Positions 1 to 64,000 of a DNA stretch of 64,000 nt are shown here, piece by piece. How positions within the stretch are numbered: the first letter of the stretch is position 1; the number at the start of each line of letters is the position of its first letter. Source of the DNA: Balanoglossus misakiensis (Eukaryota > Animalia > Hemichordata); NCBI GenBank assembly GCA_040954595.2, contig CM082579.2, positions 14,075,834-14,139,833 of the forward strand, in the 5' to 3' direction. The notes beneath the pieces are model-generated. The model was not told the DNA's origin. It worked only from the letters and a program-made list of their open reading frames with translations, and made no database searches. A program made the position numbers and the translations under genes.

Positions 1-1004
1 CATGTAACTCACAGGCATAGTGTTAAATCTAAACGACTATATGTTAGATAAGCTTTACCTCCCCACCCCATCAAAATTCCAAATTTAGCTTGATGTGACG
101 TTTTCGGGTAGTACCAATTCGGAAACTTTCATGGTTCATTCATTGAACCAAATATTGGATTTGACACACTGTGTCTTGGGTGGGTAAAGCATGGTGAAAT
201 GTTGGCAGTAAACTTTAACCAGACAGGTCACATGAAAGGAAGATTTTATCATTTGAGTTCGATGGCATACATGATAAGATATGTCAGTTCTGACACCTTT
301 TTTGCAGATGTAGATGCTGATGTATTTTTTCCATTGGACACAATACTCAAAGTCCAGTCTGTGTTTAAAATGATACCCTGGTCACACACAGTGAGAAATG
401 TCAGCCTTTGACTTAATTATCTAATTTATGCATTGTTAACAATGCACTGTGACATTTACTGCATGTATTTTTCCCCCTGTGGAAACTTACTATGCTTTGA
501 ATACATGTTCCCTAATGGGGTGTTAAAGGATACAGTAGGATCTGTTTCGGTAGCAAATATGACACTGTTTTCAACATATTTGACTGGTGGCAATATGTGG
601 TTTTACGTTGGTATCCATCATGTAACTCAGATACCTATATGAAGCTCCATAGTAAATTTCACAGAAGTCGGCTGATCAATTCCAGAAAAGTAGATTTTTT
701 ACCAAAAATGTGGAAAAAGACAAAAAAATGCATAACAAGTAGAAAATTCACACTATTAGCTTAAAACATACAGAAATGTGTGAGGCTAATATAAGGTACT
801 ATCATACCATTTTTTCAAATCAATATGACCAGGACTTGTCGAGTTTCTGAGTTTTGACCAAATTAAGGTTTTCCCAGCTAATTTGTATATATTTTTGGCA
901 ATGACAACTTCGTTTGAACAAACTCCCATCTACAGCCTAGCATGCATCTACACACCAAATATTGAGGTTATTGGCGCAACGGTTTTCAAGTTTTTGATGT
1001 GTAC

Positions 1005-1106
1005 GAACATACATCCATCTATCCGTCCATATGTCCATACATACATACAGACGCAACCAAATCCATAAGGTCCCACTGTATATACCTATACAAATGGGAC
1101 CAAATA
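1005..1106 (+). repeat. Probable 3' end of a Helentron/DINE-like non-autonomous element (short microsatellite plus terminal hairpin)
   Basis: CATC/CATA microsatellite-like run followed by a GGTCCCA...TGGGACC stem; this architecture is typical of DINE/HINE ends. Family assignment is inference. Confidence 0.3.
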
Positions 1107-1878
1107 AAACACACAAAAAATAACACTTAACATCTTACAGTGCAGGGCCTTGCTAGTTGATGTGGTACAATTCTATCATATCACTTCACAGCTGGTAGCC
1201 AAGGGCAGTGTTTGCACAGAGGAGCCTCCTGAATGTCTTTGCTCGTTCACACCTCTTCAGTGATAATGTCTGGATTACATTGACATGAAACTGTTTGTTC
1301 AGTAGTGTTTCAACTGCCAGCTACCTGGGTTCATTTTACACCCAAACACTGAAAATATTGCAGCAGTCAATAATATAACCTACACACTGTGTGAAATTCA
1401 CCATGTTCTAAAGTAATGTTGATGTCTAATGTGCATTGTGACTTACAGGGCATGCACGGCTAAAGCTTGTCGAAAGTTGACAAAGCAAAAGACCAGACCA
1501 GTTGCCTGTTTTAAAATGTGCTTCATTCCAAGGACCTTGGCGATGAGTCATGAATTGGGAAACGTTCATGAGACCCATTTTTTTTCACTGGACCAGCACA
1601 TTTAATGATATGACCATGAAATTGAACTGTTCCCAGGAGCTACTGAGAGTTGCCTTGTTTCACCCCCAAGTTACTACCTGGGGTTTTTACAATGACGACA
1701 GTAGTTCCAAAAAAAAACGTTGTACTTTTATGAATAATCGATTAGGGTAGATTTATTCATGGTAGTAAAACTTTTTGGCCTGCAGTTGCCAAACAAAGAC
1801 AATTACAAGTAAGGGACTGGACATAAACTACCAGGGGGAGCGCAGGGGAATTGACGAAAGCGATGGCCTCAAATTAAT

Positions 1879-2232
1879 GTCATAGTCCAGTGGTTAGAGC
1901 ATCAGACCCATAATCAAAGAATCAAGAGTTTGATCCCTGGCATGGTTGTGGTGTTGTGTCCTCTGGCAAGGCAATTTACATCTCCTTGCCTCTCCCTGCC
2001 TATAAGAAAAGGGTAATTTGGTGGATCGGATATTGTAATGTGTATGTATAGGTCTGCTTTGCTGATATAAAAGCTGCACATGTGAGCTGTTGTTTGCTCC
2101 CCATGGAGTGGAATGGAATATTTTAGGTCCAACGACCTAGGTCAAATTACCATGGGAAACACTTCAAAGCAGCACATTGAGATTTATTGCATAATGTGCT
2201 ATATAAGTAATAAATATTATATTGATATTATT
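1879..2232 (+). mobile_element. tRNA-derived SINE, degenerate
   Basis: A-box-like TAGTCCAGTGGTTAGAGCA, B-box-like GAGTTTGATCCC, then TGTGTCCTCTGGCAAGGCAATTTAC (a common SINE body motif) and a GTGCTATATAAG...(TAT)n tail. Confidence 0.6.
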
Positions 2233-2306
2233 ACATAAACAACACTCTTACTTAGCAAAGGAAGTGGTCAGGTGAACTATATTCGCAGAGCTGACCAATT
2301 GTTTAA

Positions 2307-2649
2307 AGGGGCAAAGTCTCTCATCGCTGCCTTTTTTCAATTAATTATGTATGATACAAGACGCCATTGATGTTATTCTACATGTGGATATATGGTGAAT
2401 CAACATTCGACCACACACAACTTCCGTCTCGTTTGTACGATATGAGAGTAAAAACTCGCCCAAAATGAATAAATGGTAAAGAACGATTATTCATTTTGGC
2501 GAGTTTTTCACTCTCCTGTCTATAAGAGGGATGGAAGTTGTGTGTGGTTGAACGTTCATTCGCTATATATCCACATGTAGAATAACAAACGGTGTCTCTT
2601 ATCAAATATAATATGGGAAAAAGGGCAGCGAGAGAGAGACTTTGTCCCT
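2307..2649. mobile_element. Palindromic MITE, Kolobok-like (copy 1)
   Basis: Long inverted arms AGGGGCAAAGTCTCTC...GAGAGACTTTGTCCCT, with TTAA on the left only. Same family as 32532-32879. Confidence 0.75.
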
Positions 2650-2757
2650 CACATGGGGATTAAATGCACATGCGTGTGTATTTAAAGTTAACTGTAAATC
2701 CCCAGGTTAATACGTGGCCAAAAGCACTGTAATTTGGCATTTCTAATGATGGTGAGA

Positions 2758-2957
2758 TGTTGTTTGCTCCCCAGGGAGTTCAATGGAATATTTAGGTCCA
2801 ACATCCTAGGTCAAATGACCATGGGACAACTTAAAGCACGTTGAGATTTAATGTGCTACATAAGTTATAAATATTATAAAAATATTATTACATAAACAAC
2901 ACTCTTCCTTAGCAAAGGAAGTGGTCAGGTGAAATATATTCGCAGAGCTGACCAATT
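2758..2957 (+). repeat. Direct duplicate of ~2088-2300 (SINE tail plus flank)
   Basis: TGTTGTTTGCTCCCC...GCAGAGCTGACCAATT occurs on both sides of the MITE. Confidence 0.75.
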
Positions 2958-3182
2958 CTTTAAGGAAAATTAAAGTTGGGTAATTTGGATGTATTCATAC
3001 GAGTGTTGGTCAATGATAGGAAAGTCCTTTGTTCATTTTCAAAATGAAAACCAAAAATGCGAACAAAACACACTGAATTACGTATGGGATATTGATGTTG
3101 CCTAATTTGCGTGACTCTACATTTACTTAAACTCTCACAGGGAGACAAATGTCACAGCAAACGGAAAAATGATTATGCTAAG

Positions 3183-5117
3183 CAATACGCCAACCTTTAA
3201 AATATTACTTTAGAAAGTTTGTATTCATACTTTCTTCAAGTTGTCATAACGCTACCCCGAAATGTGTTTAAGTATTGCCTTTGTATTAATGGGCTAGATT
3301 CATGGCGTTATATGTCATAAATTAAAAAGCCAACCCTTATTGATTTTGATAATATTTATGTCGGAGAATCCACAATGAAAAATATGTATTTCAATTTCAT
3401 AACTCAAAATGATTTTCAAATCCATGACCTTATTTTCAACTCCAGTGATCGTACATCCTGAACCTTGTGCCAGTAAATGATTGGCCATTACAGGGTTAAT
3501 GGGCACTCTCCCGTTCTCTTCCTCCGCAGTTTCATTCATGTTCTTGTTTGACGGAAATGGGTGTGACCAGACGCTTGAATGTTTTCATGTGGGTGTCGTT
3601 GTTCATCAGGATCGGTCTCCTGGTGTGTCTGTACAGGTACGCAAGGAGAAACTGCCCACAAGAACCTGCGAGTGAAACTATTTAAGGTAGTATGTGCCTC
3701 GCGGTCTGAGATTCAGACAAATGATAGTCCTCAAAACTTTTTCAAGTCTTTGATTTACTAAAGTGTATGGTGAGTCTCTTTGAAAACAACAAAAACATTA
3801 CTCACCATATTGTTATTTTTTTGAAAGTTTAAAATGAAGTTGACAATGTACCAAACAGATTCTATTTATTTCTTCATGACCATGTTCACCCCAAGGTCAT
3901 ATGGACCTGCAAGTATATGCCAGAGCCAGAGTCGACATTACCGAAGCCAGAGTTCAAAGCTTGCAGGTCACCCCTTGCCAGCTCATGTCTAGCTAAACTG
4001 CCATGGATGCCAAGAGATATAGGACTACAGTAACCTGTAGATGGTTTCAGTATGTTTGAAGAAAGTGGTGGCACACTTTTGGCTACATTTGAAATGGCTA
4101 TGGTACCAGTGGTTGAATTTGCAAAGGTGACCTTTGACCTGGTATCATTAAAGATATTAAAGAACGATTGAACATTCCTTGTTGTCGTAAAATGACATCT
4201 GTAATAACTTATATTTTATCTGTTCATCTTGAAGTACTATATATTTAAACGCCAATTTTCCATTGCCAATCAATTTTTACAAATAAATTGTAATATGCAT
4301 GTTGATTTTACAAAAACTCCTTACTTCAAAGTGAATTCTGTTACACATCACGTAAATATTTTCCCCACGAATTCTTCAGTTGCTGACTCGGAAATTTCAT
4401 ATATTGGGCAGAAATTGGATACATTACCGAGCCATTAAAATTACAGTTTTCTATTTTAATTGATCTTCCATAACTTCAAGTACTTTGATTTGACATAAAT
4501 TAAAAACATCATGGTGAATAAATAAAAAATCTTTGATTATCTAATTGTGCATGTTTACATGGTTTTATTTTAGTATGCTGGGTACTTAATGTCTAATTGC
4601 TCGCTGATTTTATACTGTTCAAGATGACAATCTAATTTTAGTTTTCAGCTGATAATGGAAATTACTGATTAAAAAAATTGAATTTTGTCATGAATAAACT
4701 TGTTGTTCATGGCAGTTGCTGTATTTTGTTTCATGTGTATTCCATTTTTGCAAGAATACCATTGAGCTCAGTTTGATTTGATTAAACACGTTTATCGGAA
4801 AATTTTGTCATTTGAAATATCTGTTTTTGCGCCCTCTACCATTTGACCAAATGATTCTCTTATTTTGGTGGCCTTTGTCTGTGTATATGAGAATACTATA
4901 GTACTCTCGCATCGATGATAGTAGAAGTTGAAAACGTCTCTTGCCACGTGGCCTAGAAGAAAGGTGATCTTTAGAGTAAAATAAAACAAACTATCCAGAT
5001 AGGAAGCTAGAAAAGAAGTTGAATCGTTGAAATTTTATTTATTTTTATATTGTTAATATCGTTGGTGATGTTGACTGGCCGACAATCTTTGTCACACCAG
5101 TATTTGCAGGTAGATTA
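3183..5117 (+). repeat. ~1.9-kb direct repeat, copy 1
   Basis: Collinear, highly similar to 19975-21703 (CAATACGCCAACCTTTAAAAT...GACAATCTTTGTCACAC). Confidence 0.9.
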
Positions 5118-5364
5118 AAACATTGCCTATTCCAGCAATAATCACAACAGTCTTACTTTTTCTATCTTTGTAAGCGTTAATCTTTATTGACCTCGCTTGT
5201 TGTTTTGTGTTTTTGTGTTGGTTTTGTTTTTGTTTTGTTTTTTTAGTAGTTTCATAATTTTATTTGTATTTTTAAAATGTTTTCCTGTTTTTTGTTTACT
5301 TTTTTATTTTTTTTACTATTTGTTGATTGTAATGCTGTATGGGTCTCGACTGTCGGTCCCAACT

Positions 5365-6661
5365 TGTCATATAATTAGGTAGTACTGGAGTCAGTGGAAA
5401 CCCAGGTGCCCGCATAATTTCAGGTGTAGTGACACCGTGTATTGTCATGTTAATGAATATGGCTTCGTTAGCTAAGTTTCGTGTAGTAAGAGAGCACACT
5501 TCAATTTAGGTCTTGAAGGGAGCAACAAGTCGGGTCTCCCTGCTCAGTGAGTAGAAATACTAGGGGAAATATTGCACCATACCTTGCTGTGTCCATGTAA
5601 TGCTGTAGCGCGCATTAGTGCTCTCAGGACCACTGTTTCTGCAATTCGAGTGGAAGTAAATTGAGTACTTCTAGAAAGCAGAATTGTGCTTATTCAGTGC
5701 AAACCGGTGTGGTCGGGCGATTGGCGTGGCTGGCATGGTCGTATGTGGTGTGGCTGGAAATTGCTCCAAGCAGAGTTCTGTGGAACCATCCTATAGACCC
5801 GGTATTGCTGAGCATGAAGTGTGGTGAAGAATTCTCGTGTAAGTAATGTATTTGTTTATTTATTTACTATAACTTAAATTTATATTTTATGGATATTTAT
5901 GTCAAATTCGACAATTTGTAAGTAATAGGACGGTCATAGTTAAAGCATAATTTTCCATGATATCACATGTAATCATGACGCTTTAACTAGTCCAAATTTC
6001 TGATAATTATTATTGAGAAACGTCAGTATTCATTTGTGAACAGTTGCTAAGGTGGACATTTCAGTCAATGTTTGTTGATTTTTCATTCAGCCATTTAACC
6101 CAAGACTTGCATCTAACAAGTCAGTCTTCAGTGTGTTTACTTGACTACTGGAGGACTACAAGTGGTAGAAAACATGGTGTATCACAGATTGTATGTGTAA
6201 TGTGGATCGTCGCTACATCGTTCATCTATACAGGACTCCATCCCATATTGTGGTTGAATCATGATTGTTTACTATGAATGTTTTATACAGCTAAGTGACA
6301 CTTACCATTGTTTAGACAATATGCAATAGACAATAAACTATAGTGATATTGTGAATATATTCATTTATGTAATATATTAAGTAACCCATTGTATTGTATG
6401 ACCAATTGTATCAGCATACCTGTACCTGCTAAATTGGTTAGGACAGAGACATTTGATATTGTGCATATTGTGCACAAAAATTATATTCCTAGTATTATCT
6501 TTATATTATTTAATTGATTTAAATTAAATCAACTGTATTATTGTATCCGCACTGGTTTGTGTAGTTTCTCCCCATACCTTATCCACGGATGTTTACTCCT
6601 TGGCACTGAGAGCTGCTCAATATTTATCCTGGAATCAGAGGGGTGCCCTCCACCTCTGACA
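5365..6661 (+). repeat. Putative 5' LTR
   Basis: Ends TGACA 2 nt before the PBS (firm). Candidate start TGTCA at 5365 is its inverse; AATAAA at ~6332. No second LTR is available to confirm the start. Confidence 0.45.
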
Positions 6662-6663
6662 TT

Positions 6664-6680
6664 TGGGGGCTCGTCCGGGA
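6664..6680 (+). promoter_or_regulatory. Primer binding site complementary to the tRNA-Pro 3' end
   Basis: TGGGGGCTCGTCCGGGA, the canonical tRNA-Pro PBS, lies just after the LTR-terminal CA. Confidence 0.9.
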
Positions 6681-6999
6681 GTTTTATCGTTTTGTTGTGC
6701 ATTTGTTTGTATACTATCATAAATTGTTGCCATATAGTGGAGACCATGGTTTTGATAGGTAGAGATTCTGCAAATTGTGAAGACGGTGCTGGGTCTGTAG
6801 GCTGGTACTGTTACTGTATGTGCGCTTGTGGTTTCCTGCTATATAATATGGGCCGTGTTGGTTTGCGTCGTGCGTTTGGCTGTGTTGACTTGTGCTGAAT
6901 GCCCTGTACTGCTAGGGGTTGTCAAACTGGGGGTTGTAAATCGCGATACAGCAAAGCATATATGCAGAAAGAATATCTAAGATAGGGAGAAAATTTGGG

Positions 7000-8772
7000 T
7001 TGGAAGGGACTGCTTTAAAAGATTATGTTAGAGAGGAACAAATTAGACAGAGGGATCTTAGGGCTACTGAGAGAGAGGAGCAGAGAGAAGATAATAGGCG
7101 GCGCGAGGAACATGAGAGAGAGATACTGAAAATGCAAATTCACTTACAAGAATTAAAATTGAAAGGGGAAAATACAGAACAGCAGGTTACTGAAAATAAT
7201 TTGGCCAAAGCGCGTGCTCCGAGACTACAGGGTTTACGTGAGGATGTTGATGATATGGATGCGTACCTTCAACGTTTTCAGCGCTACGCCACTGCTCAGA
7301 AGTGGGAAAAAGATGACTGGGGGTGAATCTCAGTGCATATTGTTACAAGGTAAGGATGTATCCACATACAACCAAATGCCTGCAGCGTCTGCAAATAATT
7401 ATGATGAATTGAAACCAGAGTTATTGAGGGCTTACCAGTTAAGTGAGGAGAGTTTTCATGACAAGTTCCGTTCGTGTATGCCACATTATGATGAAAGTGC
7501 TCAAAAGTTTATGGACCGTATTGGTGACTATTTGGGCAGATGGGTAGAACTGGCTGGTACTCCAAAGACGTACAATGGGCTTACAGATCTGTTACTTCGA
7601 GAGCAGTTTATTGGAGTATGTTCCAGAGACATGGCAATGTTCATTAGAGAGCGACGGCCAGAGAATGTCCAAGAGATGGTATCTACTGCCTCAAAATACT
7701 TAGATGCCCGAGGGTGGTGGAAACTGCCAAGTAATGCCAAGAATAATCCAAGGAGCCAGCCGACAGCAAATACCAAGCCTGCTGTATATCCAAATCAAGT
7801 AAATAAGTTTAATAACAAAACCAATGGTTCCCATGTTTTTAAAGGTACGTGCTTCGTATGTGGTAAAGGTGGTCATATGGCCAAAGATTGTAGAAGTAAG
7901 CCAAAGATGCATAAGACGGCGGTATTGTTAACTGAAGAAGATAGAAACTATCCACCTAAACAAGAATGTACACATTGGGGCAACCGTCGACAGCCCAGGG
8001 GACTAGACACTGGTTATGCATGTATGGTGGTAGCAATGGAAATAGATAAAACAGATGCAACACTGAATAAGGAGTTCGTGTTACCATGTGGTCATAAGCT
8101 CCCAGTGATGAGTGCTGCTTGTAGTGCCCATGGAGTGAAGAAGATGCCGGTAATGAAGGGATTGGTCGATGGTAAGCTGGTTAGCGTTTTGCGTGATAGT
8201 GGGTGTAGTAGCGTGGTAGTTCGAAGAAGTCTGGTGTCAAGTAATCAGCTGACTGGTGAGTACAGGACATGTGTTCTGATAGATGGGACTATTAGAAGAG
8301 TACCTGTAGCCTCTATAAAAGTTGATACCCCTTACTTTGTTGGTGATGTTACTGCACTGTGCATGATGAACCCTGTGTATGATTTAATACTGGGCAACAT
8401 TGATGGTGTATCTGACCCTTCGAATCCTGATACTACATGGCAGGAACCATTGCCGACATGTAGACTGTGTACAACTGTTGGACAGGTACCAGGTTTAGCA
8501 AATGCTGTGGAGACCAGAGCCCAGAAGATAGCCAACCAAAAACCAATCAGAGAGCTTAAAGTACCTAAAGCTGTTGGTGAAGTGGTGATGCCAGGGAAGC
8601 TTCAACAAGCTCAAGAAGAAGACTCCACTCTTGACAAACTACGTGAGAAGGCAATTTTGGGTGACGAGAAAGTGACTAGGAATGGAGGTAGGTTGAAGTT
8701 CATCATGAAAGATGGGATCCTGTACAGAGAGTTCAATTCGCCAATGGTCCAATTTGGTGAAAAGCTGTTACA
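7000..8772 (+). pseudogene. gag-pol: Gypsy gag-protease and start of the integrase region (frameshifted near 7320)
   Basis: DMDAYLQRFQRYA Gag N-terminus, capsid/SCAN-like LLLREQF, zinc knuckle CFVCGKGGHMAKDC, protease LRDSGCS, YDLILGN, and Q..D..L linker. The ORF-track C-terminus after 8772 is read-through into the insert. Confidence 0.88.
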
Positions 8773-8812
8773 CACTGCGGGAAATACTAGAGCTATGTTG
8801 GGCAGTATTCCG
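8773..8812 (+). repeat. Left bipartite terminal inverted repeat
   Basis: CACTGCGG + 18 nt + TGGGCAGTATT (8799-8809) + CCG. Confidence 0.88.
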
Positions 8813-8856
8813 CGAAGCGCGAGCTCCCATGTTCACCATAGCAACGCATTGCCAAG

Positions 8857-9507
8857 ATGGCGGCGCCCGTGTTGATCGATGCCGAGAAAGTTATAAAACG
8901 CAAATTGCGAGAGGCAAAATCTGTGCTTAAACGTAAAAAATGCGTGTCGGACAATCTGTATATACACCCACTCTTTGATGAACTTGAGGATGTGACAACA
9001 AGGGCCATATTTCGAAACGACAAGCTGTCAAAGGACAAGATTCGTTGGCGTGACGTCGCCGTATTTCCCATGTTTCAGCGTGATATGACCTACTGGCAGA
9101 AGACCTTCTACGCTCGGCTGTCAACATCCCCGTCGTTAAGGTCACCATGGCAAAGCAGCTTTACACAACAAATGCCGAGGGAAGTATTTGATGTTTTTCA
9201 TCAGTTTGCTACTCGGACCGGTTTTGGTATCGACGAGAAGACCTCCAGGGCTATCATAACCTTGACCTTCACAAGTTCCTCGAAGCTATTGTATGTGATA
9301 CGGAAAGGTTATTGCTACGAGGGCGCTATCGGTCAGCATACAGAGAATATCCTAGAGAAGAAAGTCCGTGGAAAGAGGGTAGCTGTTATATGCACACCTG
9401 AGAAGCCCTGTGTTGTGAAATATTTTATCAACAGGGAGACTGTTGCTGTTAGATTCAGCTTTGGTGCCTGGAACAAACATGGAATTCCATTACATCCAGA
9501 GAACTGA
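8857..9507 (+). CDS. Transposon-borne 216-aa basic protein of unknown function, convergent with the transposase
   Basis: Uninterrupted ORF in AT-rich DNA with a strong start context GCCAAGATGGCG, 84 bp from the left end. K/R-rich NLS-like N-terminus; AATAAA at ~9636. No kelch or PHD pattern. Confidence 0.72.
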   Translation: MAAPVLIDAEKVIKRKLREAKSVLKRKKCVSDNLYIHPLFDELEDVTTRAIFRNDKLSKDKIRWRDVAVFPMFQRDMTYWQKTFYARLSTSPSLRSPWQSSFTQQMPREVFDVFHQFATRTGFGIDEKTSRAIITLTFTSSSKLLYVIRKGYCYEGAIGQHTENILEKKVRGKRVAVICTPEKPCVVKYFINRETVAVRFSFGAWNKHGIPLHPEN

Positions 9508-10359
9508 ACCCTATTGATTTTTCACACTGATTCAACCCATCTGACGAACATTTTTTTCCTGATCTGTGGCACATGTTGTTCAGTGTAGATGTATCAGTCT
9601 GTCAAGACAGTTCTCTCACAATTGACATATATTCAAATAAAAAAAGGAAAATTAGAAGACTCAAAAATTCATCACTTGTCTTTATTTATCTACATTCAAT
9701 ACAAATGAACAGATAACGTTTACAAAATTTCCTAAACTGTAAAATTCTTTTTTTCCATCATTATTGTAACATAGATTTTTCATTAGTTTCAGAAAAAAAT
9801 GTATGTTACCTACAATCAACATTGATAAGTCAATCAAAACTGCTCATCTAACAGTTAACCAGGATTTCTGGTCTAAATTTAATTAATATTTACAATTAAT
9901 TCCATGACAAAATTTATAAATATCAAGAATTTGATGAGACTTAATTCTTTATTTTTTCACAAATTCATTAAAATTTCGTGCAGGTGCAGAATAAACAACT
10001 CCTCAAGAAAAATGTAAAACTTTTCTATCAAGCTTATGTATGTCATACATTTTAATTTTGCAAAGCACTGCAATCACTATACGATTAAGGGTTTATTCAC
10101 AATACTTAATAGTGGTAAGATAAGTTTCAATTTCCCTGTCCCCATACATGCACACATATACAAAATCCCATAAGAAACATATCATCTCCAGTTCAAAAAG
10201 TGTGAATTCATGTGATTTGTGATCTCCATTTTTATTAAATGCAGCTCTCAACTACACATGAGTCTTTGTAATTCTGTAATGTAATTAATACCATAGTTAT
10301 CCTTTAATTCTAAAGTAGCACACAGTGACACAATCCACTGTTTCAAATTCAATCATTGT

Positions 10360-12600
10360 TCACAGCATAAGTTTCTTGAGTTTATTTGATATTTTACCAG
10401 TGACAGCTGCTTTTTTTATGTCATCCATAATTGGGTCAACACATATTTCACAGGCAGTCATTGTTTCATTTTTCAAATTGCCACACATACAGTAGCCTGC
10501 ATTCTCATAATATCGACTGGGAATGTATTTTTCTTTTTCTTTAAGCTCAAATTGACCTACATTTGCCCTTCTATAGTTGTCAGCTTTTGGACTTTTGTTC
10601 CTCAGCCAAAAAAGCATCACATATTCGTGTCGAAATATGAGGGCCCACCTATTTTGAGGTGTAGAATTTTCACTGAATTCTAGCAGGCGTAGATGCTTTG
10701 CCTCTCTGCCTTCCATTGTGTTTAGGCCTAATCCCAGACTGAATTGCTTATAGATACTAGTGGTGTGTTTTGGGACTACATAACCAATGTGCCACACAGT
10801 ATTATTGACATTCAGAAACAGGGAATGTAGATTAAAGTACCACCGACACTTATGCCTAAGTACAAGCAAATCTCCCTCATTTATGTTGAATCGTGAGAAT
10901 AACAAAGTGATATCTCTAAGCAAGATACCAGTATATGTGTAGAGAGCTAATTGAGCCCGACGCTTTGGACTGTCTGTATCGCTTCTCAATGCTAATACCA
11001 ATCCCATGAAATGCCAAGCAAGTTTGCGAGACTCCTCACCAGTGAAGCGATAAACCACATTAATGTTGGCATTTGACTTGACACTATTTTCATTGAAGTA
11101 TTTTACAATCTTATTATACAACTTTCCAGCTTTTACTTGATATTTTAGGGCAGACAGGAATTTGTACAGATATGACTCGTTAGGTAGATTCTCAATTTTA
11201 ACTCCATTTTAACGACCCTTTTCCGAAGTGTGGGCAACTGCGTCAATCAGTAATCGTTGGAAGTAGTATTGCCATGCATTGTTCTTTAAATGCAATGGCT
11301 CAGCCTTGGCACAATCAATAAATCTACCCAACGGTGGTACAAATTCCTGTCTTGACCTCAGACTGGCTATAAATTGTGTGATTTTGGGTCGCACTGTTTT
11401 GGGCTTTCCAGTTTTAATTTTCTTAGTTGACTTCAACTTTTCAACAGCTTCTGCATCTTTAATTCTTTTCTGATATTTCCATTCATCCCACTTCTGACCT
11501 GGGCCAATTTCTGCTCCAATACAATCAATATCATTTTTGGAAACGTTAGCAAATGAGCTGAAATACTTTGCTGCATTGCTTAGTTCTCCAGACACACTGG
11601 CCAATCCCTTCTGATCAAAGGGTAAAAGTGACACCTGAAAAGTTACATCAAGACTGCCAACTTTATATTTACGTTTCTCAATACACTCAAGGTCTTTTGA
11701 CAATGCAATTGCAAATTCAATCATTATGGGGTCATCCTCTTTTATGTTTGCCCCTAATAGGAGAAAATTGTGGTCTGGGCTAGCAACACGGTGGGTCACA
11801 TTCAAGAAACTAACTAGCCATGCAGTGGCCTGTCCATGTTTGCCAAACGGAGCCCCGTCAGCACCTATACTGATTTGAAATGAGCCCTCCTGTTTACCGA
11901 ACCAGTTAAGAATATCAGGCTGTGTTTCCCCCATATTTAAATATAAACTGGCAATCTTAATAAGCAACTCCTCAGGGTTTCTTTTTAAGCCGACTTGTTT
12001 GCCTTCAGATGATATAATTGGCTCAAGATTTCCAATGTCAAGGTTACTTACATACTGTACAACTTTTGTGTATGGGAGCAGTCTTGGTATTCTACAGCCA
12101 GAATGAATTTCTAATGCTTTCCTAGGATGTTTCAAGTTGGAGAACATCTGAAGTTCACTCTGCCTCAGACAGTTATATTTTCGTTTGGATAGTACTCCGC
12201 CCTCATACATAGTTCTGACACTCCTCACCAAATTGTTCTCACTTTTCTCAAATTTACTGATGTATTTATCAAATACTGATGGCATTACTTTTTTACTGAT
12301 TTGGGGAGAGGTTCTGAAGTATGTTTTCATTTGGTCAGGAGTGGCAGAATTAACAAGAGTATACCACAAACCATCAAGTGCTGCTTTTGGTGGATGTAGT
12401 ACATTCGGTTTATTTATACCTTTGGCTGGGCTTACATCTGTAGTTGCTACATGAATATTTATGGCTGCTGATAAGGTTTCACACCTACGTTCATACTGTT
12501 GACGTCGCGACAGCTTCAAAGATTCACTATTATCTGCACATACTTCAGTGTTCTTGTGGACCCATTTAGAGCGTTTCACATTAACATCATCAACAGGAAT
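10360..12600 (-). pseudogene. RAG1/Transib/Chapaev-like DDE transposase, main exon (one in-frame TAA at 11209-11211)
   Basis: ORFs 11209-12579 and 10360-11121 share a frame and the gap translates openly. Motifs in RAG1 order: LSRRQQYERR, LSKRKY, IGADG (D 11857-59), FDQK (D 11614-16), EPLHLK, MEGREAKH (E 10702-04), C-terminal CxC...CxxC. Phase-0 acceptor TTTCAG at 12601. Confidence 0.85.
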
Positions 12601-12953
12601 CTGAAAGATTAAGTGTGTGATAAATATATACTAATTAGAATATAATCATTATATATAAAATAAAATCTTCTTACAAGTTAATCATTAATTTAAATGTCCT
12701 TGATAAGAAATACACACGTGTAGCCTGTATTTTTCTGACAACTTCTGCAATAAAAATCCTAAAAAATATATATAGTTTGTTGGAAAACCTAGATGTTTTG
12801 CATCAAAGCTGAACCCATTTTGTTATCATTGTTTACACAGGATCATGTGACATGAAGTTCAAAAAGCGAATTTGGGCTAAAATTTGAAGAGGATTTATAC
12901 AAATCTGAGATTTTTAAAATTATGACTAAGTCTATTTATCTGATGTAGCTTAC

Positions 12954-13393
12954 CTTTCTCTTATTATTCTTTGTAGCTAAGATCTCACAAATCTTACTGT
13001 TCTTCTTCTCTAGTCTAGCTGGGTTGAGGATCTTTTTACTAGTCTCCTAGCTGCACTCAACTTATTCAACTTATCCTGAATTATGCTTTCTTCCTCATCT
13101 CTCTTTCTCTTTCTCTGTCTACACCACTCTCCTAAGTTAAACCTGTGTTTAGTCTGTCCTCTCTTTGTTCTAACTACCAATAGGTTGTTGGCCACGCTCC
13201 CAGACAAAGATCTAGTCTTCAATTTCTCCTGATATAGTTGTTGCAAACACTTCTCTTCAGCTACCTGTCCCGCTATCTTTTGGTCCTTTGCCCACTGGCC
13301 TATGTTGAAGTAACTTTTCCCTTTTCTATTCGGCATAACAATAGACAAACTTTTAAGAAGTGCGCTACTCCTGTTGAATAGTTTGCCCCACAT
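12954..13393 (-). pseudogene. N-terminal coding exon of the transposase (frameshifted by a 5-bp duplication)
   Basis: ORF 13010-13426. Removing one TCTAG of the tandem at 13009-13018 extends it (LEKKNSKICEILATKNNKRK) to a phase-0 AG|GTAAG donor at 12954/12953, matching the 12601 acceptor. Start is ATG 13393 or 13336. Confidence 0.7.
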
Positions 13394-14201
13394 GGCTCTA
13401 AATCTATACCTGAAAAGGGTGAACAAGAGAAATATCTTTACAATAATTATCTATCCGAGGGAAGCAAAAACAAAACACCTGCTCATTATACTTCCTCCAG
13501 AAATTGAGGTCAAAGGTGACATAGAAAGAATGTGGGTAACCTTACCATAACAATCTCGCCCGTTCATTTTTTTCTTATTTCGTTTTCACCCTCGAATTTC
13601 CAGCGAATTATATCAAGAATATATTTTAGCACAAACTATTGGTTTCTGATTTTTCAGTTACGGTCTTATTTTCTGTCAATTCTATGAACAATATCACCAT
13701 GTCGCTGAAAATTCGAAGCGCCGCCATTACAATCAATGTAACCCGTGCTGCTGCCAAGGAACACACAGGGTCGTATATTTTCGCTTGGTATGATTTCGTC
13801 ATATTGCTTGTAGCAGCATTTTAAACATGGAATCCTATGTTTACGTATAAAAGACTAAATTCGTATGGTTTTCAAATTGAAAAAAACAATTCTGTGAAGC
13901 TGAATCGTTGTAATTTTTAGTGTTTGTTTATGGTTGCTTAGGACGGCTTCTGCTATAGCAACGGCCAGGGACTGTCAGCGGGTGATCAAAATGTTCAAGT
14001 TATTTGGCTGATACACATAAATAACACAGCAGAATCGCAACTTTATTTCATATTGTCTCTGACATCTTGCTAATTTTACTAAACAAAACTTGGAATAAAG
14101 CAATATTACTCACCGAATTATGCTGTGCATCGACAGCTGTGTTCGATCGCGAACGCCATTACTGTGTCTAATTAAATATTCATGAGCTTCATAGGCTGCC
14201 A

Positions 14202-14242
14202 CGGAAATACTGCCCATAGGTGGCGTCGTTCAAGCTGTAGTG
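14202..14242 (-). repeat. Right bipartite terminal inverted repeat
   Basis: Reverse complement reads CACTACAG + 18 nt + TGGGCAGTATT (14206-14216) + TCCG. Confidence 0.88.
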
Positions 14243-14245
14243 ACA

Positions 14246-15872
14246 GGTGGTGGTTCCCAGAGTGTATCGTAACCAGGTGATGAGACTAGCCCATGAATCA
14301 GTGCTGGGTGGTCACCACGGAACTCACAAGACCACAGACAAGATCCTCAGCAACTTCGTTTGGCCTGGGCTAACATCAGATGTTTCCCGTTACTGTCAGT
14401 CCTGTGATTCATGTCAACGGACACAACCAAAGGGACGGGTGACCAAGGTACCACTTGGAAGTATGCCACTAATAGATATCCCTTTCCTACGTATTGCAGT
14501 AGACCTGGTTGGCCCTATTCATCCATGCACTGAACGCAAGAATAGGTACATACTTACTGTTGTTGATTATGCAACACGCTATCCGGAGGCTGTTGCATTG
14601 ACTAACATTGATACCAAGACTGTTGCAGAGGCGCTCCTGGACATCTACTCAAGAGTGGGGTGTCCACGTGAAATTCTGACAGATCAAGGAACTCAATTTA
14701 CATCAGATGTGATGCGTGAGGTCAGCCGGCTTTTGTCTATAAAGCAGAAGACTACCACCCCATACCACCCAGCATTCAATGGTCTAGTGGAACGGTTCAA
14801 TGGTACATTGAAACTCATGCTCAGGAAGATGTGTGAGGAACGTCCAACATATTGGGATCGTTATCTGAATGCTTTACTATTTGCCTACAGAGAAACGCCT
14901 CAATCGAGCACAGGATTCTCTCCGTTTGAGTTACTTTATGGGAGGAGTGTGCGTGGTCCAATGGCTATCTTGAAAGAACTATGGACTGGAGAGATCAGTG
15001 AACCAGAAACCAAAACGACTTATCAATACATCCTTGATCTTCAAAAGAAATTAAAGAAGGCATGCGATTTAGCAAGACAAGAACTGAAGATATCACAAGG
15101 CAAATACAAGTCCTACTACAATAGAAAGGCCAAATGGAGGAAGTTCAACAAAGGTGACGAGGTGTTATTGCTACTACCTACTGACCATAATAAACTACTT
15201 ATGCACTGGAAGGGTCCTTTTCCAGTGGTGGAGAAAGCGAGCAATATGGATTACAAGATTGACTTTGGTCATAGGGTGAAAACATTCCATGCCAACCTGT
15301 TGAAGAGGTACTATCGAAGAACTGATCAGCTAGATGAAGTATCAGCTGGACTTCTTGAGATTGTGTGTGTATCTGTGATAGATGAGCAGAGTTATGAATC
15401 TTCAGAAGTACAAGAGAACACAGGGGTTAAAGTAAACGATGACTTACTGCGGGTTCCTGCATTCAAGCAGAAAGAATTTGCTGCAGATGTGAATGTATGT
15501 GACAACTTGTCAGACATACAGGAGCAAGTGGTGAGGAGGTTGCTGATCAATTACAAAAATATGTTAACTGATATTCGTGGTAACACCAACCTGGGTTTCC
15601 ATGACATCAAGTTGATGGATCCAACACCAGTATGCAGTAGGCCATACCCCATCCCTCATGCACTCCGTGAAGCAGTGAAAGATGAAGTCAAAACGATGAT
15701 TAAGATGGGAGTAGCTGAACCTTCAGAGAGTCCATATGCTGTTCCACTGGTAATGGTGAAGAAATCTGATGGGTCCAATCGTTGTTGTGTTGACATGAGA
15801 AAGCTCAATCGCATAACAGTGTTTGATGCAGAGCCTACACCAGACCTGAGTGAGCTTTTTGCTTTTTGCTAA
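14246..15872 (+). pseudogene. pol: Gypsy pol: integrase (HHCC, DDE core, GPF motif) followed by the RT N-terminus
   Basis: LAHESVLGGH...CQSCDSCQ, AVDLVGP, LTDQGTQF, NGLVERFN, WKGPF; then PYPIP, SPYAVPLVMVKK, CVDMRKLN. Confidence 0.92.
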
Positions 15873-16255
15873 GTTATCCAAGGATCACTATTTCACTAAA
15901 GTAGATCTCAGCAAAGAATATTGGCAAGTCCCGTTGACTGATAATTCTAAACAATTGACGGCATTTATCACGCATGATGGGCTATACCAATTTATCAAAA
16001 TGCCTTTCGGACTTGTAAATAGTGCTGCGACTTTTAGCAGAATTATGAGAAGATTGTTAAGAGATATGAAGAACGTAGACAACTATATCGATCACATACT
16101 GATCCACACTGCATCATGGGAAGAACATATCAAGACAATTACAGATTTGATGAGCAGACTACGAAAGGCAAAGTTAACAGCTAGACCAACTAAGTGTTAT
16201 GTGGGTTATGAGCAGATCGATTTCCTGGGTCATGTGGTTGGTCATGGTGAACTAG
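15850..16255 (+). pseudogene. pol: Gypsy reverse transcriptase core (frameshifted, catalytic motif mutated, truncated)
   Basis: DLSKEYWQV, MPFGL, YIDH (YIDD expected), FLGHVVG. The frameshift comes from a 7-bp tandem GCTTTTT duplication at 15854-15867. Confidence 0.9.
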
Positions 16256-16299
16256 TCCTGTTTCAAAATGACCTACATTACAGGTCGTATGCACACGTA

Positions 16300-16610
16300 T
16301 TACATGTTCTGATTGGTTTATCCACTTCTCTATGGTCCACTTGCGGCTCGCTGATTGGAGGGACCTTATGTGTTAGGTCTTATTACTATGTATTATTCAC
16401 CAGACCTTGTAGGTTAGGTCTTATTACAATGCATTATTCACTTTACAGCTCCCTGATTGGTTAATGTGTAGGTCTGGTCCTCCAGTGTTCACTGCCTCAT
16501 TATGCAGGACCTTGTAGGTTAGGTCTTATTAATATGTATTTATTCACCATACAGCTCCCTGATTGGTTAACGTGTCAGTCTGGTCCCCCCCAGTGTTCAC
16601 TGCCTCATTG
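16300..16610 (+). repeat. Degenerate ~105-bp tandem repeat at the Gypsy truncation point
   Basis: GACCTTGTAGGTTAGGTCTTATTA...CTCCCTGATTGGTTAA...CAGTGTTCACTGCCTCATT occurs twice, with partial copies upstream. Confidence 0.7.
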
Positions 16611-17597
16611 TGAAATGTCCCATGTGCTTCCTGGCTAGCATTGTGGTAACATATTATTCGGGGTGTCCGCAGATCGTTCATTGATTTTCTGAGAAATAGC
16701 CTAACTGATACTATCTCCAACATAAACCGCACCCTGGAAAGATTAAATGATCTTTTAGGTGGACTTTGAAAATCTGATTAACTCATCTAAGCATTTTAGC
16801 TAAGTTGTATATTTTTTTAATTATAATCATACAAAATACTTAAAAAATAAAAACAATGTTCAGTTTTAATACCCACTGATGAGGGGAAACATCAGTTTCA
16901 AATTCTTTTCATGGGAGCGCTTGAGCAGAGTTATGAGTTTTGCTCTGTGAAAGAAAATGGGGGGATTTCAAAATTTTGGCAGTTCGGAAGGGGGATTTCA
17001 AAATATTTCGGGTTGTGAAAGGGGGGGGGGCATGTGAAAATTAGCGGTAAAAGATGAATCCCCCCCCCCTCCAGAGGTGTTTGTGAATGCAGCCTAAGAA
17101 AGAAAAAATGTGAAATGGGTCAAATATGGGCCGGACGTGCCCATTCAACTCAATTTACTTTTGTTTGCTTTAAGTAGGAATTGATCACAGCTATATTTAT
17201 TTTGGACACCTGAGCGACAAGAAAACAATCTGATTCTACATTTTAAAAAGCGTCATTGGAAAAGCACTGCAATTTTGTTTCTTGCTTTAAAAAAGTTTGG
17301 GGTGGCATGTAATAATTAAGGTGTGTCTAAATTACTAATTTGGTGCACCTCAAAGCCCTTAGCCAATGTAAATTATATCCTGCATTGTATTCATGAAGGA
17401 TATCCTCCCGCGAGGTCAATGCCATTCAATGTCAAACAGTCTCAACAAAGACCATTGGACACTCATAGCCGTTTTGTATGAAAGTGACTGGAGTACGAGA
17501 TGAGTTTCATGACAACAACAAATCATGCTCAGTCTCGCTGCAGGGTCTATAATTTCAATAACGGCTAGACGCTGGACACTATCTTAGGTAACACTTT

Positions 17598-17653
17598 AGG
17601 GTCATAGTGCTGGAACGACATGTTTAAACAGGTCGTTCCGGCACTCTGACCCT
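17598..17653. repeat. 56-bp near-perfect palindrome
   Basis: AGGGTCA.AGTGC.GGAACGAC.TGTTT|AAACA.GTCGTTCC.GCACT.TGACCCT. Confidence 0.8.
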
Positions 17654-18147
17654 TTCGGCCCCAGTCGTTTCAGCCCCCATTTTCCACGACCCAAGTCGTT
17701 ACAGCCCGGACAGTAACACCCCAAACATTTCAACACTTATCAGGGAAGACCTTAGCCCAACTATTAAAACTTGGCTTGAACCTACTTAAGTTCTCCGCAT
17801 GAAATATGAGCGAGCGTTGTCAGAGGACGACCGCTACGCACACTTTGGGCGTGACCGAATCAAACAGAATTGAATATTCTATATTCGGAAAAAACACCTT
17901 ATCTCCGTTTTGCCGTTGACAAACCGATTTCTGTCATGACAGTTACTCCCGGGGACTGTGACAGACCATATACAGACAGTAGAGGCCGCGCGCTGGGGGT
18001 CTACACAAGTCACTACAGCTGATGTAAGCAAGTACAACATGCTTTGCTTGCAGGAATGTTCCATTTTCAATAGAGGGGTGTGTATATTCAGAGGGAATGT
18101 CAGTCGGGGCCCTGGCTGGCAACATGCGGCGTATATATTGACAATCT

Positions 18148-19075
18148 TAGCCGGGAGACCAGGGCGTCGATCTAAAATACAACGCTCGGGGACAGTCGAG
18201 CAAGTCCTGCTGAGCTGAAAGATAGTAGTCTTGGCAACGATCGAGGTCGCTTAGTAACAAATGGATAACGAGTGATCTATCAAATGTTGATGGGCGCCAG
18301 TGGTTGGATGATATAATTAAAGGCACGTAAGCTGTAACTGGATAAAAAATTAAAGTTTTAAATAATCTCATATATGCTTTTAATTATGTCTATTAAATGC
18401 TATTTCATGATAATATATCAAGCTCAACACTTATTTATGACAAAATGGCCAAAAATTAAAGAAAAACGAAAATTCCTGCAATTTTAAAAAAAGCGCAATA
18501 TTGCAATGAAAAATGAAAATCGGATGTCTCAGTGGTGTACATTTACTTCCATGAGCTCAAGTGGATGAGATCATGTTTTGTTTATGAAGTTTCACAACCG
18601 GAAATGCAACATTTTCATTGTTTCTTGCATTTTCCCATGGTGGCGGCCATAATCGCTTGCGGCAAAGCTTTATTATTTATCTGGTTAAAACTTGCATATG
18701 CACTCATACTTAGGGTTTATAATGCTTGTGTATTGTTCACTACCTTCATCTGTATGGACTAATGGTAGTGCAGTTTGAAACAAAAATTATGAAAATTATC
18801 CCAAAAGTTACACCTTACGTGCCTTTAACAAAGCTTGGTTATGAATATTCATACACCTTCAAAACCACTCCCACATCCCATCGCGGGAATTTCACACATG
18901 ACTCCACCTCTATTTCCTTATTTAGAAGGCGACGATGTCATGTGGTTAACATTGAGTGACCAATTAGCTTACACGCAAGATTTACCACACGTGTCGTTCT
19001 ACGAACAGAATTCTGTTCGTAAATAGAGACTGTCCCCGGGCGTTTCTTTTCCCCGACGCCCTGGTCTCCAGGCTA
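18148..19075. mobile_element. Non-autonomous DNA transposon with TAG...CTA ends and 9-bp TSD (AcademH-like)
   Basis: TIR TAGCC.GGAGACCAGGGCGTCG at both ends; perfect TSD TGACAATCT at 18139-18147 and 19076-19084. Confidence 0.8.
18321..18824. mobile_element. Non-autonomous Kolobok-like element nested in the Academ-like element
   Basis: TTAA|AGGCACGTAAG.TGTAACT ... AGTTACA.CTTACGTGCCT|TTAA. Confidence 0.82.
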
Positions 19076-19386
19076 TGACAATCTCGCTGATAGGCGCAGC
19101 TGGAATTTATGTTTCTGTGGTATGATTATTGTATTTTATCAATGCACAATCACGATGGGCGAGTTTCAAGCAAGCAATTGGATTCGCTTCAATCCCTCAC
19201 TAAAATCTAGACTGCACCACTGTATAATAACACAATACAGTCTTCTAGCCTCATGGTATAAACAGGAACTCTTGTCTGCTGGACATCCGGGTACTTTGGT
19301 CTACTGAGTGAACGCGTTACGTATAGAGGTAGCGCAAAGTGAAAACCTATTTAAGGCAGCCACAACAATCAGTGTTGACGTACATA

Positions 19387-19491
19387 CAATCTGACTAAAA
19401 TCGCAGTTGGTATGACGACAGCATACTAATAATACTGTACCACATAAGTAAAAGACGTCGTCGTACCATACATCTGATTTTATTCAGATTA
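19387..19491. mobile_element. Short hairpin MITE (older copy)
   Basis: AATCTGACTAAAATC...GATTTTATTCAGATT; related to 19751-19861. Confidence 0.6.
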
Positions 19492-19508
19492 CTGCATATT
19501 TGCATATA

Positions 19509-19715
19509 CTGTGAAACAAGTTATTTTCGCGAGCAATACATTTTCGCGAGATACGTGAGAGCCAAAATGGTATGAAAATAAGAGGTCGCATAATTATTTT
19601 TGAAGATAACGATGCAGTGAATGAAATAAGAGAACGCGAAAATTAATACTCGCGAAACAGTAGCCTCTCTCGATATCGTGAAAATTTCAACTCGCTAAAA
19701 TAAAGTGTTTTACAG
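19509..19715. mobile_element. MITE with TA flanks (Tc1/mariner-type)
   Basis: TA|CTGTGAAACA...TGTTTTACAG|TA, with internal TTTTCGCG/CGCGAAAA subrepeats in inverted arrangement. Confidence 0.65.
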
Positions 19716-19750
19716 TAGTTTATGTATGTAAAGTGTTCCTGATGTTAACA

Positions 19751-19861
19751 CAATCTGATTAAAATCAGATGTAGGCCTAGGGAATGGCGACGTAGTTTTT
19801 TGATGCTGCGACAGCATAAAAAACACGTCGCCGTTCCCTACATCTGATTTTAATCAGATTA
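19751..19861. mobile_element. Short hairpin MITE
   Basis: AATCTGATTAAAATCAGATGTAGG...CCTACATCTGATTTTAATCAGATT; the flanks share GTTAACA (imperfect TSD). Confidence 0.7.
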
Positions 19862-19974
19862 GCGTTAACATAACTTTATCAGAATAAGTTAACGCCATAA
19901 CTTTGACAGAATAAGAGTTGCCTCAAACGGCTCTAACCGAATTTCCATTAATAGCAGAACAAACAAGCTGTAAT

Positions 19975-21703
19975 CAATACGCCAACCTTTAAAATATTAC
20001 TTTAGAAAGTTTGTATTCATACTTTCTTCAAGTTGTCATAACGCTAACCCGAAATGTGTTTTAGTATTGCCTTTGTATTAATGGGCTAGATTCATGGCGT
20101 TATATGTCATAAATTAAAAAGACAACCCTTATTGTTTTTGATAATATTTATGTCGGAGAATCCACAATGAAAAATATGTATTTTCAATTTCATAACTCAA
20201 AATAATTTCCAAATCCATGACCTTATTTTAGGTACGCAAGGAGAAACTGCCCACAAGAAGCTGCGAGTGAAACTATTTAAGGTAGTATGTGCCTCGCGGT
20301 CCGAGATTCAGACAAATGATAGTCCTCAAAACTTTTTCAAGTAATTGATTTACTAAAGTGTGTGGTGAGTCTCTTTGAAAACAACAACAATATTACTCAT
20401 CATATTGTAATTTTTTGAAACTATAAAATGAAGTTGACAATGCACCAAACAGATTCTATTTATTTCTTCATGACCATGTTCACCCCAAGGTCCTGCAAGT
20501 ATATGCCAGAGCCAGAGACGACATTACCGAAGCCAGAGTTTAAAGCTTACAGGTCACCCCTTGCCAGCTCATGACTAGCTAAACTGCCATGGATGCCAAG
20601 AGATATATGACTACGGTAACCTGTAGATGGTTTCAGTATGTTTGAAGAAAGTGGTGGCGCACTTTTGGCTACATTTGAAATGGCTATGGTACCAGTGGTT
20701 GAATTTGCAAAGGTGACCTTTGACCTGGCATCTTTAAAGATATTAAAGAACGATTTACCATTCCTTGTTGTCGTAAAATGACATCTGTAATAACTTATAT
20801 TTTATCTGTTCATCTTGAAGTACTATATATTTAAACGCCAATTTTCCATTGCCAATCAAGTTTTTACAAATAAATTGTAATATGCATGTTGATTTTACAA
20901 AAACTCCTTACTTCCAAGTGAATTCTGTTACACATCACGTAACTATTTTCCCCACGAATTCTTCAGTTGCTAACTCGGAAATTTCATATATTGGGCAGAA
21001 ATTGGATACATTACCCAGCCATTAAAATTACAGTTTTCTATTTTAATTGATCGTCCATAACTTCAAGTACTTTGACTTGACATACATTAAAAACATCATG
21101 GTGAATAAATAAAAATTATTTGATTATCTAATTGTGCATGTTTACATGGTTTTATTTTAGTATGCTGGGTACTTAATGTCTAATGGCTCGCTGATTTTAT
21201 ACTGTTCAAGATGACAATCTAATTTTAGTTTTCAGCTGATAATTGAAATCAATGATTCAAAAAAATTGAATTTTGACATGAATAAACTTCTTGTTCATGG
21301 CAGTTGCTGTGTTTTGTTTCATTTGTATTCAATTTTTGCAAGCATACCATTGAGCACAGTTTGATTTGATTAAACACGTTTATCGGAAAATTTTGTCATT
21401 TGAAATATCTGTTTTTGCGCCCTCTACCATTTGACCAAATGATTCTCTTATTTTGGTGGCCTTTGTCTGTGTATATGAGAATACTATAGTACTCTCGCAT
21501 CGATCATAGTAGAAGTTGAAAACGTCTCTTGCCACGTGGCCTGGAAGAAAGGCGATCTTTAGAGTAAAAAAAACAAACTATCCAGATAGGAAGCTAGAAA
21601 AGAAGTTGAATCGTTGAAATTTTATTTATTTTATATTGTTAATATCGTTGGTGATGTTGACTGGCCGACAATCTTTGTCACACGAGTCTTTTCAGGCAGA
21701 TTA
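19975..21703 (+). repeat. ~1.7-kb direct repeat, copy 2 (lacks ~200 bp equivalent to ~3437-3634)
   Basis: Collinear with 3183-5117; runs directly into the satellite. Confidence 0.9.
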
Positions 21704-24700
21704 TTCACCCATGTTTTTTTTCAAAAATCGACGAACCCATAATTTTTTTCAAAATCGACGAAATTTTGAGATTTTGCAAAATCAAAAATTTGTCATTTTT
21801 TGATGATTTTCACCATGATTTTTTTCAAAAATCGACCAAATTTTGAGATTTTGCAGTCGAAAATTTGTAATTTTTTGATGATTTTCACCCATGTTTTTTT
21901 TTCAAAAATCGACGAACCCATGATTTTTTTCGAAATCGACGAAATTTTGAGATTTTGCATTCGAAAATTTGTCATTTTTTGATGATTTTCACCCATGATT
22001 TTTTTCAAAAATTGACGAACCCATAATTTTTTTCAAAATCGACGAAATTTTGAGATTTCGCAAAGTTGAAAATTTGACATTTGTTGATGATTTTCATGAG
22101 CTATATAGCCCATGATTTTTTTTTCAAAAATCGACGAACCCATGTTTTTTTTTCAAAAATCGACGATTTTTTGAGATTTCGCAAAGTTGAATATTTGACA
22201 TTTGTTGATGATTTTCATGAGGTATAGCCCATGATTTTTTTTTTCAAAAATCGACGAAATTTTGAGATTTGCAAAGTCGAACATTGGTCATTTTGATGAT
22301 TTTCACCCATTTTTTTTTTCAAAAATCGACGAACCCATGATTTTTTTCCAAAATCGACGAAATTTTGAGATTTTGCAAAGTCGAAAATTTGTCATTTTTT
22401 GATGATTTTCATCCATGTTTTTTTTCACAATTCAACGAACCCATGATTGTTTTCAAAATCGACGAAATTTTGAGATTTTGCAAGAACCCATGATTTTTTT
22501 CAAATTCGACGAAATTTTGAGATTTTGCAAAGTCGAAAATTTGTCATTTTTTGATGATTTTCACCCATGATTTTTTGCAAAAATCGACGAACCCATGATT
22601 TTTTTCCAAAATCGACGAAATTTTGAGATTTTGCAAAGTCGAAAATTTGTCATTTTTTGATGATTTTCATCCATGTTTTTTTTCAAAATTCAACGAACCC
22701 ATGATTTTTTTCAAAATCGACGAAATTTTGAGATTTTGCAAGAACCCATGATTTTTTTCAAAATCTCAAAATTTCGTCGATTTTGAAAAAAATCATGGGT
22801 TCGTCGATTTTTGAAAAAAAACATGGGAGAAAATCTTCAAAAAATGGGAATTTTGTCGATTTTTGAAAAAAAAAATCATGGGTGAAAATCATCAAAAAAT
22901 GACAAATTTTCGACTTTGCAAAATCTCAAAATTTCGTCGATTTTTGAGAAAAATCATGGGTGAAAATCATCAAAAAATGACAAATTTTCGACTTTGCAAA
23001 ATCTCAAAATTTCGTCGATTTTTGAAAAAAAACATGGATGAAAATCATCGAAAAATGACAAATTTTCGACTGCAAAATCTCAAAATTTCGTCGATTTTTG
23101 AGAAAAATCATGGGTGAAAATCATCAAAAAATGACAAATTTTCGACTTTGCAAAATCTCAAAATTTCGTCGATTTTTGAAAAAAAACATGGATGAAAATC
23201 ATCGAAAAATGACAAATTTTCGAAATTTTGAGATTTTGAAAAAAGTATGGGTTCGTCGATTTTTAAAAAAAATCATGGGTGAAAATCATCAAAAAATGAC
23301 AAATTTTCGACTTTGCAAGAACTTCGAGATTTTCGTCGATTTTTGAAAAAAAAAATCGTGGGGGGGGGGGAAATCATCAAAAAATGACAAATTTTCGACT
23401 TTGCAAAATCTCAATATATCGTCGATTTTGGAAAAAAAAAACATGGGTTCGTCGAAAAAAAACATGGGTGAAAATCATCAAAAAATGACATATTTTCGAC
23501 TTTGCAAAATCTCAAAAGTCCGTCGATTTTGAAAAAAAACATGGGTGAAAATCTTCAAAAAATGACAAATTTTCGACTTTGCAAAAACTCAAAATTTCGT
23601 CGATTTTTGAAAAAAAATGGGTGAAAATCATCAAAAATGACAAAGTTTCGACTTTGCAAAATCTCAAAATTTCATCGATTTCTGAAAAAAATCATAGGGG
23701 AAAATCATCAAAAAATGACAAATTTTCGACTGCAAAATCTTAAAATTTCGTCAATATTTGAAAAAAATCATGGGTAAAAATCATCAATAAATGAAAAATT
23801 TTCGACTTTGCAAAATCTCAAAATTTCGTCGATTTTTGAAAAAAATCATGGGTGAAAATCATCAAAAAATGACAAATTTTCGACTTTGCAAAATTTTCAA
23901 AAATTCGTCGATTTTTGAAAAAAAAATGGGTTATAGCTGATGAAAGTCATCAACAAATGACAAATTTTCGACTGCAAAATCTTAAAATTTCGTCGATTTT
24001 TGAAAAAAAACATGGATGAAAATCATCAAAAAATGACAAATTTTCGACTGCAAAATCTCAAAATTTTGTCGATTTTGAAAAAAGTATGGGTTCGTCGATT
24101 TTTAAAAAAAATCATGGGTGAAAATCATCAAAAAATGACAAATTTTCGACTTTGCAAGAACTTCGAGATTTTCGTCGATTTTTGAAAAAAAAAATCGTGT
24201 GGGGGGGGGGGGAAATCATCAAAAAATGACAAATTTTCGACTTTGCAAAATCTCAATATATCGTCGATTTTGGAAAAAAAAAACATGGGTTCGTCGAAAA
24301 AAAACATGGGTGAAAATCATCAAAAAATGACAAATTTTCGACTTTGCAAAATCTCAAAAGTCCGTCGATTTTGAAAAAAAACATGGGTGAAAATCTTCAA
24401 AAAATGACAAATTTTCGACTTTGCAAAAACTCAAAATTTCGTCGATTTTTGAAAAAAAATGGGTGAAAATCATCAAAAATGACAAAGTTTCGACTTTGCA
24501 AAATCTCAAAATTTCATCGATTTCTGAAAAAAATCATAGGGGAAAATCATCAAAAAATGACAAATTTTCGACTGCAAAATCTTAAAATTTCGTCAATATT
24601 TGAAAAAAATCATGGGTAAAAATCATCAATAAATGAAAAATTTTCGACTTTGCAAAATCTCAAAATTTCGTCGATTTTTGAAAAAAATCATGGGTGAAAA

Positions 24701-27700
24701 TCATCAAAAAATGACAAATTTTCGACTTTGCAAAATTTTCAAAAATTCGTCGATTTTTGAAAAAAAATGGGTTATAGCTTATGAAAGTCATCAACAAATG
24801 ACAAATTTTCGACTGCAATATCTTAAAATTTCGTCGATTTTTGAAAAAAAAACATGGATGAAAATCATCAAAAAATGACAAATTTTCGACTGCAAAATCT
24901 CAAAATTTTGTCGATTTTGAAAAAAGTATGGGTTCGTCGATTTTTAAAAAAAATCATGGGTGAAAATCATCAAAAAATGACAAATTTTCGACTTTGCAAG
25001 AACTTCGAGATTTTCGTCGATTTTTGTAAAAAAATGGGTGAAAATCATCAAAAATGACAAAGTTTCGACTTTGCAAAATCTCAAAATTTCATCGATTTCT
25101 GAAAAAAAATGGGTGAAAATCATCAAAAATGACAAAGTTTCGACTTTGCAAAATCTCAAAATTTCGTCGATTATTGAGAAAAATCATGGGTGAAAATCAT
25201 AAAAAAAATACAAATTTTCGGCTATGCAAAATCTCAAAATTTTGTCGATTTTTGAAAAAAAATCATGGGTTCGTTCAATTTTGAAAAAAAACATGGGTGA
25301 AAATCTTCAAAAAATGACAAATTTTCGACTTTGCAAAAACTCAAAATTTCGTCGATTTTTGAAAAAAAATGGGTGAAAATCATCAAAAATGACAAAGTTT
25401 CGACTTTGCAAAATCTCAAAATTTCATCGATTTCTGAAAAAAATCATAGGGGAAAATCATCAAAAAATGACAAATTTTCGACTGCAAAATCTTAAAATTT
25501 CGTCAATATTTGAAAAAAATCATGGGTAAAAATCATCAATAAATGAAAAATTTTCGACTTTGCAAAATCTCAAAATTTCGTCGATTTTTGAAAAAAATCA
25601 TGGGTGAAAATCATCAAAAAATGACAAATTTTCGACTTTGCAAAATTTTCAAAAATTCGTCGATTTTTGAAAAAAAAATGGGTTATAGCTGATGAAAGTC
25701 ATCAACAAATGACAAATTTTCGACTGCAAAATCTTAAAATTTCGTCGATTTTTGAAAAAAAAACATGGATGAAAATCATCAAAAAATGACAAATTTTCGA
25801 CTGCAAAATCTCAAAATTTTGTCGATTTTGAAAAAAGTATGGGTTCGTCGATTTTTAAAAAAAATCATGGGTGAAAATCATCAAAAAATGACAAATTTTC
25901 GACTTTGCAAGAACTTCGAGATTTTCGTCGATTTTTGAAAAAAAAAATCGTGTGGGGGGGGGGGGGAAATCATCAAAAAATGACAAATTTTCGACTTTGC
26001 AAAATCTCAATATATCGTCGATTTTGGAAAAAAAAAACATGGGTTCGTCGAAAAAAAACATGGGTGAAAATCATCAAAAAATGACAAATTTTCGACTTTG
26101 CAAAATCTCAAAAGTCCGTCGATTTTGAAAAAAAACATGGGTGAAAATCTTCAAAAAATGACAAATTTTCGACTTTGCAAAAACTCAAAATTTCGTCGAT
26201 TTTTGAAAAAAAATGGGTGAAAATCATCAAAAATGACAAAGTTTCGACTTTGCAAAATCTCAAAATTTCATCGATTTCTGAAAAAAATCATAGGGGAAAA
26301 TCATCAAAAAATGACAAATTTTCGACTGCAAAATCTTAAAATTTCGTCAATATTTGAAAAAAATCATGGGTAAAAATCATCAATAAATGAAAAATTTTCG
26401 ACTTTGCAAAATCTCAAAATTTCGTCGATTTTTGAAAAAAATCATGGGTGAAAATCATCAAAAAATGACAAATTTTCGACTTTGCAAAATTTTCAAAAAT
26501 TCGTCGATTTTTGAAAAAAAAATGGGTTATAGCTTATGAAAGTCATCAACAAATGACAAATTTTCGACTGCAATATCTTAAAATTTCGTCGATTTTTGAA
26601 AAAAAAACATGGATGAAAATCATCAAAAAATGACAAATTTTCGACTGCAAAATCTCAAAATTTTGTCGATTTTGAAAAAAGTATGGGTTCGTCGATTTTT
26701 AAAAAAAATCATGGGTGAAAATCATCAAAAAATGACAAATTTTCGACTTTGCAAGAACTTCGAGATTTTCGTCGATTTTTGTAAAAAAATGGGTGAAAAT
26801 CATCAAAAATGACAAAGTTTCGACTTTGCAAAATCTCAAAATTTCATCGATTTCTGAAAAAAAATGGGTGAAAATCATCAAAAATGACAAAGTTTCGACT
26901 TTGCAAAATCTCAAAATTTCGTCGATTATTGAGAAAAATCATGGGTGAAAATCATAAAAAAAATACAAATTTTCGGCTATGCAAAATCTCAAAATTTTGT
27001 CGATTTTTGAAAAAAAATCATGGGTTCGTTCAATTTTGAAAAAAAACATGGGTGAAAATCTTCAAAAAATGACAAATTTTCGACTTTGCAAAAACTCAAA
27101 ATTTCGTCGATTTTTGAAAAAAAATGGGTGAAAATCATCAAAAATGACAAAGTTTCGACTTTGCAAAATCTCAAAATTTCGAAAATTTGTCATTTTTTGA
27201 TGATTTTCACCCATGATTTTTTTCAAAAATCGACGAACCCATAATTTTTTTCAAAATCGACGAAATTTTGAGATTTCGCAAAGTTGAAAATTTGACATTT
27301 GTTGATGATTTTCATGAGCTATAGCCCATGATTTTTTTTTCAAAAATCGACGAACCCATGTTTTTTTTTCAAAAATCGACGATTTTTTGAGATTTCGCAA
27401 AGTTGAAAATTTGACATTTGTTGATGATTTTCATGAGGTATAGCCCATGATTTTTTTTTTCAAAAATCGACGAAATTTTGAGATTTGCAAAGTCGAACAT
27501 TGGTCATTTTGATGATTTTCACCCATTTTTTTTTTCAAAAATCGACGAACCCATGATTTTTTTTCAAAATCGACGAAATTTTGAGATTTTGCAAAGTCGA
27601 AAATTGGTCATTTTTTGATGATTTTCATCCATGTTTTTTTTTCACAATTCAACGAACCCATGATTGTTTTCAAAATCGACGAAATTTTGAGATTTTGCAA

Positions 27701-30700
27701 GAACCCATGATTTTTTTCAAATTCGACGAAATTTTGAGATTTTGCAAAGTCGAAAATTTGTCATTTTTTGATGATTTTCACCCATGATTTTTTGCAAAAA
27801 TCGACGAACCCATGATTTTTTTCCAAAATCGACGAAATTTTGAGATTTTGCAAAGTCGAAAATTTGTCATTTTTTGATGATTTTCATCCATGTTTTTTTT
27901 TCAAAATTCAACGAACCCATGATTTTTTTCAAAATCGACGAAATTTTGAGATTTTGCAAGAACCCATGATTTTTTTCAAAATCTCAAAATTTCGTCGATT
28001 TTGAAAAAAATCATGGGTTCGTCGATTTTTGAAAAAAAACATGGGAGAAAATCTTCAAAAAATGGGAATTTTGTCGATTTTTGAAAAAAAAAATCATGGG
28101 TGAAAATCATCAAAAAATGACAAATTTTCGACTTTGCAAGAACTTCGAGATTTTCGTCGATTTTTGAAAAAAAAAATCGTGGGGGGGGGGCGAAATCATA
28201 AAAAAATGACAAATTTTCGACTTTGCAAAATCTCAAAATATCGTCGATTTTGGAAAAAAAAACATGGGTTCGTCGAAAAAAAAACATGGGTGAAAATCAT
28301 CAAAAAATGACAAATTTTCGACTTTGCAAAATCTCAAAAGTCCGTCGATTTTGAAAAAAAACATGGGTGAAAATCTTCAAAAAATGACAAATTTTCGACT
28401 TTGCAAAAACTCAAAATTTCGTCGATTTTTGAAAAAAAATGGGTTAAAATCATCAAAAATGACAAAGTTTCGACTTTGCAAAATCTCAAAATTTCATCGA
28501 TTTCTGAAAAAAATCATAGGGGAAAATCATCAAAAAATGACAAATTTTCGACTGCACAATCTTAAAATTTCGTCAATTTTTGAAAAAAAATCATGGGTAA
28601 AAATCATCAATAAATGAAAAATTTTCGACTTTGCAAAATCTCAATATATCGTCGATTTTGGAAAAAAAAAACATGGGTTCGTCGAAAAAAAACATGGGAG
28701 AAAATCATCAAAAAATGACATATTTTCGACTTTGCAAAATCTCAAAAGTCCGTCGATTTTGAAAAAAAACATGGGTGAAAATCTTCAAAAAATGACAAAT
28801 TTTCGACTTTGCAAATACTCAAAATTTCGTCGATTTTTGAAAAAAAATGGGTGAAAATCATCAAAAATGACAAAGTTTCGACTTTGCAAAATCTCAAAAT
28901 TTCATCGATTTCTGAAAAAAATCATAGGGAAAAATCATCAAAAAATGACAAATTTTCGACTGCAAAATCTTAAAATTTCGTCAATATTTGAAAAAAATCA
29001 TGGGTAAAAATCATCAATAAATGAAAAATTTTCGACTTTGCAAAATCTCAAAATTTCGTCGATTTTTGAAAAAAATCATGGGTGAAAATCATCAAAAAAT
29101 GACAAATTTTCGACTTTGCAAAATTTTCAAAAATTCGTCGATTTTTGAAAAAAAAATGGGTTATAGCTTATGAAAGTCATCAACAAATGACAAATTTTCG
29201 ACTGCAAAATCTTAAAATTTCGTCGATTTTTGAAAAAAAAACATGGATGAAAATCATCAAAAAATGACAAATTTTCGACTGCAAAATCTCAAAATTTTGT
29301 CGATTTTGAAAAAAGTATGGGTTCGTCGATTTTTAAAAAAAATCATGGGTGAAAATCATCAAAAAATGACAAATTTTCGACTTTGCAAGAACTTCGAGAT
29401 TTTCGTCGATTTTTGAAAAAAAAATCGTGGGGGGGGGGCGAAATCATAAAAAAATGACAAATTTTCGACTTTGCAAAATCTCAAAATATCGTCGATTTTG
29501 GAAAAAAAAAACATGGGTTCGTCGAAAAAAAAACATGGGTGAAAATCATCAAAATATGACAAATTTTCGACTTTGCAAAATCTCAAAAGTCCGTCGATTT
29601 TGAAAAAAAACATGGGTGAAAATCTTCAAAAAATGACAAATTTTCGACTTTGCAAAAACTCAAAATTTCGTCGATTTTTGAAAAAAAATGGGTTAAAATC
29701 ATCAAAAATGACAAAGTTTCGACTTTGCAAAATCTCAAAATTTCATCGATTTCTGAAAAAAATCATAGGGGAAAATCATCAAAAAATGACAAATTTTCGA
29801 CTGCACAATCTTAAAATTTCGTCAATTTTTGAAAAAAAATCATGGGTAAAAATCATCAATAAATGAAAAATTTTCGACTTTGCAAAATCTCAAAATTTCG
29901 TCGATTTTTGAAAAAAATCATGGGTGAAAATCATCAAAAAATGACAAATTTTCGACTTTGCAAAATTTTCAAAAATTCGTTGATTTTTGAAAAAAAAATG
30001 GGTTATAGCTTATGAAAATCATCAACAAATGACAAATTTTCGACTTTGCAAAATCTCAAAATTTCGTCGATTTTGAAAAAAATCATGGTTTCGTCGATTT
30101 TTGAAAAAAAACATGGGTGAAAATCTTCAAAAAATGACAAATTTTCGACTTTGCAAAAACTGAAAATTTCGTCGATTTTTGAAAAAAATAATGGGTGAAA
30201 ATCATCAAAAAAGACAAAGTTTCGACTTTGCAAAATCTCAAAATTTTGTCGATTTCTGAAAAAAATCATGGGTAAAATCGTCAAAAAAATGACAGATTTT
30301 CGACAGCAAAATCTTAAAATTTCGTCAAATTTTGAAAAAAAATCATGGGTAAAAATCATCAAAAAATGACAAATTTTCGACTTTGCAAAATCTCAAAATT
30401 TCGTCAATTTTTGAAAAAAAAATCGTGGGGGGGGGGGAAATCATCAAAAAAATGACAAATTTTCGACTTTGCAAAATTTTGAAAAATTCGTCGATTTTAA
30501 AAAAAAAACATGGGTTCGTCCATTTTTGAAAAAAAAAAACATGGGTGAAAATCATCAACAAATGACAAATGTTCAACTTTGCAAAATCTCAAAATTTCGT
30601 CGATTTTTGAAAAAAAAAATCGTGGGGGGAGGTAAATCATCAAAAAAATGACAAATTTTCGACTTTGCATAATTTTCAAAAATTCGTCGATTTTTGAAAA

Positions 30701-30880
30701 AAAAAACATGGGTTCGTCCATTTTTGAAAAAAAAAACATGGGTGAAAATCATCAACAAATGACAAATGTTCAACTTTGCAAAATCTCAAAATATTGTCGA
30801 TTTTTGAAAAAAAAACATGGGTTCGTCGATTTTTGAAAAAAAAAAACATGGGTGAAAATCGTCAAAAAATGACACATTTT
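21704..30880. repeat. 78-bp satellite, left array, mostly A-rich orientation with two inverted blocks
   Basis: T-rich orientation ~21704-22760 and ~27180-27975; A-rich orientation ~22760-27180 and ~27976-30880. Confidence 0.95.
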
Positions 30881-31467
30881 TATCGTGGCCCCTACACGTC
30901 AATTTTAATTTATTATTTTGAAAGTTAAACTTTAATTTTAGATAGACAATATCTTTTCCCAAGAAGTAAACTTTAATTTTGGTGGCGGCAACTAATTTTG
31001 ATGGACAAAACTTTTTGATTTTGACAATAAAACTTTAATTTTAATTATCACAAATTTTATTTTAGAGAACCAAATTTTATTTTTCGAAAGCAAATTTTAT
31101 TTTTTCCAAGAATAATGTTTTAATAAGGATTTATTTTGTCCAAAATAAACAGTAACAACTTGAGATAAACTTATTCATACTACGTGGATTTTTTTTTCAA
31201 AAAGGTATGTTTTAATTTTTAAAGAAAAAGTTCATTTTGTAAAATAACAAATTATTTTTCCCAGGTGAAAATATTTTACGGAGTTAAATTTTAATTTACA
31301 TTTAAATAACCTTTAAACACTCGAGATAAAATTATGTGTACTCGATGGAATTATTTAACTTTTTAAAACAAAATATTTTTATTGCTTAAGAAAAAACAAA
31401 TATTTACTAATGTTACAAATTATTTTTCCCGGGTGAAAAGTTTATTTTACAGGGATCAATTTAATTT

Positions 31468-31772
31468 ATAACACACCATGCAGCGAACCCTCGATCGTGA
31501 TTCGTCAATACGACGTCACGTGACCTTAGTCATTTCGAACTGTTGCCTTGGGCATCAGTTCGATAGGTTTGGTGTGTTATAAAACACATGATGGCTGACA
31601 TATTCGGGCAACAGTGTATTTTTAATGACCTCGGGACTGCCAGTCACACCAAAACAGTCTGTTTTCCCTCGGGCTATGCCCTCGGGAAAACAAGACTGTT
31701 TTAGTTGTGACTAGCAGCACCCTCGGTCATCAAAATACACTGTTGCCCTCATTGTCAGTCATCATGTGTATA
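31468..31772. mobile_element. Two adjacent palindromic MITE-like insertions in the left arm only
   Basis: ATAACACACCA...TGGTGTGTTAT (31468-31580) and ACACATGATGGCTGACA...CCCTCGGGCTATGCCCTCGGG...TGTCAGTCATCATGTGT (~31584-31770); absent from the right arm. Confidence 0.7.
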
Positions 31773-32531
31773 CTGATTTCTAGTAACACAACTTATGGGG
31801 GCGCTCTTTCTTATGCTACTGACAAACTTTTGTTATGAGGGCGCAATTCAGGTTTTGGCGTGCGAATTTCTTTTACATGCATGACAAAATATATTTTCAG
31901 AAAGCGAAATATTTTTTTCTTCGCGGCGGAAATGAAGCTATCCCACAATTCCCGTAAATGAGGACGTTACAGGAGTGCATAAATCCAACAAACACATGAG
32001 ATGGCTATCTATCCACAGTGCAATGTTTACAGATTGTATCTACTATACTACGACCCGGGCAGACAAATCCGGACAATCTCGCCGACGTATCGTAGACCTT
32101 TGAATGACGCTGTCGATCAAATTGAATACAAGATCTAGGGGAGTCGGTCCGTGGGAGAAATCGGCCAGGTGCGAACTTGGCTCGTAGGATCGTTTAAATT
32201 AAAGTCCTTTAAATTATGTTTCGTGTATGCATCACATTTTACGTGTACAGTAAACCACAGTGCTGCTCTGTCCCTGTCCCTAGGCAGTTTGTGGAGTGAC
32301 CGTGGTACAGTCGCCGCCGTTTAATCAGGACACCATGAGTTATATATAGCCGCTCTAGAAAACATGACCTCAGACAGGTCCCTCAGGACCGTGCCTCCAA
32401 TTCAACGATCACGTAGATGGACGCGCTGCCGCTTATGAGGTCACCGGGGAGCTTTCCAAAGTGGTCGCGTGGAGCTGCTTCAGTCCGTCCTCGACGTGAA
32501 ACACCCGAACTTGGAAGGGATAGCCGGTTAA

Positions 32532-32879
32532 AGGGACAAAGTCTCTCTCTCGCTGGCCTTTTTCCATTAATTATGTTTGATACAAGACGCCGTTTATGTT
32601 ATTCTTCATGTGGATATATGGTGAATCAACATTCGACCACACACAACTTCCATCTCGTTTGTAGGATATAAGAGTGAAACCTCGCCCAAAATGAATAAAT
32701 TGTAAAAAACAAATATTCATTATGGCGAGTTTTTTTCACTCTCCTGTCTATAAGAGGTATGGAAGTTGTGTGTGGTTGAATGTTCATTCACTATGTATCC
32801 ACATGTAGAATAACAAACGTTGTCTTTTATCAAGTATAATTAATGGCAAAAAGGGCAGCGAGAGAGAGACTTTGTCCCT
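32532..32879. mobile_element. Palindromic MITE, Kolobok-like (copy 2, intact TTAA TSD)
   Basis: TTAA|AGGGACAAAGTCTCTCTCTCGCTG...CAGCGAGAGAGAGACTTTGTCCCT|TTAA. Confidence 0.85.
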
Positions 32880-33734
32880 TTAATCGAATTTAAAGGACTT
32901 TAATTTAAACGATCCTACGAGCCAAGTTCGCACCTGGCCGATTTCTCCCACGGACCGACTCCCCTGGATCTTGTATTCGATTCGATCGACAGCGTCATTT
33001 AAAGGTCTACGATGGCGGCGAGATTGTCCGGATTTGTCTGCCCGGGTCGTAGTAGATACAATCTGTAAACATTGCACTGTGGATAGATAGCCATCTCATC
33101 TGTTTGTTGGATTTATGTACTCCTGTAACGTCCTCATGTACGGGAATTGTGGGATAGCTTCATTTCCGCCGCGAAGAATAAAATATTTTGCTTTCTGAAA
33201 ATATATTTTGTCATGCATGTAAAAGAAATTCGCCCGCCGAAACCTGAATTGCGCCCTCATGAAAAAGTTTATTAGTAGCAATAGAAAGAGCGCCCCCATA
33301 AGTTGTGTAACTAGAAATTAGATAAAAATATATTTACATCTGTAAAATAAAATTTTCACCCGCGAAAAGTAATGTTACTTAAAAAAAGTTTTAAAAAATT
33401 AAATATTTCTTTCCGGAAATAAAATAATTCTATGTAGTATAGATAATTTTATCTCAAGTCTTAGAAGTTTATTTTGGAAAAAAGTCTTAAAATTTTAGTC
33501 TCGGGAAAAAATAAAATTGGCTTTCGGAAATTAAACTTTTGTTCTCTAAAATAGGAGTTGTGTAAAGTAAAATTATAGTTTTACTGTCAAAATTAAAAAG
33601 TTTACTCCACTGAAATTGAAATTGTGTGCGTCAAAATTATAGTTGCCTTCACGAAAACTTTATTTTACTTTTGGGAGGAGATATTGTCTATAATTTTGAA
33701 AGTTTAACTTTCAAAATAATATTTTAGGCCTGAC

Positions 33735-36700
33735 ATGATTTTCACCCATGATTGTTTTCAAAAATCGACGAAATTTTGAGATTTTGCAAAGTCGAAAATT
33801 TGTCATTTTTTGATGATTTTCACCCATGATTTTTTTCTTTTCAAAAATCGACAAATTTTGAGATTTTGCAAAGTCGAAAATTTGTAATTTTTTGATGATA
33901 TTCACCCATGTTTTTTTCAAAAATCGACGAAATTTTGAGATTTTGCAAAGTCGAAAATTTGTCATTTTTTGATGATTTTTACCCATGATTTTTTTTTTCA
34001 AAAATCGACCAAATTTTGGGATTTTGCAAAGACGAAAATTTGTCATTTTTTGATGATTTTCACCCATGATTTTTCTCAAAAATCGACGAAATTTAGAGAT
34101 TTTGCAAGGTCGAAAATTTGTCATTTTTTGATGATTTTCACCCATGATTTTTTTCAAAAATCGACGAAATTTTGAGATTTTGCAAAGTCGAAAATTTGTC
34201 ATTTTTTGATGATTTTTACCCATGATTTTTTTTTTCAAAAATCGACTAAATTTTGGGATTTTGCAAATTCGAAAATTTGTAATTTTTTGATGATTTTCAC
34301 CCATGATTTTTCTCAAAAATCGACGAAATTTTGAGATTTTGCAAAGTCGAAAATTTGTCATTTTTTGATGATTTTCACCCATGATTTTTTTCAAAAATCG
34401 ACGAAATTTGAGATTTTGGAAATTCGAAAATTTGTAATTTTTTGTTGATTTTCACCCTTTTTTTTCAAAAATCAACGAACCCATGATTTTTTTTCAAAAA
34501 TCGACAAAATTTTGAGATTTTTCAAAGCCGAAAATTTGTCATTTTTTGATGATTTTCACCCATGATTTTTCTCAAAAATCGACGAAATTTTGAGATTTTG
34601 CAAAGTCGAAAATTTTTCATTTTTTGATAATTTTCACTCATGATTTTTTTCAAAAATCTACGAAATTTTGAGATTTTGCAAAGTCGAAAATTTGTCATTT
34701 TTTGATGATTTTCACCCATGATTTTTTTGAAAAAATCTGCGAAATTTTGAGATTTTGCAAAGTCGAAAATTTGTCATTTATTAATGATTTTCACCCATGA
34801 TTTTTTTCAAAAATCGACGAAATTTGAGATTTTGCAAATTCGAAAATTTCTAATTTTTTGATGATTTTCACCCTTGATTTTTTTTTTCAAAAATCGACAA
34901 AATTTTGAGATTTTGCAAAGTCGAAAATGTGTCATTTTTTGATGATTTTCACCCAAGATTTTTTTCAAAAATCGACGAAATTTGAGATTTTGAAAAGTCG
35001 AAAATTTGTCATTTTTTGATGATTTTTACCCATGATTTTTTTTTTCAAAAATCGACCAAATTTTGAGATTTTGCAAAGCCGAAAATTTGTCATTTTTTGA
35101 TGATTTTCACCCATGATTTTTCTCAAAAATCGACGAAATTTTGAGATTTTGCAAAGTCGAAAATTTTTCATTTTTTGATGATTTTCACCCATGATTTTTC
35201 TCAAAAATCGACGAAATTTTGAGATTTTGCAAAGTCGAAAATTTGTCATTTTTTGATGATTTTCACCCATGTTTTTTTTCAAAATTGAACGAACCCATGA
35301 TTTTTTTCAAAAATCGACGAAATTTTGAGATTTTGCAAAGTAGAAAATTTGTCATTTTTTGATGATTTTCACCCATGATTTTTTTCAAAAATCGACGAAA
35401 TTTTGAGATTTTGCAAAGTCGAAAATTTGTCATTTTTTGATGATTTTCACCCATGATTTTTTTTTCAAAAACCGACAAAATTTTGAGATTTTGCAAAGTC
35501 GAAAATTTGTCATTTTTTGATTATTTTCACCCGTGATTTTTTTCAAAAATCGACAAAATTTTTAGATTTTGCAAAGTCGAAAATTTGTCATTTTTTGATG
35601 ATTTTCACCATGATTTTTTTTTTAAAAATCGACGAAATTTTTGAGATTTTGCAAAGTCGAAAATTTGTCATTTTTTGATGATTTTCACCCATGATTTTTT
35701 TCAAAAATCGACGAAATTTGAGATTTTGCAAAGTCGAAAATTTGTCATTTTTTGATGATTTTCACCCATGATTTTTTTCAAAAATCGACGAAATTTTGAG
35801 ATTTTGCAAATTCGAAAATTTGTAATTTTTTGATGATTTTCACCCATGTTTTTTTTCAAAAATCAACGAACCCATGATTTTTTTTCAAAAATCGACCAAA
35901 TTTTGGGATTTTGCAAAGACGAAAATTTGTCATTTTTTGATGATTTTCACCCATGATTTTTCTCAAAAATCGACGAAATTTTGAGATTTTGCAAAGTCGA
36001 AAATTTGTCATTTTTTGATGATTTTCACCCATGATTTTTTTCAAAAATCGACAAAATTTTGAGATTTTGCAAAGTCGAAAATTTGTCATTTTTTGATTAT
36101 TTTCACCCGTGATTTTTTTCAAAAATCGACAAAATTTTTAGATTTTGCAAAGTCGAAAATTTGTCATTTTTTGATGATTTTCACCATGATTTTTTTTTTA
36201 AAAATCGACGAAATTTTTGAGATTTTGCAAAGTCGAAAATTTGTCATTTTTTGATGATTTTCACCCATGATTTTTTTCAAAAATCGACGAAATTTGAGAT
36301 TTTTCAAAGTCGAAAATTTGTCATTTTTTGATGATTTTCACCCATGATTTTTTTCAAAAATCGACGAAATTTTGAGATTTTGCAAATTCGAAAATTTGTA
36401 ATTTTTTGATGATTTTCACCCATGTTTTTTTCAAAAATCAACGAACCCATGATTTTTTTTCAAAAATCGACCAAATTTTGGGATTTTGCAAAGACGAAAA
36501 TTTGTCATTTTTTGATGATTTTCACCCATGATTTTTCTCAAAAATCGACGAAATTTTGAGATTTTGCAAAGTCGAAAATTTGTCATTTTTTGATGATTTT
36601 CACCCATGATTTTTCTCAATAATCGACGAAATTTTGAGATTTTGCAAAGTCGAAAATTTGTCATTTTTTGATGATTTTCACCCATGTTTTTTTTCAAAAT

Positions 36701-39700
36701 TGAACGAACCCATGGTTTTTTTCAAAAATCGACGAAATTTTGAGATTTTGCAAAGTCGAAAATTTGTCATTTTTTGATGATTTTCACCCATGATTTTTTT
36801 CAAAAATCGACGAAATTTGAGATTTTGCAAAGTCGAAAATTTGTCATTTTTTGATGATTTTCACCCATGATTTTTTTCAAAAATCGACGAAATTTTGAGA
36901 TTTTGCAAATTCGAAAATTTGTAATTTTTTGATGATTTTCACCCATGTTTTTTTTCAAAAATCAACGAACCCATGATTTTTTTTCAAAAATCGACCAAAT
37001 TTTGGGATTTTGCAAAGACGAAAATTTGTCATTTTTTGATGATTTTCACCCATGATTTTTCTCAAAAATCGACGAAATTTTGAGATTTTGCAAAGTCGAA
37101 AATTTGTCATTTTTTGATGATTTTCACCCATGATTTTTTTCAAAAATCGACAAAATTTTGAGATTTTGCAAAGTCGAAAATTTGTCATTTTTTGATTATT
37201 TTCACCCGTGATTTTTTTCAAAAATCGACAAAATTTTTAGATTTTGCAAAGTCGAAAATTTGTCATTTTTTGATGATTTTCACCATGATTTTTTTTTTAA
37301 AAATCGACGAAATTTTTGAGATTTTGCAAAGTCGAAAATTTGTCATTTTTTGATGATTTTCACCCATGATTTTTTTCAAAAATCGACGAAATTTGAGATT
37401 TTTCAAAGTCGAAAATTTGTCATTTTTTGATGATTTTCACCCATGATTTTTTTCAAAAATCGACGAAATTTTGAGATTTTGCAAATTCGAAAATTTGTAA
37501 TTTTTTGATGATTTTCACCCATGTTTTTTTTCAAAAATCAACGAACCCATGATTTTTTTTCAAAAATCGACCAAATTTTGGGATTTTGCAAAGACGAAAA
37601 TTTGTCATTTTTTGATGATTTTCACCCATGATTTTTCTCAAAAATCGACGAAATTTTGAGATTTTGCAAAGTCGAAAATTTGTCATTTTTTGATGATTTT
37701 CACCCATGATTTTTTTCAAAAATCGACGAAATTTGAGATTTTGCAAATTCGAAAATTTGTAATTTTTTGTTGATTTTCACCTTTTTTTTTTTAAAATCAA
37801 CGAACCCATGATTTTTTTTCAAAAATCGACAAAATTTTGAGATTTTGCATAGCCGAAAATTTGTCATTTTTTGATGATTTTCACCCATGATTTTTCTCAA
37901 TAATCGACGAAATTTTGAGATTTTGCAAAGTCGAAAATTTGTCATTTTTTGATGATTTTCACCCATGTTTTTTTTCAAAATTGAACGAACCCATGGTTTT
38001 TTTCAAAAATCGACGAAATTTTGAGATTTTGCAAAGTAGAAAATTTGTCATTTTTTGATGATTTTCACCCATGACTTTTTTCAAAAATCGACGAAATTTT
38101 GAGATTTTTCAAAGTCGAAAATTTGTCATTTTTTGATGATTTTCACCCATGATTTTTTTTTCAAAAACCGACAAAATTTTGAGATTTTGCAAAGTCGAAA
38201 ATTTGTCATTTTTTGATTATTTTCACCCATGATTTTTTTCAAAAATCGACAAAATTTTTAGATTTTGCAAAGTCGAAAATTTGTCATTTTTTGATGATTT
38301 TCACCATGATTTTTTTTAAAAAATCGACGAAATTTTTGAGATTTTGCAAAGTCGAAAATTTGTCATTTTTTGATGATTTTCACCTATGATTTTTTTCAAA
38401 AATCGACGAAATTTGAGATATTGCAAAGTCGAAAATTTGTCATTTTTTGATGATTTTTACCCATGATTTTTTTTTTCAAAAATCGACCAAATTTTGGGAT
38501 TTTGCAAAGACGAAAATTTGTCATTTTTTGATGATTTTCACCCATGATTTTTCTCAAAAATCGACGAAATTTAGAGATTTTGCAAGGTCGAAAATTTGTC
38601 ATTTTTTGATGATTTTCACCCATGATTTTTTTCAAAAATCGACGAAATTTTGAGATTTTGCAAAGTCGAAAATTTGTCATTTTTTGATGATTTTTACCCA
38701 TGATTTTTTTTTTCAAAAATCGACTAAATTTTGGGATTTTGCAAATTCGAAAATTTGTAATTTTTTGATGATTTTCACCCATGATTTTTCTCAAAAATCG
38801 ACGAAATTTTGAGATTTTGCAAAGTCGAAAATTTGTCATTTTTTGATGATTTTCACCCATGATTTTTTTCAAAAATCGACGAAATTTGAGATTTTGGAAA
38901 TTCGAAAATTTGTAATTTTTTGTTGATTTTCACCCTTTTTTTTCAAAAATCAACGAACCCATGATTTTTTTTCAAAAATCGACAAAATTTTGAGATTTTT
39001 CAAAGCCGAAAATTTGTCATTTTTTGATGATTTTCACCCATGATTTTTCTCAAAAATCGACGAAATTTTGAGATTTTGCAAAGTCGAAAATTTTTCATTT
39101 TTTGATAATTTTCACTCATGATTTTTTTCAAAAATCTACGAAATTTTGAGATTTTGCAAAGTCGAAAATTTGTCATTTTTTGATGATTTTCACCCATGAT
39201 TTTTTTGAAAAAATCTGCGAAATTTTGAGATTTTGCAAAGTCGAAAATTTGTCATTTATTAATGATTTTCACCCATGATTTTTTTCAAAAATCGACGAAA
39301 TTTGAGATTTTGCAAATTCGAAAATTTCTAATTTTTTGATGATTTTCACCCTTGATTTTTTTTTTCAAAAATCGACAAAATTTTGAGATTTTGCAAAGTC
39401 GAAAATGTGTCATTTTTTGATGATTTTCACCCAAGATTTTTTTCAAAAATCGACGAAATTTGAGATTTTGAAAAGTCGAAAATTTGTCATTTTTTGATGA
39501 TTTTTACCCATGATTTTTTTTTTCAAAAATCGACCAAATTTTGAGATTTTGCAAAGCCGAAAATTTGTCATTTTTTGATGATTTTCACCCATGATTTTTC
39601 TCAAAAATCGACGAAATTTTGAGATTTTGCAAAGTCGAAAATTTTTCATTTTTTGATGATTTTCACCCATGATTTTTCTCAAAAATCGACGAAATTTTGA

Positions 39701-42700
39701 GATTTTGCAAAGTCGAAAATTTGTCATTTTTTGATGATTTTCACCCATGTTTTTTTTCAAAATTGAACGAACCCATGATTTTTTTCAAAAATCGACGAAA
39801 TTTTGAGATTTTGCAAAGTAGAAAATTTGTCATTTTTTGATGATTTTCACCCATGATTTTTCTCAAAAATCGACGAAATTTTGAGATTTTGCAAAGTCGA
39901 AAATTTGTCATTTTTTGATGATTTTCACCCATGATTTTTTTCAAAAATCGACAAAATTTTGAGATTTTGCAAAGTCGAAAATTTGTCATTTTTTGATTAT
40001 TTTCACCCGTGATTTTTTTCAAAAATCGACAAAATTTTTAGATTTTGCAAAGTCGAAAATTTGTCATTTTTTGATGATTTTCACCATGATTTTTTTTTAA
40101 AAAATCGACGAAATTTTTGAGATTTTGCAAAGTCGAAAATTTGTCATTTTTTGATGATTTTCACCTATGATTTTTTTCAAAAATCGACGAAATTTGAGAT
40201 ATTGCAAAGTCGAAAATTTGTCATTTTTTGATGATTTTCACTCATGATTTTTTTCAAAAATCGACGAAATTTTGAGATTTTGCAAATTCGAAAATTTGTA
40301 ATTTTTTGATGATTTTCACCCATGTTTTTTTTCAAAAATCGACGAAATTTTGAGATTTTGCAAATTCGAAAATTTGTAATTTTTTGATGATTTTCACCCA
40401 TGTTTTTTTTCAAAAATCAACGAACCCATGATTTTTTTTCAAAAATCGACCAAATTTTGGGATTTTGCAAAGACGAAAATTTGTCATTTTTTGATGATTT
40501 TCACCCATGATTTTTCTCAAAAATCGACGAAATTTTGAGATTTTGCAAAGTCGAAAATTTGTCATTTTTTGATGATTTTCACCCATAATTTTTTTCAAAA
40601 ATCGACGAAATTTGAGATTTTGCAAATTCGAAAATTTGTAATTTTTTGTTGATTTTCACCCTTTTTTTTTAAAATCACGAACCCATGATTTTTTTTCAAA
40701 AATCGACAAAATTTTGAGATTTTGCATAGCCGAAAATTTGTCATTTTTTGATGATTTTCACCCATGATTTTTCTCAATAATCGACGAAATTTTGAGATTT
40801 TGCAAAGTCGAAAATTTGTCATTTTTTGATGATTTTCACCCATGTTTTTTTTTCAAAATTGAACGAACCCATGATTTTTTTCAAAAATCGACGAAATTTT
40901 GAGATTTTGCAAAGTAGAAAATTTGTCATTTTTTGATGATTTTCACCCATGATTTTTTTCAAAAATCGACGAAATTTTGAGATTTTTCAAAGTCGAAAAT
41001 TTGTCATTTTTTGATGATTTTCACCCATGATTTTTTTTTCAAAAACCGACAAAATTTTGAGATTTTGCAAAGTCGAAATTTGTCATTTTTTGATTATTTT
41101 CACCCATGATTTTTTTCAAAAATCGACAAAATTTTTAGATTTTGCAAAGTCGAAAATTTGTCATTTTTTGATGATTTTCACCATGATTTTTTTTTAAAAA
41201 ATCGACGAAATTTTTGAGATTTTGCAAAGTCGAAAATTTGTCATTTTTTGATGATTTTCACCCATGATTTTTTTCAAAAATCGACGAAATTTGAGATTTT
41301 GCAAAGTCGAAAATTTGTCATTTTTTGATGATTTTCACCCATGATTTTTTTCAAAAATCGACGAAATTTTGAGATTTTGCAAATTCGAAAATTTGTAATT
41401 TTTTGATGATTTTCACCCATGTTTTTTTTCAAAAATCAACGAACCCATGATTTTTTTTCAAAAATCGACCAAATTTTGGGATTTTGCAAAGACGAAAATT
41501 TGTCATTTTTTGATGATTTTCACCCATGATTTTTCTCAAAAATCGACGAAATTTTGATATTTTGCAAAGTCGAAAATTTGTCATTTTTTGATGATTTTCA
41601 CCCATGATTTTTTTCAAAAATCGACGAAATTTGAGATTTTGCAAATTCGAAAATTTGTAATTTTTTGTTGATTTTCACCCTTTTTTTTTTAAAATCAACG
41701 AACCCATGATTTTTTTTCAAAAATCGACAAAATTTTGAGATTTTGCATAGCCGAAAATTTGTCATTTTTTGATGATTTTCACCCATGATTTTTCTCAATA
41801 ATCGACGAAATTTTGAGATTTTGCAAAGTCGAAAATTTGTCATTTTTTGATGATTTTCACCCATGTTTTTTTTCAAAATTGAACGAACCCATGATTTTTT
41901 TCAAAAATCGACGAAATTTTGAGATTTTGCAAAGTAGAAAATTTGTCATTTTTTGATGATTTTCACCCATGATTTTTTTCAAAAATCGACGAAATTTTGA
42001 GATTTTGCAAAGTCGAAAATTTGTCATTTTTTGATGATATTCACCCATGATTTTTTTTCAAAAACCGACAAAATTTTGAGATTTTGCAAAGTCGAAAATT
42101 TGTCATTTTTTGATTATTTTCACCCATGATTTTTTTCAAAAATCGACAAAATTTTTAGATTTTGCAAAGTCGAAAATTTGTCATTTTTTGATGATTTTCA
42201 CCATGATTTTTTTTTAAAAAATCGACGAAATTTTTGAGATTTTGCAAAGTCGAAAATTTGTCATTTTTTGATGATTTTCACCCATGATTTTTTTCAAAAA
42301 TCGACGAAATTATGAGATTTTGCAAAGTCGAAAATTTGTCATTTTTTGATGATTTTCACCCATGATTTTTTTCAAAAATCCACGAAATTTGAGATTTTGC
42401 AAAGTCAAAAATTTGTCATTTTTTGATGATTTTCACCCATGATTTTTTTCAAAAATCGACGAAATTTTGAGATTTTGCAAAGTCGAAAATTTGTCATTTT
42501 TTGATGATTTTCACCCTTTTTTTTCAAAAATCAACGAACCCATGATTTTTTTTCAAAAATCGACAAAATTTTGAGATTTTGCAAAGTCGAAAATTTGTAA
42601 TTTTTTGATGATTTTCACCCATGATTTTTTTCAAAAGTCGACGAAATTTTGAGATTTTGCAAAGACAAAAATTTGTAATTTTTTGATGATTTTCACCAAT

Positions 42701-45700
42701 GTTTTTTTTTAAAAATCAACGAACCCATGATTTTTTTCAAAAATCGACGAAATTTGAGATTTTGCAAATTCGAAAATTTGTAATTTTTTAATGATTTTCA
42801 CCCTTTTTTTTCAAAAATCAACGAACCCATGATTTTTTTTCAAAAATCGACAAAATTTTGAGATTTTGCAAAGCCGAAAATTTGTCATTTTTTGATGATT
42901 TTCACCCATGATTTTTTTCAAAAATCGACGAAATTTTGAGATTTTGCAAAGTCGAAAATTTGTCATTTTTTGATGATTTTCACCCATGATTTTTTTCAAA
43001 AATCGACGAAATTTGAGATTTTGCAAAGTCGAAAATTTGTCATTTTTTGATGATTTTCACCCATGATTTTTTTCAAAAATCGACGAAATTTTGAGATTTT
43101 GCAAAGTCGAAAATTTGTCATTTTTTGATGATTTTCACCCATGATTTTTTTTCAAAAATCTGCGAAATTTTGAGATTTTGCAAAGTCGAAAATTTGTCAT
43201 TTTTTGATGATTTTCACCCATGATTTTTTTCAAAAATCGACGAAATTTTGAGATTTTGCAAAGTCGAAAATTTGTCATTTTTTGATGATTTTCACCCTTT
43301 TTTTTCAAAAATCAACGAACCCATGATTTTTTTTCAAAAATCGACAAAATTTTGAGATTTTGCAAAGTCGAAAATTTGTAATTTTTTGATGATTTTCACC
43401 CATGATTTTTTTCAAAAGTCGACGAAATTTTGAGATTTTGCAAAGACAAAAATTTGTAATTTTTTGATGATTTTCACCAATGTTTTTTTTTAAAAATCAA
43501 CGAACCCATGATTTTTTTCAAAAATCGACGAAATTTGAGATTTTGCAAATTCGAAAATTTGTAATTTTTTAATGATTTTCACCCTTTTTTTTCAAAAATC
43601 AACGAACCCATGATTTTTTTTCAAAAATCGACAAAATTTTGAGATTTTGCAAAGCCGAAAATTTGTCATTTTTTGATGATTTTCACCCATGATTTTTTTC
43701 AAAAATCGACGAAATTTTGAGATTTTGCAAAGTCGAAAATTTGTCATTTTTTGATGATTTTCACCCATGATTTTTTTCAAAAATCGACGAAATTTGAGAT
43801 TTTGCAAAGTCGAAAATTTGTCATTTTTTGATGATTTTCACCCATGATTTTTTTCAAAAATCGACGAAATTTTGAGATTTTGCAAAGTCGAAAATTTGTC
43901 ATTTTTTGATGATTTTCACCCATGATTTTTTTTCAAAAATCTGCGAAATTTGAGATTTTGCAAAGTCGAAAATTTGTCATTTTTTGATGATTTTCACCCA
44001 TGATTTTTTTCAAAAATCGACGAAATTTTGAGATTTTGCAAAGTCGAAAATTTGTCATTTTTTGAAGATTTTCACCCATGATTTTTTTTCAAAAATCTGC
44101 GAAATTTTGAGATTTTGCAAAGTCGAAAATTTGTCATTTTTTGATGATTTTCACCCATGATTTTTTTTCAAAAAATCGACGAAATTTTGAGATTTTGCAA
44201 AGTCGAAAATTTGTCATTTTTTGATTATTTTCACCCATGATTTTTTTTTTCAAAAATCGACAAAATTTTGAGATTTTGCAAAGTCGAAAATGTGTCATTT
44301 TTTGATGATTTTCACCCATGATTTTTTTCAAAAATCGACGAAATTTGAGATTTTGCAAAGTCGAAAATTTTTCATTTTTTGATGATTTTCACCCATGATT
44401 TTTCTCAAAAATTGACGAAATTTTGAGATTTTGCAAAGTCGAAAATTTGTCATTTTTTGATGATTTTCACCCATGTTTTTTTCAAAATTGAACGAACCCA
44501 TGATTTTTTTCAAAAATCGACAAAATTTTGAGATTTTGCAAAGACGAAAATTTGTCATTTTTTGATGATTTTCACCCATGATTTTTTTCAAAAGTCGACG
44601 AAATTTTGAGATTTTGCAAAGACAAAAATTTTTCATTTTTTGATGATTTTCACCCGTGATTTTTTTCAAAAATCGACAAACTTTTGGGATTTTGCAAAGT
44701 CGAAAATTTGACATTTTTTGATGATTTTCACCCATGTTTTTTTTCAAAAATCAACGAACCTATGATTTTTTTTCAAAAATCGACAAAATTTTGAGATTTT
44801 GCAAAGCCGAAAATTTGTCATTTTTTGATGATTTTCACCCGTGATTTTTTTCAAAAATCGACAAACTTTTGGGATTTTGCAAAGTCGAAAATTTGACATT
44901 TTTTGATGATTTTCACCCATGTTTTTTTTCAAAAATCAACGAACCTATGATTTTTTTTCAAAAATCGACAAAATTTTGAGATTTTGCAAAGCCGAAAATT
45001 TGTCATTTTTTGATGATTTTCACCCATGATTTTTTTCAAAAATCGACGAAATTTGAGATTTTGCAAAGTCGAAAATTTTTCATTTTTTGATGATTTTCAC
45101 CCATGATTTTTCTCAAAAATTGACGAAATTTTGAGATTTTGCAAAGTCGAAAATTTGTCATTTTTTGATGATTTTCACCCATGTTTTTTTCAAAATTGAA
45201 CGAACCCATGATTTTTTTCAAAAATCGACAAAATTTTGAGATTTTGCAAAGACGAAAATTTGTCATTTTTTGATGATTTTCACCCATGATTTTTTTCAAA
45301 AGTCGACGAAATTTTGAGATTTTGCAAAGACAAAAATTTTTCATTTTTTGATGATTTTCACCCGTGATTTTTTTCAAAAATCGACAAACTTTTGGGATTT
45401 TGCAAAGTCGAAAATTTGACATTTTTTGATGATTTTCACCCATGTTTTTTTTCAAAAATCAACGAACCTATGATTTTTTTTCAAAAATCGACAAAATTTT
45501 GAGATTTTGCAAAGCCGAAAATTTGTCATTTTTTGATGATTTTCACCCATGATTTTTTTCAAAAATCGACGAAATTTTGAGATTTTGCAAAGTCGAAAAT
45601 TTGTCATTTTTTGATGATTTTCACCCATGATTTTTTTCAAAAATCGACGAAATTTTGAGATTTTGCAAAGTCGAAAATTTGTCATTTTTTGATGATTTTC

Positions 45701-48700
45701 ACCCATGATTTTTTTCAAAAATCGACGAAATTTGAGATTTTGCAAAGTCAAAAATTTGTCATTTTTTGATGATTTTCACCCATGATTTTTTTCAAAAATC
45801 GACGAAATTTTGAGATTTTGCAAAGTCGAAAATTTGTCATTTTTTGATGATTTTCACCCATGATTTTTTTTTCAAAAACCGACAAAATTTTGAGATTTTG
45901 CAAAGTCGAAAATTTGTCATTTTTTGATTATTTTCACCCATGATTTTTTTCAAAAGTCGACGAAATTTTGAGATTTTGCAAAGACAAAAATTTGTAATTT
46001 TTTGATGATTTTCACCAATGTTTTTTTTTAAAAATCAACGAACCCATGATTTTTTTCAAAAATCGACGAAATTTGAGATTTTGCAAATTCGAAAATTTGT
46101 AATTTTTTAATGATTTTCACCCTTTTTTTTCAAAAATTCAACGAACCCATGATTTTTTTTCAAAAATCGACAAAATTTTGAGATTTGCAAAGCCGAAAAT
46201 TTGTCATTTTTTGATGATTTTCACCCATGATTTTTTTCAAAAATCGACGAAATTTTGAGATTTTGCAAAGTCGAAAATTTGTCATTTTTTGATGATTTTC
46301 ACCCATGATTTTTTTCAAAAATCGACGAAATTTGAGATTTTGCAAAGTCGAAAATTTGTCATTTTTTGATTATTTTCACCCATGATTTTTTTCAAAAATC
46401 GACGAAATTTTGAGATTTTGCAAAGTCGAAAATTTGTCATTTTTTGATGATTTTCACCCATGATTTTTTTTCAAAAATCTGCGAAATTTTGAGATTTTGC
46501 AAAGTCGAAAATTTGTCATTTTTTGATGATTTTCACCCATGATTTTTTTTCAAAAAATCGACGAAATTTTGAGATTTTGCAAAGTCGAAAATTTGTCATT
46601 TTTTGATTATTTTCACCCATGATTTTTTTTTTCAAAAATCGACAAAATTTTGAGATTTTGCAAAGTCGAAAATGTGTCATTTTTTGATGATTTTCACCCA
46701 TGATTTTTTTCAAAAATCGACGAAATTTGAGATTTTGCAAAGTCGAAAATTTTTCATTTTTTGATGATTTTCACCCATGATTTTTCTCAAAAATTGACGA
46801 AATTTTGAGATTTTGCAAAGTCGAAAATTTGTCATTTTTTGATGATTTTCACCCATGTTTTTTTCAAAATTGAACGAACCCATGATTTTTTTCAAAAATC
46901 GACAAAATTTTGAGATTTTGCAAAGACGAAAATTTGTCATTTTTTGATGATTTTCACCCATGATTTTTTTCAAAAGTCGACGAAATTTTGAGATTTTGCA
47001 AAGACAAAAATTTTTCATTTTTTGATGATTTTCACCCGTGATTTTTTTCAAAAATCGACAAACTTTTGGGATTTTGCAAAGTCGAAAATTTGACATTTTT
47101 TGATGATTTTCACCCATGTTTTTTTTCAAAAATCAACGAACCTATGATTTTTTTTCAAAAATCGACAAAATTTTGAGATTTTGCAAAGCCGAAAATTTGT
47201 CATTTTTTGATGATTTTCACCCATGATTTTTTTCAAAAATCGACGAAATTTTGAGATTTTGCAAAGTCGAAAATTTGTCATTTTTTGATGATTTTCACCC
47301 ATGATTTTTTTCAAAAATCGACGAAATTTTGAGATTTTGCAAAGTCGAAAATTTGTCATTTTTTGATGATTTTCACCATGATTTTTTTTTTTAAAAATCG
47401 ACGAAATTTTGAGATTTTGCAAAGTCGAAAATTTGTCATTTTTTGATGATTTTCACCCATGATTTTTTTCAAAAATCGACGAAATTTGAGATTTTGCAAA
47501 GTCAAAAATTTGTCATTTTTTGATGATTTTCACCCATGATTTTTTTCAAAAATCGACGAAATTTTGAGATTTTGCAAAGTCGAAAATTTGTCATTTTTTG
47601 ATTATTTTCACCCATGATTTTTTTCAAAAGTCGACGAAATTTTGAGATTTTGCAAAGACAAAAATTTGTAATTTTTTGATGATTTTCACCAATGTTTTTT
47701 TTTAAAAATCAACGAACCCATGATTTTTTTCAAAAATCGACGAAATTTGAGATTTTGCAAATTCGAAAATTTGTAATTTTTTAATGATTTTCACCCTTTT
47801 TTTTCAAAAATCAACGAACCCATGATTTTTTTTCAAAAATCGACAAAATTTTGAGATTTTGCAAAGCCGAAAATTTGTCATTTTTTGATGATTTTCACCC
47901 ATGATTTTTTTCAAAAATCGACGAAATTTTGAGATTTTGCAAAGTCGAAAATTTGTCATTTTTTGATGATTTTCACCCATGATTTTTTTCAAAAATCGAC
48001 GAAATTTGAGATTTTGCAAAGTCGAAAATTTGTCATTTTTTGATGATTTTCACCCATGATTTTTTTCAAAAATCGACGAAATTTTGAGATTTTGCAAAGT
48101 CGAAAATTTGTCATTTTTTGATGATTTTCACCCATGATTTTTTTTCAAAAATCTGCGAAATTTTGAGATTTTGCAAAGTCGAAAATTTGTCATTTTTTGA
48201 TGATTTTCACCCATGATTTTTTTTCAAAAAATCGACGAAATTTTGAGATTTTGCAAAGTCGAAAATTTGTCATTTTTTGATTATTTTCACCCATGATTTT
48301 TTTTTTCAAAAATCGACAAAATTTTGAGATTTTGCAAAGTCGAAAATGTGTCATTTTTTGATGATTTTCACCCATGATTTTTTTCAAAAATCGACGAAAT
48401 TTGAGATTTTGCAAAGTCGAAAATTTTTCGTTTTTTGATGATTTTCACCCATGATTTTTCTCAAAAATTGACGAAATTTTGAGATTTTGCAAAGTCGAAA
48501 ATGTGTCATTTTTTGATGATTTTCACCCATGTTTTTTTCAAAATTGAACGAACCCATGATTTTTTTCAAAAATCGACAAAATTTTGAGATTTTGCAAAGA
48601 CGAAAATTTGTCATTTTTTGATGATTTTCACCCATGATTTTTTTCAAAAGTCGACGAAATTTTGAGATTTTGCAAAGACAAAAATTTTTCATTTTTTGAT

Positions 48701-51700
48701 GATTTTCACCCGTGATTTTTTTCAAAAATCGACAAACTTTTGGGATTTTGCAAAGTCGAAAATTTGACATTTTTTGATGATTTTCACCCATGTTTTTTTT
48801 CAAAAATCAACGAACCTATGATTTTTTTTCAAAAATCGACGAAATTTGAGATTTTGCAAATTCGAAAATTTGTAATTTTTTAATGATTTTCACCCTTTTT
48901 TTTCAAAAATCAACGAACCCATGATTTTTTTTCAAAAATCGACAAAATTTTGAGATTTTGCAAAGCCGAAAATTTGTCATTTTTTGATGATTTTCACCCA
49001 TGATTTTTTTCAAAAATCGACGAAATTTTGAGATTTTGCAAAGTCGAAAATTTGTCATTTTTTGATGATTTTCACCCATGATTTTTTTCAAAAATCGACG
49101 AAATTTGAGATTTTGCAAAGTCGAAAATTTGTCATTTTTTGATGATTTTCACCCATGATTTTTTTCAAAAATCGACGAAATTTTGAGATTTTGCAAAGTC
49201 GAAAATTTGTCATTTTTTGATGATTTTCACCCATGATTTTTTTTCAAAAATCTGCGAAATTTTGAGATTTTGCAAAGTCGAAAATTTGTAATTTTTTGAT
49301 GATTTTCACCCATGATTTTTTTTCAAAAAATCGACGAAATTTTGAGATTTTGCAAAGTCGAAAATTTGTCATTTTTTGATTATTTTCACCCATGATTTTT
49401 TTTTTCAAAAATCGACAAAATTTTGAGATTTTGCAAAGTCGAAAATGTGTCATTTTTTGATGATTTTCACCCATGATTTTTTTCAAAAATCGACGAAATT
49501 TGAGATTTTGCAAAGTCGAAAATTTTTCATTTTTTGATGATTTTCACCCATGATTTTTCTCAAAAATTGACGAAATTTTGAGATTTTGCAAAGTCGAAAA
49601 TTTGTCATTTTTTGATGATTTTCACCCATGTTTTTTTCAAAATTGAACGAACCCATGATTTTTTTCAAAAATCGACAAAATTTTGAGATTTTGCAAAGAC
49701 GAAAATTTGTCATTTTTTGATGATTTTCACCCATGATTTTTTTCAAAAGTCGACGAAATTTTGAGATTTTGCAAAGACAAAAATTTTTCATTTTTTGATG
49801 ATTTTCACCCGTGATTTTTTTCAAAAATCGACAAACTTTTGGGATTTTGCAAAGTCGAAAATTTGACATTTTTTGATGATTTTCACCCATGTTTTTTTTC
49901 AAAAATCAACGAACCTATGATTTTTTTTCAAAAATCGACAAAATTTTGAGATTTTGCAAAGCCGAAAATTTGTCATTTTTTGATGATTTTCACCCATGAT
50001 TTTTTTCAAAAATCGACGAAATTTTGAGATTTTGCAAAGTCGAAAATTTGTCATTTTTTGATGATTTTCACCCATGATTTTTTTCAAAAATCGACGAAAT
50101 TTTGAGATTTTGCAAAGTCGAAAATTTGTCATTTTTTGATGATTTTCACCCATGATTTTTTTCAAAAATCGACGAAATTTGAGATTTTGCAAAGTCAAAA
50201 ATTTGTCATTTTTTGATGATTTTCACCCATGATTTTTTTCAAAAATCGACGAAATTTTGAGATTTTGCAAAGTCGAAAATTTGTCATTTTTTGATGATTT
50301 TCACCCATGATTTTTTTTTCAAAAACCGACAAAATTTTGAGATTTTGCAAAGTCGAAAATTTGTCATTTTTTGATTATTTTCACCCATGATTTTTCTCAA
50401 AAATTGACGAAATTTTGAGATTTTGCAAAGTCGAAAATTTGTCATTTTTTGATGATTTTCACCCATGTTTTTTTCAAAATTGAACGAACCCATGATTTTT
50501 TTCAAAAATCGACAAAATTTTGAGATTTTGCAAAGACGAAAATTTGTCATTTTTTGATGATTTTCACCCATGATTTTTTTCAAAAGTCGACGAAATTTTG
50601 AGATTTTGCAAAGACAAAAATTTTTCATTTTTTGATGATTTTCACCCGTGATTTTTTTCAAAAATCGACAAACTTTTGGGATTTTGCAAAGTCGAAAATT
50701 TGACATTTTTTGATGATTTTCACCCATGTTTTTTTTCAAAAATCAACGAACCTATGATTTTTTTTCAAAAATCGACGAAATTTGAGATTTTGCAAATTCG
50801 AAAATTTGTAATTTTTTAATGATTTTCACCCTTTTTTTTCAAAAATCAACGAACCCATGATTTTTTTTCAAAAATCGACAAAATTTTGAGATTTTGCAAA
50901 GCCGAAAATTTGTCATTTTTTGATGATTTTCACCCATGATTTTTTTCAAAAATCGACGAAATTTTGAGATTTTGCAAAGTCGAAAATTTGTCATTTTTTG
51001 ATGATTTTCACCCATGATTTTTTTCAAAAATCGACGAAATTTGAGATTTTGCAAAGTCGAAAATTTGTCATTTTTTGATGATTTTCACCCATGATTTTTT
51101 TCAAAAATCGACGAAATTTTGAGATTTTGCAAAGTCGAAAATTTGTCATTTTTTGATGATTTTCACCCATGATTTTTTTTCAAAAATCTGCGAAATTTTG
51201 AGATTTTGCAAAGTCGAAAATTTGTAATTTTTTGATGATTTTCACCCATGATTTTTTTTCAAAAAATCGACGAAATTTTGAGATTTTGCAAAGTCGAAAA
51301 TTTGTCATTTTTTGATTATTTTCACCCATGATTTTTTTTTTCAAAAATCGACAAAATTTTGAGATTTTGCAAAGTCGAAAATGTGTCATTTTTTGATGAT
51401 TTTCACCCATGATTTTTTTCAAAAATCGACGAAATTTGAGATTTTGCAAAGTCGAAAATTTTTCATTTTTTGATGATTTTCACCCATGATTTTTCTCAAA
51501 AATTGACGAAATTTTGAGATTTTGCAAAGTCGAAAATTTGTCATTTTTTGATGATTTTCACCCATGTTTTTTTCAAAATTGAACGAACCCATGATTTTTT
51601 TCAAAAATCGACAAAATTTTGAGATTTTGCAAAGACGAAAATTTGTCATTTTTTGATGATTTTCACCCATGATTTTTTTCAAAAGTCGACGAAATTTTGA

Positions 51701-54700
51701 GATTTTGCAAAGACAAAAATTTTTCATTTTTTGATGATTTTCACCCGTGATTTTTTTCAAAAATCGACAAACTTTTGGGATTTTGCAAAGTCGAAAATTT
51801 GACATTTTTTGATGATTTTCACCCATGTTTTTTTTCAAAAATCAACGAACCTATGATTTTTTTTCAAAAATCGACAAAATTTTGAGATTTTGCAAAGCCG
51901 AAAATTTGTCATTTTTTGATGATTTTCACCCATGATTTTTTTCAAAAATCGACGAAATTTTGAGATTTTGCAAAGTCGAAAATTTGTCATTTTTTGATGA
52001 TTTTCACCCATGATTTTTTTCAAAAATCGACGAAATTTTGAGATTTTGCAAAGTCGAAAATTTGTCATTTTTTGATGATTTTCACCCATGATTTTTTTTT
52101 CAAAAACCGACAAAATTTTGAGATTTTGCAAAGTCGAAAATTTGTCATTTTTTGATTATTTTCACCCATGATTTTTTTCAAAAGTCGACGAAATTTTGAG
52201 ATTTTGCAAAGACAAAAATTTGTAATTTTTTGATGATTTTCACCAATGTTTTTTTTTAAAAATCAACGAACCCATGATTTTTTTCAAAAATCGACGAAAT
52301 TTGAGATTTTGCAAATTCGAAAATTTGTAATTTTTTAATGATTTTCACCCTTTTTTTTCAAAAATCAACGAACCCATGATTTTTTTTCAAAAATCGACAA
52401 AATTTTGAGATTTTGCAAAGCCGAAAATTTGTCATTTTTTGATGATTTTCACCCATGATTTTTTTCAAAAATCGACGAAATTTTGAGATTTTGCAAAGTC
52501 GAAAATTTGTCATTTTTTGATGATTTTCACCCATGATTTTTTTCAAAAATCGACGAAATTTGAGATTTTGCAAAGTCGAAAATTTGTCATTTTTTGATGA
52601 TTTTCACCCATGATTTTTTTCAAAAATCGACGAAATTTTGAGATTTTGCAAAGTCGAAAATTTGTCATTTTTTGATGATTTTCACCCATGATTTTTTTTC
52701 AAAAATCTGCGAAATTTTGAGATTTTGCAAAGTCGAAAATTTGTCATTTTTTGATGATTTTCACCCATGATTTTTTTTCAAAAAATCGACGAAATTTTGA
52801 GATTTTGCAAAGTCGAAAATTTGTCATTTTTTGATGATTTTCACCCATGATTTTTTTTTCAAAAATCGACAAAATTTTGAGATTTTGCAAAGTCGAAAAT
52901 GTGTCATTTTTTGATGATTTTCACCCATGATTTTTTTCAAAAATCGACGAAATTTGAGATTTTGCAAAGTCGAAAATTTTTCATTTTTTGATGATTTTCA
53001 CCCATGATTTTTCTCAAAAATTGACGAAATTTTGAGATTTTGCAAAGTCGAAAATTTGTCATTTTTTGATGATTTTCACCCATGTTTTTTTCAAAATTGA
53101 ACGAACCCATGATTTTTTTCAAAAATCGACAAAATTTTGAGATTTTGCAAAGACGAAAATTTGTCATTTTTTGATGATTTTCACCCATGATTTTTTTCAA
53201 AAATCGACGAAATTTTGAGATTTTGCAAAGTCGAAAATTTGTCATTTTTTGATGATTTTCACCCATGATTTTTTTCAAAAATCGACGAAATTTTGAGATT
53301 TTGCAAAGTCGAAAATTTGTCATTTTTTGATGATTTTCACCCATGATTTTTTTCAAAAATCGACGAAATTTGAGATTTTGCAAAGTCAAAAATTTGTCAT
53401 TTTTTGATGATTTTCACCCATGATTTTTTTCAAAAATCGACGAAATTTTGAGATTTTGCAAAGTCGAAAATTTGTCATTTTTTGATGATTTTCACCCATG
53501 ATTTTTTTTTCAAAAACCGACAAAATTTTGAGATTTTGCAAAGTCGAAAATTTGTCATTTTTTGATGATTTTCACCCATGATGTTTTTCAAAAGTCGACG
53601 AAATTTTGAGATTTTGCAAAGACAAAAATTTGTAATTTTTTGATGATTTTCACCCATGATTTTTTTCAAAAGTCGACGAAATTTTGAGATTTTGCAAAGA
53701 CAAATTTTTTTCATTTTTTGATGATTTTCACCCGTGATTTTTTTCAAAAATAGACAAAATTTTGAGATTTTGCAAAGACGAAAATTTGTCAATTTTTGAT
53801 GATTTTCACCCATGATTTTTTTCAAAAGTCGACGAAATTTTGAGATTTTGCAAAGACAAAATTTTTTCATTTTTTGATGATTTTCACCCGTGATTTTTTT
53901 CAAAAATAGACAAAATTTTGAGATTTTGCAAAGTCGAAAATTTGTCATTTTTTGATGATTTTCACCATGATTTTTTTTTTAAAAATCGACGAAATTTTGA
54001 GATTTTGCAAAGTCGAAAATTTGTCATTTTTTGATGATTTTCACCCATGATTTTTTTTCAAAAAATCGACGAAATTTTGAGATTTTGCAAAGTCGAAAAT
54101 TTGTCATTTTTTGATTATTTTCACCCATGATTTTTTTTTTCAAAAATCGACAAAATTTTGAGATTTTGCAAAGTCGAAAATGTGTCATTTTTTGATGATT
54201 TTCACCCATGATTTTTTTCAAAAATCGACGAAATTTGAGATTTTGCAAAGTCGAAAATTTTTCATTTTTTGATGATTTTCACCCATGATTTTTCTCAAAA
54301 ATTGACGAAATTTTGAGATTTTGCAAAGTCGAAAATTTGTCATTTTTTGATGATTTTCACCCATGTTTTTTTCAAAATTGAACGAACCCATGATTTTTTT
54401 CAAAAATCGACAAAATTTTGAGATTTTGCAAAGACGAAAATTTGTCATTTTTTGATGATTTTCACCCATGATTTTTTTCAAAAGTCGACGAAATTTTGAG
54501 ATTTTGCAAAGACAAAAATTTTTCATTTTTTGATGATTTTCACCCGTGATTTTTTTCAAAAATCGACAAACTTTTGGGATTTTGCAAAGTCGAAAATTTG
54601 ACATTTTTTGATGATTTTCACCCATGTTTTTTTCAAAAATCAACGAACCTATGATTTTTTTTCAAAAATCGACAAAATTTTGAGATTTTGCAAAGCCGAA

Positions 54701-57700
54701 AATTTGTCATTTTTTGATGATTTTCACCCATGATTTTTTTCAAAAATCGACGAAATTTTGAGATTTTGCAAAGTCGAAAATTTGTCATTTTTTGATGATT
54801 TTCACCCATGATTTTTTTCAAAAATCGACGAAATTTTGAGATTTTGCAAAGTCGAAAATTTGTCATTTTTTGATGATTTTCACCCATGATTTTTTTCAAA
54901 AATCGACGAAATTTGAGATTTTGCAAAGTCAAAAATTTGTCATTTTTTGATGATTTTCACCCATGATTTTTTTCAAAAATCGACGAAATTTTGAGATTTT
55001 GCAAAGTCGAAAATTTGTCATTTTTTGATGATTTTCACCCATGATTTTTTTTTCAAAAACCGACAAAATTTTGAGATTTTGCAAAGTCGAAAATTTGTCA
55101 TTTTTTGATTATTTTCACCCATGATGTTTTTCAAAAGTCGACGAAATTTTGAGATTTTGCAAAGACAAAAATTTGTAATTTTTTGATGATTTTCACCCAT
55201 GATTTTTTTCAAAAGTCGACGAAATTTTGAGATTTTGCAAAGACAAATTTTTTTCATTTTTTGATGATTTTCACCCGTGATTTTTTTCAAAAATAGACAA
55301 AATTTTGAGATTTTGCAAAGACGAAAATTTGTCAATTTTTGATGATTTTCACCCATGATTTTTTTCAAAAGTCGACGAAATTTTGAGATTTTGCAAAGAC
55401 AAAATTTTTTCATTTTTTGATGATTTTCACCCGTGATTTTTTTCAAAAATAGACAAAATTTTGAGATTTTGCAAAGTCGAAAATTTGTCATTTTTTGATG
55501 ATTTTCACCATGATTTTTTTTTTAAAAATCGACGAAATTTTGAGATTTTGCAAAGACGAAAATTTGTCATTTTTTGATGATTTTCACCCATGATTTTTTT
55601 TCAAAAATGTACGAAATTTTGAGATTTTGCAAAGTCGAAAATTTGTCGTTTTTTGATGATTTTCACCCATGATTTTTTTTTCAAAAATGTACAAAAATTT
55701 TGAGATTTTGCAAAGTCGAAAATTTGTCATTTTTTGATGATTTTCACCCATGATTTTTTTCAAAAATCGACAAAATTTTTAGATTTTGCAAAGTCGAAAA
55801 TTTGTCATTTTTTGATTATTTTCACCCATGATTTTTTTCAAAAATCGACAAAATTTTTAGATTTTGCAAAGTCGAAAATTTGTCATTTTTTGATGATTTT
55901 CACCATGATTTTTTTTTAAAAATCGACGAAATTTTGAGATTTTGCAAAGACGAAAATTTGTCATTTTTTGATGATTTTCACCCATGTTTTTTTCAAAAAT
56001 CAACGAACCCATGATTTTTTTTCAAAAAAGGACAAAATTTTGAGATTTTGCAAAGTCGAAAATTTGTCATTTATTAATGATTTTCACCCATGATTTTTTT
56101 TCAAAAATCGACAAAATTTTGAGATTTTGCAAAGTCGAAAATTTGTAATTTTTTGATGATTTTCACCCATGTTTTTTTTCAAAATTGAACGAACCCATGA
56201 TTTTTTTCAAAAATCGACAAAATTTTGAGATTTTGCAAAGACGAAAATTTGTCATTTTTTGATGATTTTCACCCATGATTTTTTTCAAAAGTCGACGAAA
56301 TTTTGAGATTTTGCAAAGACAAATTTTTTTCATTTTTTGATGATTTTCATCCGTGATTTTTTTCAAAAATAGACAAAATTTTGAGATTTTGCAAAGTCGA
56401 AAATTTGTCATTTTTTGATGATTTTCACCCATGTTTTTTTCAAAAATCAACGAACCCATGATTTTTTTTCAAAAAAGGACAAAATTTTGAGATTTTGCAA
56501 AGTCGAAAATTTGTCATTTATTAATGATTTTCACCCATGATTTTTTTTCAAAAATCGACAAAATTTTGAGATTTTGCAAAGTCGAAAATTTGTAATTTTT
56601 TGATGATTTTCACCCATGTTTTTTTTCAAAATTGAACGAACCCATGATTTTTTTCAAAAATCGACAAAATTTTGAGATTTTGCAAAGACGAAAATTTGTC
56701 ATTTTTTGATGATTTTCACCCATGATTTTTTTCAAAAGTCGACGAAATTTTGAGATTTTGCAAAGACAAATTTTTTTCATTTTTTGATGATTTTCATCCG
56801 TGATTTTTTCAAAAATAGACAAAATTTTGAGATTTTGCAAAGTCGAAAATTTGTAATTTTTTGATGATTTTCACCCATGTTTTTTTTCAAAATTGAACGA
56901 ACCCATGATTTTTTTCAAAAATCGACGAAATTTTGAGATTTTGCAAAGTCGAAAATTTGTCATTTTTTGATGATTTTCACCATGATTTTTTTTTAAAAAT
57001 CGACAAAATTTTGAGATTTTGCAAAGACGAAAATTTGTCATTTTTTGATGATTTTCACCAATGTTTTTTTTCAAAAATCAACGAACCCATGATTTTTTTT
57101 CAAAAAAGGACAAAATTTTGAGATTTTGCAAAGTCGAAAATTTGTCATTTATTAATGATTTTCACCCATGATTTTTATTCAAAAATCGACAAAATTTTGA
57201 GATTTTTGCAAGTCGAAAATTTGTAATTTTTTGATGATTTTCACCCATGTTTTTTTTCAAAATTGAACGAACCCATGATTTTTTTCAAAAATCGACGAAA
57301 TTTTGAGATTTTGCAAAGTCGAAAATTTGTCATTTTTTGATGATTTTCACCCATGTTCTTTTTCAAAATTGAACGAACCCATGATTTTTTTTCAAAAATC
57401 GACGAAATTTTGAGATTTTGCAAAGTCGAAAATTTGTCATTTTTGATGATTTTCACCCATGATTTTTTTCAAAAAATCGACGAAATTTTGAGATTTTGCA
57501 AAATCGAAAATTTGTCATTTTTTGATGATTTTCACCCATGATTTTTTTTTTCAAAAAATCGACAAAATTTTGAGATTTTGCAAAGTCGAAAATGTGTCAT
57601 TTTTTGATGATTTTCACCCATGATTTTTTCAAAAATCGACGAAATTTGAGATTTTGCAAAGTCGAAAATTTTTCATTTTTTGATGATTTTCACCCATGAT

Positions 57701-60700
57701 TTTTCTCAAAAATTGACGAAATTTTGAGATTTTGCAAAGTCGAAATTTGTCATTTTTTGATGATTTTCACCCATGTATTTTTTCAAAATTGAACGAACCC
57801 ATGATTTTTTTCAAAAATCGACAAAATTTTGAGATTTTGCAAAGACGAAAATTTGTCATTTTTTGATGATTTTCACCCATGATTTTTTTCAAAAGTCGAC
57901 GAAATTTTGAGATTTTGCAAAGACAAAAATTTTTCATTTTTTGATGATTTTCACCCGTGATTTTTTTCAAAAATCGACAAACTTTTGGGATTTTGCAAAG
58001 TCGAAAATTTGACATTTTTTGATGATTTTCACCCATGTTTTTTTTCAAAAATCAACGAACCTATGATTTTTTTTCAAAAATCGACAAAATTTTGAGATTT
58101 TGCAAAGCCGAAAATTTGTCATTTTTTGATGATTTTCACTCATGATTTTTTTCAAAAATCGACGAAATTTTGAGCTTTTGCAAAGTCGAAAATTTGTCAT
58201 TTTTTGATGATTTTCACCCATGATTTTTTTCAAAAATCGACGAAATTTTGAGATTTTGCAAAGTCGAAAATTTGTCATTTTTGATGATTTTCACCCATGA
58301 TTTTTTTCAAAAATCGACAAAATTTTTAGATTTTGCAAAGTCGAAAATTTGTCATTTTTTGATGATTTTCACCATGATTTTTTTTTTAAAAATCGACGAA
58401 ATTTTGAGATTTTGCAAAGTCGAAAATTTGTCATTTTTTGATGATTTTCACCCATGATTTTTTTCAAAAATCGACGAAATTTGAGATTTTGCAAAGTCAA
58501 AAATTTGTCATTTTTTGATGATTTTCACCCATGATTTTTTTCAAAAATCGACGAATTTTGAGATTTTGCAAAGTCGAAAATTTGTCATTTTTTGATTATT
58601 TTCACCCATGATTTTTTCAAAAGTCGACGAAATTTTGAGATTTTGCAAAGACAAAAATTTGTAATTTTTGATGATTTTCACCAATGTTTTTTTTTAAAAA
58701 TCAACGAACCCATGATTTTTTTCAAAATCGACGAAATTTGAGATTTTGCAAATTCGAAAATTTGTAATTTTTTAATGATTTTCACCCTTTTTTTTCAAAA
58801 ATCAACGAACCCATGATTTTTTTTCAAAAATCGACAAAATTTTGAGATTTTGCAAAGCCGAAAATTTGTCATTTTTTGATGATTTTCACCCATGATTTTT
58901 TTCAAAAATCGACGAAATTTTGAGATTTTGCAAAGTCGAAAATTTGTCATTTTTTGATGATTTTCACCCATGATTTTTTTCAAAAATCGACGAAATTTGA
59001 GATTTTGCAAAGTCGAAAATTTGTCATTTTTTGATGATTTTCACCCATGATTTTTTTCAAAAATCGACGAAATTTTGAGATTTTGCAAAGTCGAAAATTT
59101 GTCATTTTTTGATGATTTTCACCCATGATTTTTTTTCAAAAATCTGCGAAATTTTGAGATTTTGCAAAGTCGAAAATTTGTCATTTTTTGATGATTTTCA
59201 CCCATGATTTTTTTTCAAAAAATCGACGAAATTTTGAGATTTTGCAAAGTCGAAAATTTGTCATTTTTTTGATTATTTTCACCCATGATTTTTTTTTTCA
59301 AAAAATCGACAAAATTTTGAGATTTTGCAAAGTCGAAAATGTGTCATTTTTTGATGATTTTCACCCATGATTTTTTTCAAAAATCGACGAAATTTGAGAT
59401 TTTGCAAAGTCGAAAATTTTTCGTTTTTTGATGATTTTCACCCATGATTTTTCTCAAAAATTGACGAAATTTTGAGATTTTGCAAAGTCGAAAATTTGTC
59501 ATTTTTTGATGATTTTCACCCATGTTTTTTCAAAATTGAACGAACCCATGATTTTTTTCAAAAATCGACAAAATTTTGAGATTTTGCAAAGACGAAAATT
59601 TGTCATTTTTTGATGATTTTCACCCATGATTTTTTTCAAAAGTCGACGAAATTTTGAGATTTTGCAAAGACAAAAATTTTTCATTTTTTGATGATTTTCA
59701 CCCGTGATTTTTTTCAAAAATCGACAAACTTTTGGGATTTTGCAAAGTCGAAAATTTGACATTTTTTGATGATTTTCACCCATGTTTTTTTTCAAAAATC
59801 AACGAACCTATGATTTTTTTTCAAAAATCGACGAAATTTGAGATTTTGCAAATTCGAAAATTTGTAATTTTTTAATGATTTTCACCCTTTTTTTTCAAAA
59901 ATCAACGAACCCATGATTTTTTTTCAAAAATCGACAAAATTTTTGAGATTTTGCAAAGCCGAAAATTTGTCATTTTTTGATGATTTTCACCCATGATTTT
60001 TTTCAAAAATCGACGAAATTTTGAGATTTTGCAAAGTCGAAAATTTGTCATTTTTTGATGATTTTCACCCATGATTTTTTTCAAAAAATCGACGAAATTT
60101 GAGATTTTGCCCAAAGTAAAATTTGTCATTTTTGATGATTTTCACCCATGATTTTTTTCAAAAATCGACGAAATTTTGAGATTTTGCAAAGTCGAAAATT
60201 TGTCATTTTTTGATGATTTTCACCCATGATTTTTTTTCAAAAATCTGCGAAATTTTGAGATTTTGCAAAGTCGAAAATTTGTAATTTTTTGATGATTTTC
60301 ACCCATGATTTTTTTTCAAAAAATCGACGAAATTTTGAGATTTTGCAAAGTCGAAAATTTGTCATTTTTTGATTATTTTCACCCATGATTTTTTTTTCAA
60401 AAATCGACAAAATTTTGAGATTTTGCAAAGTCGAAAATGTGTCATTTTTTGATGATTTTCACCCATGATTTTTTTCAAAAATCGACGAAATTTGAGATTT
60501 TGCAAAGTCGAAAATTTTTCATTTTTTGATGATTTTCACCCATGATTTTTCTCAAAAATTGACGAAATTTTGAGATTTTGCAAAGTCGAAAATTTGTCAT
60601 TTTTTGATGATTTTCACCCATGTTTTTTTCAAAATTGAACGAACCCATGATTTTTTTCAAAAATCGACAAAATTTTTAGATTTTGCAAAGTCGAAAATTT

Positions 60701-63700
60701 GTCATTTTTTGATGATTTTCACCATGATTTTTTTTTAAAAATCGACGAAATTTTGAGATTTTGCAAAGTCGAAAATTTGTCATTTTTTGATGATTTTCAC
60801 CCATGATTTTTTTCAAAAATCGACGAAATTTGAGATTTTGCAAAGTCAAAAATTTGTCATTTTTTGATGATTTTCACCCATGATTTTTTTCAAAAATCGA
60901 CGAAATTTTGAGATTTTGCAAAGTCGAAAATTTGTCATTTTTTGATTATTTTCACCCATGATTTTTTTCAAAAGTCGACGAAATTTTGAGATTTTGCAAA
61001 GACAAAAATTTGTAATTTTTTGATGATTTTCACCAATGTTTTTTTTTTAAAAATCAACGAACCCATGATTTTTTTCAAAAATCGACGAAATTTGAGATTT
61101 TGCAAATTCGAAAATTTGTAATTTTTTAATGATTTTCACCCTTTTTTTTCAAAAATCAACGAACCCATGATTTTTTTTCAAAAATCGACAAAATTTTGAG
61201 ATTTTGCAAAGCCGAAAATTTGTCATTTTTTGATGATTTTCACCCATGATTTTTTTCAAAAATCGACGAAATTTTGAGATTTTGCAAAGTCGAAAATTTG
61301 TCATTTTTTGATGATTTTCACCCATGATTTTTTTCAAAAATCGACGAAATTTGAGATTTTGCAAAGTCGAAAATTTGTCATTTTTTGATGATTTTCACCC
61401 ATGATTTTTTTCAAAAATCGACGAAATTTTGAGATTTTGCAAAGTCGAAAATTTGTCATTTTTTGATGATTTTCACCCATGATTTTTTTTCAAAAATCTG
61501 CGAAATTTTGAGATTTTGCAAAGTCGAAAATTTGTCATTTTTTGATGATTTTCACCCATGATTTTTTTTCAAAAAATCGACGAAATTTTGAGATTTTGCA
61601 AAGTCGAAAATTTGTCATTTTTTGATTATTTTCACCCATGATTTTTTTTTTCAAAAATCGACAAAATTTTGAGATTTTGCAAAGTCGAAAATGTGTCATT
61701 TTTTGATGATTTTCACCCATGATTTTTTTCAAAAATCGACGAAATTTGAGATTTTGCAAAGTCGAAAATTTTTCGTTTTTTGATGATTTTCACCCATGAT
61801 TTTTCTCAAAAATTGACGAAATTTTGAGATTTTGCAAAGTCGAAAATTTGTCATTTTTTGATGATTTTCACCCATGTTTTTTTCAAAATTGAACGAACCC
61901 ATGATTTTTTTCAAAAATCGACAAAATTTTGAGATTTTGCAAAGACGAAAATTTGTCATTTTTTGATGATTTTCACCCATGATTTTTTTCAAAAGTCGAC
62001 GAAATTTTGAGATTTTGCAAAGACAAAAATTTTTCATTTTTTGATGATTTTCACCCGTGATTTTTTTCAAAAATCGACAAACTTTTGGGATTTTGCAAAG
62101 TCGAAAATTTGACATTTTTTGATGATTTTCACCCATGTTTTTTTTCAAAAATCAACGAACCTATGATTTTTTTTCAAAAATCGACGAAATTTGAGATTTT
62201 GCAAATTCGAAAATTTGTAATTTTTTAATGATTTTCACCCTTTTTTTTCAAAAATCAACGAACCCATGATTTTTTTTCAAAAATCGACAAAATTTTGAGA
62301 TTTTGCAAAGCCGAAAATTTGTCATTTTTTGATGATTTTCACCCATGATTTTTTTCAAAAATCGACGAAATTTTGAGATTTTGCAAAGTCGAAAATTTGT
62401 CATTTTTTGATGATTTTCACCCATGATTTTTTTCAAAAATCGACGAAATTTGAGATTTTGCAAAGTCGAAAATTTGTCATTTTTTGATGATTTTCACCCA
62501 TGATTTTTTTCAAAAATCGACGAAATTTTGAGATTTTGCAAAGTCGAAAATTTGTCATTTTTTGATGATTTTCACCCATGATTTTTTTTCAAAAATCTGC
62601 GAAATTTTGAGATTTTGCAAAGTCGAAAATTTGTAATTTTTTGATGATTTTCACCCATGATTTTTTTTCAAAAAATCGACGAAATTTTGAGATTTTGCAA
62701 AGTCGAAAATTTGTCATTTTTTGATTATTTTCACCCATGTTTTTTTCAAAATTGAACGAACCCATGATTTTTTTCAAAAATCGACAAAATTTTGAGATTT
62801 TGCAAAGACGAAAATTTGTCATTTTTTGATGATTTTCACCCATGATTTTTTTCAAAAGTCGACGAAATTTTGAGATTTTGCAAAGACAAAAATTTTTCAT
62901 TTTTTGATGATTTTCACCCGTGATTTTTTTCAAAAATCGACAAACTTTTGGGATTTTGCAAAGTCGAAAATTTGACATTTTTTGATGATTTTCACCCATG
63001 TTTTTTTTCAAAAATCAACGAACCTATGATTTTTTTTCAAAAATCGACGAAATTTGAGATTTTGCAAATTCGAAAATTTGTAATTTTTTAATGATTTTCA
63101 CCCTTTTTTTTCAAAAATCAACGAACCCATGATTTTTTTTCAAAAATCGACAAAATTTTGAGATTTTGCAAAGCCGAAAATTTGTCATTTTTTGATGATT
63201 TTCACCCATGATTTTTTTCAAAAATCGACGAAATTTTGAGATTTTGCAAAGTCGAAAATTTGTCATTTTTTGATGATTTTCACCCATGATTTTTTTCAAA
63301 AATCGACGAAATTTGAGATTTTGCAAAGTCGAAAATTTGTCATTTTTTGATGATTTTCACCCATGATTTTTTTCAAAAATCGACGAAATTTTGAGATTTT
63401 GCAAAGTCGAAAATTTGTCATTTTTTGATGATTTTCACCCATGATTTTTTTTCAAAAATCTGCGAAATTTTGAGATTTTGCAAAGTCGAAAATTTGTAAT
63501 TTTTTGATGATTTTCACCCATGATTTTTTTTCAAAAAATCGACGAAATTTTGAGATTTTGCAAAGTCGAAAATTTGTCATTTTTTGATTATTTTCACCCA
63601 TGATTTTTTTTTTCAAAAATCGACAAAATTTTGAGATTTTGCAAAGTCGAAAATGTGTCATTTTTTGATGATTTTCACCCATGATTTTTTTCAAAAATCG

Positions 63701-64000
63701 ACGAAATTTGAGATTTTGCAAAGTCGAAAATTTTTCATTTTTTGATGATTTTCACCCATGATTTTTCTCAAAAATTGACGAAATTTTGAGATTTTGCAAA
63801 GTCGAAAATTTGTCATTTTTTGATGATTTTCACCATGATTTTTTTTTTAAAAATCGACGAAATTTTGAGATTTTGCAAAGTCGAAAATTTGTCATTTTTT
63901 GATGATTTTCACCCATGATTTTTTTCAAAAATCGACGAAATTTGAGATTTTGCAAAGTCAAAAATTTGTCATTTTTTGATGATTTTCACCCATGATTTTT
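33735..64000 (+). repeat. 78-bp satellite, right array (>30 kb, T-rich orientation, runs off the window)
   Basis: Consensus CCCATGATTTTTTTCAAAAATCGACGAAATTTTGAGATTTTGCAAAGTCGAAAATTTGTCATTTTTTGATGATTTTCA (26-codon periodicity in the ORF track), interspersed with ~28-bp truncated units ending ...ACGAA. Confidence 0.97.

Follow-up and report, generated by a model that had tools for sequence, protein, structure and literature searches.

In the origin of RAG1-RAG2, the step still to be explained is how a transposase encoded by a single gene became dependent on a second subunit. We examined an element that bears on this step, at positions 8773-14242 of a 64,000-nucleotide stretch of Balanoglossus misakiensis DNA (the window). 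A sequence-only reading had taken the element for a RAG1/Transib-like transposon with RSS-like ends and a convergent, non-RAG2 partner gene. The explanation that we favour, with fair confidence, is a broken two-gene cut-and-paste transposon with a transposase predicted to have the RAG1/Transib/CACTA fold and a likely dedicated transposition helper as its second gene.

The element measures about 5.5 kb, has CAC termini and is flanked by ACA on either side (8770-8772 and 14243-14245). The left junction reads ...CTGTT ACA followed by CACTGCGG at 8773, the right junction ...CTGTAGTG followed by ACA GGTG at 14242. The insertion splits the plus-strand coding region of a Gypsy LTR retrotransposon (6940-16464; SCAN, zf-CCHC, protease, integrase and RT-like frames) that is damaged elsewhere too. 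At the left end the Gypsy pol frame (7163-8772) stops short (..GEKLL). An integrase frame with the Pfam domains Integrase_H2C2 and rve (QVVVPRVY..) picks up at 14244 in a phase fitting a 3-bp duplication. Both junctions are spanned by contigs of two public runs from one sample. Junctions, ACA copies and frame resumption agree with the exact boundaries and the 3-bp target-site duplication (TSD) in the integrase frame that had been claimed. One public contig has an 8-nt loose end at 8771, which is too weak for a second insertion. The left end (8773-8811, plus strand) combines the terminus CACTGCGG with a subterminal box TGGGCAGTATT (8799-8809); the right end (14204-14242, minus strand) combines the terminus CACTACAG with the same box (14206-14216). 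This box lies at an equal offset of 27 nt from both ends and occurs only twice in the whole 64 kb. The supposed likeness to RSS did not hold up beyond the CAC, as the ends are symmetric and the best nonamer match has 4-5 mismatches.

Because the single copy in the window would allow a reading with a 1-bp duplication as well, the TSD length rests on relatives. Four of 11 complete metagenome elements carry a 3-bp TSD, versus 5 of 110 cross pairs, and none of the 11 has a 4- or 5-bp TSD. Another relative, L081, has a 3-bp TSD, and empty repeat units carry a single ATA. Thus a 3-bp duplication is found in five elements besides the window copy, one of them with empty sites, and the claimed length stands; the observed TSDs are ACA, TAG, AAT, AGC, GAT and ATA (TWA in 0/6). 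Seven of the 11 elements have no 3-bp TSD: L007, L011, L017 and L023 have one flank in common with another contig and resemble collapsed assemblies, while L012, L013 and L042 lack it without explanation. A bacterial host for L081 was rejected, since its contig has a non-coding 294-bp array and retroelement-like frames.

The two genes lie tail to tail, as had been proposed: a DDE transposase on the minus strand and a 216-aa gene on the plus strand, separated by an AT-rich spacer with AATAAA on both strands (9508-10359). The transposase core exon (10360-12600, 746 codons) holds codons D, D, H and E with first bases at 11859, 11616, 11292 and 10704, and a C-terminal CxC..CxxC at 10491-10441. It is preceded by an intron predicted from its GT...AG splice signals (12601-12953, minus strand) and by an N-terminal exon (12954-13409, minus strand) with a likely start, MPNRK, at 13336 and a coding part of about 13336-12954; the spliced product has about 870 aa. 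The N-terminal exon encodes a basic stretch and an F(N/P)IG-type motif without a zinc finger. The reading frame is broken by a frameshift near 13014 and by an in-frame TAA at 11209-11211. Contigs from the public runs have a sense codon at 11211 and, in one of the two runs, four additional bases at 13014, but 1-bp indels at 11541 and 10468 are peculiar to them. Neither the window version nor the public-run version of the element is fully intact.

The element is one member of a large family that is widespread in marine animals: we found 243 relatives of the transposase, one in an acorn worm at 74% and many in cnidarians. In 109 of 109 aligned members D, D, E and the H of an LH motif are invariant. 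The CxxC zinc motif is found in none of the 109, H(3-4)H in 55 and its last His in 105, and the C-terminal CxC..CxxC in 98; the second D and the E are 304 aa apart. The N-terminal exon is basic and cysteine-poor in the window and in 7 of 15 loci where it was located. An AlphaFold model (pLDDT 92) of P0003, the 74%-identical relative, aligned to RAG1 with Z 22.5 (rmsd 3.9 over 465 residues, 9-13% identity), to Transib with Z 20.0, to the P element with 11.1 and to Hermes with 5.8. Its match to CACTA and Plavaka models (TM 0.72-0.73) was as good as that to RAG1, and a mostly cnidarian Transposase_21 cluster aligned at TM 0.72. The best named matches by language-model features were RAG1 clusters (0.96, 197/256 shared). 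The transposase is predicted to have a RAG1/Transib/CACTA fold, and the tie with CACTA and Plavaka makes 'RAG1/Transib-like', as first proposed, too specific. Transposase Pfam families, including Transposase_21 and Plavaka, gave no match among 64 members with an E cutoff of 0.1, and PDB sequence searches gave none. No relatives were found in viral contigs, where 30 end-pattern matches proved to be chance, and a weak search for longer fused transposases found none. The family is common in well-studied cnidarian genomes.

The partner gene (8857-9507, plus strand) is an intact single exon whose ATG lies about 85 nt in from the terminus and whose 216-aa product has a pI of 9.9. We examined 80 related loci (46 sequence clusters), counting as informative the 34 with at least 1.5 kb downstream. 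A partner homologue lay tail to tail with the transposase at 32 of the 34 informative loci (35/80 overall), so the convergent non-RAG2 partner is linked across the family. That other copies would lack the second gene had been named beforehand as a finding that would refute the proposal. This did not prove to be so: the partner was undetectable at two of the 34 informative loci, L028 and L069. Across 19 elements transposase and partner distances were correlated (Mantel rho 0.68, 0/5000 permutations), and supported clades are common to both trees; physical linkage alone suffices for such congruence, which is thus no sign of a shared mechanism. The partner evolves faster (mean identity 24% versus 42% for the transposase). 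The two genes have long been inherited together, and at the codon level the partner is under purifying selection, with dN/dS of 0.22-0.39 in 6 of 12 pairs, the rest being saturated.

A full phmmer search recovered 75 clusters of partner homologues; a word-based search found none. The motifs RRL..PW and YGxWNxxGxPQH-like are conserved, no invariant residue looks catalytic, and basicity is a family trait (pI >9 in 48/62). The model (pLDDT 92) predicts a helical hairpin and an alpha/beta domain, with no kelch propeller. The partner had no match in Pfam or PDB, nor by Foldseek against PDB and BFVD at E up to 0.001. VIA gave a best Z of 7.6 for the hairpin only, and no more than 5.2 for the alpha/beta part, a domain folded only within the whole protein, so that it may still prove to have a known fold. 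An assignment to Argonaute N/PAZ (Atlas 0.93, low recognition, 142-151 shared features) found no support in the confident model.

In the mechanism that we envisage, the transposase would bind each of the two symmetric ends at its short terminal block and subterminal box, cut there, probably by the nick-and-hairpin route known from its relatives RAG and Transib, and insert the element with a 3-bp stagger. Slightly better than even, in our estimate, are the chances that the small basic partner sits in the transposition complex and binds DNA or transposase, aiding end pairing or target capture, and that it thereby does a job analogous to that of RAG2 with an unrelated fold. A predicted complex of P0003 with the window partner scored 0.00, for a non-cognate pair modelled without alignments and with an uncertain partner fold, and so speaks neither for nor against binding. 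Within the same new lineage the partner might instead act outside the cutting complex, where it would regulate the chromatin or transcripts of the element or protect them from silencing. VANC and TnpA-type accessory proteins are models for such a role, and an intact, separately oriented single-exon gene with its ATG about 85 nt from the end, a faster-evolving sequence and a basic surface would all suit it. We nevertheless judge this unlikely: almost every informative element has retained the partner despite deep divergence, a pattern more in keeping with an essential role than with host-specific counter-defence.

Other alternatives concern the lineage itself. A true sister lineage to RAGL/Transib, with another partner that replaced or preceded RAG2L, would account for the RAG1 clusters as best named language-model match and for a convergent layout as in ProtoRAG; but structural identity is only 9-13%, CACTA and Plavaka tie by structure, the TSD is 3 rather than 5 bp, the ends have no heptamer-nonamer, and CxxC is lost with no CCGHC tail, which makes this reading unlikely. 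It appears quite unlikely that we are looking at a divergent subgroup of animal EnSpm/CACTA, Mirage or Chapaev already in Repbase, possibly from Nematostella or corals. The ends and the 3-bp TSD, the cnidarian-dominated Transposase_21 cluster and the frequency of the family in well-studied cnidarian genomes point that way, yet the 64 members have no transposase Pfam match, CxxC is missing in 109/109, the TSDs are not TWA, and a literature search whose coverage stopped short of subscription journals and Repbase Reports found no published description.

The two-gene transposon with its own likely helper remains our preferred explanation. A widespread family that shares the predicted core fold and the two-gene layout, and whose partner is unrelated, offers a comparison for the RAG1-RAG2 step, and intact members such as L065, L074 and L081 make it testable in vitro. 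It also shows that the zinc motif taken as the hallmark of the CACTA-Mirage-Chapaev-Transib (CMCT) clade is open to loss; such a loss would account for the failure of motif and Pfam searches to find the family. The partner, for its part, gives a name to at least 75 clusters of proteins that are 'hypothetical' at present. More tentatively, and with the odds somewhat against it, the family may be a new branch, at superfamily level, of the RAG1-fold transposons, spread through cnidarians and present in a hemichordate, in which the zinc site was lost and a second subunit with no matching known fold is required; if so, it would be an independent natural experiment in making a two-subunit RAG-like transposase without RAG2.

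Comparison with known systems bore out the suspected poor fit, for the family departs from RAGL, Transib and Chapaev3 in their defining features. RAGL/ProtoRAG elements are defined by a convergent six-bladed kelch RAG2L, a 5-bp TSD, ZnC2 cysteines and a CCGHC tail (PMC7204232, PMC10629977). Our family resembles them in its two convergent genes between CAC ends, its predicted RAG1-type core fold with DDE triad (Z 19.9-22.5; BbRAG1L, PDB 6b40) and overlapping hemichordate and cnidarian hosts. In contrast, its partner is a hairpin plus alpha/beta protein, its TSD is 3 bp (5 bp in 0/11 metagenome elements and in neither the window nor L081), its tail is CxC..CxxC, and CxxC, RING and Chapa domains are lacking, with 9-13% identity. 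Transib has a single gene, a 5-bp TSD, CACAATG-spacer-nonamer ends and 206-214 aa from second D to E (PMC1131882). Fold (Z 20.0; HzTransib, PDB 6pqx), DDE order and CAC termini are alike, whereas our family has a second gene, a 3-bp TSD, no CACAATG heptamer or A-rich nonamer, no CxxC, and a longer D-to-E insertion of 304 aa, compared with 253 in RAG1. Chapaev3 shares the CAC..GTG ends, 3-bp TSD, LH motif and animal hosts, but it has a TWA target, an N-terminal Chapa zinc finger and a C(2)C motif (PMC4079192, PMC4411706), none of which we found, and our family adds a conserved second gene. PMC12730594 treats CAC..GTG ends with a 3-bp TSD as compatible with EnSpm, and the signs of similarity to EnSpm/CACTA transposases are mixed, with a model-to-model TM of 0.72 but no Pfam match to Transposase_21 or Plavaka in 64 members. 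For the CMCT clade the same paper gives CA..TG ends and, in the stretch from the second D to the E, the motifs C(2)C and H(3-4)H. The clade-wide C(2)C is absent (0/109), H(3-4)H is half lost and the partner matches nothing known, while the predicted fold, the CA..TG ends and a TSD within 2-5 bp are held in common. Set apart by these defining features, the family is probably an undescribed lineage with its own accessory gene, best treated as a CMCT lineage in its own right and not as a RAG ancestor.

The window contains a real, well-bounded DNA transposon inside a Gypsy retroelement. It occupies positions 8773-14242, with termini CACTGCGG and CACTACAG and ACA on each side, and both ends carry the same 11-mer at offset 27, which is unique to those two places within the window. 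The insertion splits the Gypsy pol gene, leaving the gag and protease domains to the left and the integrase to the right, and the flanking Gypsy frames agree in phase with a 3-bp duplication. A spliced transposase gene of ~870 aa on the minus strand (frameshift near 13014, stop at 11209-11211) faces an intact 216-aa partner ORF on the plus strand. The anatomy proposed by the sequence-only reading was right in its bounds, ACA flanks, in-phase Gypsy frames and second gene opposite the transposase. Contigs of two public runs (one sample, perhaps that from which the window derives) span both junctions; they lack the frameshift and the stop and have two other 1-bp indels instead.

Across 8300-14700 the public contigs have very high depth, similar in the element and in its Gypsy flanks, and show no alternative junctions, which hints that the composite was amplified as a unit or that this sample has a single copy of the element. 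The gag of the host Gypsy (6940-16464) includes a SCAN domain, and the RT-like frames are found downstream of the integrase, an order unusual for Gypsy. Positions 21700-64000 hold ~42 kb of AT-rich satellite (77-78-bp repeat, higher-order units) with strand switches near 22766 and 27984 among the matches listed; the long 'ORFs' there are repeat read-throughs.

The element belongs to a widespread two-gene family. Scoring of 7995 candidates yielded 243 relatives of the transposase core at E <= 0.001; among the 120 of these listed, the closest is a Ptychodera flava protein (74% identity) and the remaining named ones are cnidarian (34-45%). A metagenome contig scan gave 246 related stretches, the best 80 of which were retained and fall into 46 clusters. 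Other copies do carry the second gene: a partner homologue is present in 35 of the 80 loci, always downstream and on the opposite strand. Among the 34 informative loci, where downstream sequence extends for 1.5 kb or more, 32 have it. The full search found 75 partner homologues (E <= 0.001). We compared transposase and partner in 19 elements, namely the window's and 18 loci chosen to cover the partner-bearing clusters. Their distances were correlated (rho 0.68, 0/5000 permutations) and the two trees share supported clades. Because physical linkage by itself gives tree agreement, this indicates that the partner was acquired once, long ago, and kept; it does not indicate binding. The partner is under selection, with dN/dS of 0.22-0.39 in 6 of 12 non-independent pairs, the other 6 being saturated at synonymous sites.

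In P0186, a partner homologue from Tubulanus polymorphus (XP_074652023.1), the partner-like domain (residues 459-609) ends a 613-aa gene model and is preceded by tau/MAP-like repeats, possibly through exon capture or annotation fusion. Two metagenome loci, L007 (3240) and L081 (6826-7167), carry, upstream of the transposase, a second, degenerate stretch of element-end or partner-like sequence, which suggests internal duplication or nesting in some families.

The relatives terminate in CACG(C/G)(C/T)GGG-like blocks in which 9-16 bases match. Commonly another matching block follows further inside, at an identical offset on both ends. The ends are symmetric and show neither 12/23 asymmetry nor a nonamer, so that the earlier label 'RSS-like' was wrong. 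The 3-bp target-site duplication was borne out. It was found in 4 of 11 complete metagenome elements (TAG, AAT, AGC, GAT), while none had 4 or 5 bp, one had 2 bp only and six had none; cross-paired flanks gave 5/110 as a control. In four of the seven elements without a 3-bp duplication, one flank also occurs on another contig, as if the assembly had collapsed; three lack that explanation. L081, on an 86-kb contig, has perfect 15-bp ends with ATA on either side and sits in a 294-bp array. Of 285 empty array units counted, 284 have 7 bases at this site and 124 read TAATACC; a few units were counted twice where stretches overlap slightly. Since the two L081 flanks sum to 10 bases, the duplication is fixed at 3 bp. 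The contig (G001:C35) was assigned to a bacterial MAG under the label Anaerolineae, yet is animal-like; besides the array it holds retroelement-like frames and a complete family member of 8.5 kb whose ORFs are intact.

Neither the window transposase nor 64 relatives matched Pfam transposase families. The AlphaFold2 model of P0003, the 74%-identical relative (pLDDT 92), gave 49 Foldseek matches at E <= 0.001 (best 1.5e-11, identity 10-13%), with RAG1 on top and Transib and BbRAG1L included. VIA scored RAG1 at Z 22.5 (rmsd 3.9, 465 residues), Transib 20.0, BbRAG1L 19.9, P element 11.1 and Hermes 5.8; both lists contain no CACTA, Chapaev or Mirage structure and therefore do not rank those families. 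In Atlas, a cluster resource, structure gave a tie between RAG1 (TM 0.72-0.73), a Transposase_21 (CACTA) cluster (0.72) and Plavaka (0.73), and features placed RAG1 first among named matches. With CACTA and Plavaka equal to RAG1 by structure, the RAG1 kinship proposed earlier was too specific. All 109 aligned members have the two aspartates, the glutamate and the LH histidine; H(3-4)H is kept in 55 and a C-terminal CxC..CxxC in 98. A CxxC between the second D and LH occurs in none; judging by motif order, a YFSSF stretch would stand where the cysteines are expected. The N-terminal exon encodes a basic stretch with few cysteines and has neither a Chapa nor a RING finger.

In the partner model (pLDDT 92), a helical hairpin and a basic helix accompany an alpha/beta domain whose sheet is small; this confident fold is not a propeller. 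Pfam gave no consistent family match and solved structures no convincing one. The protein is basic (pI > 9 in 48/62 full-length members). Its conserved positions are RRL, PW, F and YGxWNxxGxPQH; no single residue is invariant. The element is of the autonomous type: its ends are symmetric, it encodes a DDE enzyme and a partner under selection, and the duplications are 3 bp long. It would move by cut-and-paste through a RAG/Transib-type route, and the cysteine tail may assist end recognition, as the tail of RAG1L would suggest by analogy (PMC7204232). A partner acting instead as a regulator seems rather unlikely; we lean slightly towards one that works within the transposition complex.

We found no description of this family in the literature (Repbase and Dfam lay outside that search), and the novelty suggested by the sequence-only reading is probably right; the accessible text of 10.1101/2021.09.26.461848 mentions no similar group. 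RAG-like (RAGL) elements require a kelch RAG2L and 5-bp duplications (PMC7204232, PMC10629977, PMC9435367), whereas here the partner is a hairpin plus alpha/beta protein and the duplication 3 bp. Transib has one gene, 5-bp duplications and heptamer-nonamer ends (PMC1131882), unlike the second gene, 3-bp duplication and nonamer-free ends seen here. Chapaev3 duplicates TWA and carries C(2)C (PMC4079192), together with a Chapa domain (PMC4411706); our family has TAG, AAT, AGC, GAT, ATA and ACA, CxxC in 0/109 and no Chapa finger in the N-terminal exon. C(2)C and H(3-4)H are said to be common to all CACTA-Mirage-Chapaev-Transib (CMCT) lineages (PMC12730594), but occur here in 0/109 and 55/109. The family departs from the published definition of each named group; its fit is with the broad CMCT clade alone.

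Follow-up and report, generated by a model that had tools for sequence, protein, structure and literature searches.

A two-gene DNA transposon of Balanoglossus misakiensis with two-block ends and a transposase of predicted RAG1-type fold

The element and its insertion site

The window, the whole 64,000-nucleotide stretch of Balanoglossus misakiensis DNA that was analysed, contained a DNA transposon with two convergent genes, a transposase gene and a smaller gene designated ORF2, which starts 85 bases from the left tip. The coordinates of the features are given in Table 1. The length of the direct repeat flanking the element was 3 bp, and lengths of 2, 4 and 5 did not fit. The + strand ORF that reaches the left tip encodes a SCAN-like gag, a zinc knuckle and a protease, and a further ORF, which begins 5 bases past the right tip, encodes first the zinc-binding domain and then the core of an integrase. 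Excision of 8773-14242 together with one ACA fused the first ORF, ending at 8772, in frame with the second, from 14247. The two interrupted ORFs are parts of one retroelement, and the transposon sits in its integrase gene. The ACA duplication and the rejoining of the ORF on removal of the element identify the tips as the real boundaries of the insertion. The preliminary description had placed the left signal at 8773-8812; the start of this range is the tip of the element, while its end falls within the extension of the 11-mer described below.

Table 1. Positions of the transposon, its ends and its genes in the window
Feature	Position	Strand	Remarks
Whole DNA transposon, 5,470 bp	8773..14242	.	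CAC...GTG tips; 3-bp flanking repeat; host ORF restored
Target-site duplication ACA, left copy	8770..8772	.	Identical to 14243-14245
Terminal 8-mer CACTGCGG	8773..8780	+	3' side of the transposase gene; 6/8 against the other tip; predicted cleavage site
18-base left spacer	8781..8798	+	4/18 against the right spacer; 7/18 against the spacer of the relative copy
Left inner block, 11-mer TGGGCAGTATT (8799-8809) with CCGCG extension	8799..8814	+	11/11 against the other end
ORF2, 216 aa, conserved accessory gene	8857..9507	+	Convergent with the transposase gene; tblastn, alignment A2
Main transposase exon, 756 codons	10360..12630	-	One in-frame TAA at 11209-11211
Tentative first coding exon, start MPNRKGKSYF	13013..13336	-	By-eye likeness to the beginning of P0057, a relative from Nematostella
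Right inner block, 11-mer (14206-14216) with extension	14201..14216	-	Sequence match with the left block
18-base right spacer	14217..14234	-	
Terminal 8-mer CACTACAG, inward reading	14235..14242	-	5' side of the transposase gene
Target-site duplication ACA, right copy	14243..14245	.	

The main transposase exon consisted of two open stretches of 473 and 282 codons in one frame, split by the single TAA. Logan contigs from two runs of one sample bridged the same insertion site and carried another letter at position 11211 at full depth, showing that this allele or copy reads through. The tentative first exon gave a weak tblastn match, with a best E of 0.004.

Flanking repeats were also examined in related elements, which were drawn from the metagenome loci described below and are designated by L numbers. 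An exact 3-bp repeat was present in 6 of 13 copies, including that of the window, compared with 1/64 expected per copy; the repeats were ACA in the window, TAG in L018, ATT in L028, AAT in L065, AGC in L066 and GAT in L074. The seven copies that did not have one (L008, L012, L013, L016, L019, L021 and L041) all lie on metagenome contigs, and assembly mis-joins at the flanks of multi-copy elements are the suspected cause. A 5-bp duplication fitted none of the 13 copies.

Two-block ends and their register among relatives

Both ends of the element were composed of a terminal 8-mer, an 18-base spacer and an inner block. The left end consists of CACTGCGG, GAAATACTAGAGCTATGT (8781-8798) and TGGGCAGTATT, and the right end, read inwards as the reverse complement of 14206-14242, consists of CACTACAG, CTTGAACGACGCCACCTA and again TGGGCAGTATT. 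Ungapped comparison of the two ends gave identities of 6/8 for the 8-mer, 4/18 for the spacer and 11/11 for the 11-mer, confirming the earlier claim of bipartite terminal inverted repeats with unrelated spacers and an 11-mer at position 27. The spacer identity was at the level expected by chance (P = 0.52 for four or fewer matches at p = 0.25), and the same value would have a probability of 2e-11 if the spacer were a repeat alike at 90% of positions. With up to one mismatch allowed, the 11-mer occurred at exactly two sites in the 64 kb, one at each end and in inverted orientation, against 0.32 sites expected; two sites were reached in 3 of 100 shuffles. Both copies lie at position 27 from the CAC tip, so that chance is unlikely also by placement. 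The likeness of the ends extended beyond the 11-mer with one indel (TATT-CCG against TATTTCCG), giving an inner block of approximately 14-16 bases. A hairpin between 8777-8788 and 8804-8814 of the left end was considered and rejected, as the DNA fold had a z of -0.55 and was equalled by 55 of 200 shuffles.

A diverged copy from the same organism was identified on a 1,123-base contig that differed from the window at 20 of 114 positions over 8798-8911 and had a different flank. Counting back ungapped from 8798 revealed CACTACGG in the register of 8773-8780. This copy had the same 11-mer and an 18-base spacer that matched the left and right spacers of the window at 7/18 and 3/18 positions, respectively. 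The search for right ends among the contigs of the sequencing runs returned window-like contigs only and no diverged relative, and was uninformative either way.

More distant relatives were obtained from 80 metagenome loci encoding relatives of the transposase, with best-segment identities of 32-50%. Element limits were determined from the points at which near-identical copies on separate contigs diverged, together with an inverted-repeat search from CAC/GTG, and the comparison of copies gave limits of 668-8048 for L012, 590-7313 for L016 and 3232-8328 for L021. The ends of the delimited relatives all start with CACGCYGGG. A first compilation was picked by hand and contained 31 ends, 29 from the loci and two from the window. 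It omitted, from 71 pattern matches, those within the gene and duplicates of the same family, together with the L012:1513-type, L016:1082-type, L018:6941, L023, L035, L064, L070 and L075:3257 matches. CAC was present in 31/31 of these ends, and the information content was low at positions 10-22 with peaks at 23-26 and 29-33.

A second compilation was chosen by rule from the same 71 matches. Fifty-three were located outside the gene and faced inwards. When copies that agreed at 40 or more of 45 positions had been removed, 32 non-redundant ends were left, and these still include L018 with its deletion, L023 and the internal match of the L009:905 type. These ends came from metagenome contigs with relatives at approximately 35-40% protein identity. 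Positions 1-5 and 9 were set by the search pattern, and the inner block alone is an independent result. The information content was 0.1-0.5 bit at positions 10-22, rose to 0.6-1.0 bit at the A-rich positions 23-26 and was 0.5-0.9 bit at positions 29-33, where the consensus is GGCMA and the sum 3.6 bits; at every position after 33, to position 60, it was at most 0.5 bit. Twelve ends had GGC starting at position 29 and one had it starting at 28, and no other start was seen in more than three. At least two of G29, G30 and C31 were present in 25/32 ends, with fewer than two in 7/32. The window has T27 followed by GGGCAG at 28-33 and shares the register of the family, with GGC at positions 29-31. 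The family-wide conserved inner part amounts to about five bases and an A-rich run.

The two ends of the same element were compared in 10 elements for which both were available. Over positions 1-9 the identity between the 5' and 3' ends was 0.94, and up to position 15 the two ends still agreed in 5-9 of 10 elements. Agreement then dropped to 2-5 of 10 for most positions from 16 to 28, with 6-7 of 10 at 22, 23 and 26, returned to 9/10 at 29, 31, 32 and 33, and was 0.26-0.32 beyond position 34. A single register described both ends in 10/10 elements, with one end, the 5' end of L074, 1 base off. In the spacer of its 3' end L018 is 9 bases shorter than the sister copy L016, and L018 may be a dead copy. 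The inner block was found at a constant distance from the tip, while the start codon of ORF2 ranged over positions 78-132, indicating that the block is placed relative to the cut site and not to the gene.

The two blocks therefore keep a fixed register across relatives. The expectation that spacer length would be kept while its sequence varied was borne out by the 18-base spacer of the diverged copy and by the block at 29-33 of the 32 ends. The symmetric spacing proposed in the preliminary description held, as the same register was found at both ends of all 10 elements. The free length of 18 bases, however, was not kept in the cnidarian-type relatives, which have a longer terminal block and a shorter free stretch at approximately 16-28.

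The transposase, its predicted fold and the second gene

A word-index protein search with the transposase scored 7,996 candidates, of which 237 matched at E ≤ 1e-3. The closest was an 'uncharacterized protein' of Ptychodera flava with 74% identity; the other matches were mostly 34-45% identical, and those with a named source were from sea anemones and corals. No Pfam domain was present among the 237 matched proteins. An exhaustive HMMER search with a profile of 38 sequences (alignment A1) returned 3,284 cluster representatives at E ≤ 1e-3, 700 of them at E ≤ 1e-30, and the best 150 of the 3,284 were all plain family members. The residues D258 (in GADGAPFG), D339 (in D-x-K) and E643 (in M-x-G-R-E-A-K-H) were invariant in the 38 sequences, as were L446 and H447, and the three acidic residues form the putative catalytic triad. 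C714, C716, C727 and C730, conserved in 37-38 of 38, make up a C-terminal CxC...CxxC cluster. In the L074 element the transposase is 746 aa long and is encoded at 3344-5584.

Neither the transposase nor ORF2 of the window was recognised in a Pfam scan, and none of the 38 family members matched any transposase family at E ≤ 1 in the release used, which lacks the newest RAG1 models. The candidate identity DUF1280 was likewise matched by 0/38 members at E ≤ 1. As no Pfam model was matched, copies of the family are probably annotated only as 'uncharacterized protein', in the way that the named matches are. A literature search on the terminal 9-mers and on RAG1-like cnidarian elements with accessory genes, with Repbase Reports and Dfam outside its scope, gave no description of the family, and such elements may already be filed under the CMC label in Repbase or Dfam.

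The structure of the transposase was predicted from alignment A1 using AF2, giving a model with a mean pLDDT of 85.5 and a pTM of 0.82. In a Foldseek comparison with the PDB all 49 matches at E ≤ 1e-3 were RAG1 (best 2e-13), BbRAGL or HzTransib, and the next match was the P element transposase with an E of 0.036. Superposition with the VIA aligner placed model residues 125-683 on RAG1 474-1027 with a Z of 22.0 and an rmsd of 4.0 over 466 residues, followed by BbRAGL (Z 20.2), HzTransib (14.3), the P element (11.0), ISCth4 (7.4) and Hermes (5.7). The predicted fold is accordingly that of the RAG1 core, which is defined by an RNase H-like DDE domain with large helical insertions and a C-terminal domain. 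One RAG1 chain that includes the nonamer-binding domain (NBD) aligned from model residue 75 with a Z of 18 and an rmsd of 7.1. An NBD-like superposition was seen in this alignment alone.

A link to RAG1 or Transib was not detected at the level of sequence: a search of all PDB sequences with the 38-sequence profile gave no RAG1 or Transib match at E ≤ 10, and the Pfam scans with the release described above were empty. No CMC transposase is known to have a solved structure, and the fold match therefore carries no specific placement next to RAG1; it may be common to all CMC transposases. The model would place the protein in a RAG1/Transib-CMC assemblage, not necessarily beside RAG1.

With the ORF2 of the window as query, tblastn detected the second gene at E < 1e-3 in 34 of the 80 related loci, and a 35th locus gave an E of 0.002; the loci in which ORF2 was not matched were mostly short contigs. 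In all cases in which it was found, ORF2 was located downstream of the transposase gene on the opposite strand, adjoining the 3' end of the element. The encoded proteins are approximately 205-240 aa long, most start with M-A, and they share the end motif Y-G-x-W-N-x-x-G. The ORF2 model (pLDDT 82.3) contains three helices and a small alpha/beta domain. Foldseek found nothing in the PDB at E ≤ 1e-3, and the VIA aligner matched a helical hairpin alone with Z < 8. A RAG2-like propeller was rejected on the basis of this predicted fold and the empty Foldseek search, and an Argonaute/PAZ-like identity, suggested by a weak language-model lead that the fold did not support, was not adopted. The precomputed family PF26709 was assigned to 20/20 database homologues of ORF2, and its accession was not found in the literature searched.

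Comparison with known systems and proposed mode of action

The kind of signal described here is known from Transib, the V(D)J recombination signal sequence (RSS) and ProtoRAG, and the family is set apart by its single spacer class, its 3-bp stagger and its partner gene. The comparison with the RSS and ProtoRAG that was made in the preliminary description would be more than an analogy, since the transposase has a predicted RAG1 fold. Transib ends are described by Kapitonov and Jurka (2005, PMC1131882) as a CACAATG heptamer, a variable stretch of 23 (or 12) bases and an A-rich nonamer, with 12/23 pairs in some families and a 5-bp duplication. The ends of the window family resemble these in the CAC-led block, the variable spacer of fixed length and the second block with an A-run, and the transposase in its predicted RAG1-type fold. 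They differ in having 8-9 bases, a spacer of about 18-19 and GGCMA in place of heptamer, 23 (or 12) and nonamer, one spacer class at both ends, a 3-bp in place of the classic 5-bp duplication and an extra conserved gene, while sequence similarity to the solved Transib and RAG1 chains was not detected. Variants with a 3-bp duplication are reported within Transib, where the tip sequence varies too, in the preprint 10.64898/2026.08.26.747230; as both traits vary inside Transib, tests of this kind do not decide the ancestry.

The likeness to V(D)J recombination lies in a signal of two parts, whose CAC is invariant where cutting takes place or is predicted and whose spacer counts more by its length than by its sequence, and in the predicted fold of the enzyme. 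The RSS is a signal of the host, whereas the signals of the window family are the ends of a mobile element; the 12/23 asymmetry of the RSS is absent, and the inner block is centred on GGC in contrast to ACAAAAACC. The 38-sequence alignment did not contain the Cys/His pairs that are conserved in the zinc site of RAG1, and a RAG2-like propeller partner was not found in the window family by the ORF2 model and PDB searches.

ProtoRAG and RAGL elements of lancelets and other invertebrates also have two convergent genes between their ends, one encoding a RAG1-fold transposase, a feature that the window family would share on the evidence of its model. Their ends consist of TR1, a 27/31-bp TRsp and TR5, with spacer length mattering in assays, according to PMC8289069, and are thus similar in having a heptamer-like tip, a length-sensitive spacer and a conserved inner block. 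Promoter activity has been placed in the end regions of these elements in PMC8289069 and PMC7481187, and would be a further likeness. The differences are that the second gene of the window family is not RAG2-like and did not yield a Kelch propeller, that its spacers are equal and its duplication 3 bp compared with spacers of 27 and 31 bp and a 5-bp duplication, and that the inner block of most members is not a YY1 motif.

The family shares with the CMC superfamily of Chapaev, Mirage and CACTA/EnSpm elements the 3-bp duplication, the 5'-CAC...GTG-3' tips and an 'LH' motif (L446 and H447). According to PMC4079192, Chapaev is characterised by duplications of 3-4 bp, by tips of the form CAC...GTG and by three transposase motifs cited there from Yuan and Wessler, C(2)C, LH and H(4)H; an N-terminal Chapa zinc-finger domain is added in PMC4411706 and the preprint 10.64898/2026.01.24.700457. 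No C(2)C or H(4)H motif was conserved between the second D and the E in the 38 sequences, in which the C-terminal cluster was the one conserved group of Cys residues. In the N-terminal 200 columns, for which upstream exons were possibly missed, H60 (28/38) was the only conserved Cys or His, and no Chapa finger was present in the full-length Nematostella relative P0057 or any N-terminal Pfam domain in the long relatives. The tips of the window, CACTG and CACTA, fit the CACTA/EnSpm signature, but the 29 cnidarian-type ends have CACGC. Subterminal repeat arrays, a trait of CACTA/EnSpm elements, were not found, the inner block occurring once per end in the window. The TnpD-type transposase domain, named Transposase_21 in Pfam, was among the transposase families matched by 0/38 members at E ≤ 1.

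The reading we favour, with a probability of roughly 0.5, is that the ends are the terminal inverted repeats of a cut-and-paste transposon that encodes a transposase of predicted RAG1/Transib fold, and that each end is a two-part recombination signal. We infer the following chemistry and the following module for reading the inner block. The catalytic core would hold and cut the CAC-led tip. If it acts as RAG1 and Transib do, the tip would be nicked, a hairpin would form on the flanking DNA, and integration would follow with a stagger of 3 bp. The inner block, which is located some three helical turns from the tip (27-37 in the window; GGCMA at 29-33 after the A-rich 23-26 in the family), would offer the enzyme a further sequence-specific contact and so position it. 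Its likeliest reader may be the transposase's own DNA-binding module, consisting of N-terminal helices that superpose on the nonamer-binding region of RAG1, with the conserved C-terminal Cys4 finger as a less likely candidate. The bases between the blocks would then be constrained in number and free in identity, and the same spacing would apply at both ends, hence without an asymmetry of the 12/23 type. Separate cleavage and binding sites, as suggested in the preliminary description, are consistent with this arrangement.

That the two-block pattern is an accident, the remnant of a once continuous inverted repeat that has decayed in the copy of the window, is highly improbable. The copy is indeed damaged, with one in-frame stop in the transposase gene, but decay is not expected to leave matches of 11/11 and 6/8 on either side of 18 consecutive positions at chance level. 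The relative copy has a third unrelated spacer of equal length, and the same succession of low and high conservation was seen again in the 32 ends of distant relatives; these data and the 10-element comparison contradict a merely decayed repeat. A different question is whether the inner block, conserved as it is, serves mainly as a host-factor or promoter element for the inward-facing gene just downstream of each end and not as a contact of the transposase. There is a parallel in ProtoRAG, where YY1 contributes to the targeting of the ends and its motif overlaps the conserved inner 9-mer GCCATCTTG (TR5), as described in PMC7481187. The blocks of some relatives read GCGCCATTTC or GCGCCATCTC (L016 and L030; GCGCCATYTC in a few), and ATGGCG/CGCCAT was found within 130 bases of 14/15 3' ends and 11/16 5' ends. 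However, the CCAT core is missing from most blocks, in which GGCCA precedes A, C or G or another variant is present, and it is also missing from the GGGCAGTATT of the window. The clear ATGGCG motifs lie outside the block and their distance varies; those at the 3' end represent the start codon of ORF2, and the block stays fixed to the tip as that codon shifts. A host-factor or promoter role as the main function of the block is consequently considered unlikely.

Alternatively, the ORF2 product may read the inner block, acting as an end-recognition subunit that recruits the RAG1-fold catalytic subunit. ORF2 is kept in its convergent position near the 3' end in the 34 loci in which it was detected, is intact in the complete element of L074, and has a predicted alpha/beta domain; language-model features also point weakly to nucleic-acid-binding regions of the Argonaute N/L1/PAZ type (0.93, 151 shared features, low recognition). 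In plant En/Spm elements end-binding and catalysis are carried by separate proteins, TnpA and TnpD, and ORF2 and the transposase might by analogy divide these tasks. Against this, the ORF2 model gave no fold match beyond the helical hairpin, no DNA-binding family was recognised for ORF2, and candidate DNA-binding modules are present in the transposase itself. Recognition by ORF2 therefore appears doubtful, though it deserves some weight beside the preferred reading, in which the transposase itself would contact both blocks.

On a wider scale, we tentatively suggest that the family is a large unnamed third branch of the RAG1 fold beside Transib and RAGL, with a partner other than RAG2 and an RSS-like signal of a single spacer class. 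Its size would be 3,284 clusters or more, counted at 50% identity, and it would range from cnidarian-type metagenome contigs to a genome in which a hemichordate protein is the best match. If this is true, the succession of CAC block, counted spacer and second block would be an old general trait of RAG1-fold enzymes that arose before RAG2 and before the 12/23 rule. Transposons with RSS-like ends have been identified as the source of V(D)J recombination on the basis of Transib and the RAG-like elements (ProtoRAG/RAGL), and a further abundant family would be an independent data point. It would also help to sort traits linked to the fold, such as two-part signals and a ruler-like spacer, from later additions such as RAG2, the 12/23 asymmetry and the 5-bp stagger. 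Apparently intact natural copies could serve as a new two-component cut-and-paste system for biochemistry. One such copy is the L074 element (2276-7160, with the duplication GAT), in which both genes are open.

Insertion of the transposon into a retroelement

The transposon was inserted into the interior of an LTR retroelement, whose two direct repeats and coding stretches are listed in the table below. The pieces of the LTR pair listed were 90–98% identical to one another. The domains of the retroelement were encountered in the order gag (SCAN-like), zinc knuckle and protease, then integrase and then reverse transcriptase, with the last two in different frames. This layout combines a copia-like order with gypsy-type domains; the Gmr1-like elements are known to have gypsy-type domains arranged in copia-like order. 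The right LTR was adjoined by a large tandem array, running from 21676 to beyond 30000, in which units of approximately 76–78 bases were nested in higher-order repeats of approximately 842 bases, with a copy number of up to 48 among the copies listed.

Features of the window and of related metagenome loci (L numbers), which encode distant relatives of the transposase
Feature	Position	Strand	Details
Direct repeats (LTRs)	window 3179-5117 and 19971-21703		~1.9 kb each, ~16.6 kb apart; repeat comparison
Retroelement coding stretches	window 7163-8772, 14247-15872, 15850-16461		domain search
ORF2, second gene, conserved across the transposon family	window 8857-9507	+	homologues e.g. L074 6428-7054 (-)
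Internal terminus-like sequence	L012 1513; also L009 905, L010 4552, L011 901, L013 3240, L014 1759
3'-side motif observation	L002, L008, L012, L019, L021, L022, L065, L066, L074

The two genes of the transposon

The transposase exon of the window copy was broken only by a single in-frame TAA at 11209–11211. This stop appears to be private to the window allele or copy, because contigs bridging the same insertion site, obtained from two runs of one sample, carried a different letter at 11211 at full depth. The same contigs differed from the window element at approximately 25 further positions across its length. Residue 296 of the transposase was isoleucine in the window copy, compared to cysteine in 34 of the 38 aligned relatives.

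The ORF2 proteins were approximately 205–240 amino acids long with a C-terminal Y-G-x-W-N-x-x-G motif, and in every case the gene was convergent with that of the transposase. The precomputed family on the ORF2 homologues was PF26709, and fold searches with the predicted ORF2 model gave no known match. When the X1 contig, a diverged relative copy from the same organism, was aligned with the window it matched 8798–8911 and 9458–9505, omitted 8912–9457, which is most of ORF2, and diverged afterwards. Judged from this alignment, X1 probably represents a non-autonomous or differently organised subfamily.

Variation at the transposon ends

Beyond the repeats the 5' and 3' ends of the relatives (named relative to the transposase gene) were unlike each other. 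CAGCGG was located at positions 52–68 in 9 of 15 3' ends, and within the first 130 bases of just 2 of 16 5' ends. ATGGCG, the start of ORF2, was located at positions 75–107 in 14 of the 15 3' ends, and in the window at positions 84 and 85 counted from the two tips. Both motifs are candidate promoter elements.

The sequence GGAAATACT was observed in the left spacer (8780–8788) and in the right inner block (14203–14211) in the same + strand orientation, so that part of the block recurs at the left end in inverted orientation. Folding of the implied left-end hairpin was no more stable than chance, and X1 was without this inverted partial copy; the recurrence is possibly due to chance.

The L012 family contained an inward-facing internal terminus-like sequence, CACGCCGGG..., 845 bases inward of the 5' end. 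This internal terminus matched the 3' end at 36 of 45 positions, compared to 26 of 45 for the true 5' end, and the element could be a composite, or its outer 5' end could be a later acquisition. The sister copies L018 (6941) and L016 (7313), which are approximately 99% identical, were separated by a 9-base deletion in the 3' spacer, making L018 a natural mutant for spacer length. Despite this deletion, it was L018 of the two that showed a matching 3-bp duplication.

Follow-up and report, generated by a model that had tools for sequence, protein, structure and literature searches.

A conserved second gene, convergent with the transposase, in a hemichordate transposon with CAC...GTG termini

A 216-codon open reading frame in the genome of the hemichordate Balanoglossus misakiensis (ORF216; ORF2 for the family) is a conserved second gene of a DNA transposon, and the evidence supports its being borne by the element as a gene of its own and not as a captured fragment. 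Distant relatives of the element have this pair of genes too, arranged in the same way. With moderate confidence, we favor the idea that the encoded protein is a small, basic accessory subunit that helps the transposase to recognize or pair the transposon ends.

Results

In the window, by which we mean the whole 64,000-nucleotide stretch of DNA that was analyzed, a two-gene transposon of the cut-and-paste type with CAC...GTG termini occupies positions 8773-14242 (5,470 bp) and is inserted in the pol gene of an LTR retrotransposon. Its features, as read from the sequence, are the following.

8770..8772, no strand: left copy of the target-site duplication, ACA, with the same ACA at 14243-14245
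8773..8856, plus strand: left terminal region, with the CACTGCGGG terminus, the TGGGCAGTATT block and the ORF216 5′ leader
8854..8862, plus strand: YY1-type motif AAGATGGCG, overlapping the ORF216 start codon; the sole match in the window
8857..9507, plus strand: ORF216 (ORF2), second gene of the element; 216 aa, pI 9.9, intact
9508..10359, no strand: AT-rich spacer of 852 nt separating the convergent genes
9636..9641, plus strand: AATAAA, putative polyadenylation-type signal, 129 nt after the ORF216 stop
10360..12600, minus strand: transposase exon 2, 746 codons and stop; in-frame TAA at 11209-11211
12601..12953, minus strand: predicted GT...AG intron, phase 0; donor GT at 12953-12952, acceptor AG at 12602-12601
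12954..13393, minus strand: transposase exon 1; premature TAG at 13010-13012, from a 4-nt difference
13394..14242, minus strand: transposase 5′ region and right terminal region, ending ...CTGTAGTG at 14242
14243..14245, no strand: right copy of the target-site duplication, ACA

When a single ACA is counted, the pol frames of the host retrotransposon on the two flanks keep one phase, in agreement with a 3-bp duplication. A left end at 8771 (CACACTG) gave no duplication and was rejected; position 8773 was adopted on comparison with the right end and with the end of a diverged copy, which in the same organism's reads starts CACTACGGG (a loose end at 8798). The contigs of this organism at 80% likeness included a single diverged relative of the left end; a joint spanning the insertion was not among them. 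The block TGGGCAGTATT is common to the two ends when the left is aligned with the reverse complement of the right, and the right end has an ATGGCG core 84 nt from its tip. In 21 of 30 loci from relatives of the element, the ORF2 ATG follows the terminus CACGCYGGG at a distance of 70-116 nt, the distance in the window being 84 nt. Three-base-pair flanks match in four of the nine relatives read (L065, AGC; L027, ATT; L009, TTA; L057, AAT) and mismatch in five (L007, L011, L017, L023 and L042), the metagenome repeat contigs being possibly chimeric.

The transposase gene, on the minus strand, has two exons and encodes about 894 aa; exon 1 contains a basic N-terminus (RKRKRD; MARKGRAKR in the L007 family) and a weak HA-domain-like repeat that falls below the cut-off. 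The protein is 75% identical to one from Ptychodera flava (P0003) and has 316 relatives at E<=1e-3. A model of P0003 (pLDDT 89.3) gave 49 Foldseek matches in the PDB at E<=1e-3, with RAG1 (5.9e-12), HzTransib (7.8e-7) and BbRAGL (1.8e-6) among the matches listed and about 570-720 columns aligned; by way of this model, the window transposase is predicted to fold like RAG1. Three acidic residues, D181, D262 and E566, are invariant in 40 transposase sequences and are probably equivalent to the catalytic residues of RAG1. At the level of sequence, RAG1 was found neither by Pfam, nor by phmmer of both transposase halves against the PDB (0 matches at E<=1), nor, together with Transib, by the family profile against the PDB (none at E<=10). 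No column between D262 and residue 398 has cysteine in at least 30% of the 40 sequences, and the place expected of a C(2)C motif is taken by YFSSFANV. Of the 40 sequences, 39 have the histidine (H370) of an LH motif, EPLHL.NN, and 25 have H540-x4-H545; the window protein and P0003 have Y at 540. No CACTA-type Pfam domains were found in the transposase. The initial annotation placed ORF216 in the "RAG2 position", and this is apt because the gene lies tail-to-tail with a transposase whose modeled close relative matches RAG1 and Transib; nonetheless, the transposon is not a member of the Transib/RAGL group, either by its 3-bp duplication or by sequence.

Much of what the initial annotation said of the frame itself also stands. 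The start codon of ORF216 lies 84 nt in from the left end of the element, and the frame is clean, with an in-frame stop upstream at 8839-8841, a strong start context (GCCAAGATGGCG, with A at -3 and G at +4) and the AATAAA downstream. The N-terminus is lysine/arginine-rich and basic, as described, with the stretch KRKLREAKSVLKRKK at residues 14-28. An AlphaFold model (pLDDT 81.9) predicts an N-terminal helical region of three helices (residues 3-87) and then a compact alpha/beta domain (99-205); its C-terminal half, which had been called beta-rich by eye, has 7 strands and 2 helices. This architecture and the lack of any Kelch or PHD match bear out the view that the protein is not RAG2-like. 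Pfam gave 0 families for ORF216 at E<=10, Myb/SANT included, in a copy of the database without the PF26709 model. In a Foldseek search of the PDB with the ORF216 model the best E was 0.048; the alpha/beta domain thus has no convincing solved relative there, and the fold gives no functional clue. Two candidates were rejected, namely a BFVD row at 9.7e-4 for the model (TM 0.17, rmsd 17.5) and IRF3 DNA-binding-domain rows obtained with ORF216 alone against PDB sequences (E=1.6, two non-collinear stretches). The A4 family profile against PDB sequences gave nothing below E=0.5. A predicted complex of P0003 and ORF216 scored 0.00 with alignments unused and the partner's own fold uncertain, a score that weighs on neither side of the question of binding.

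The frame had also been called an orphan, and this does not hold. Relatives were found by tblastn (E=2.4e-22) and phmmer (4.4e-17), so ORF216 is more than a chance frame, and an exhaustive HMMER phmmer scan at E<=1e-3 yielded 75 representative clusters, of which 11 reach <=1e-10. The precomputed Pfam accession PF26709 (PF26709.1) is attached to each of the 20 matches of an ORF2 profile search; a Pfam copy without that model was matched by 0 of 18 members of the A3 alignment and 0 of 5 of the profile matches, and a search of the literature for "PF26709" found none. The relatives surfaced only through tblastn on transposase-anchored loci, the profile search and the exhaustive phmmer scan: a word-indexed homologue search with ORF216 alone gave nothing among 87 candidates, and the ESM Atlas gave no usable match for one family member, P0123. 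The family is strongly basic (pI about 9-10, and at least 8.9 in 29 of 33 members), and no catalytic or metal-binding motif is seen to be conserved across it.

The initial annotation had asked whether homologues adjoin this transposase, and they do. ORF2 homologues are present in 35 of 80 related metagenome loci, in every case downstream of the transposase and on the opposite strand (convergent). Where at least 1500 bp of downstream flank was available the figure is 32 of 34 loci, and with at least 2000 bp it is 22 of 23; because all 80 loci were fetched through the transposase, these counts cover the direction from transposase to ORF2. The gene is absent from L028 and L069 despite at least 1.8 kb after the transposase, and from six more loci with a flank of 1.0-1.5 kb, which may be too short. 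Of the 35 homologous frames, 30 are uninterrupted, four have one internal stop and one is cut by the contig end, and in the cnidarian relatives the gene pairs are intact. The counterpart of the spacer in these loci, measured between the last position of the transposase match and the ORF2 frame, has a median of 853 nt.

Comparison between elements indicates that ORF2 is under purifying selection, with an omega of about 0.3-0.5 estimated from the sequences. For L008 against L038, dS is 0.18, dN 0.059 and omega 0.33; for L004 against L038, omega is 0.52; deep pairs have pS of 0.76-0.91 and pN of 0.26-0.43. Across 17 elements the divergence of ORF2 follows that of the transposase (Mantel r 0.93, with 0 of 5000 permutations as high; Spearman 0.58), and the mean p-distance is 0.75 for ORF2 and 0.58 for the transposase, indicating that ORF2 evolves faster.

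Both transposase lesions are missing from another haplotype or assembly of this insertion. There, 11211 A>C turns the TAA of exon 2 into GAA, and an additional CTAG behind 13014 gives an exon 1 of 444 nt (148 codons) that is open to the donor. The window copy is therefore very young. It had been argued that ORF216 is intact while the transposase has two lesions; the lesions are indeed present, but the argument fails with a copy this young, as both are private to this haplotype and the intactness of ORF216 here says little. The mutational target of the transposase is, moreover, about four times longer than that of ORF216. Between the haplotypes ORF216 has three differences, all non-synonymous (Q104R, S142L and C179F), and this copy is therefore drifting.

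These observations bear on the proposal that ORF216 is a passenger, that is, a captured host gene fragment or a chance frame. The non-synonymous haplotype differences and the lack of a recognizable domain in the Pfam copy that was without PF26709 are what such a passenger might be expected to show. Likewise, one protein of the family, P0206 (613 aa), joins Tau/MAP tubulin-binding repeats to an ORF2 domain, and this observation too can be read in its favor. Yet 72 of the 75 representative matches are 90-300 aa long, nearly all of them stand-alone proteins, and the gene is found in the same place and orientation beside transposases that are 35-45% identical to each other. It also co-diverges with them at an omega well below 1, and its start codon is at a fixed distance from the terminus. 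The proposal is thus largely refuted, and we regard it as very improbable.

Start codon and terminal region are tied together by a YY1-type motif. The YY1 motif and the TR5 sequence of ProtoRAG are given in PMC7481187, and CAAGATGGC, at 8853-8861 in the window, is the exact reverse complement of that TR5, GCCATCTTG. Each of the 15 non-redundant elements has a YY1-type motif (AANATGGCG) across its start codon and an invariant AA-N-ATGGCG, the Ala codon being always GCG; a YY1-type match is present at the 5′ end of ORF2 in 29 of the 35 positive loci. Judged by motif, the YY1 factor may bind at the start of ORF216.

Discussion

It is informative to compare this element with known two-component systems. 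ProtoRAG, as described in PMC7481187, has RAG1L and RAG2L arranged tail-to-tail between TIRs in which a YY1 site is found, and the target-site duplication of Transib and RAG-like elements is given there as 5 bp. The element in the window likewise has two tail-to-tail genes between TIRs, termini that start with CAC and a YY1-type motif in its terminal region, and the modeled relative of its transposase matches the fold of RAG1 and BbRAGL. However, its duplication is 3 bp and not 5 bp, RAG1 is undetected by single sequences or by the family profile, and the transposase is without the C(2)C zinc motif. The partner, furthermore, is a protein of about 210 aa with helices and an alpha/beta domain, and not a six-bladed kelch propeller, with or without a PHD.

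CAC...GTG termini and a short duplication are hallmarks of the CMC (or CMCT) clade of EnSpm, Mirage, Chapaev and Transib elements (PMC4079192, PMC12730594), in which the duplication is 2-5 bp (3-4 bp in Chapaev and 3 bp in EnSpm). The termini and the 3-bp duplication of the window element resemble those of Chapaev and EnSpm, as do the LH motif of its transposase family and the invariant D, D and E. The clade is also characterized by a DDE triad on an RNase H-like core resembling that of RAG1/Transib, with which the three invariant acidic residues and the predicted fold agree, and by LH and H(3-4)H motifs ahead of the E; an H-x4-H is present in 25 of 40 sequences, and the window protein has Y at the first of its two histidines. 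In contrast to those groups, the transposase has no C(2)C in the interval from its second D to its E and no Pfam CACTA-type domains, and the element has a separate, convergent second gene. Where Chapaev has a Chapa-type cysteine-rich N-terminus, none is seen in the window transposase, whose exon 1 has the weak HA-like repeat instead.

En/Spm offers a second comparison. According to PMC13547354, this plant CACTA element requires TnpA beside TnpD, and the modeling of TnpA gives a dimer that binds DNA and has a positively charged globular domain to bridge the ends. ORF2 would be, like TnpA, an accessory protein beside a CMC-type transposase, and is also basic, with a helical region and a globular domain, the likeness being one of charge and architecture. 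TnpA differs from the convergent ORF2 in coming from alternative splicing or from a head-to-tail gene, and the window element is without subterminal repeats such as TnpA binds. Two-component logic is found elsewhere as well: PIF/Harbinger elements combine a DDE transposase with a small Myb-like DNA-binding or import partner. Their transposase, however, is unrelated in fold and family, and ORF2 has no Myb/SANT match.

ORF2 might, in a manner resembling the role ascribed to that Myb-like protein, serve its transposase as an adaptor for nuclear import or as a chaperone, with no sequence-specific binding to the ends. The lysine/arginine-rich N-terminus of ORF216 and the basic character of the family would fit such a role, as would the lack of repeated subterminal motifs: no short motif occurs at least three times in the terminal 260 nt at either end of the window's element. 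Nevertheless, the KRK-rich stretch falls in the poorly conserved N-terminal part of ORF2, and the transposase has a basic N-terminus of its own. We consider an adaptor of this kind unlikely.

A regulatory role in place of that of a catalytic cofactor is also worth considering. Encoded by the element, ORF2 would then inhibit transposition or control its dosage, or would counter silencing by binding small RNAs or silencing proteins of the host. In the ESM Atlas, the ten best named matches of ORF216 by features were all Argonaute N, L1 or PAZ clusters (score 0.93, 151 of 256 features shared), and several SPARTA TIR-APAZ chains appeared among the weak Foldseek rows (probability 0.2-0.4). The conservation and co-divergence of ORF2 would fit a regulator as they fit any function beneficial to the element. 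Against this, the recognition value in the ESM Atlas is low (1431), a third of shuffled proteins also obtain ten concordant matches, and matches within a family usually share at least 170 features, more than the 151 shared here. Pfam at E<=10 showed no PAZ, ArgoN or ArgoL1 in ORF216, the ORF2 profile found no Argonaute among PDB sequences, and the Foldseek APAZ rows have a TM of at most 0.18. A regulator also seems improbable to us.

We return to the accessory subunit as the reading that we favor. In its favor are the synteny, the mostly uninterrupted frames, the purifying selection, the co-divergence, the size and basic character of the family, the position of the gene at the tip, the predicted transposase fold and the precedents of ProtoRAG and En/Spm. 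Against it count the lack of repeated subterminal motifs, the loci without ORF2, its faster evolution, the drift of the window copy and an alpha/beta domain that offers no functional clue. Transcription would begin inside the terminal ~85 nt, the initiator being of YY1 type and overlapping the ATG, and the protein would enter the nucleus by means of its KRK-rich N-terminus. There it would bind DNA, the transposase or both, possibly pairing up through its helical region, and would be needed for efficient excision and integration. Such a role would be comparable to those of RAG2L in ProtoRAG, TnpA in En/Spm and the Myb-like protein in Harbinger, proteins to all of which ORF216 is unrelated.

A literature search, with Repbase outside its scope, found no description of this gene pair. 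It is possible, and we suggest it only tentatively, that these elements of hemichordates and cnidarians form a lineage, so far undescribed, that has two subunits and is sister to the RAG/Transib transposons, in which a small, basic, obligatory partner whose fold has no solved relative occupies the slot of RAG2 and YY1-type sites in the ends drive both genes. How RAG1 became dependent on RAG2 is still a matter of debate for the origin of V(D)J recombination, and a widespread relative with the RAG1/Transib fold, a different conserved tail-to-tail partner and a ProtoRAG-like YY1-type motif provides a natural comparison, in which one can test whether dependence on a partner is general to this transposase clade. 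Given that the window copy is very young and the cnidarian gene pairs are intact, ordinary transposition assays should be feasible. The findings also suggest a likely role for a protein family that has apparently been known so far only by its Pfam accession number. If the sister-lineage proposal is true, the design of a RAG1-like enzyme with a convergent cofactor and host YY1 would be older than RAG2 or would have arisen more than once, and this transposase clade would have recruited several partners, interchangeable with one another, of which RAG2 is one.

A second gene beside the transposase

ORF216, the 216-codon gene of the window, sits in an insertion that splits the pol region of an LTR retrotransposon. 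Specifically, the gag (SCAN-like, with a zinc knuckle) and protease of the host retrotransposon lie to the left, up to about 8772, and on the right, from about 14246, come the zinc-binding and core domains of its integrase and then reverse transcriptase. Two comparisons set the boundaries of the inserted element: its left end was compared with the reverse complement of its right end, and also with a diverged copy in contigs from the same organism, whose end reads ...CACTACGGG... before 8798. With one ACA counted, the host pol frame on the left continues in phase into that on the right, which fits a 3-bp target-site duplication formed by the flanking ACA triplets.

Features of the insertion (window positions)
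8770–8772 and 14243–14245: ACA on both sides of the element
8773–14242: element, 5,470 bp, termini CACTGCGGG...CTGTAGTG
8857–9507, plus strand: ORF216
12600–10360, minus strand: transposase exon 2
12953–12601, minus strand: predicted transposase intron, GT...AG
13393–12954, minus strand: transposase exon 1

The two genes are convergent, with a spacing of 852 nt, and the transposase carries two lesions (TAG at 13010–13012 and TAA at 11209–11211). Re-reading of ORF216 finds an open frame of 216 codons preceded by an in-frame stop (8839–8841), an ATG in the context GCCAAGATGGCG, an N-terminus containing KRKLREAKSVLKRKK, an AATAAA at 9636–9641 on the 3′ side, and no Pfam family in the local copy even at E≤10; the initial annotation therefore described the sequence correctly.

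It is also worth describing the surroundings. The host polyprotein (7163–8772 plus 14246–16464) runs gag, protease, integrase, reverse transcriptase, with integrase before reverse transcriptase, and has a further frame break after 15872. An AT-rich satellite with a 78-bp unit (ACCCATGATTTTTTTCAAAAATCGACGAAATTTTGAGATTTTGCAAAGTCGAAAATTTGTCATTTTTTGATGATTTTC) fills about 40 kb of the window (21735–64000), with higher-order periods of about 104–106, 155, 184 and 262 nt and a block at 22849–30874 oriented opposite to that at 33735–64000. Also, the left terminal region together with the first 55 nt of ORF216 (8798–8911) is matched at about 82% by a 1,123-nt contig of the same sample, which beyond this matches only 9458–9505 before running into unlike sequence; it is a diverged or internally deleted relative in the same genome.

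Conservation of ORF2 among related elements

Eighty related loci in metagenome contigs, all fetched with the transposase alignment, were scored for ORF2 (ORF216 and its homologues) in the direction from transposase to ORF2 only. A tblastn search with ORF216 (best match E=2.4e-22, 31% identity) and a family HMM agree on 35 positive loci, and at all of them the match lies downstream of the transposase on the opposite strand, with a median gap of 853 nt. ORF2 is found in 35/43 loci with at least 1000 bp of downstream flank, 32/34 with at least 1500 bp and 22/23 with at least 2000 bp; L028 and L069 are clear negatives. The frame is uninterrupted at 30 of the 35 loci, has one internal stop at four and is cut by the contig end at one.

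Selection on ORF2 between elements is purifying, with omega values of 0.33 for the pair L008/L038 (dS 0.18) and 0.52 for L004/L038, that is, not near 1, and with pS of 0.76–0.91 against pN of 0.26–0.43 in deep pairs; very close pairs have too few changes to judge (L036/L071, for example, differ by one synonymous and five non-synonymous changes). Across 17 elements ORF2 protein distances follow those of the cognate transposases (Mantel r 0.93, with none of 5,000 permutations as high; Spearman 0.58), and ORF2 is the faster-evolving of the two (mean p-distance 0.75 against 0.58). That ORF2 is a passenger of the element is largely refuted. An exhaustive phmmer search of 1.84 billion representatives returned 75 at E≤1e-3 and 11 at E≤1e-10, nearly all of 90–300 aa, and each of the 20 proteins found by an ORF2 profile carries the precomputed Pfam accession PF26709, whose model is missing from the local library. 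From the homologous loci, the selection, the co-divergence and the family searches together, it follows that ORF216 was wrongly called an orphan; nothing that the initial annotation had named as counting against its reading was found, as homologues exist, stand beside this transposase and are under purifying selection. In one database protein, P0206 (613 aa), an ORF2-type domain (residues 459–609) accompanies three Tau/MAP tubulin-binding repeats (Pfam E=6.6e-40); this probably reflects a gene model that took in a transposon ORF2, or an exonisation.

Contigs from two DNA runs of one sample span the insertion of the window across both junctions and differ from it by about 0.45% (10 in 2,205 nt). 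In these contigs 11211 is C rather than A, so that the transposase TAA becomes GAA, and CTAG lies behind 13014, giving an exon 1 of 444 nt (148 codons) whose frame stays open as far as the splice donor. The contigs also differ in length by a single base in each of two T runs, at 10468 and 11541, where either version may be in error. ORF216 differs at three sites, all second codon positions (Q104R, S142L and C179F). By this comparison the window copy of the element is young and drifting neutrally, and the intactness of its ORF216 is no evidence of selection. The argument that ORF216 is intact while the transposase has two lesions thus has little force, given contigs that lack both lesions and carry changes in ORF216.

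The ORF2 protein

Of 33 family members, 29 have a pI of at least 8.9. Conserved positions are mainly aromatic or hydrophobic, together with W...RR(L/M), NPW, LP.E(I/V)F and a C-terminal YG.WN..G.P.H; the family alignments contain no conserved Cys/His set or acidic cluster. The fold check proposed earlier yielded an AlphaFold model of ORF216 (33-sequence alignment; pLDDT 81.9, pTM 0.67) and, in fold searches with the whole model, no convincing match to a solved structure. The model predicts helices at 3–26, 33–52 and 60–87, followed by a beta-alpha-beta-beta-alpha-beta4 domain at 99–205. Two weak leads, an IRF-like stretch (E=1.6, non-collinear) and a resemblance to Argonaute N/L1/PAZ in language-model features, with weak Foldseek APAZ rows, gained no support when followed.

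Element ends and a motif at the ORF2 start

A CACGCYGG-type terminus lies 70–116 nt upstream of the ORF2 ATG in 21/30 loci (84 nt in the window). The 3-base flanks of relatives match in 4/9 and mismatch in 5/9, a count to be read knowing that metagenome repeat contigs may join different copies. At the ORF2 start, AA-N-ATGGCG is invariant in 15/15 non-redundant elements, with the next G and C each present in 12/15. The motif is matched at the ORF2 5′ end in 29/35 positive loci (24 from a narrow search window and five at an ATG inside a longer open frame), on a background of 0.07 matches per kb per strand. Reverse-complemented, the start-site motif gives the YY1 motif CGCCATNTT, and CAAGATGGC in the window corresponds exactly to the reverse complement of TR5, GCCATCTTG, a TIR motif of the RAG1L/RAG2L transposon ProtoRAG. 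In the portions of PMC7481187 that treat it, TR5 is present in both ProtoRAG TIRs, is bound by YY1 and matters for RAG1L/RAG2L transcription and for recombination. We infer that a factor binds here. Part of the pattern could come from selection to keep the translation start and a Met-Ala N-terminus, but this would leave unexplained why the alanine codon is GCG in 15/15 non-redundant elements. The window and 5/9 loci checked also have GCCAT-type cores at 16–92 nt from the transposase-side tip, and AAGATGGCA occurs at the transposase ATG in three more loci of one family.

Several other features of the ends were seen. Many relatives share another short block, (G)TCAGCGG(T), between the terminus and the ORF2 start, about 20–40 nt upstream of the ATG, and TGGGCAGTATT has a similar place at both ends of the window element. 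At the right end (14113–14159, minus strand), an ATGGCG stands 84 nt from the tip, the distance of the ORF216 start codon from the left tip, and opens a frame of 13 codons that ends in a stop, after which comes a donor-like GGTGAGT; this terminal region may hold a short first exon of the transposase gene, either non-coding or carrying an upstream ORF. In five contigs of one element family (L007, L009, L010, L011 and L014), the sequence outside the transposase-side CAC terminus (...GCTGCTTAATTA) is identical and that outside the ORF2-side terminus differs; either the true transposase-side end lies further out or the assemblies are chimeric.

Classification of the transposase

Of 7,995 candidates scored against exon 2, with its stop read through as X, 316 proteins matched at E≤1e-3: best a Ptychodera flava protein (75% identity), then others at 36–45%, with Nematostella, Acropora, Porites, Actinostola and Dendronephthya among those named. 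The matched relatives carry no Pfam domain, and searches of PDB sequences with each transposase half and with a 25-sequence profile detected neither RAG1 nor Transib. For the P. flava protein, an AlphaFold model (40-sequence alignment; pLDDT 89.3, pTM 0.87) gave 49 Foldseek matches at E≤1e-3. Among the matches listed are RAG1 chains (best 5.9e-12 over 620–716 columns; TM 0.41–0.53 when normalised to query length, at most 0.64 when normalised to target length), HzTransib (7.8e-7) and amphioxus BbRAGL (1.8e-6), with P element transposase next at 5e-3. Because no CMC-type (EnSpm-Mirage-Chapaev) transposase structure is among them, the modelled fold places the enzyme in the wider RAG1/Transib/CMC group rather than in Transib proper.

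D181, D262 and E566 are invariant in the transposase alignment. An LH motif is present in 39/40 sequences and H-x4-H in 25/40, the second D is followed by no C(2)C, and close to the C-terminus there is a C-x-C...C-x2-C cluster. Published accounts give Chapaev elements duplications of 3–4 bp, CAC...GTG termini without exception, and the motifs C(2)C, LH and H(4)H (PMC4079192). Common to the "CMCT" clade are termini of the form CA...TG and duplications of 2–5 bp (PMC12730594), and ProtoRAG duplications are 5 bp (PMC7481187). Set against these criteria, the element is Chapaev/EnSpm-like by its CAC...GTG ends and 3-bp duplication and RAG1-like by modelled fold; by the C(2)C test it belongs to neither as defined. 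Exon 1 (13010–13393, minus strand) contains two copies of (F)N(I/L)G(Q/E)W...Q(K/R), which resemble the helicase-associated HA domain below threshold (E=2.3e-4, 21.8 bits versus a cut-off of 28.4); in the L007 family, the similar sequence RFPIGDYKYA comes just after the start of the transposase. This repeat may be the DNA-binding part of the transposase.

Implications

Our search, which covered papers rather than Repbase/Dfam or InterPro, turned up no account of this gene pair; the ORF2 family already has a Pfam number, and we therefore regard the element as a cut-and-paste transposon with an accessory gene, a kind already known. In this family of two-gene transposons, present in a hemichordate-like genome and in cnidarian-type sequences, ORF216 is the second gene, kept by purifying selection in fixed position and orientation beside a transposase of modelled RAG1 fold. 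The nearest functional precedents are RAG2L of ProtoRAG and TnpA of En/Spm, the latter modelled, in part of PMC13547354, as a dimeric, positively charged partner of TnpD. ORF2 may instead be a regulator or anti-silencing factor, the latter among the roles first proposed for ORF216, or an import adaptor. The reading we prefer is that its product would assist transposition as an accessory subunit and be expressed from a compact initiator within the terminal ~85 nt; most likely, this basic protein would bind DNA and/or the transposase and help to recognise or pair the element ends.
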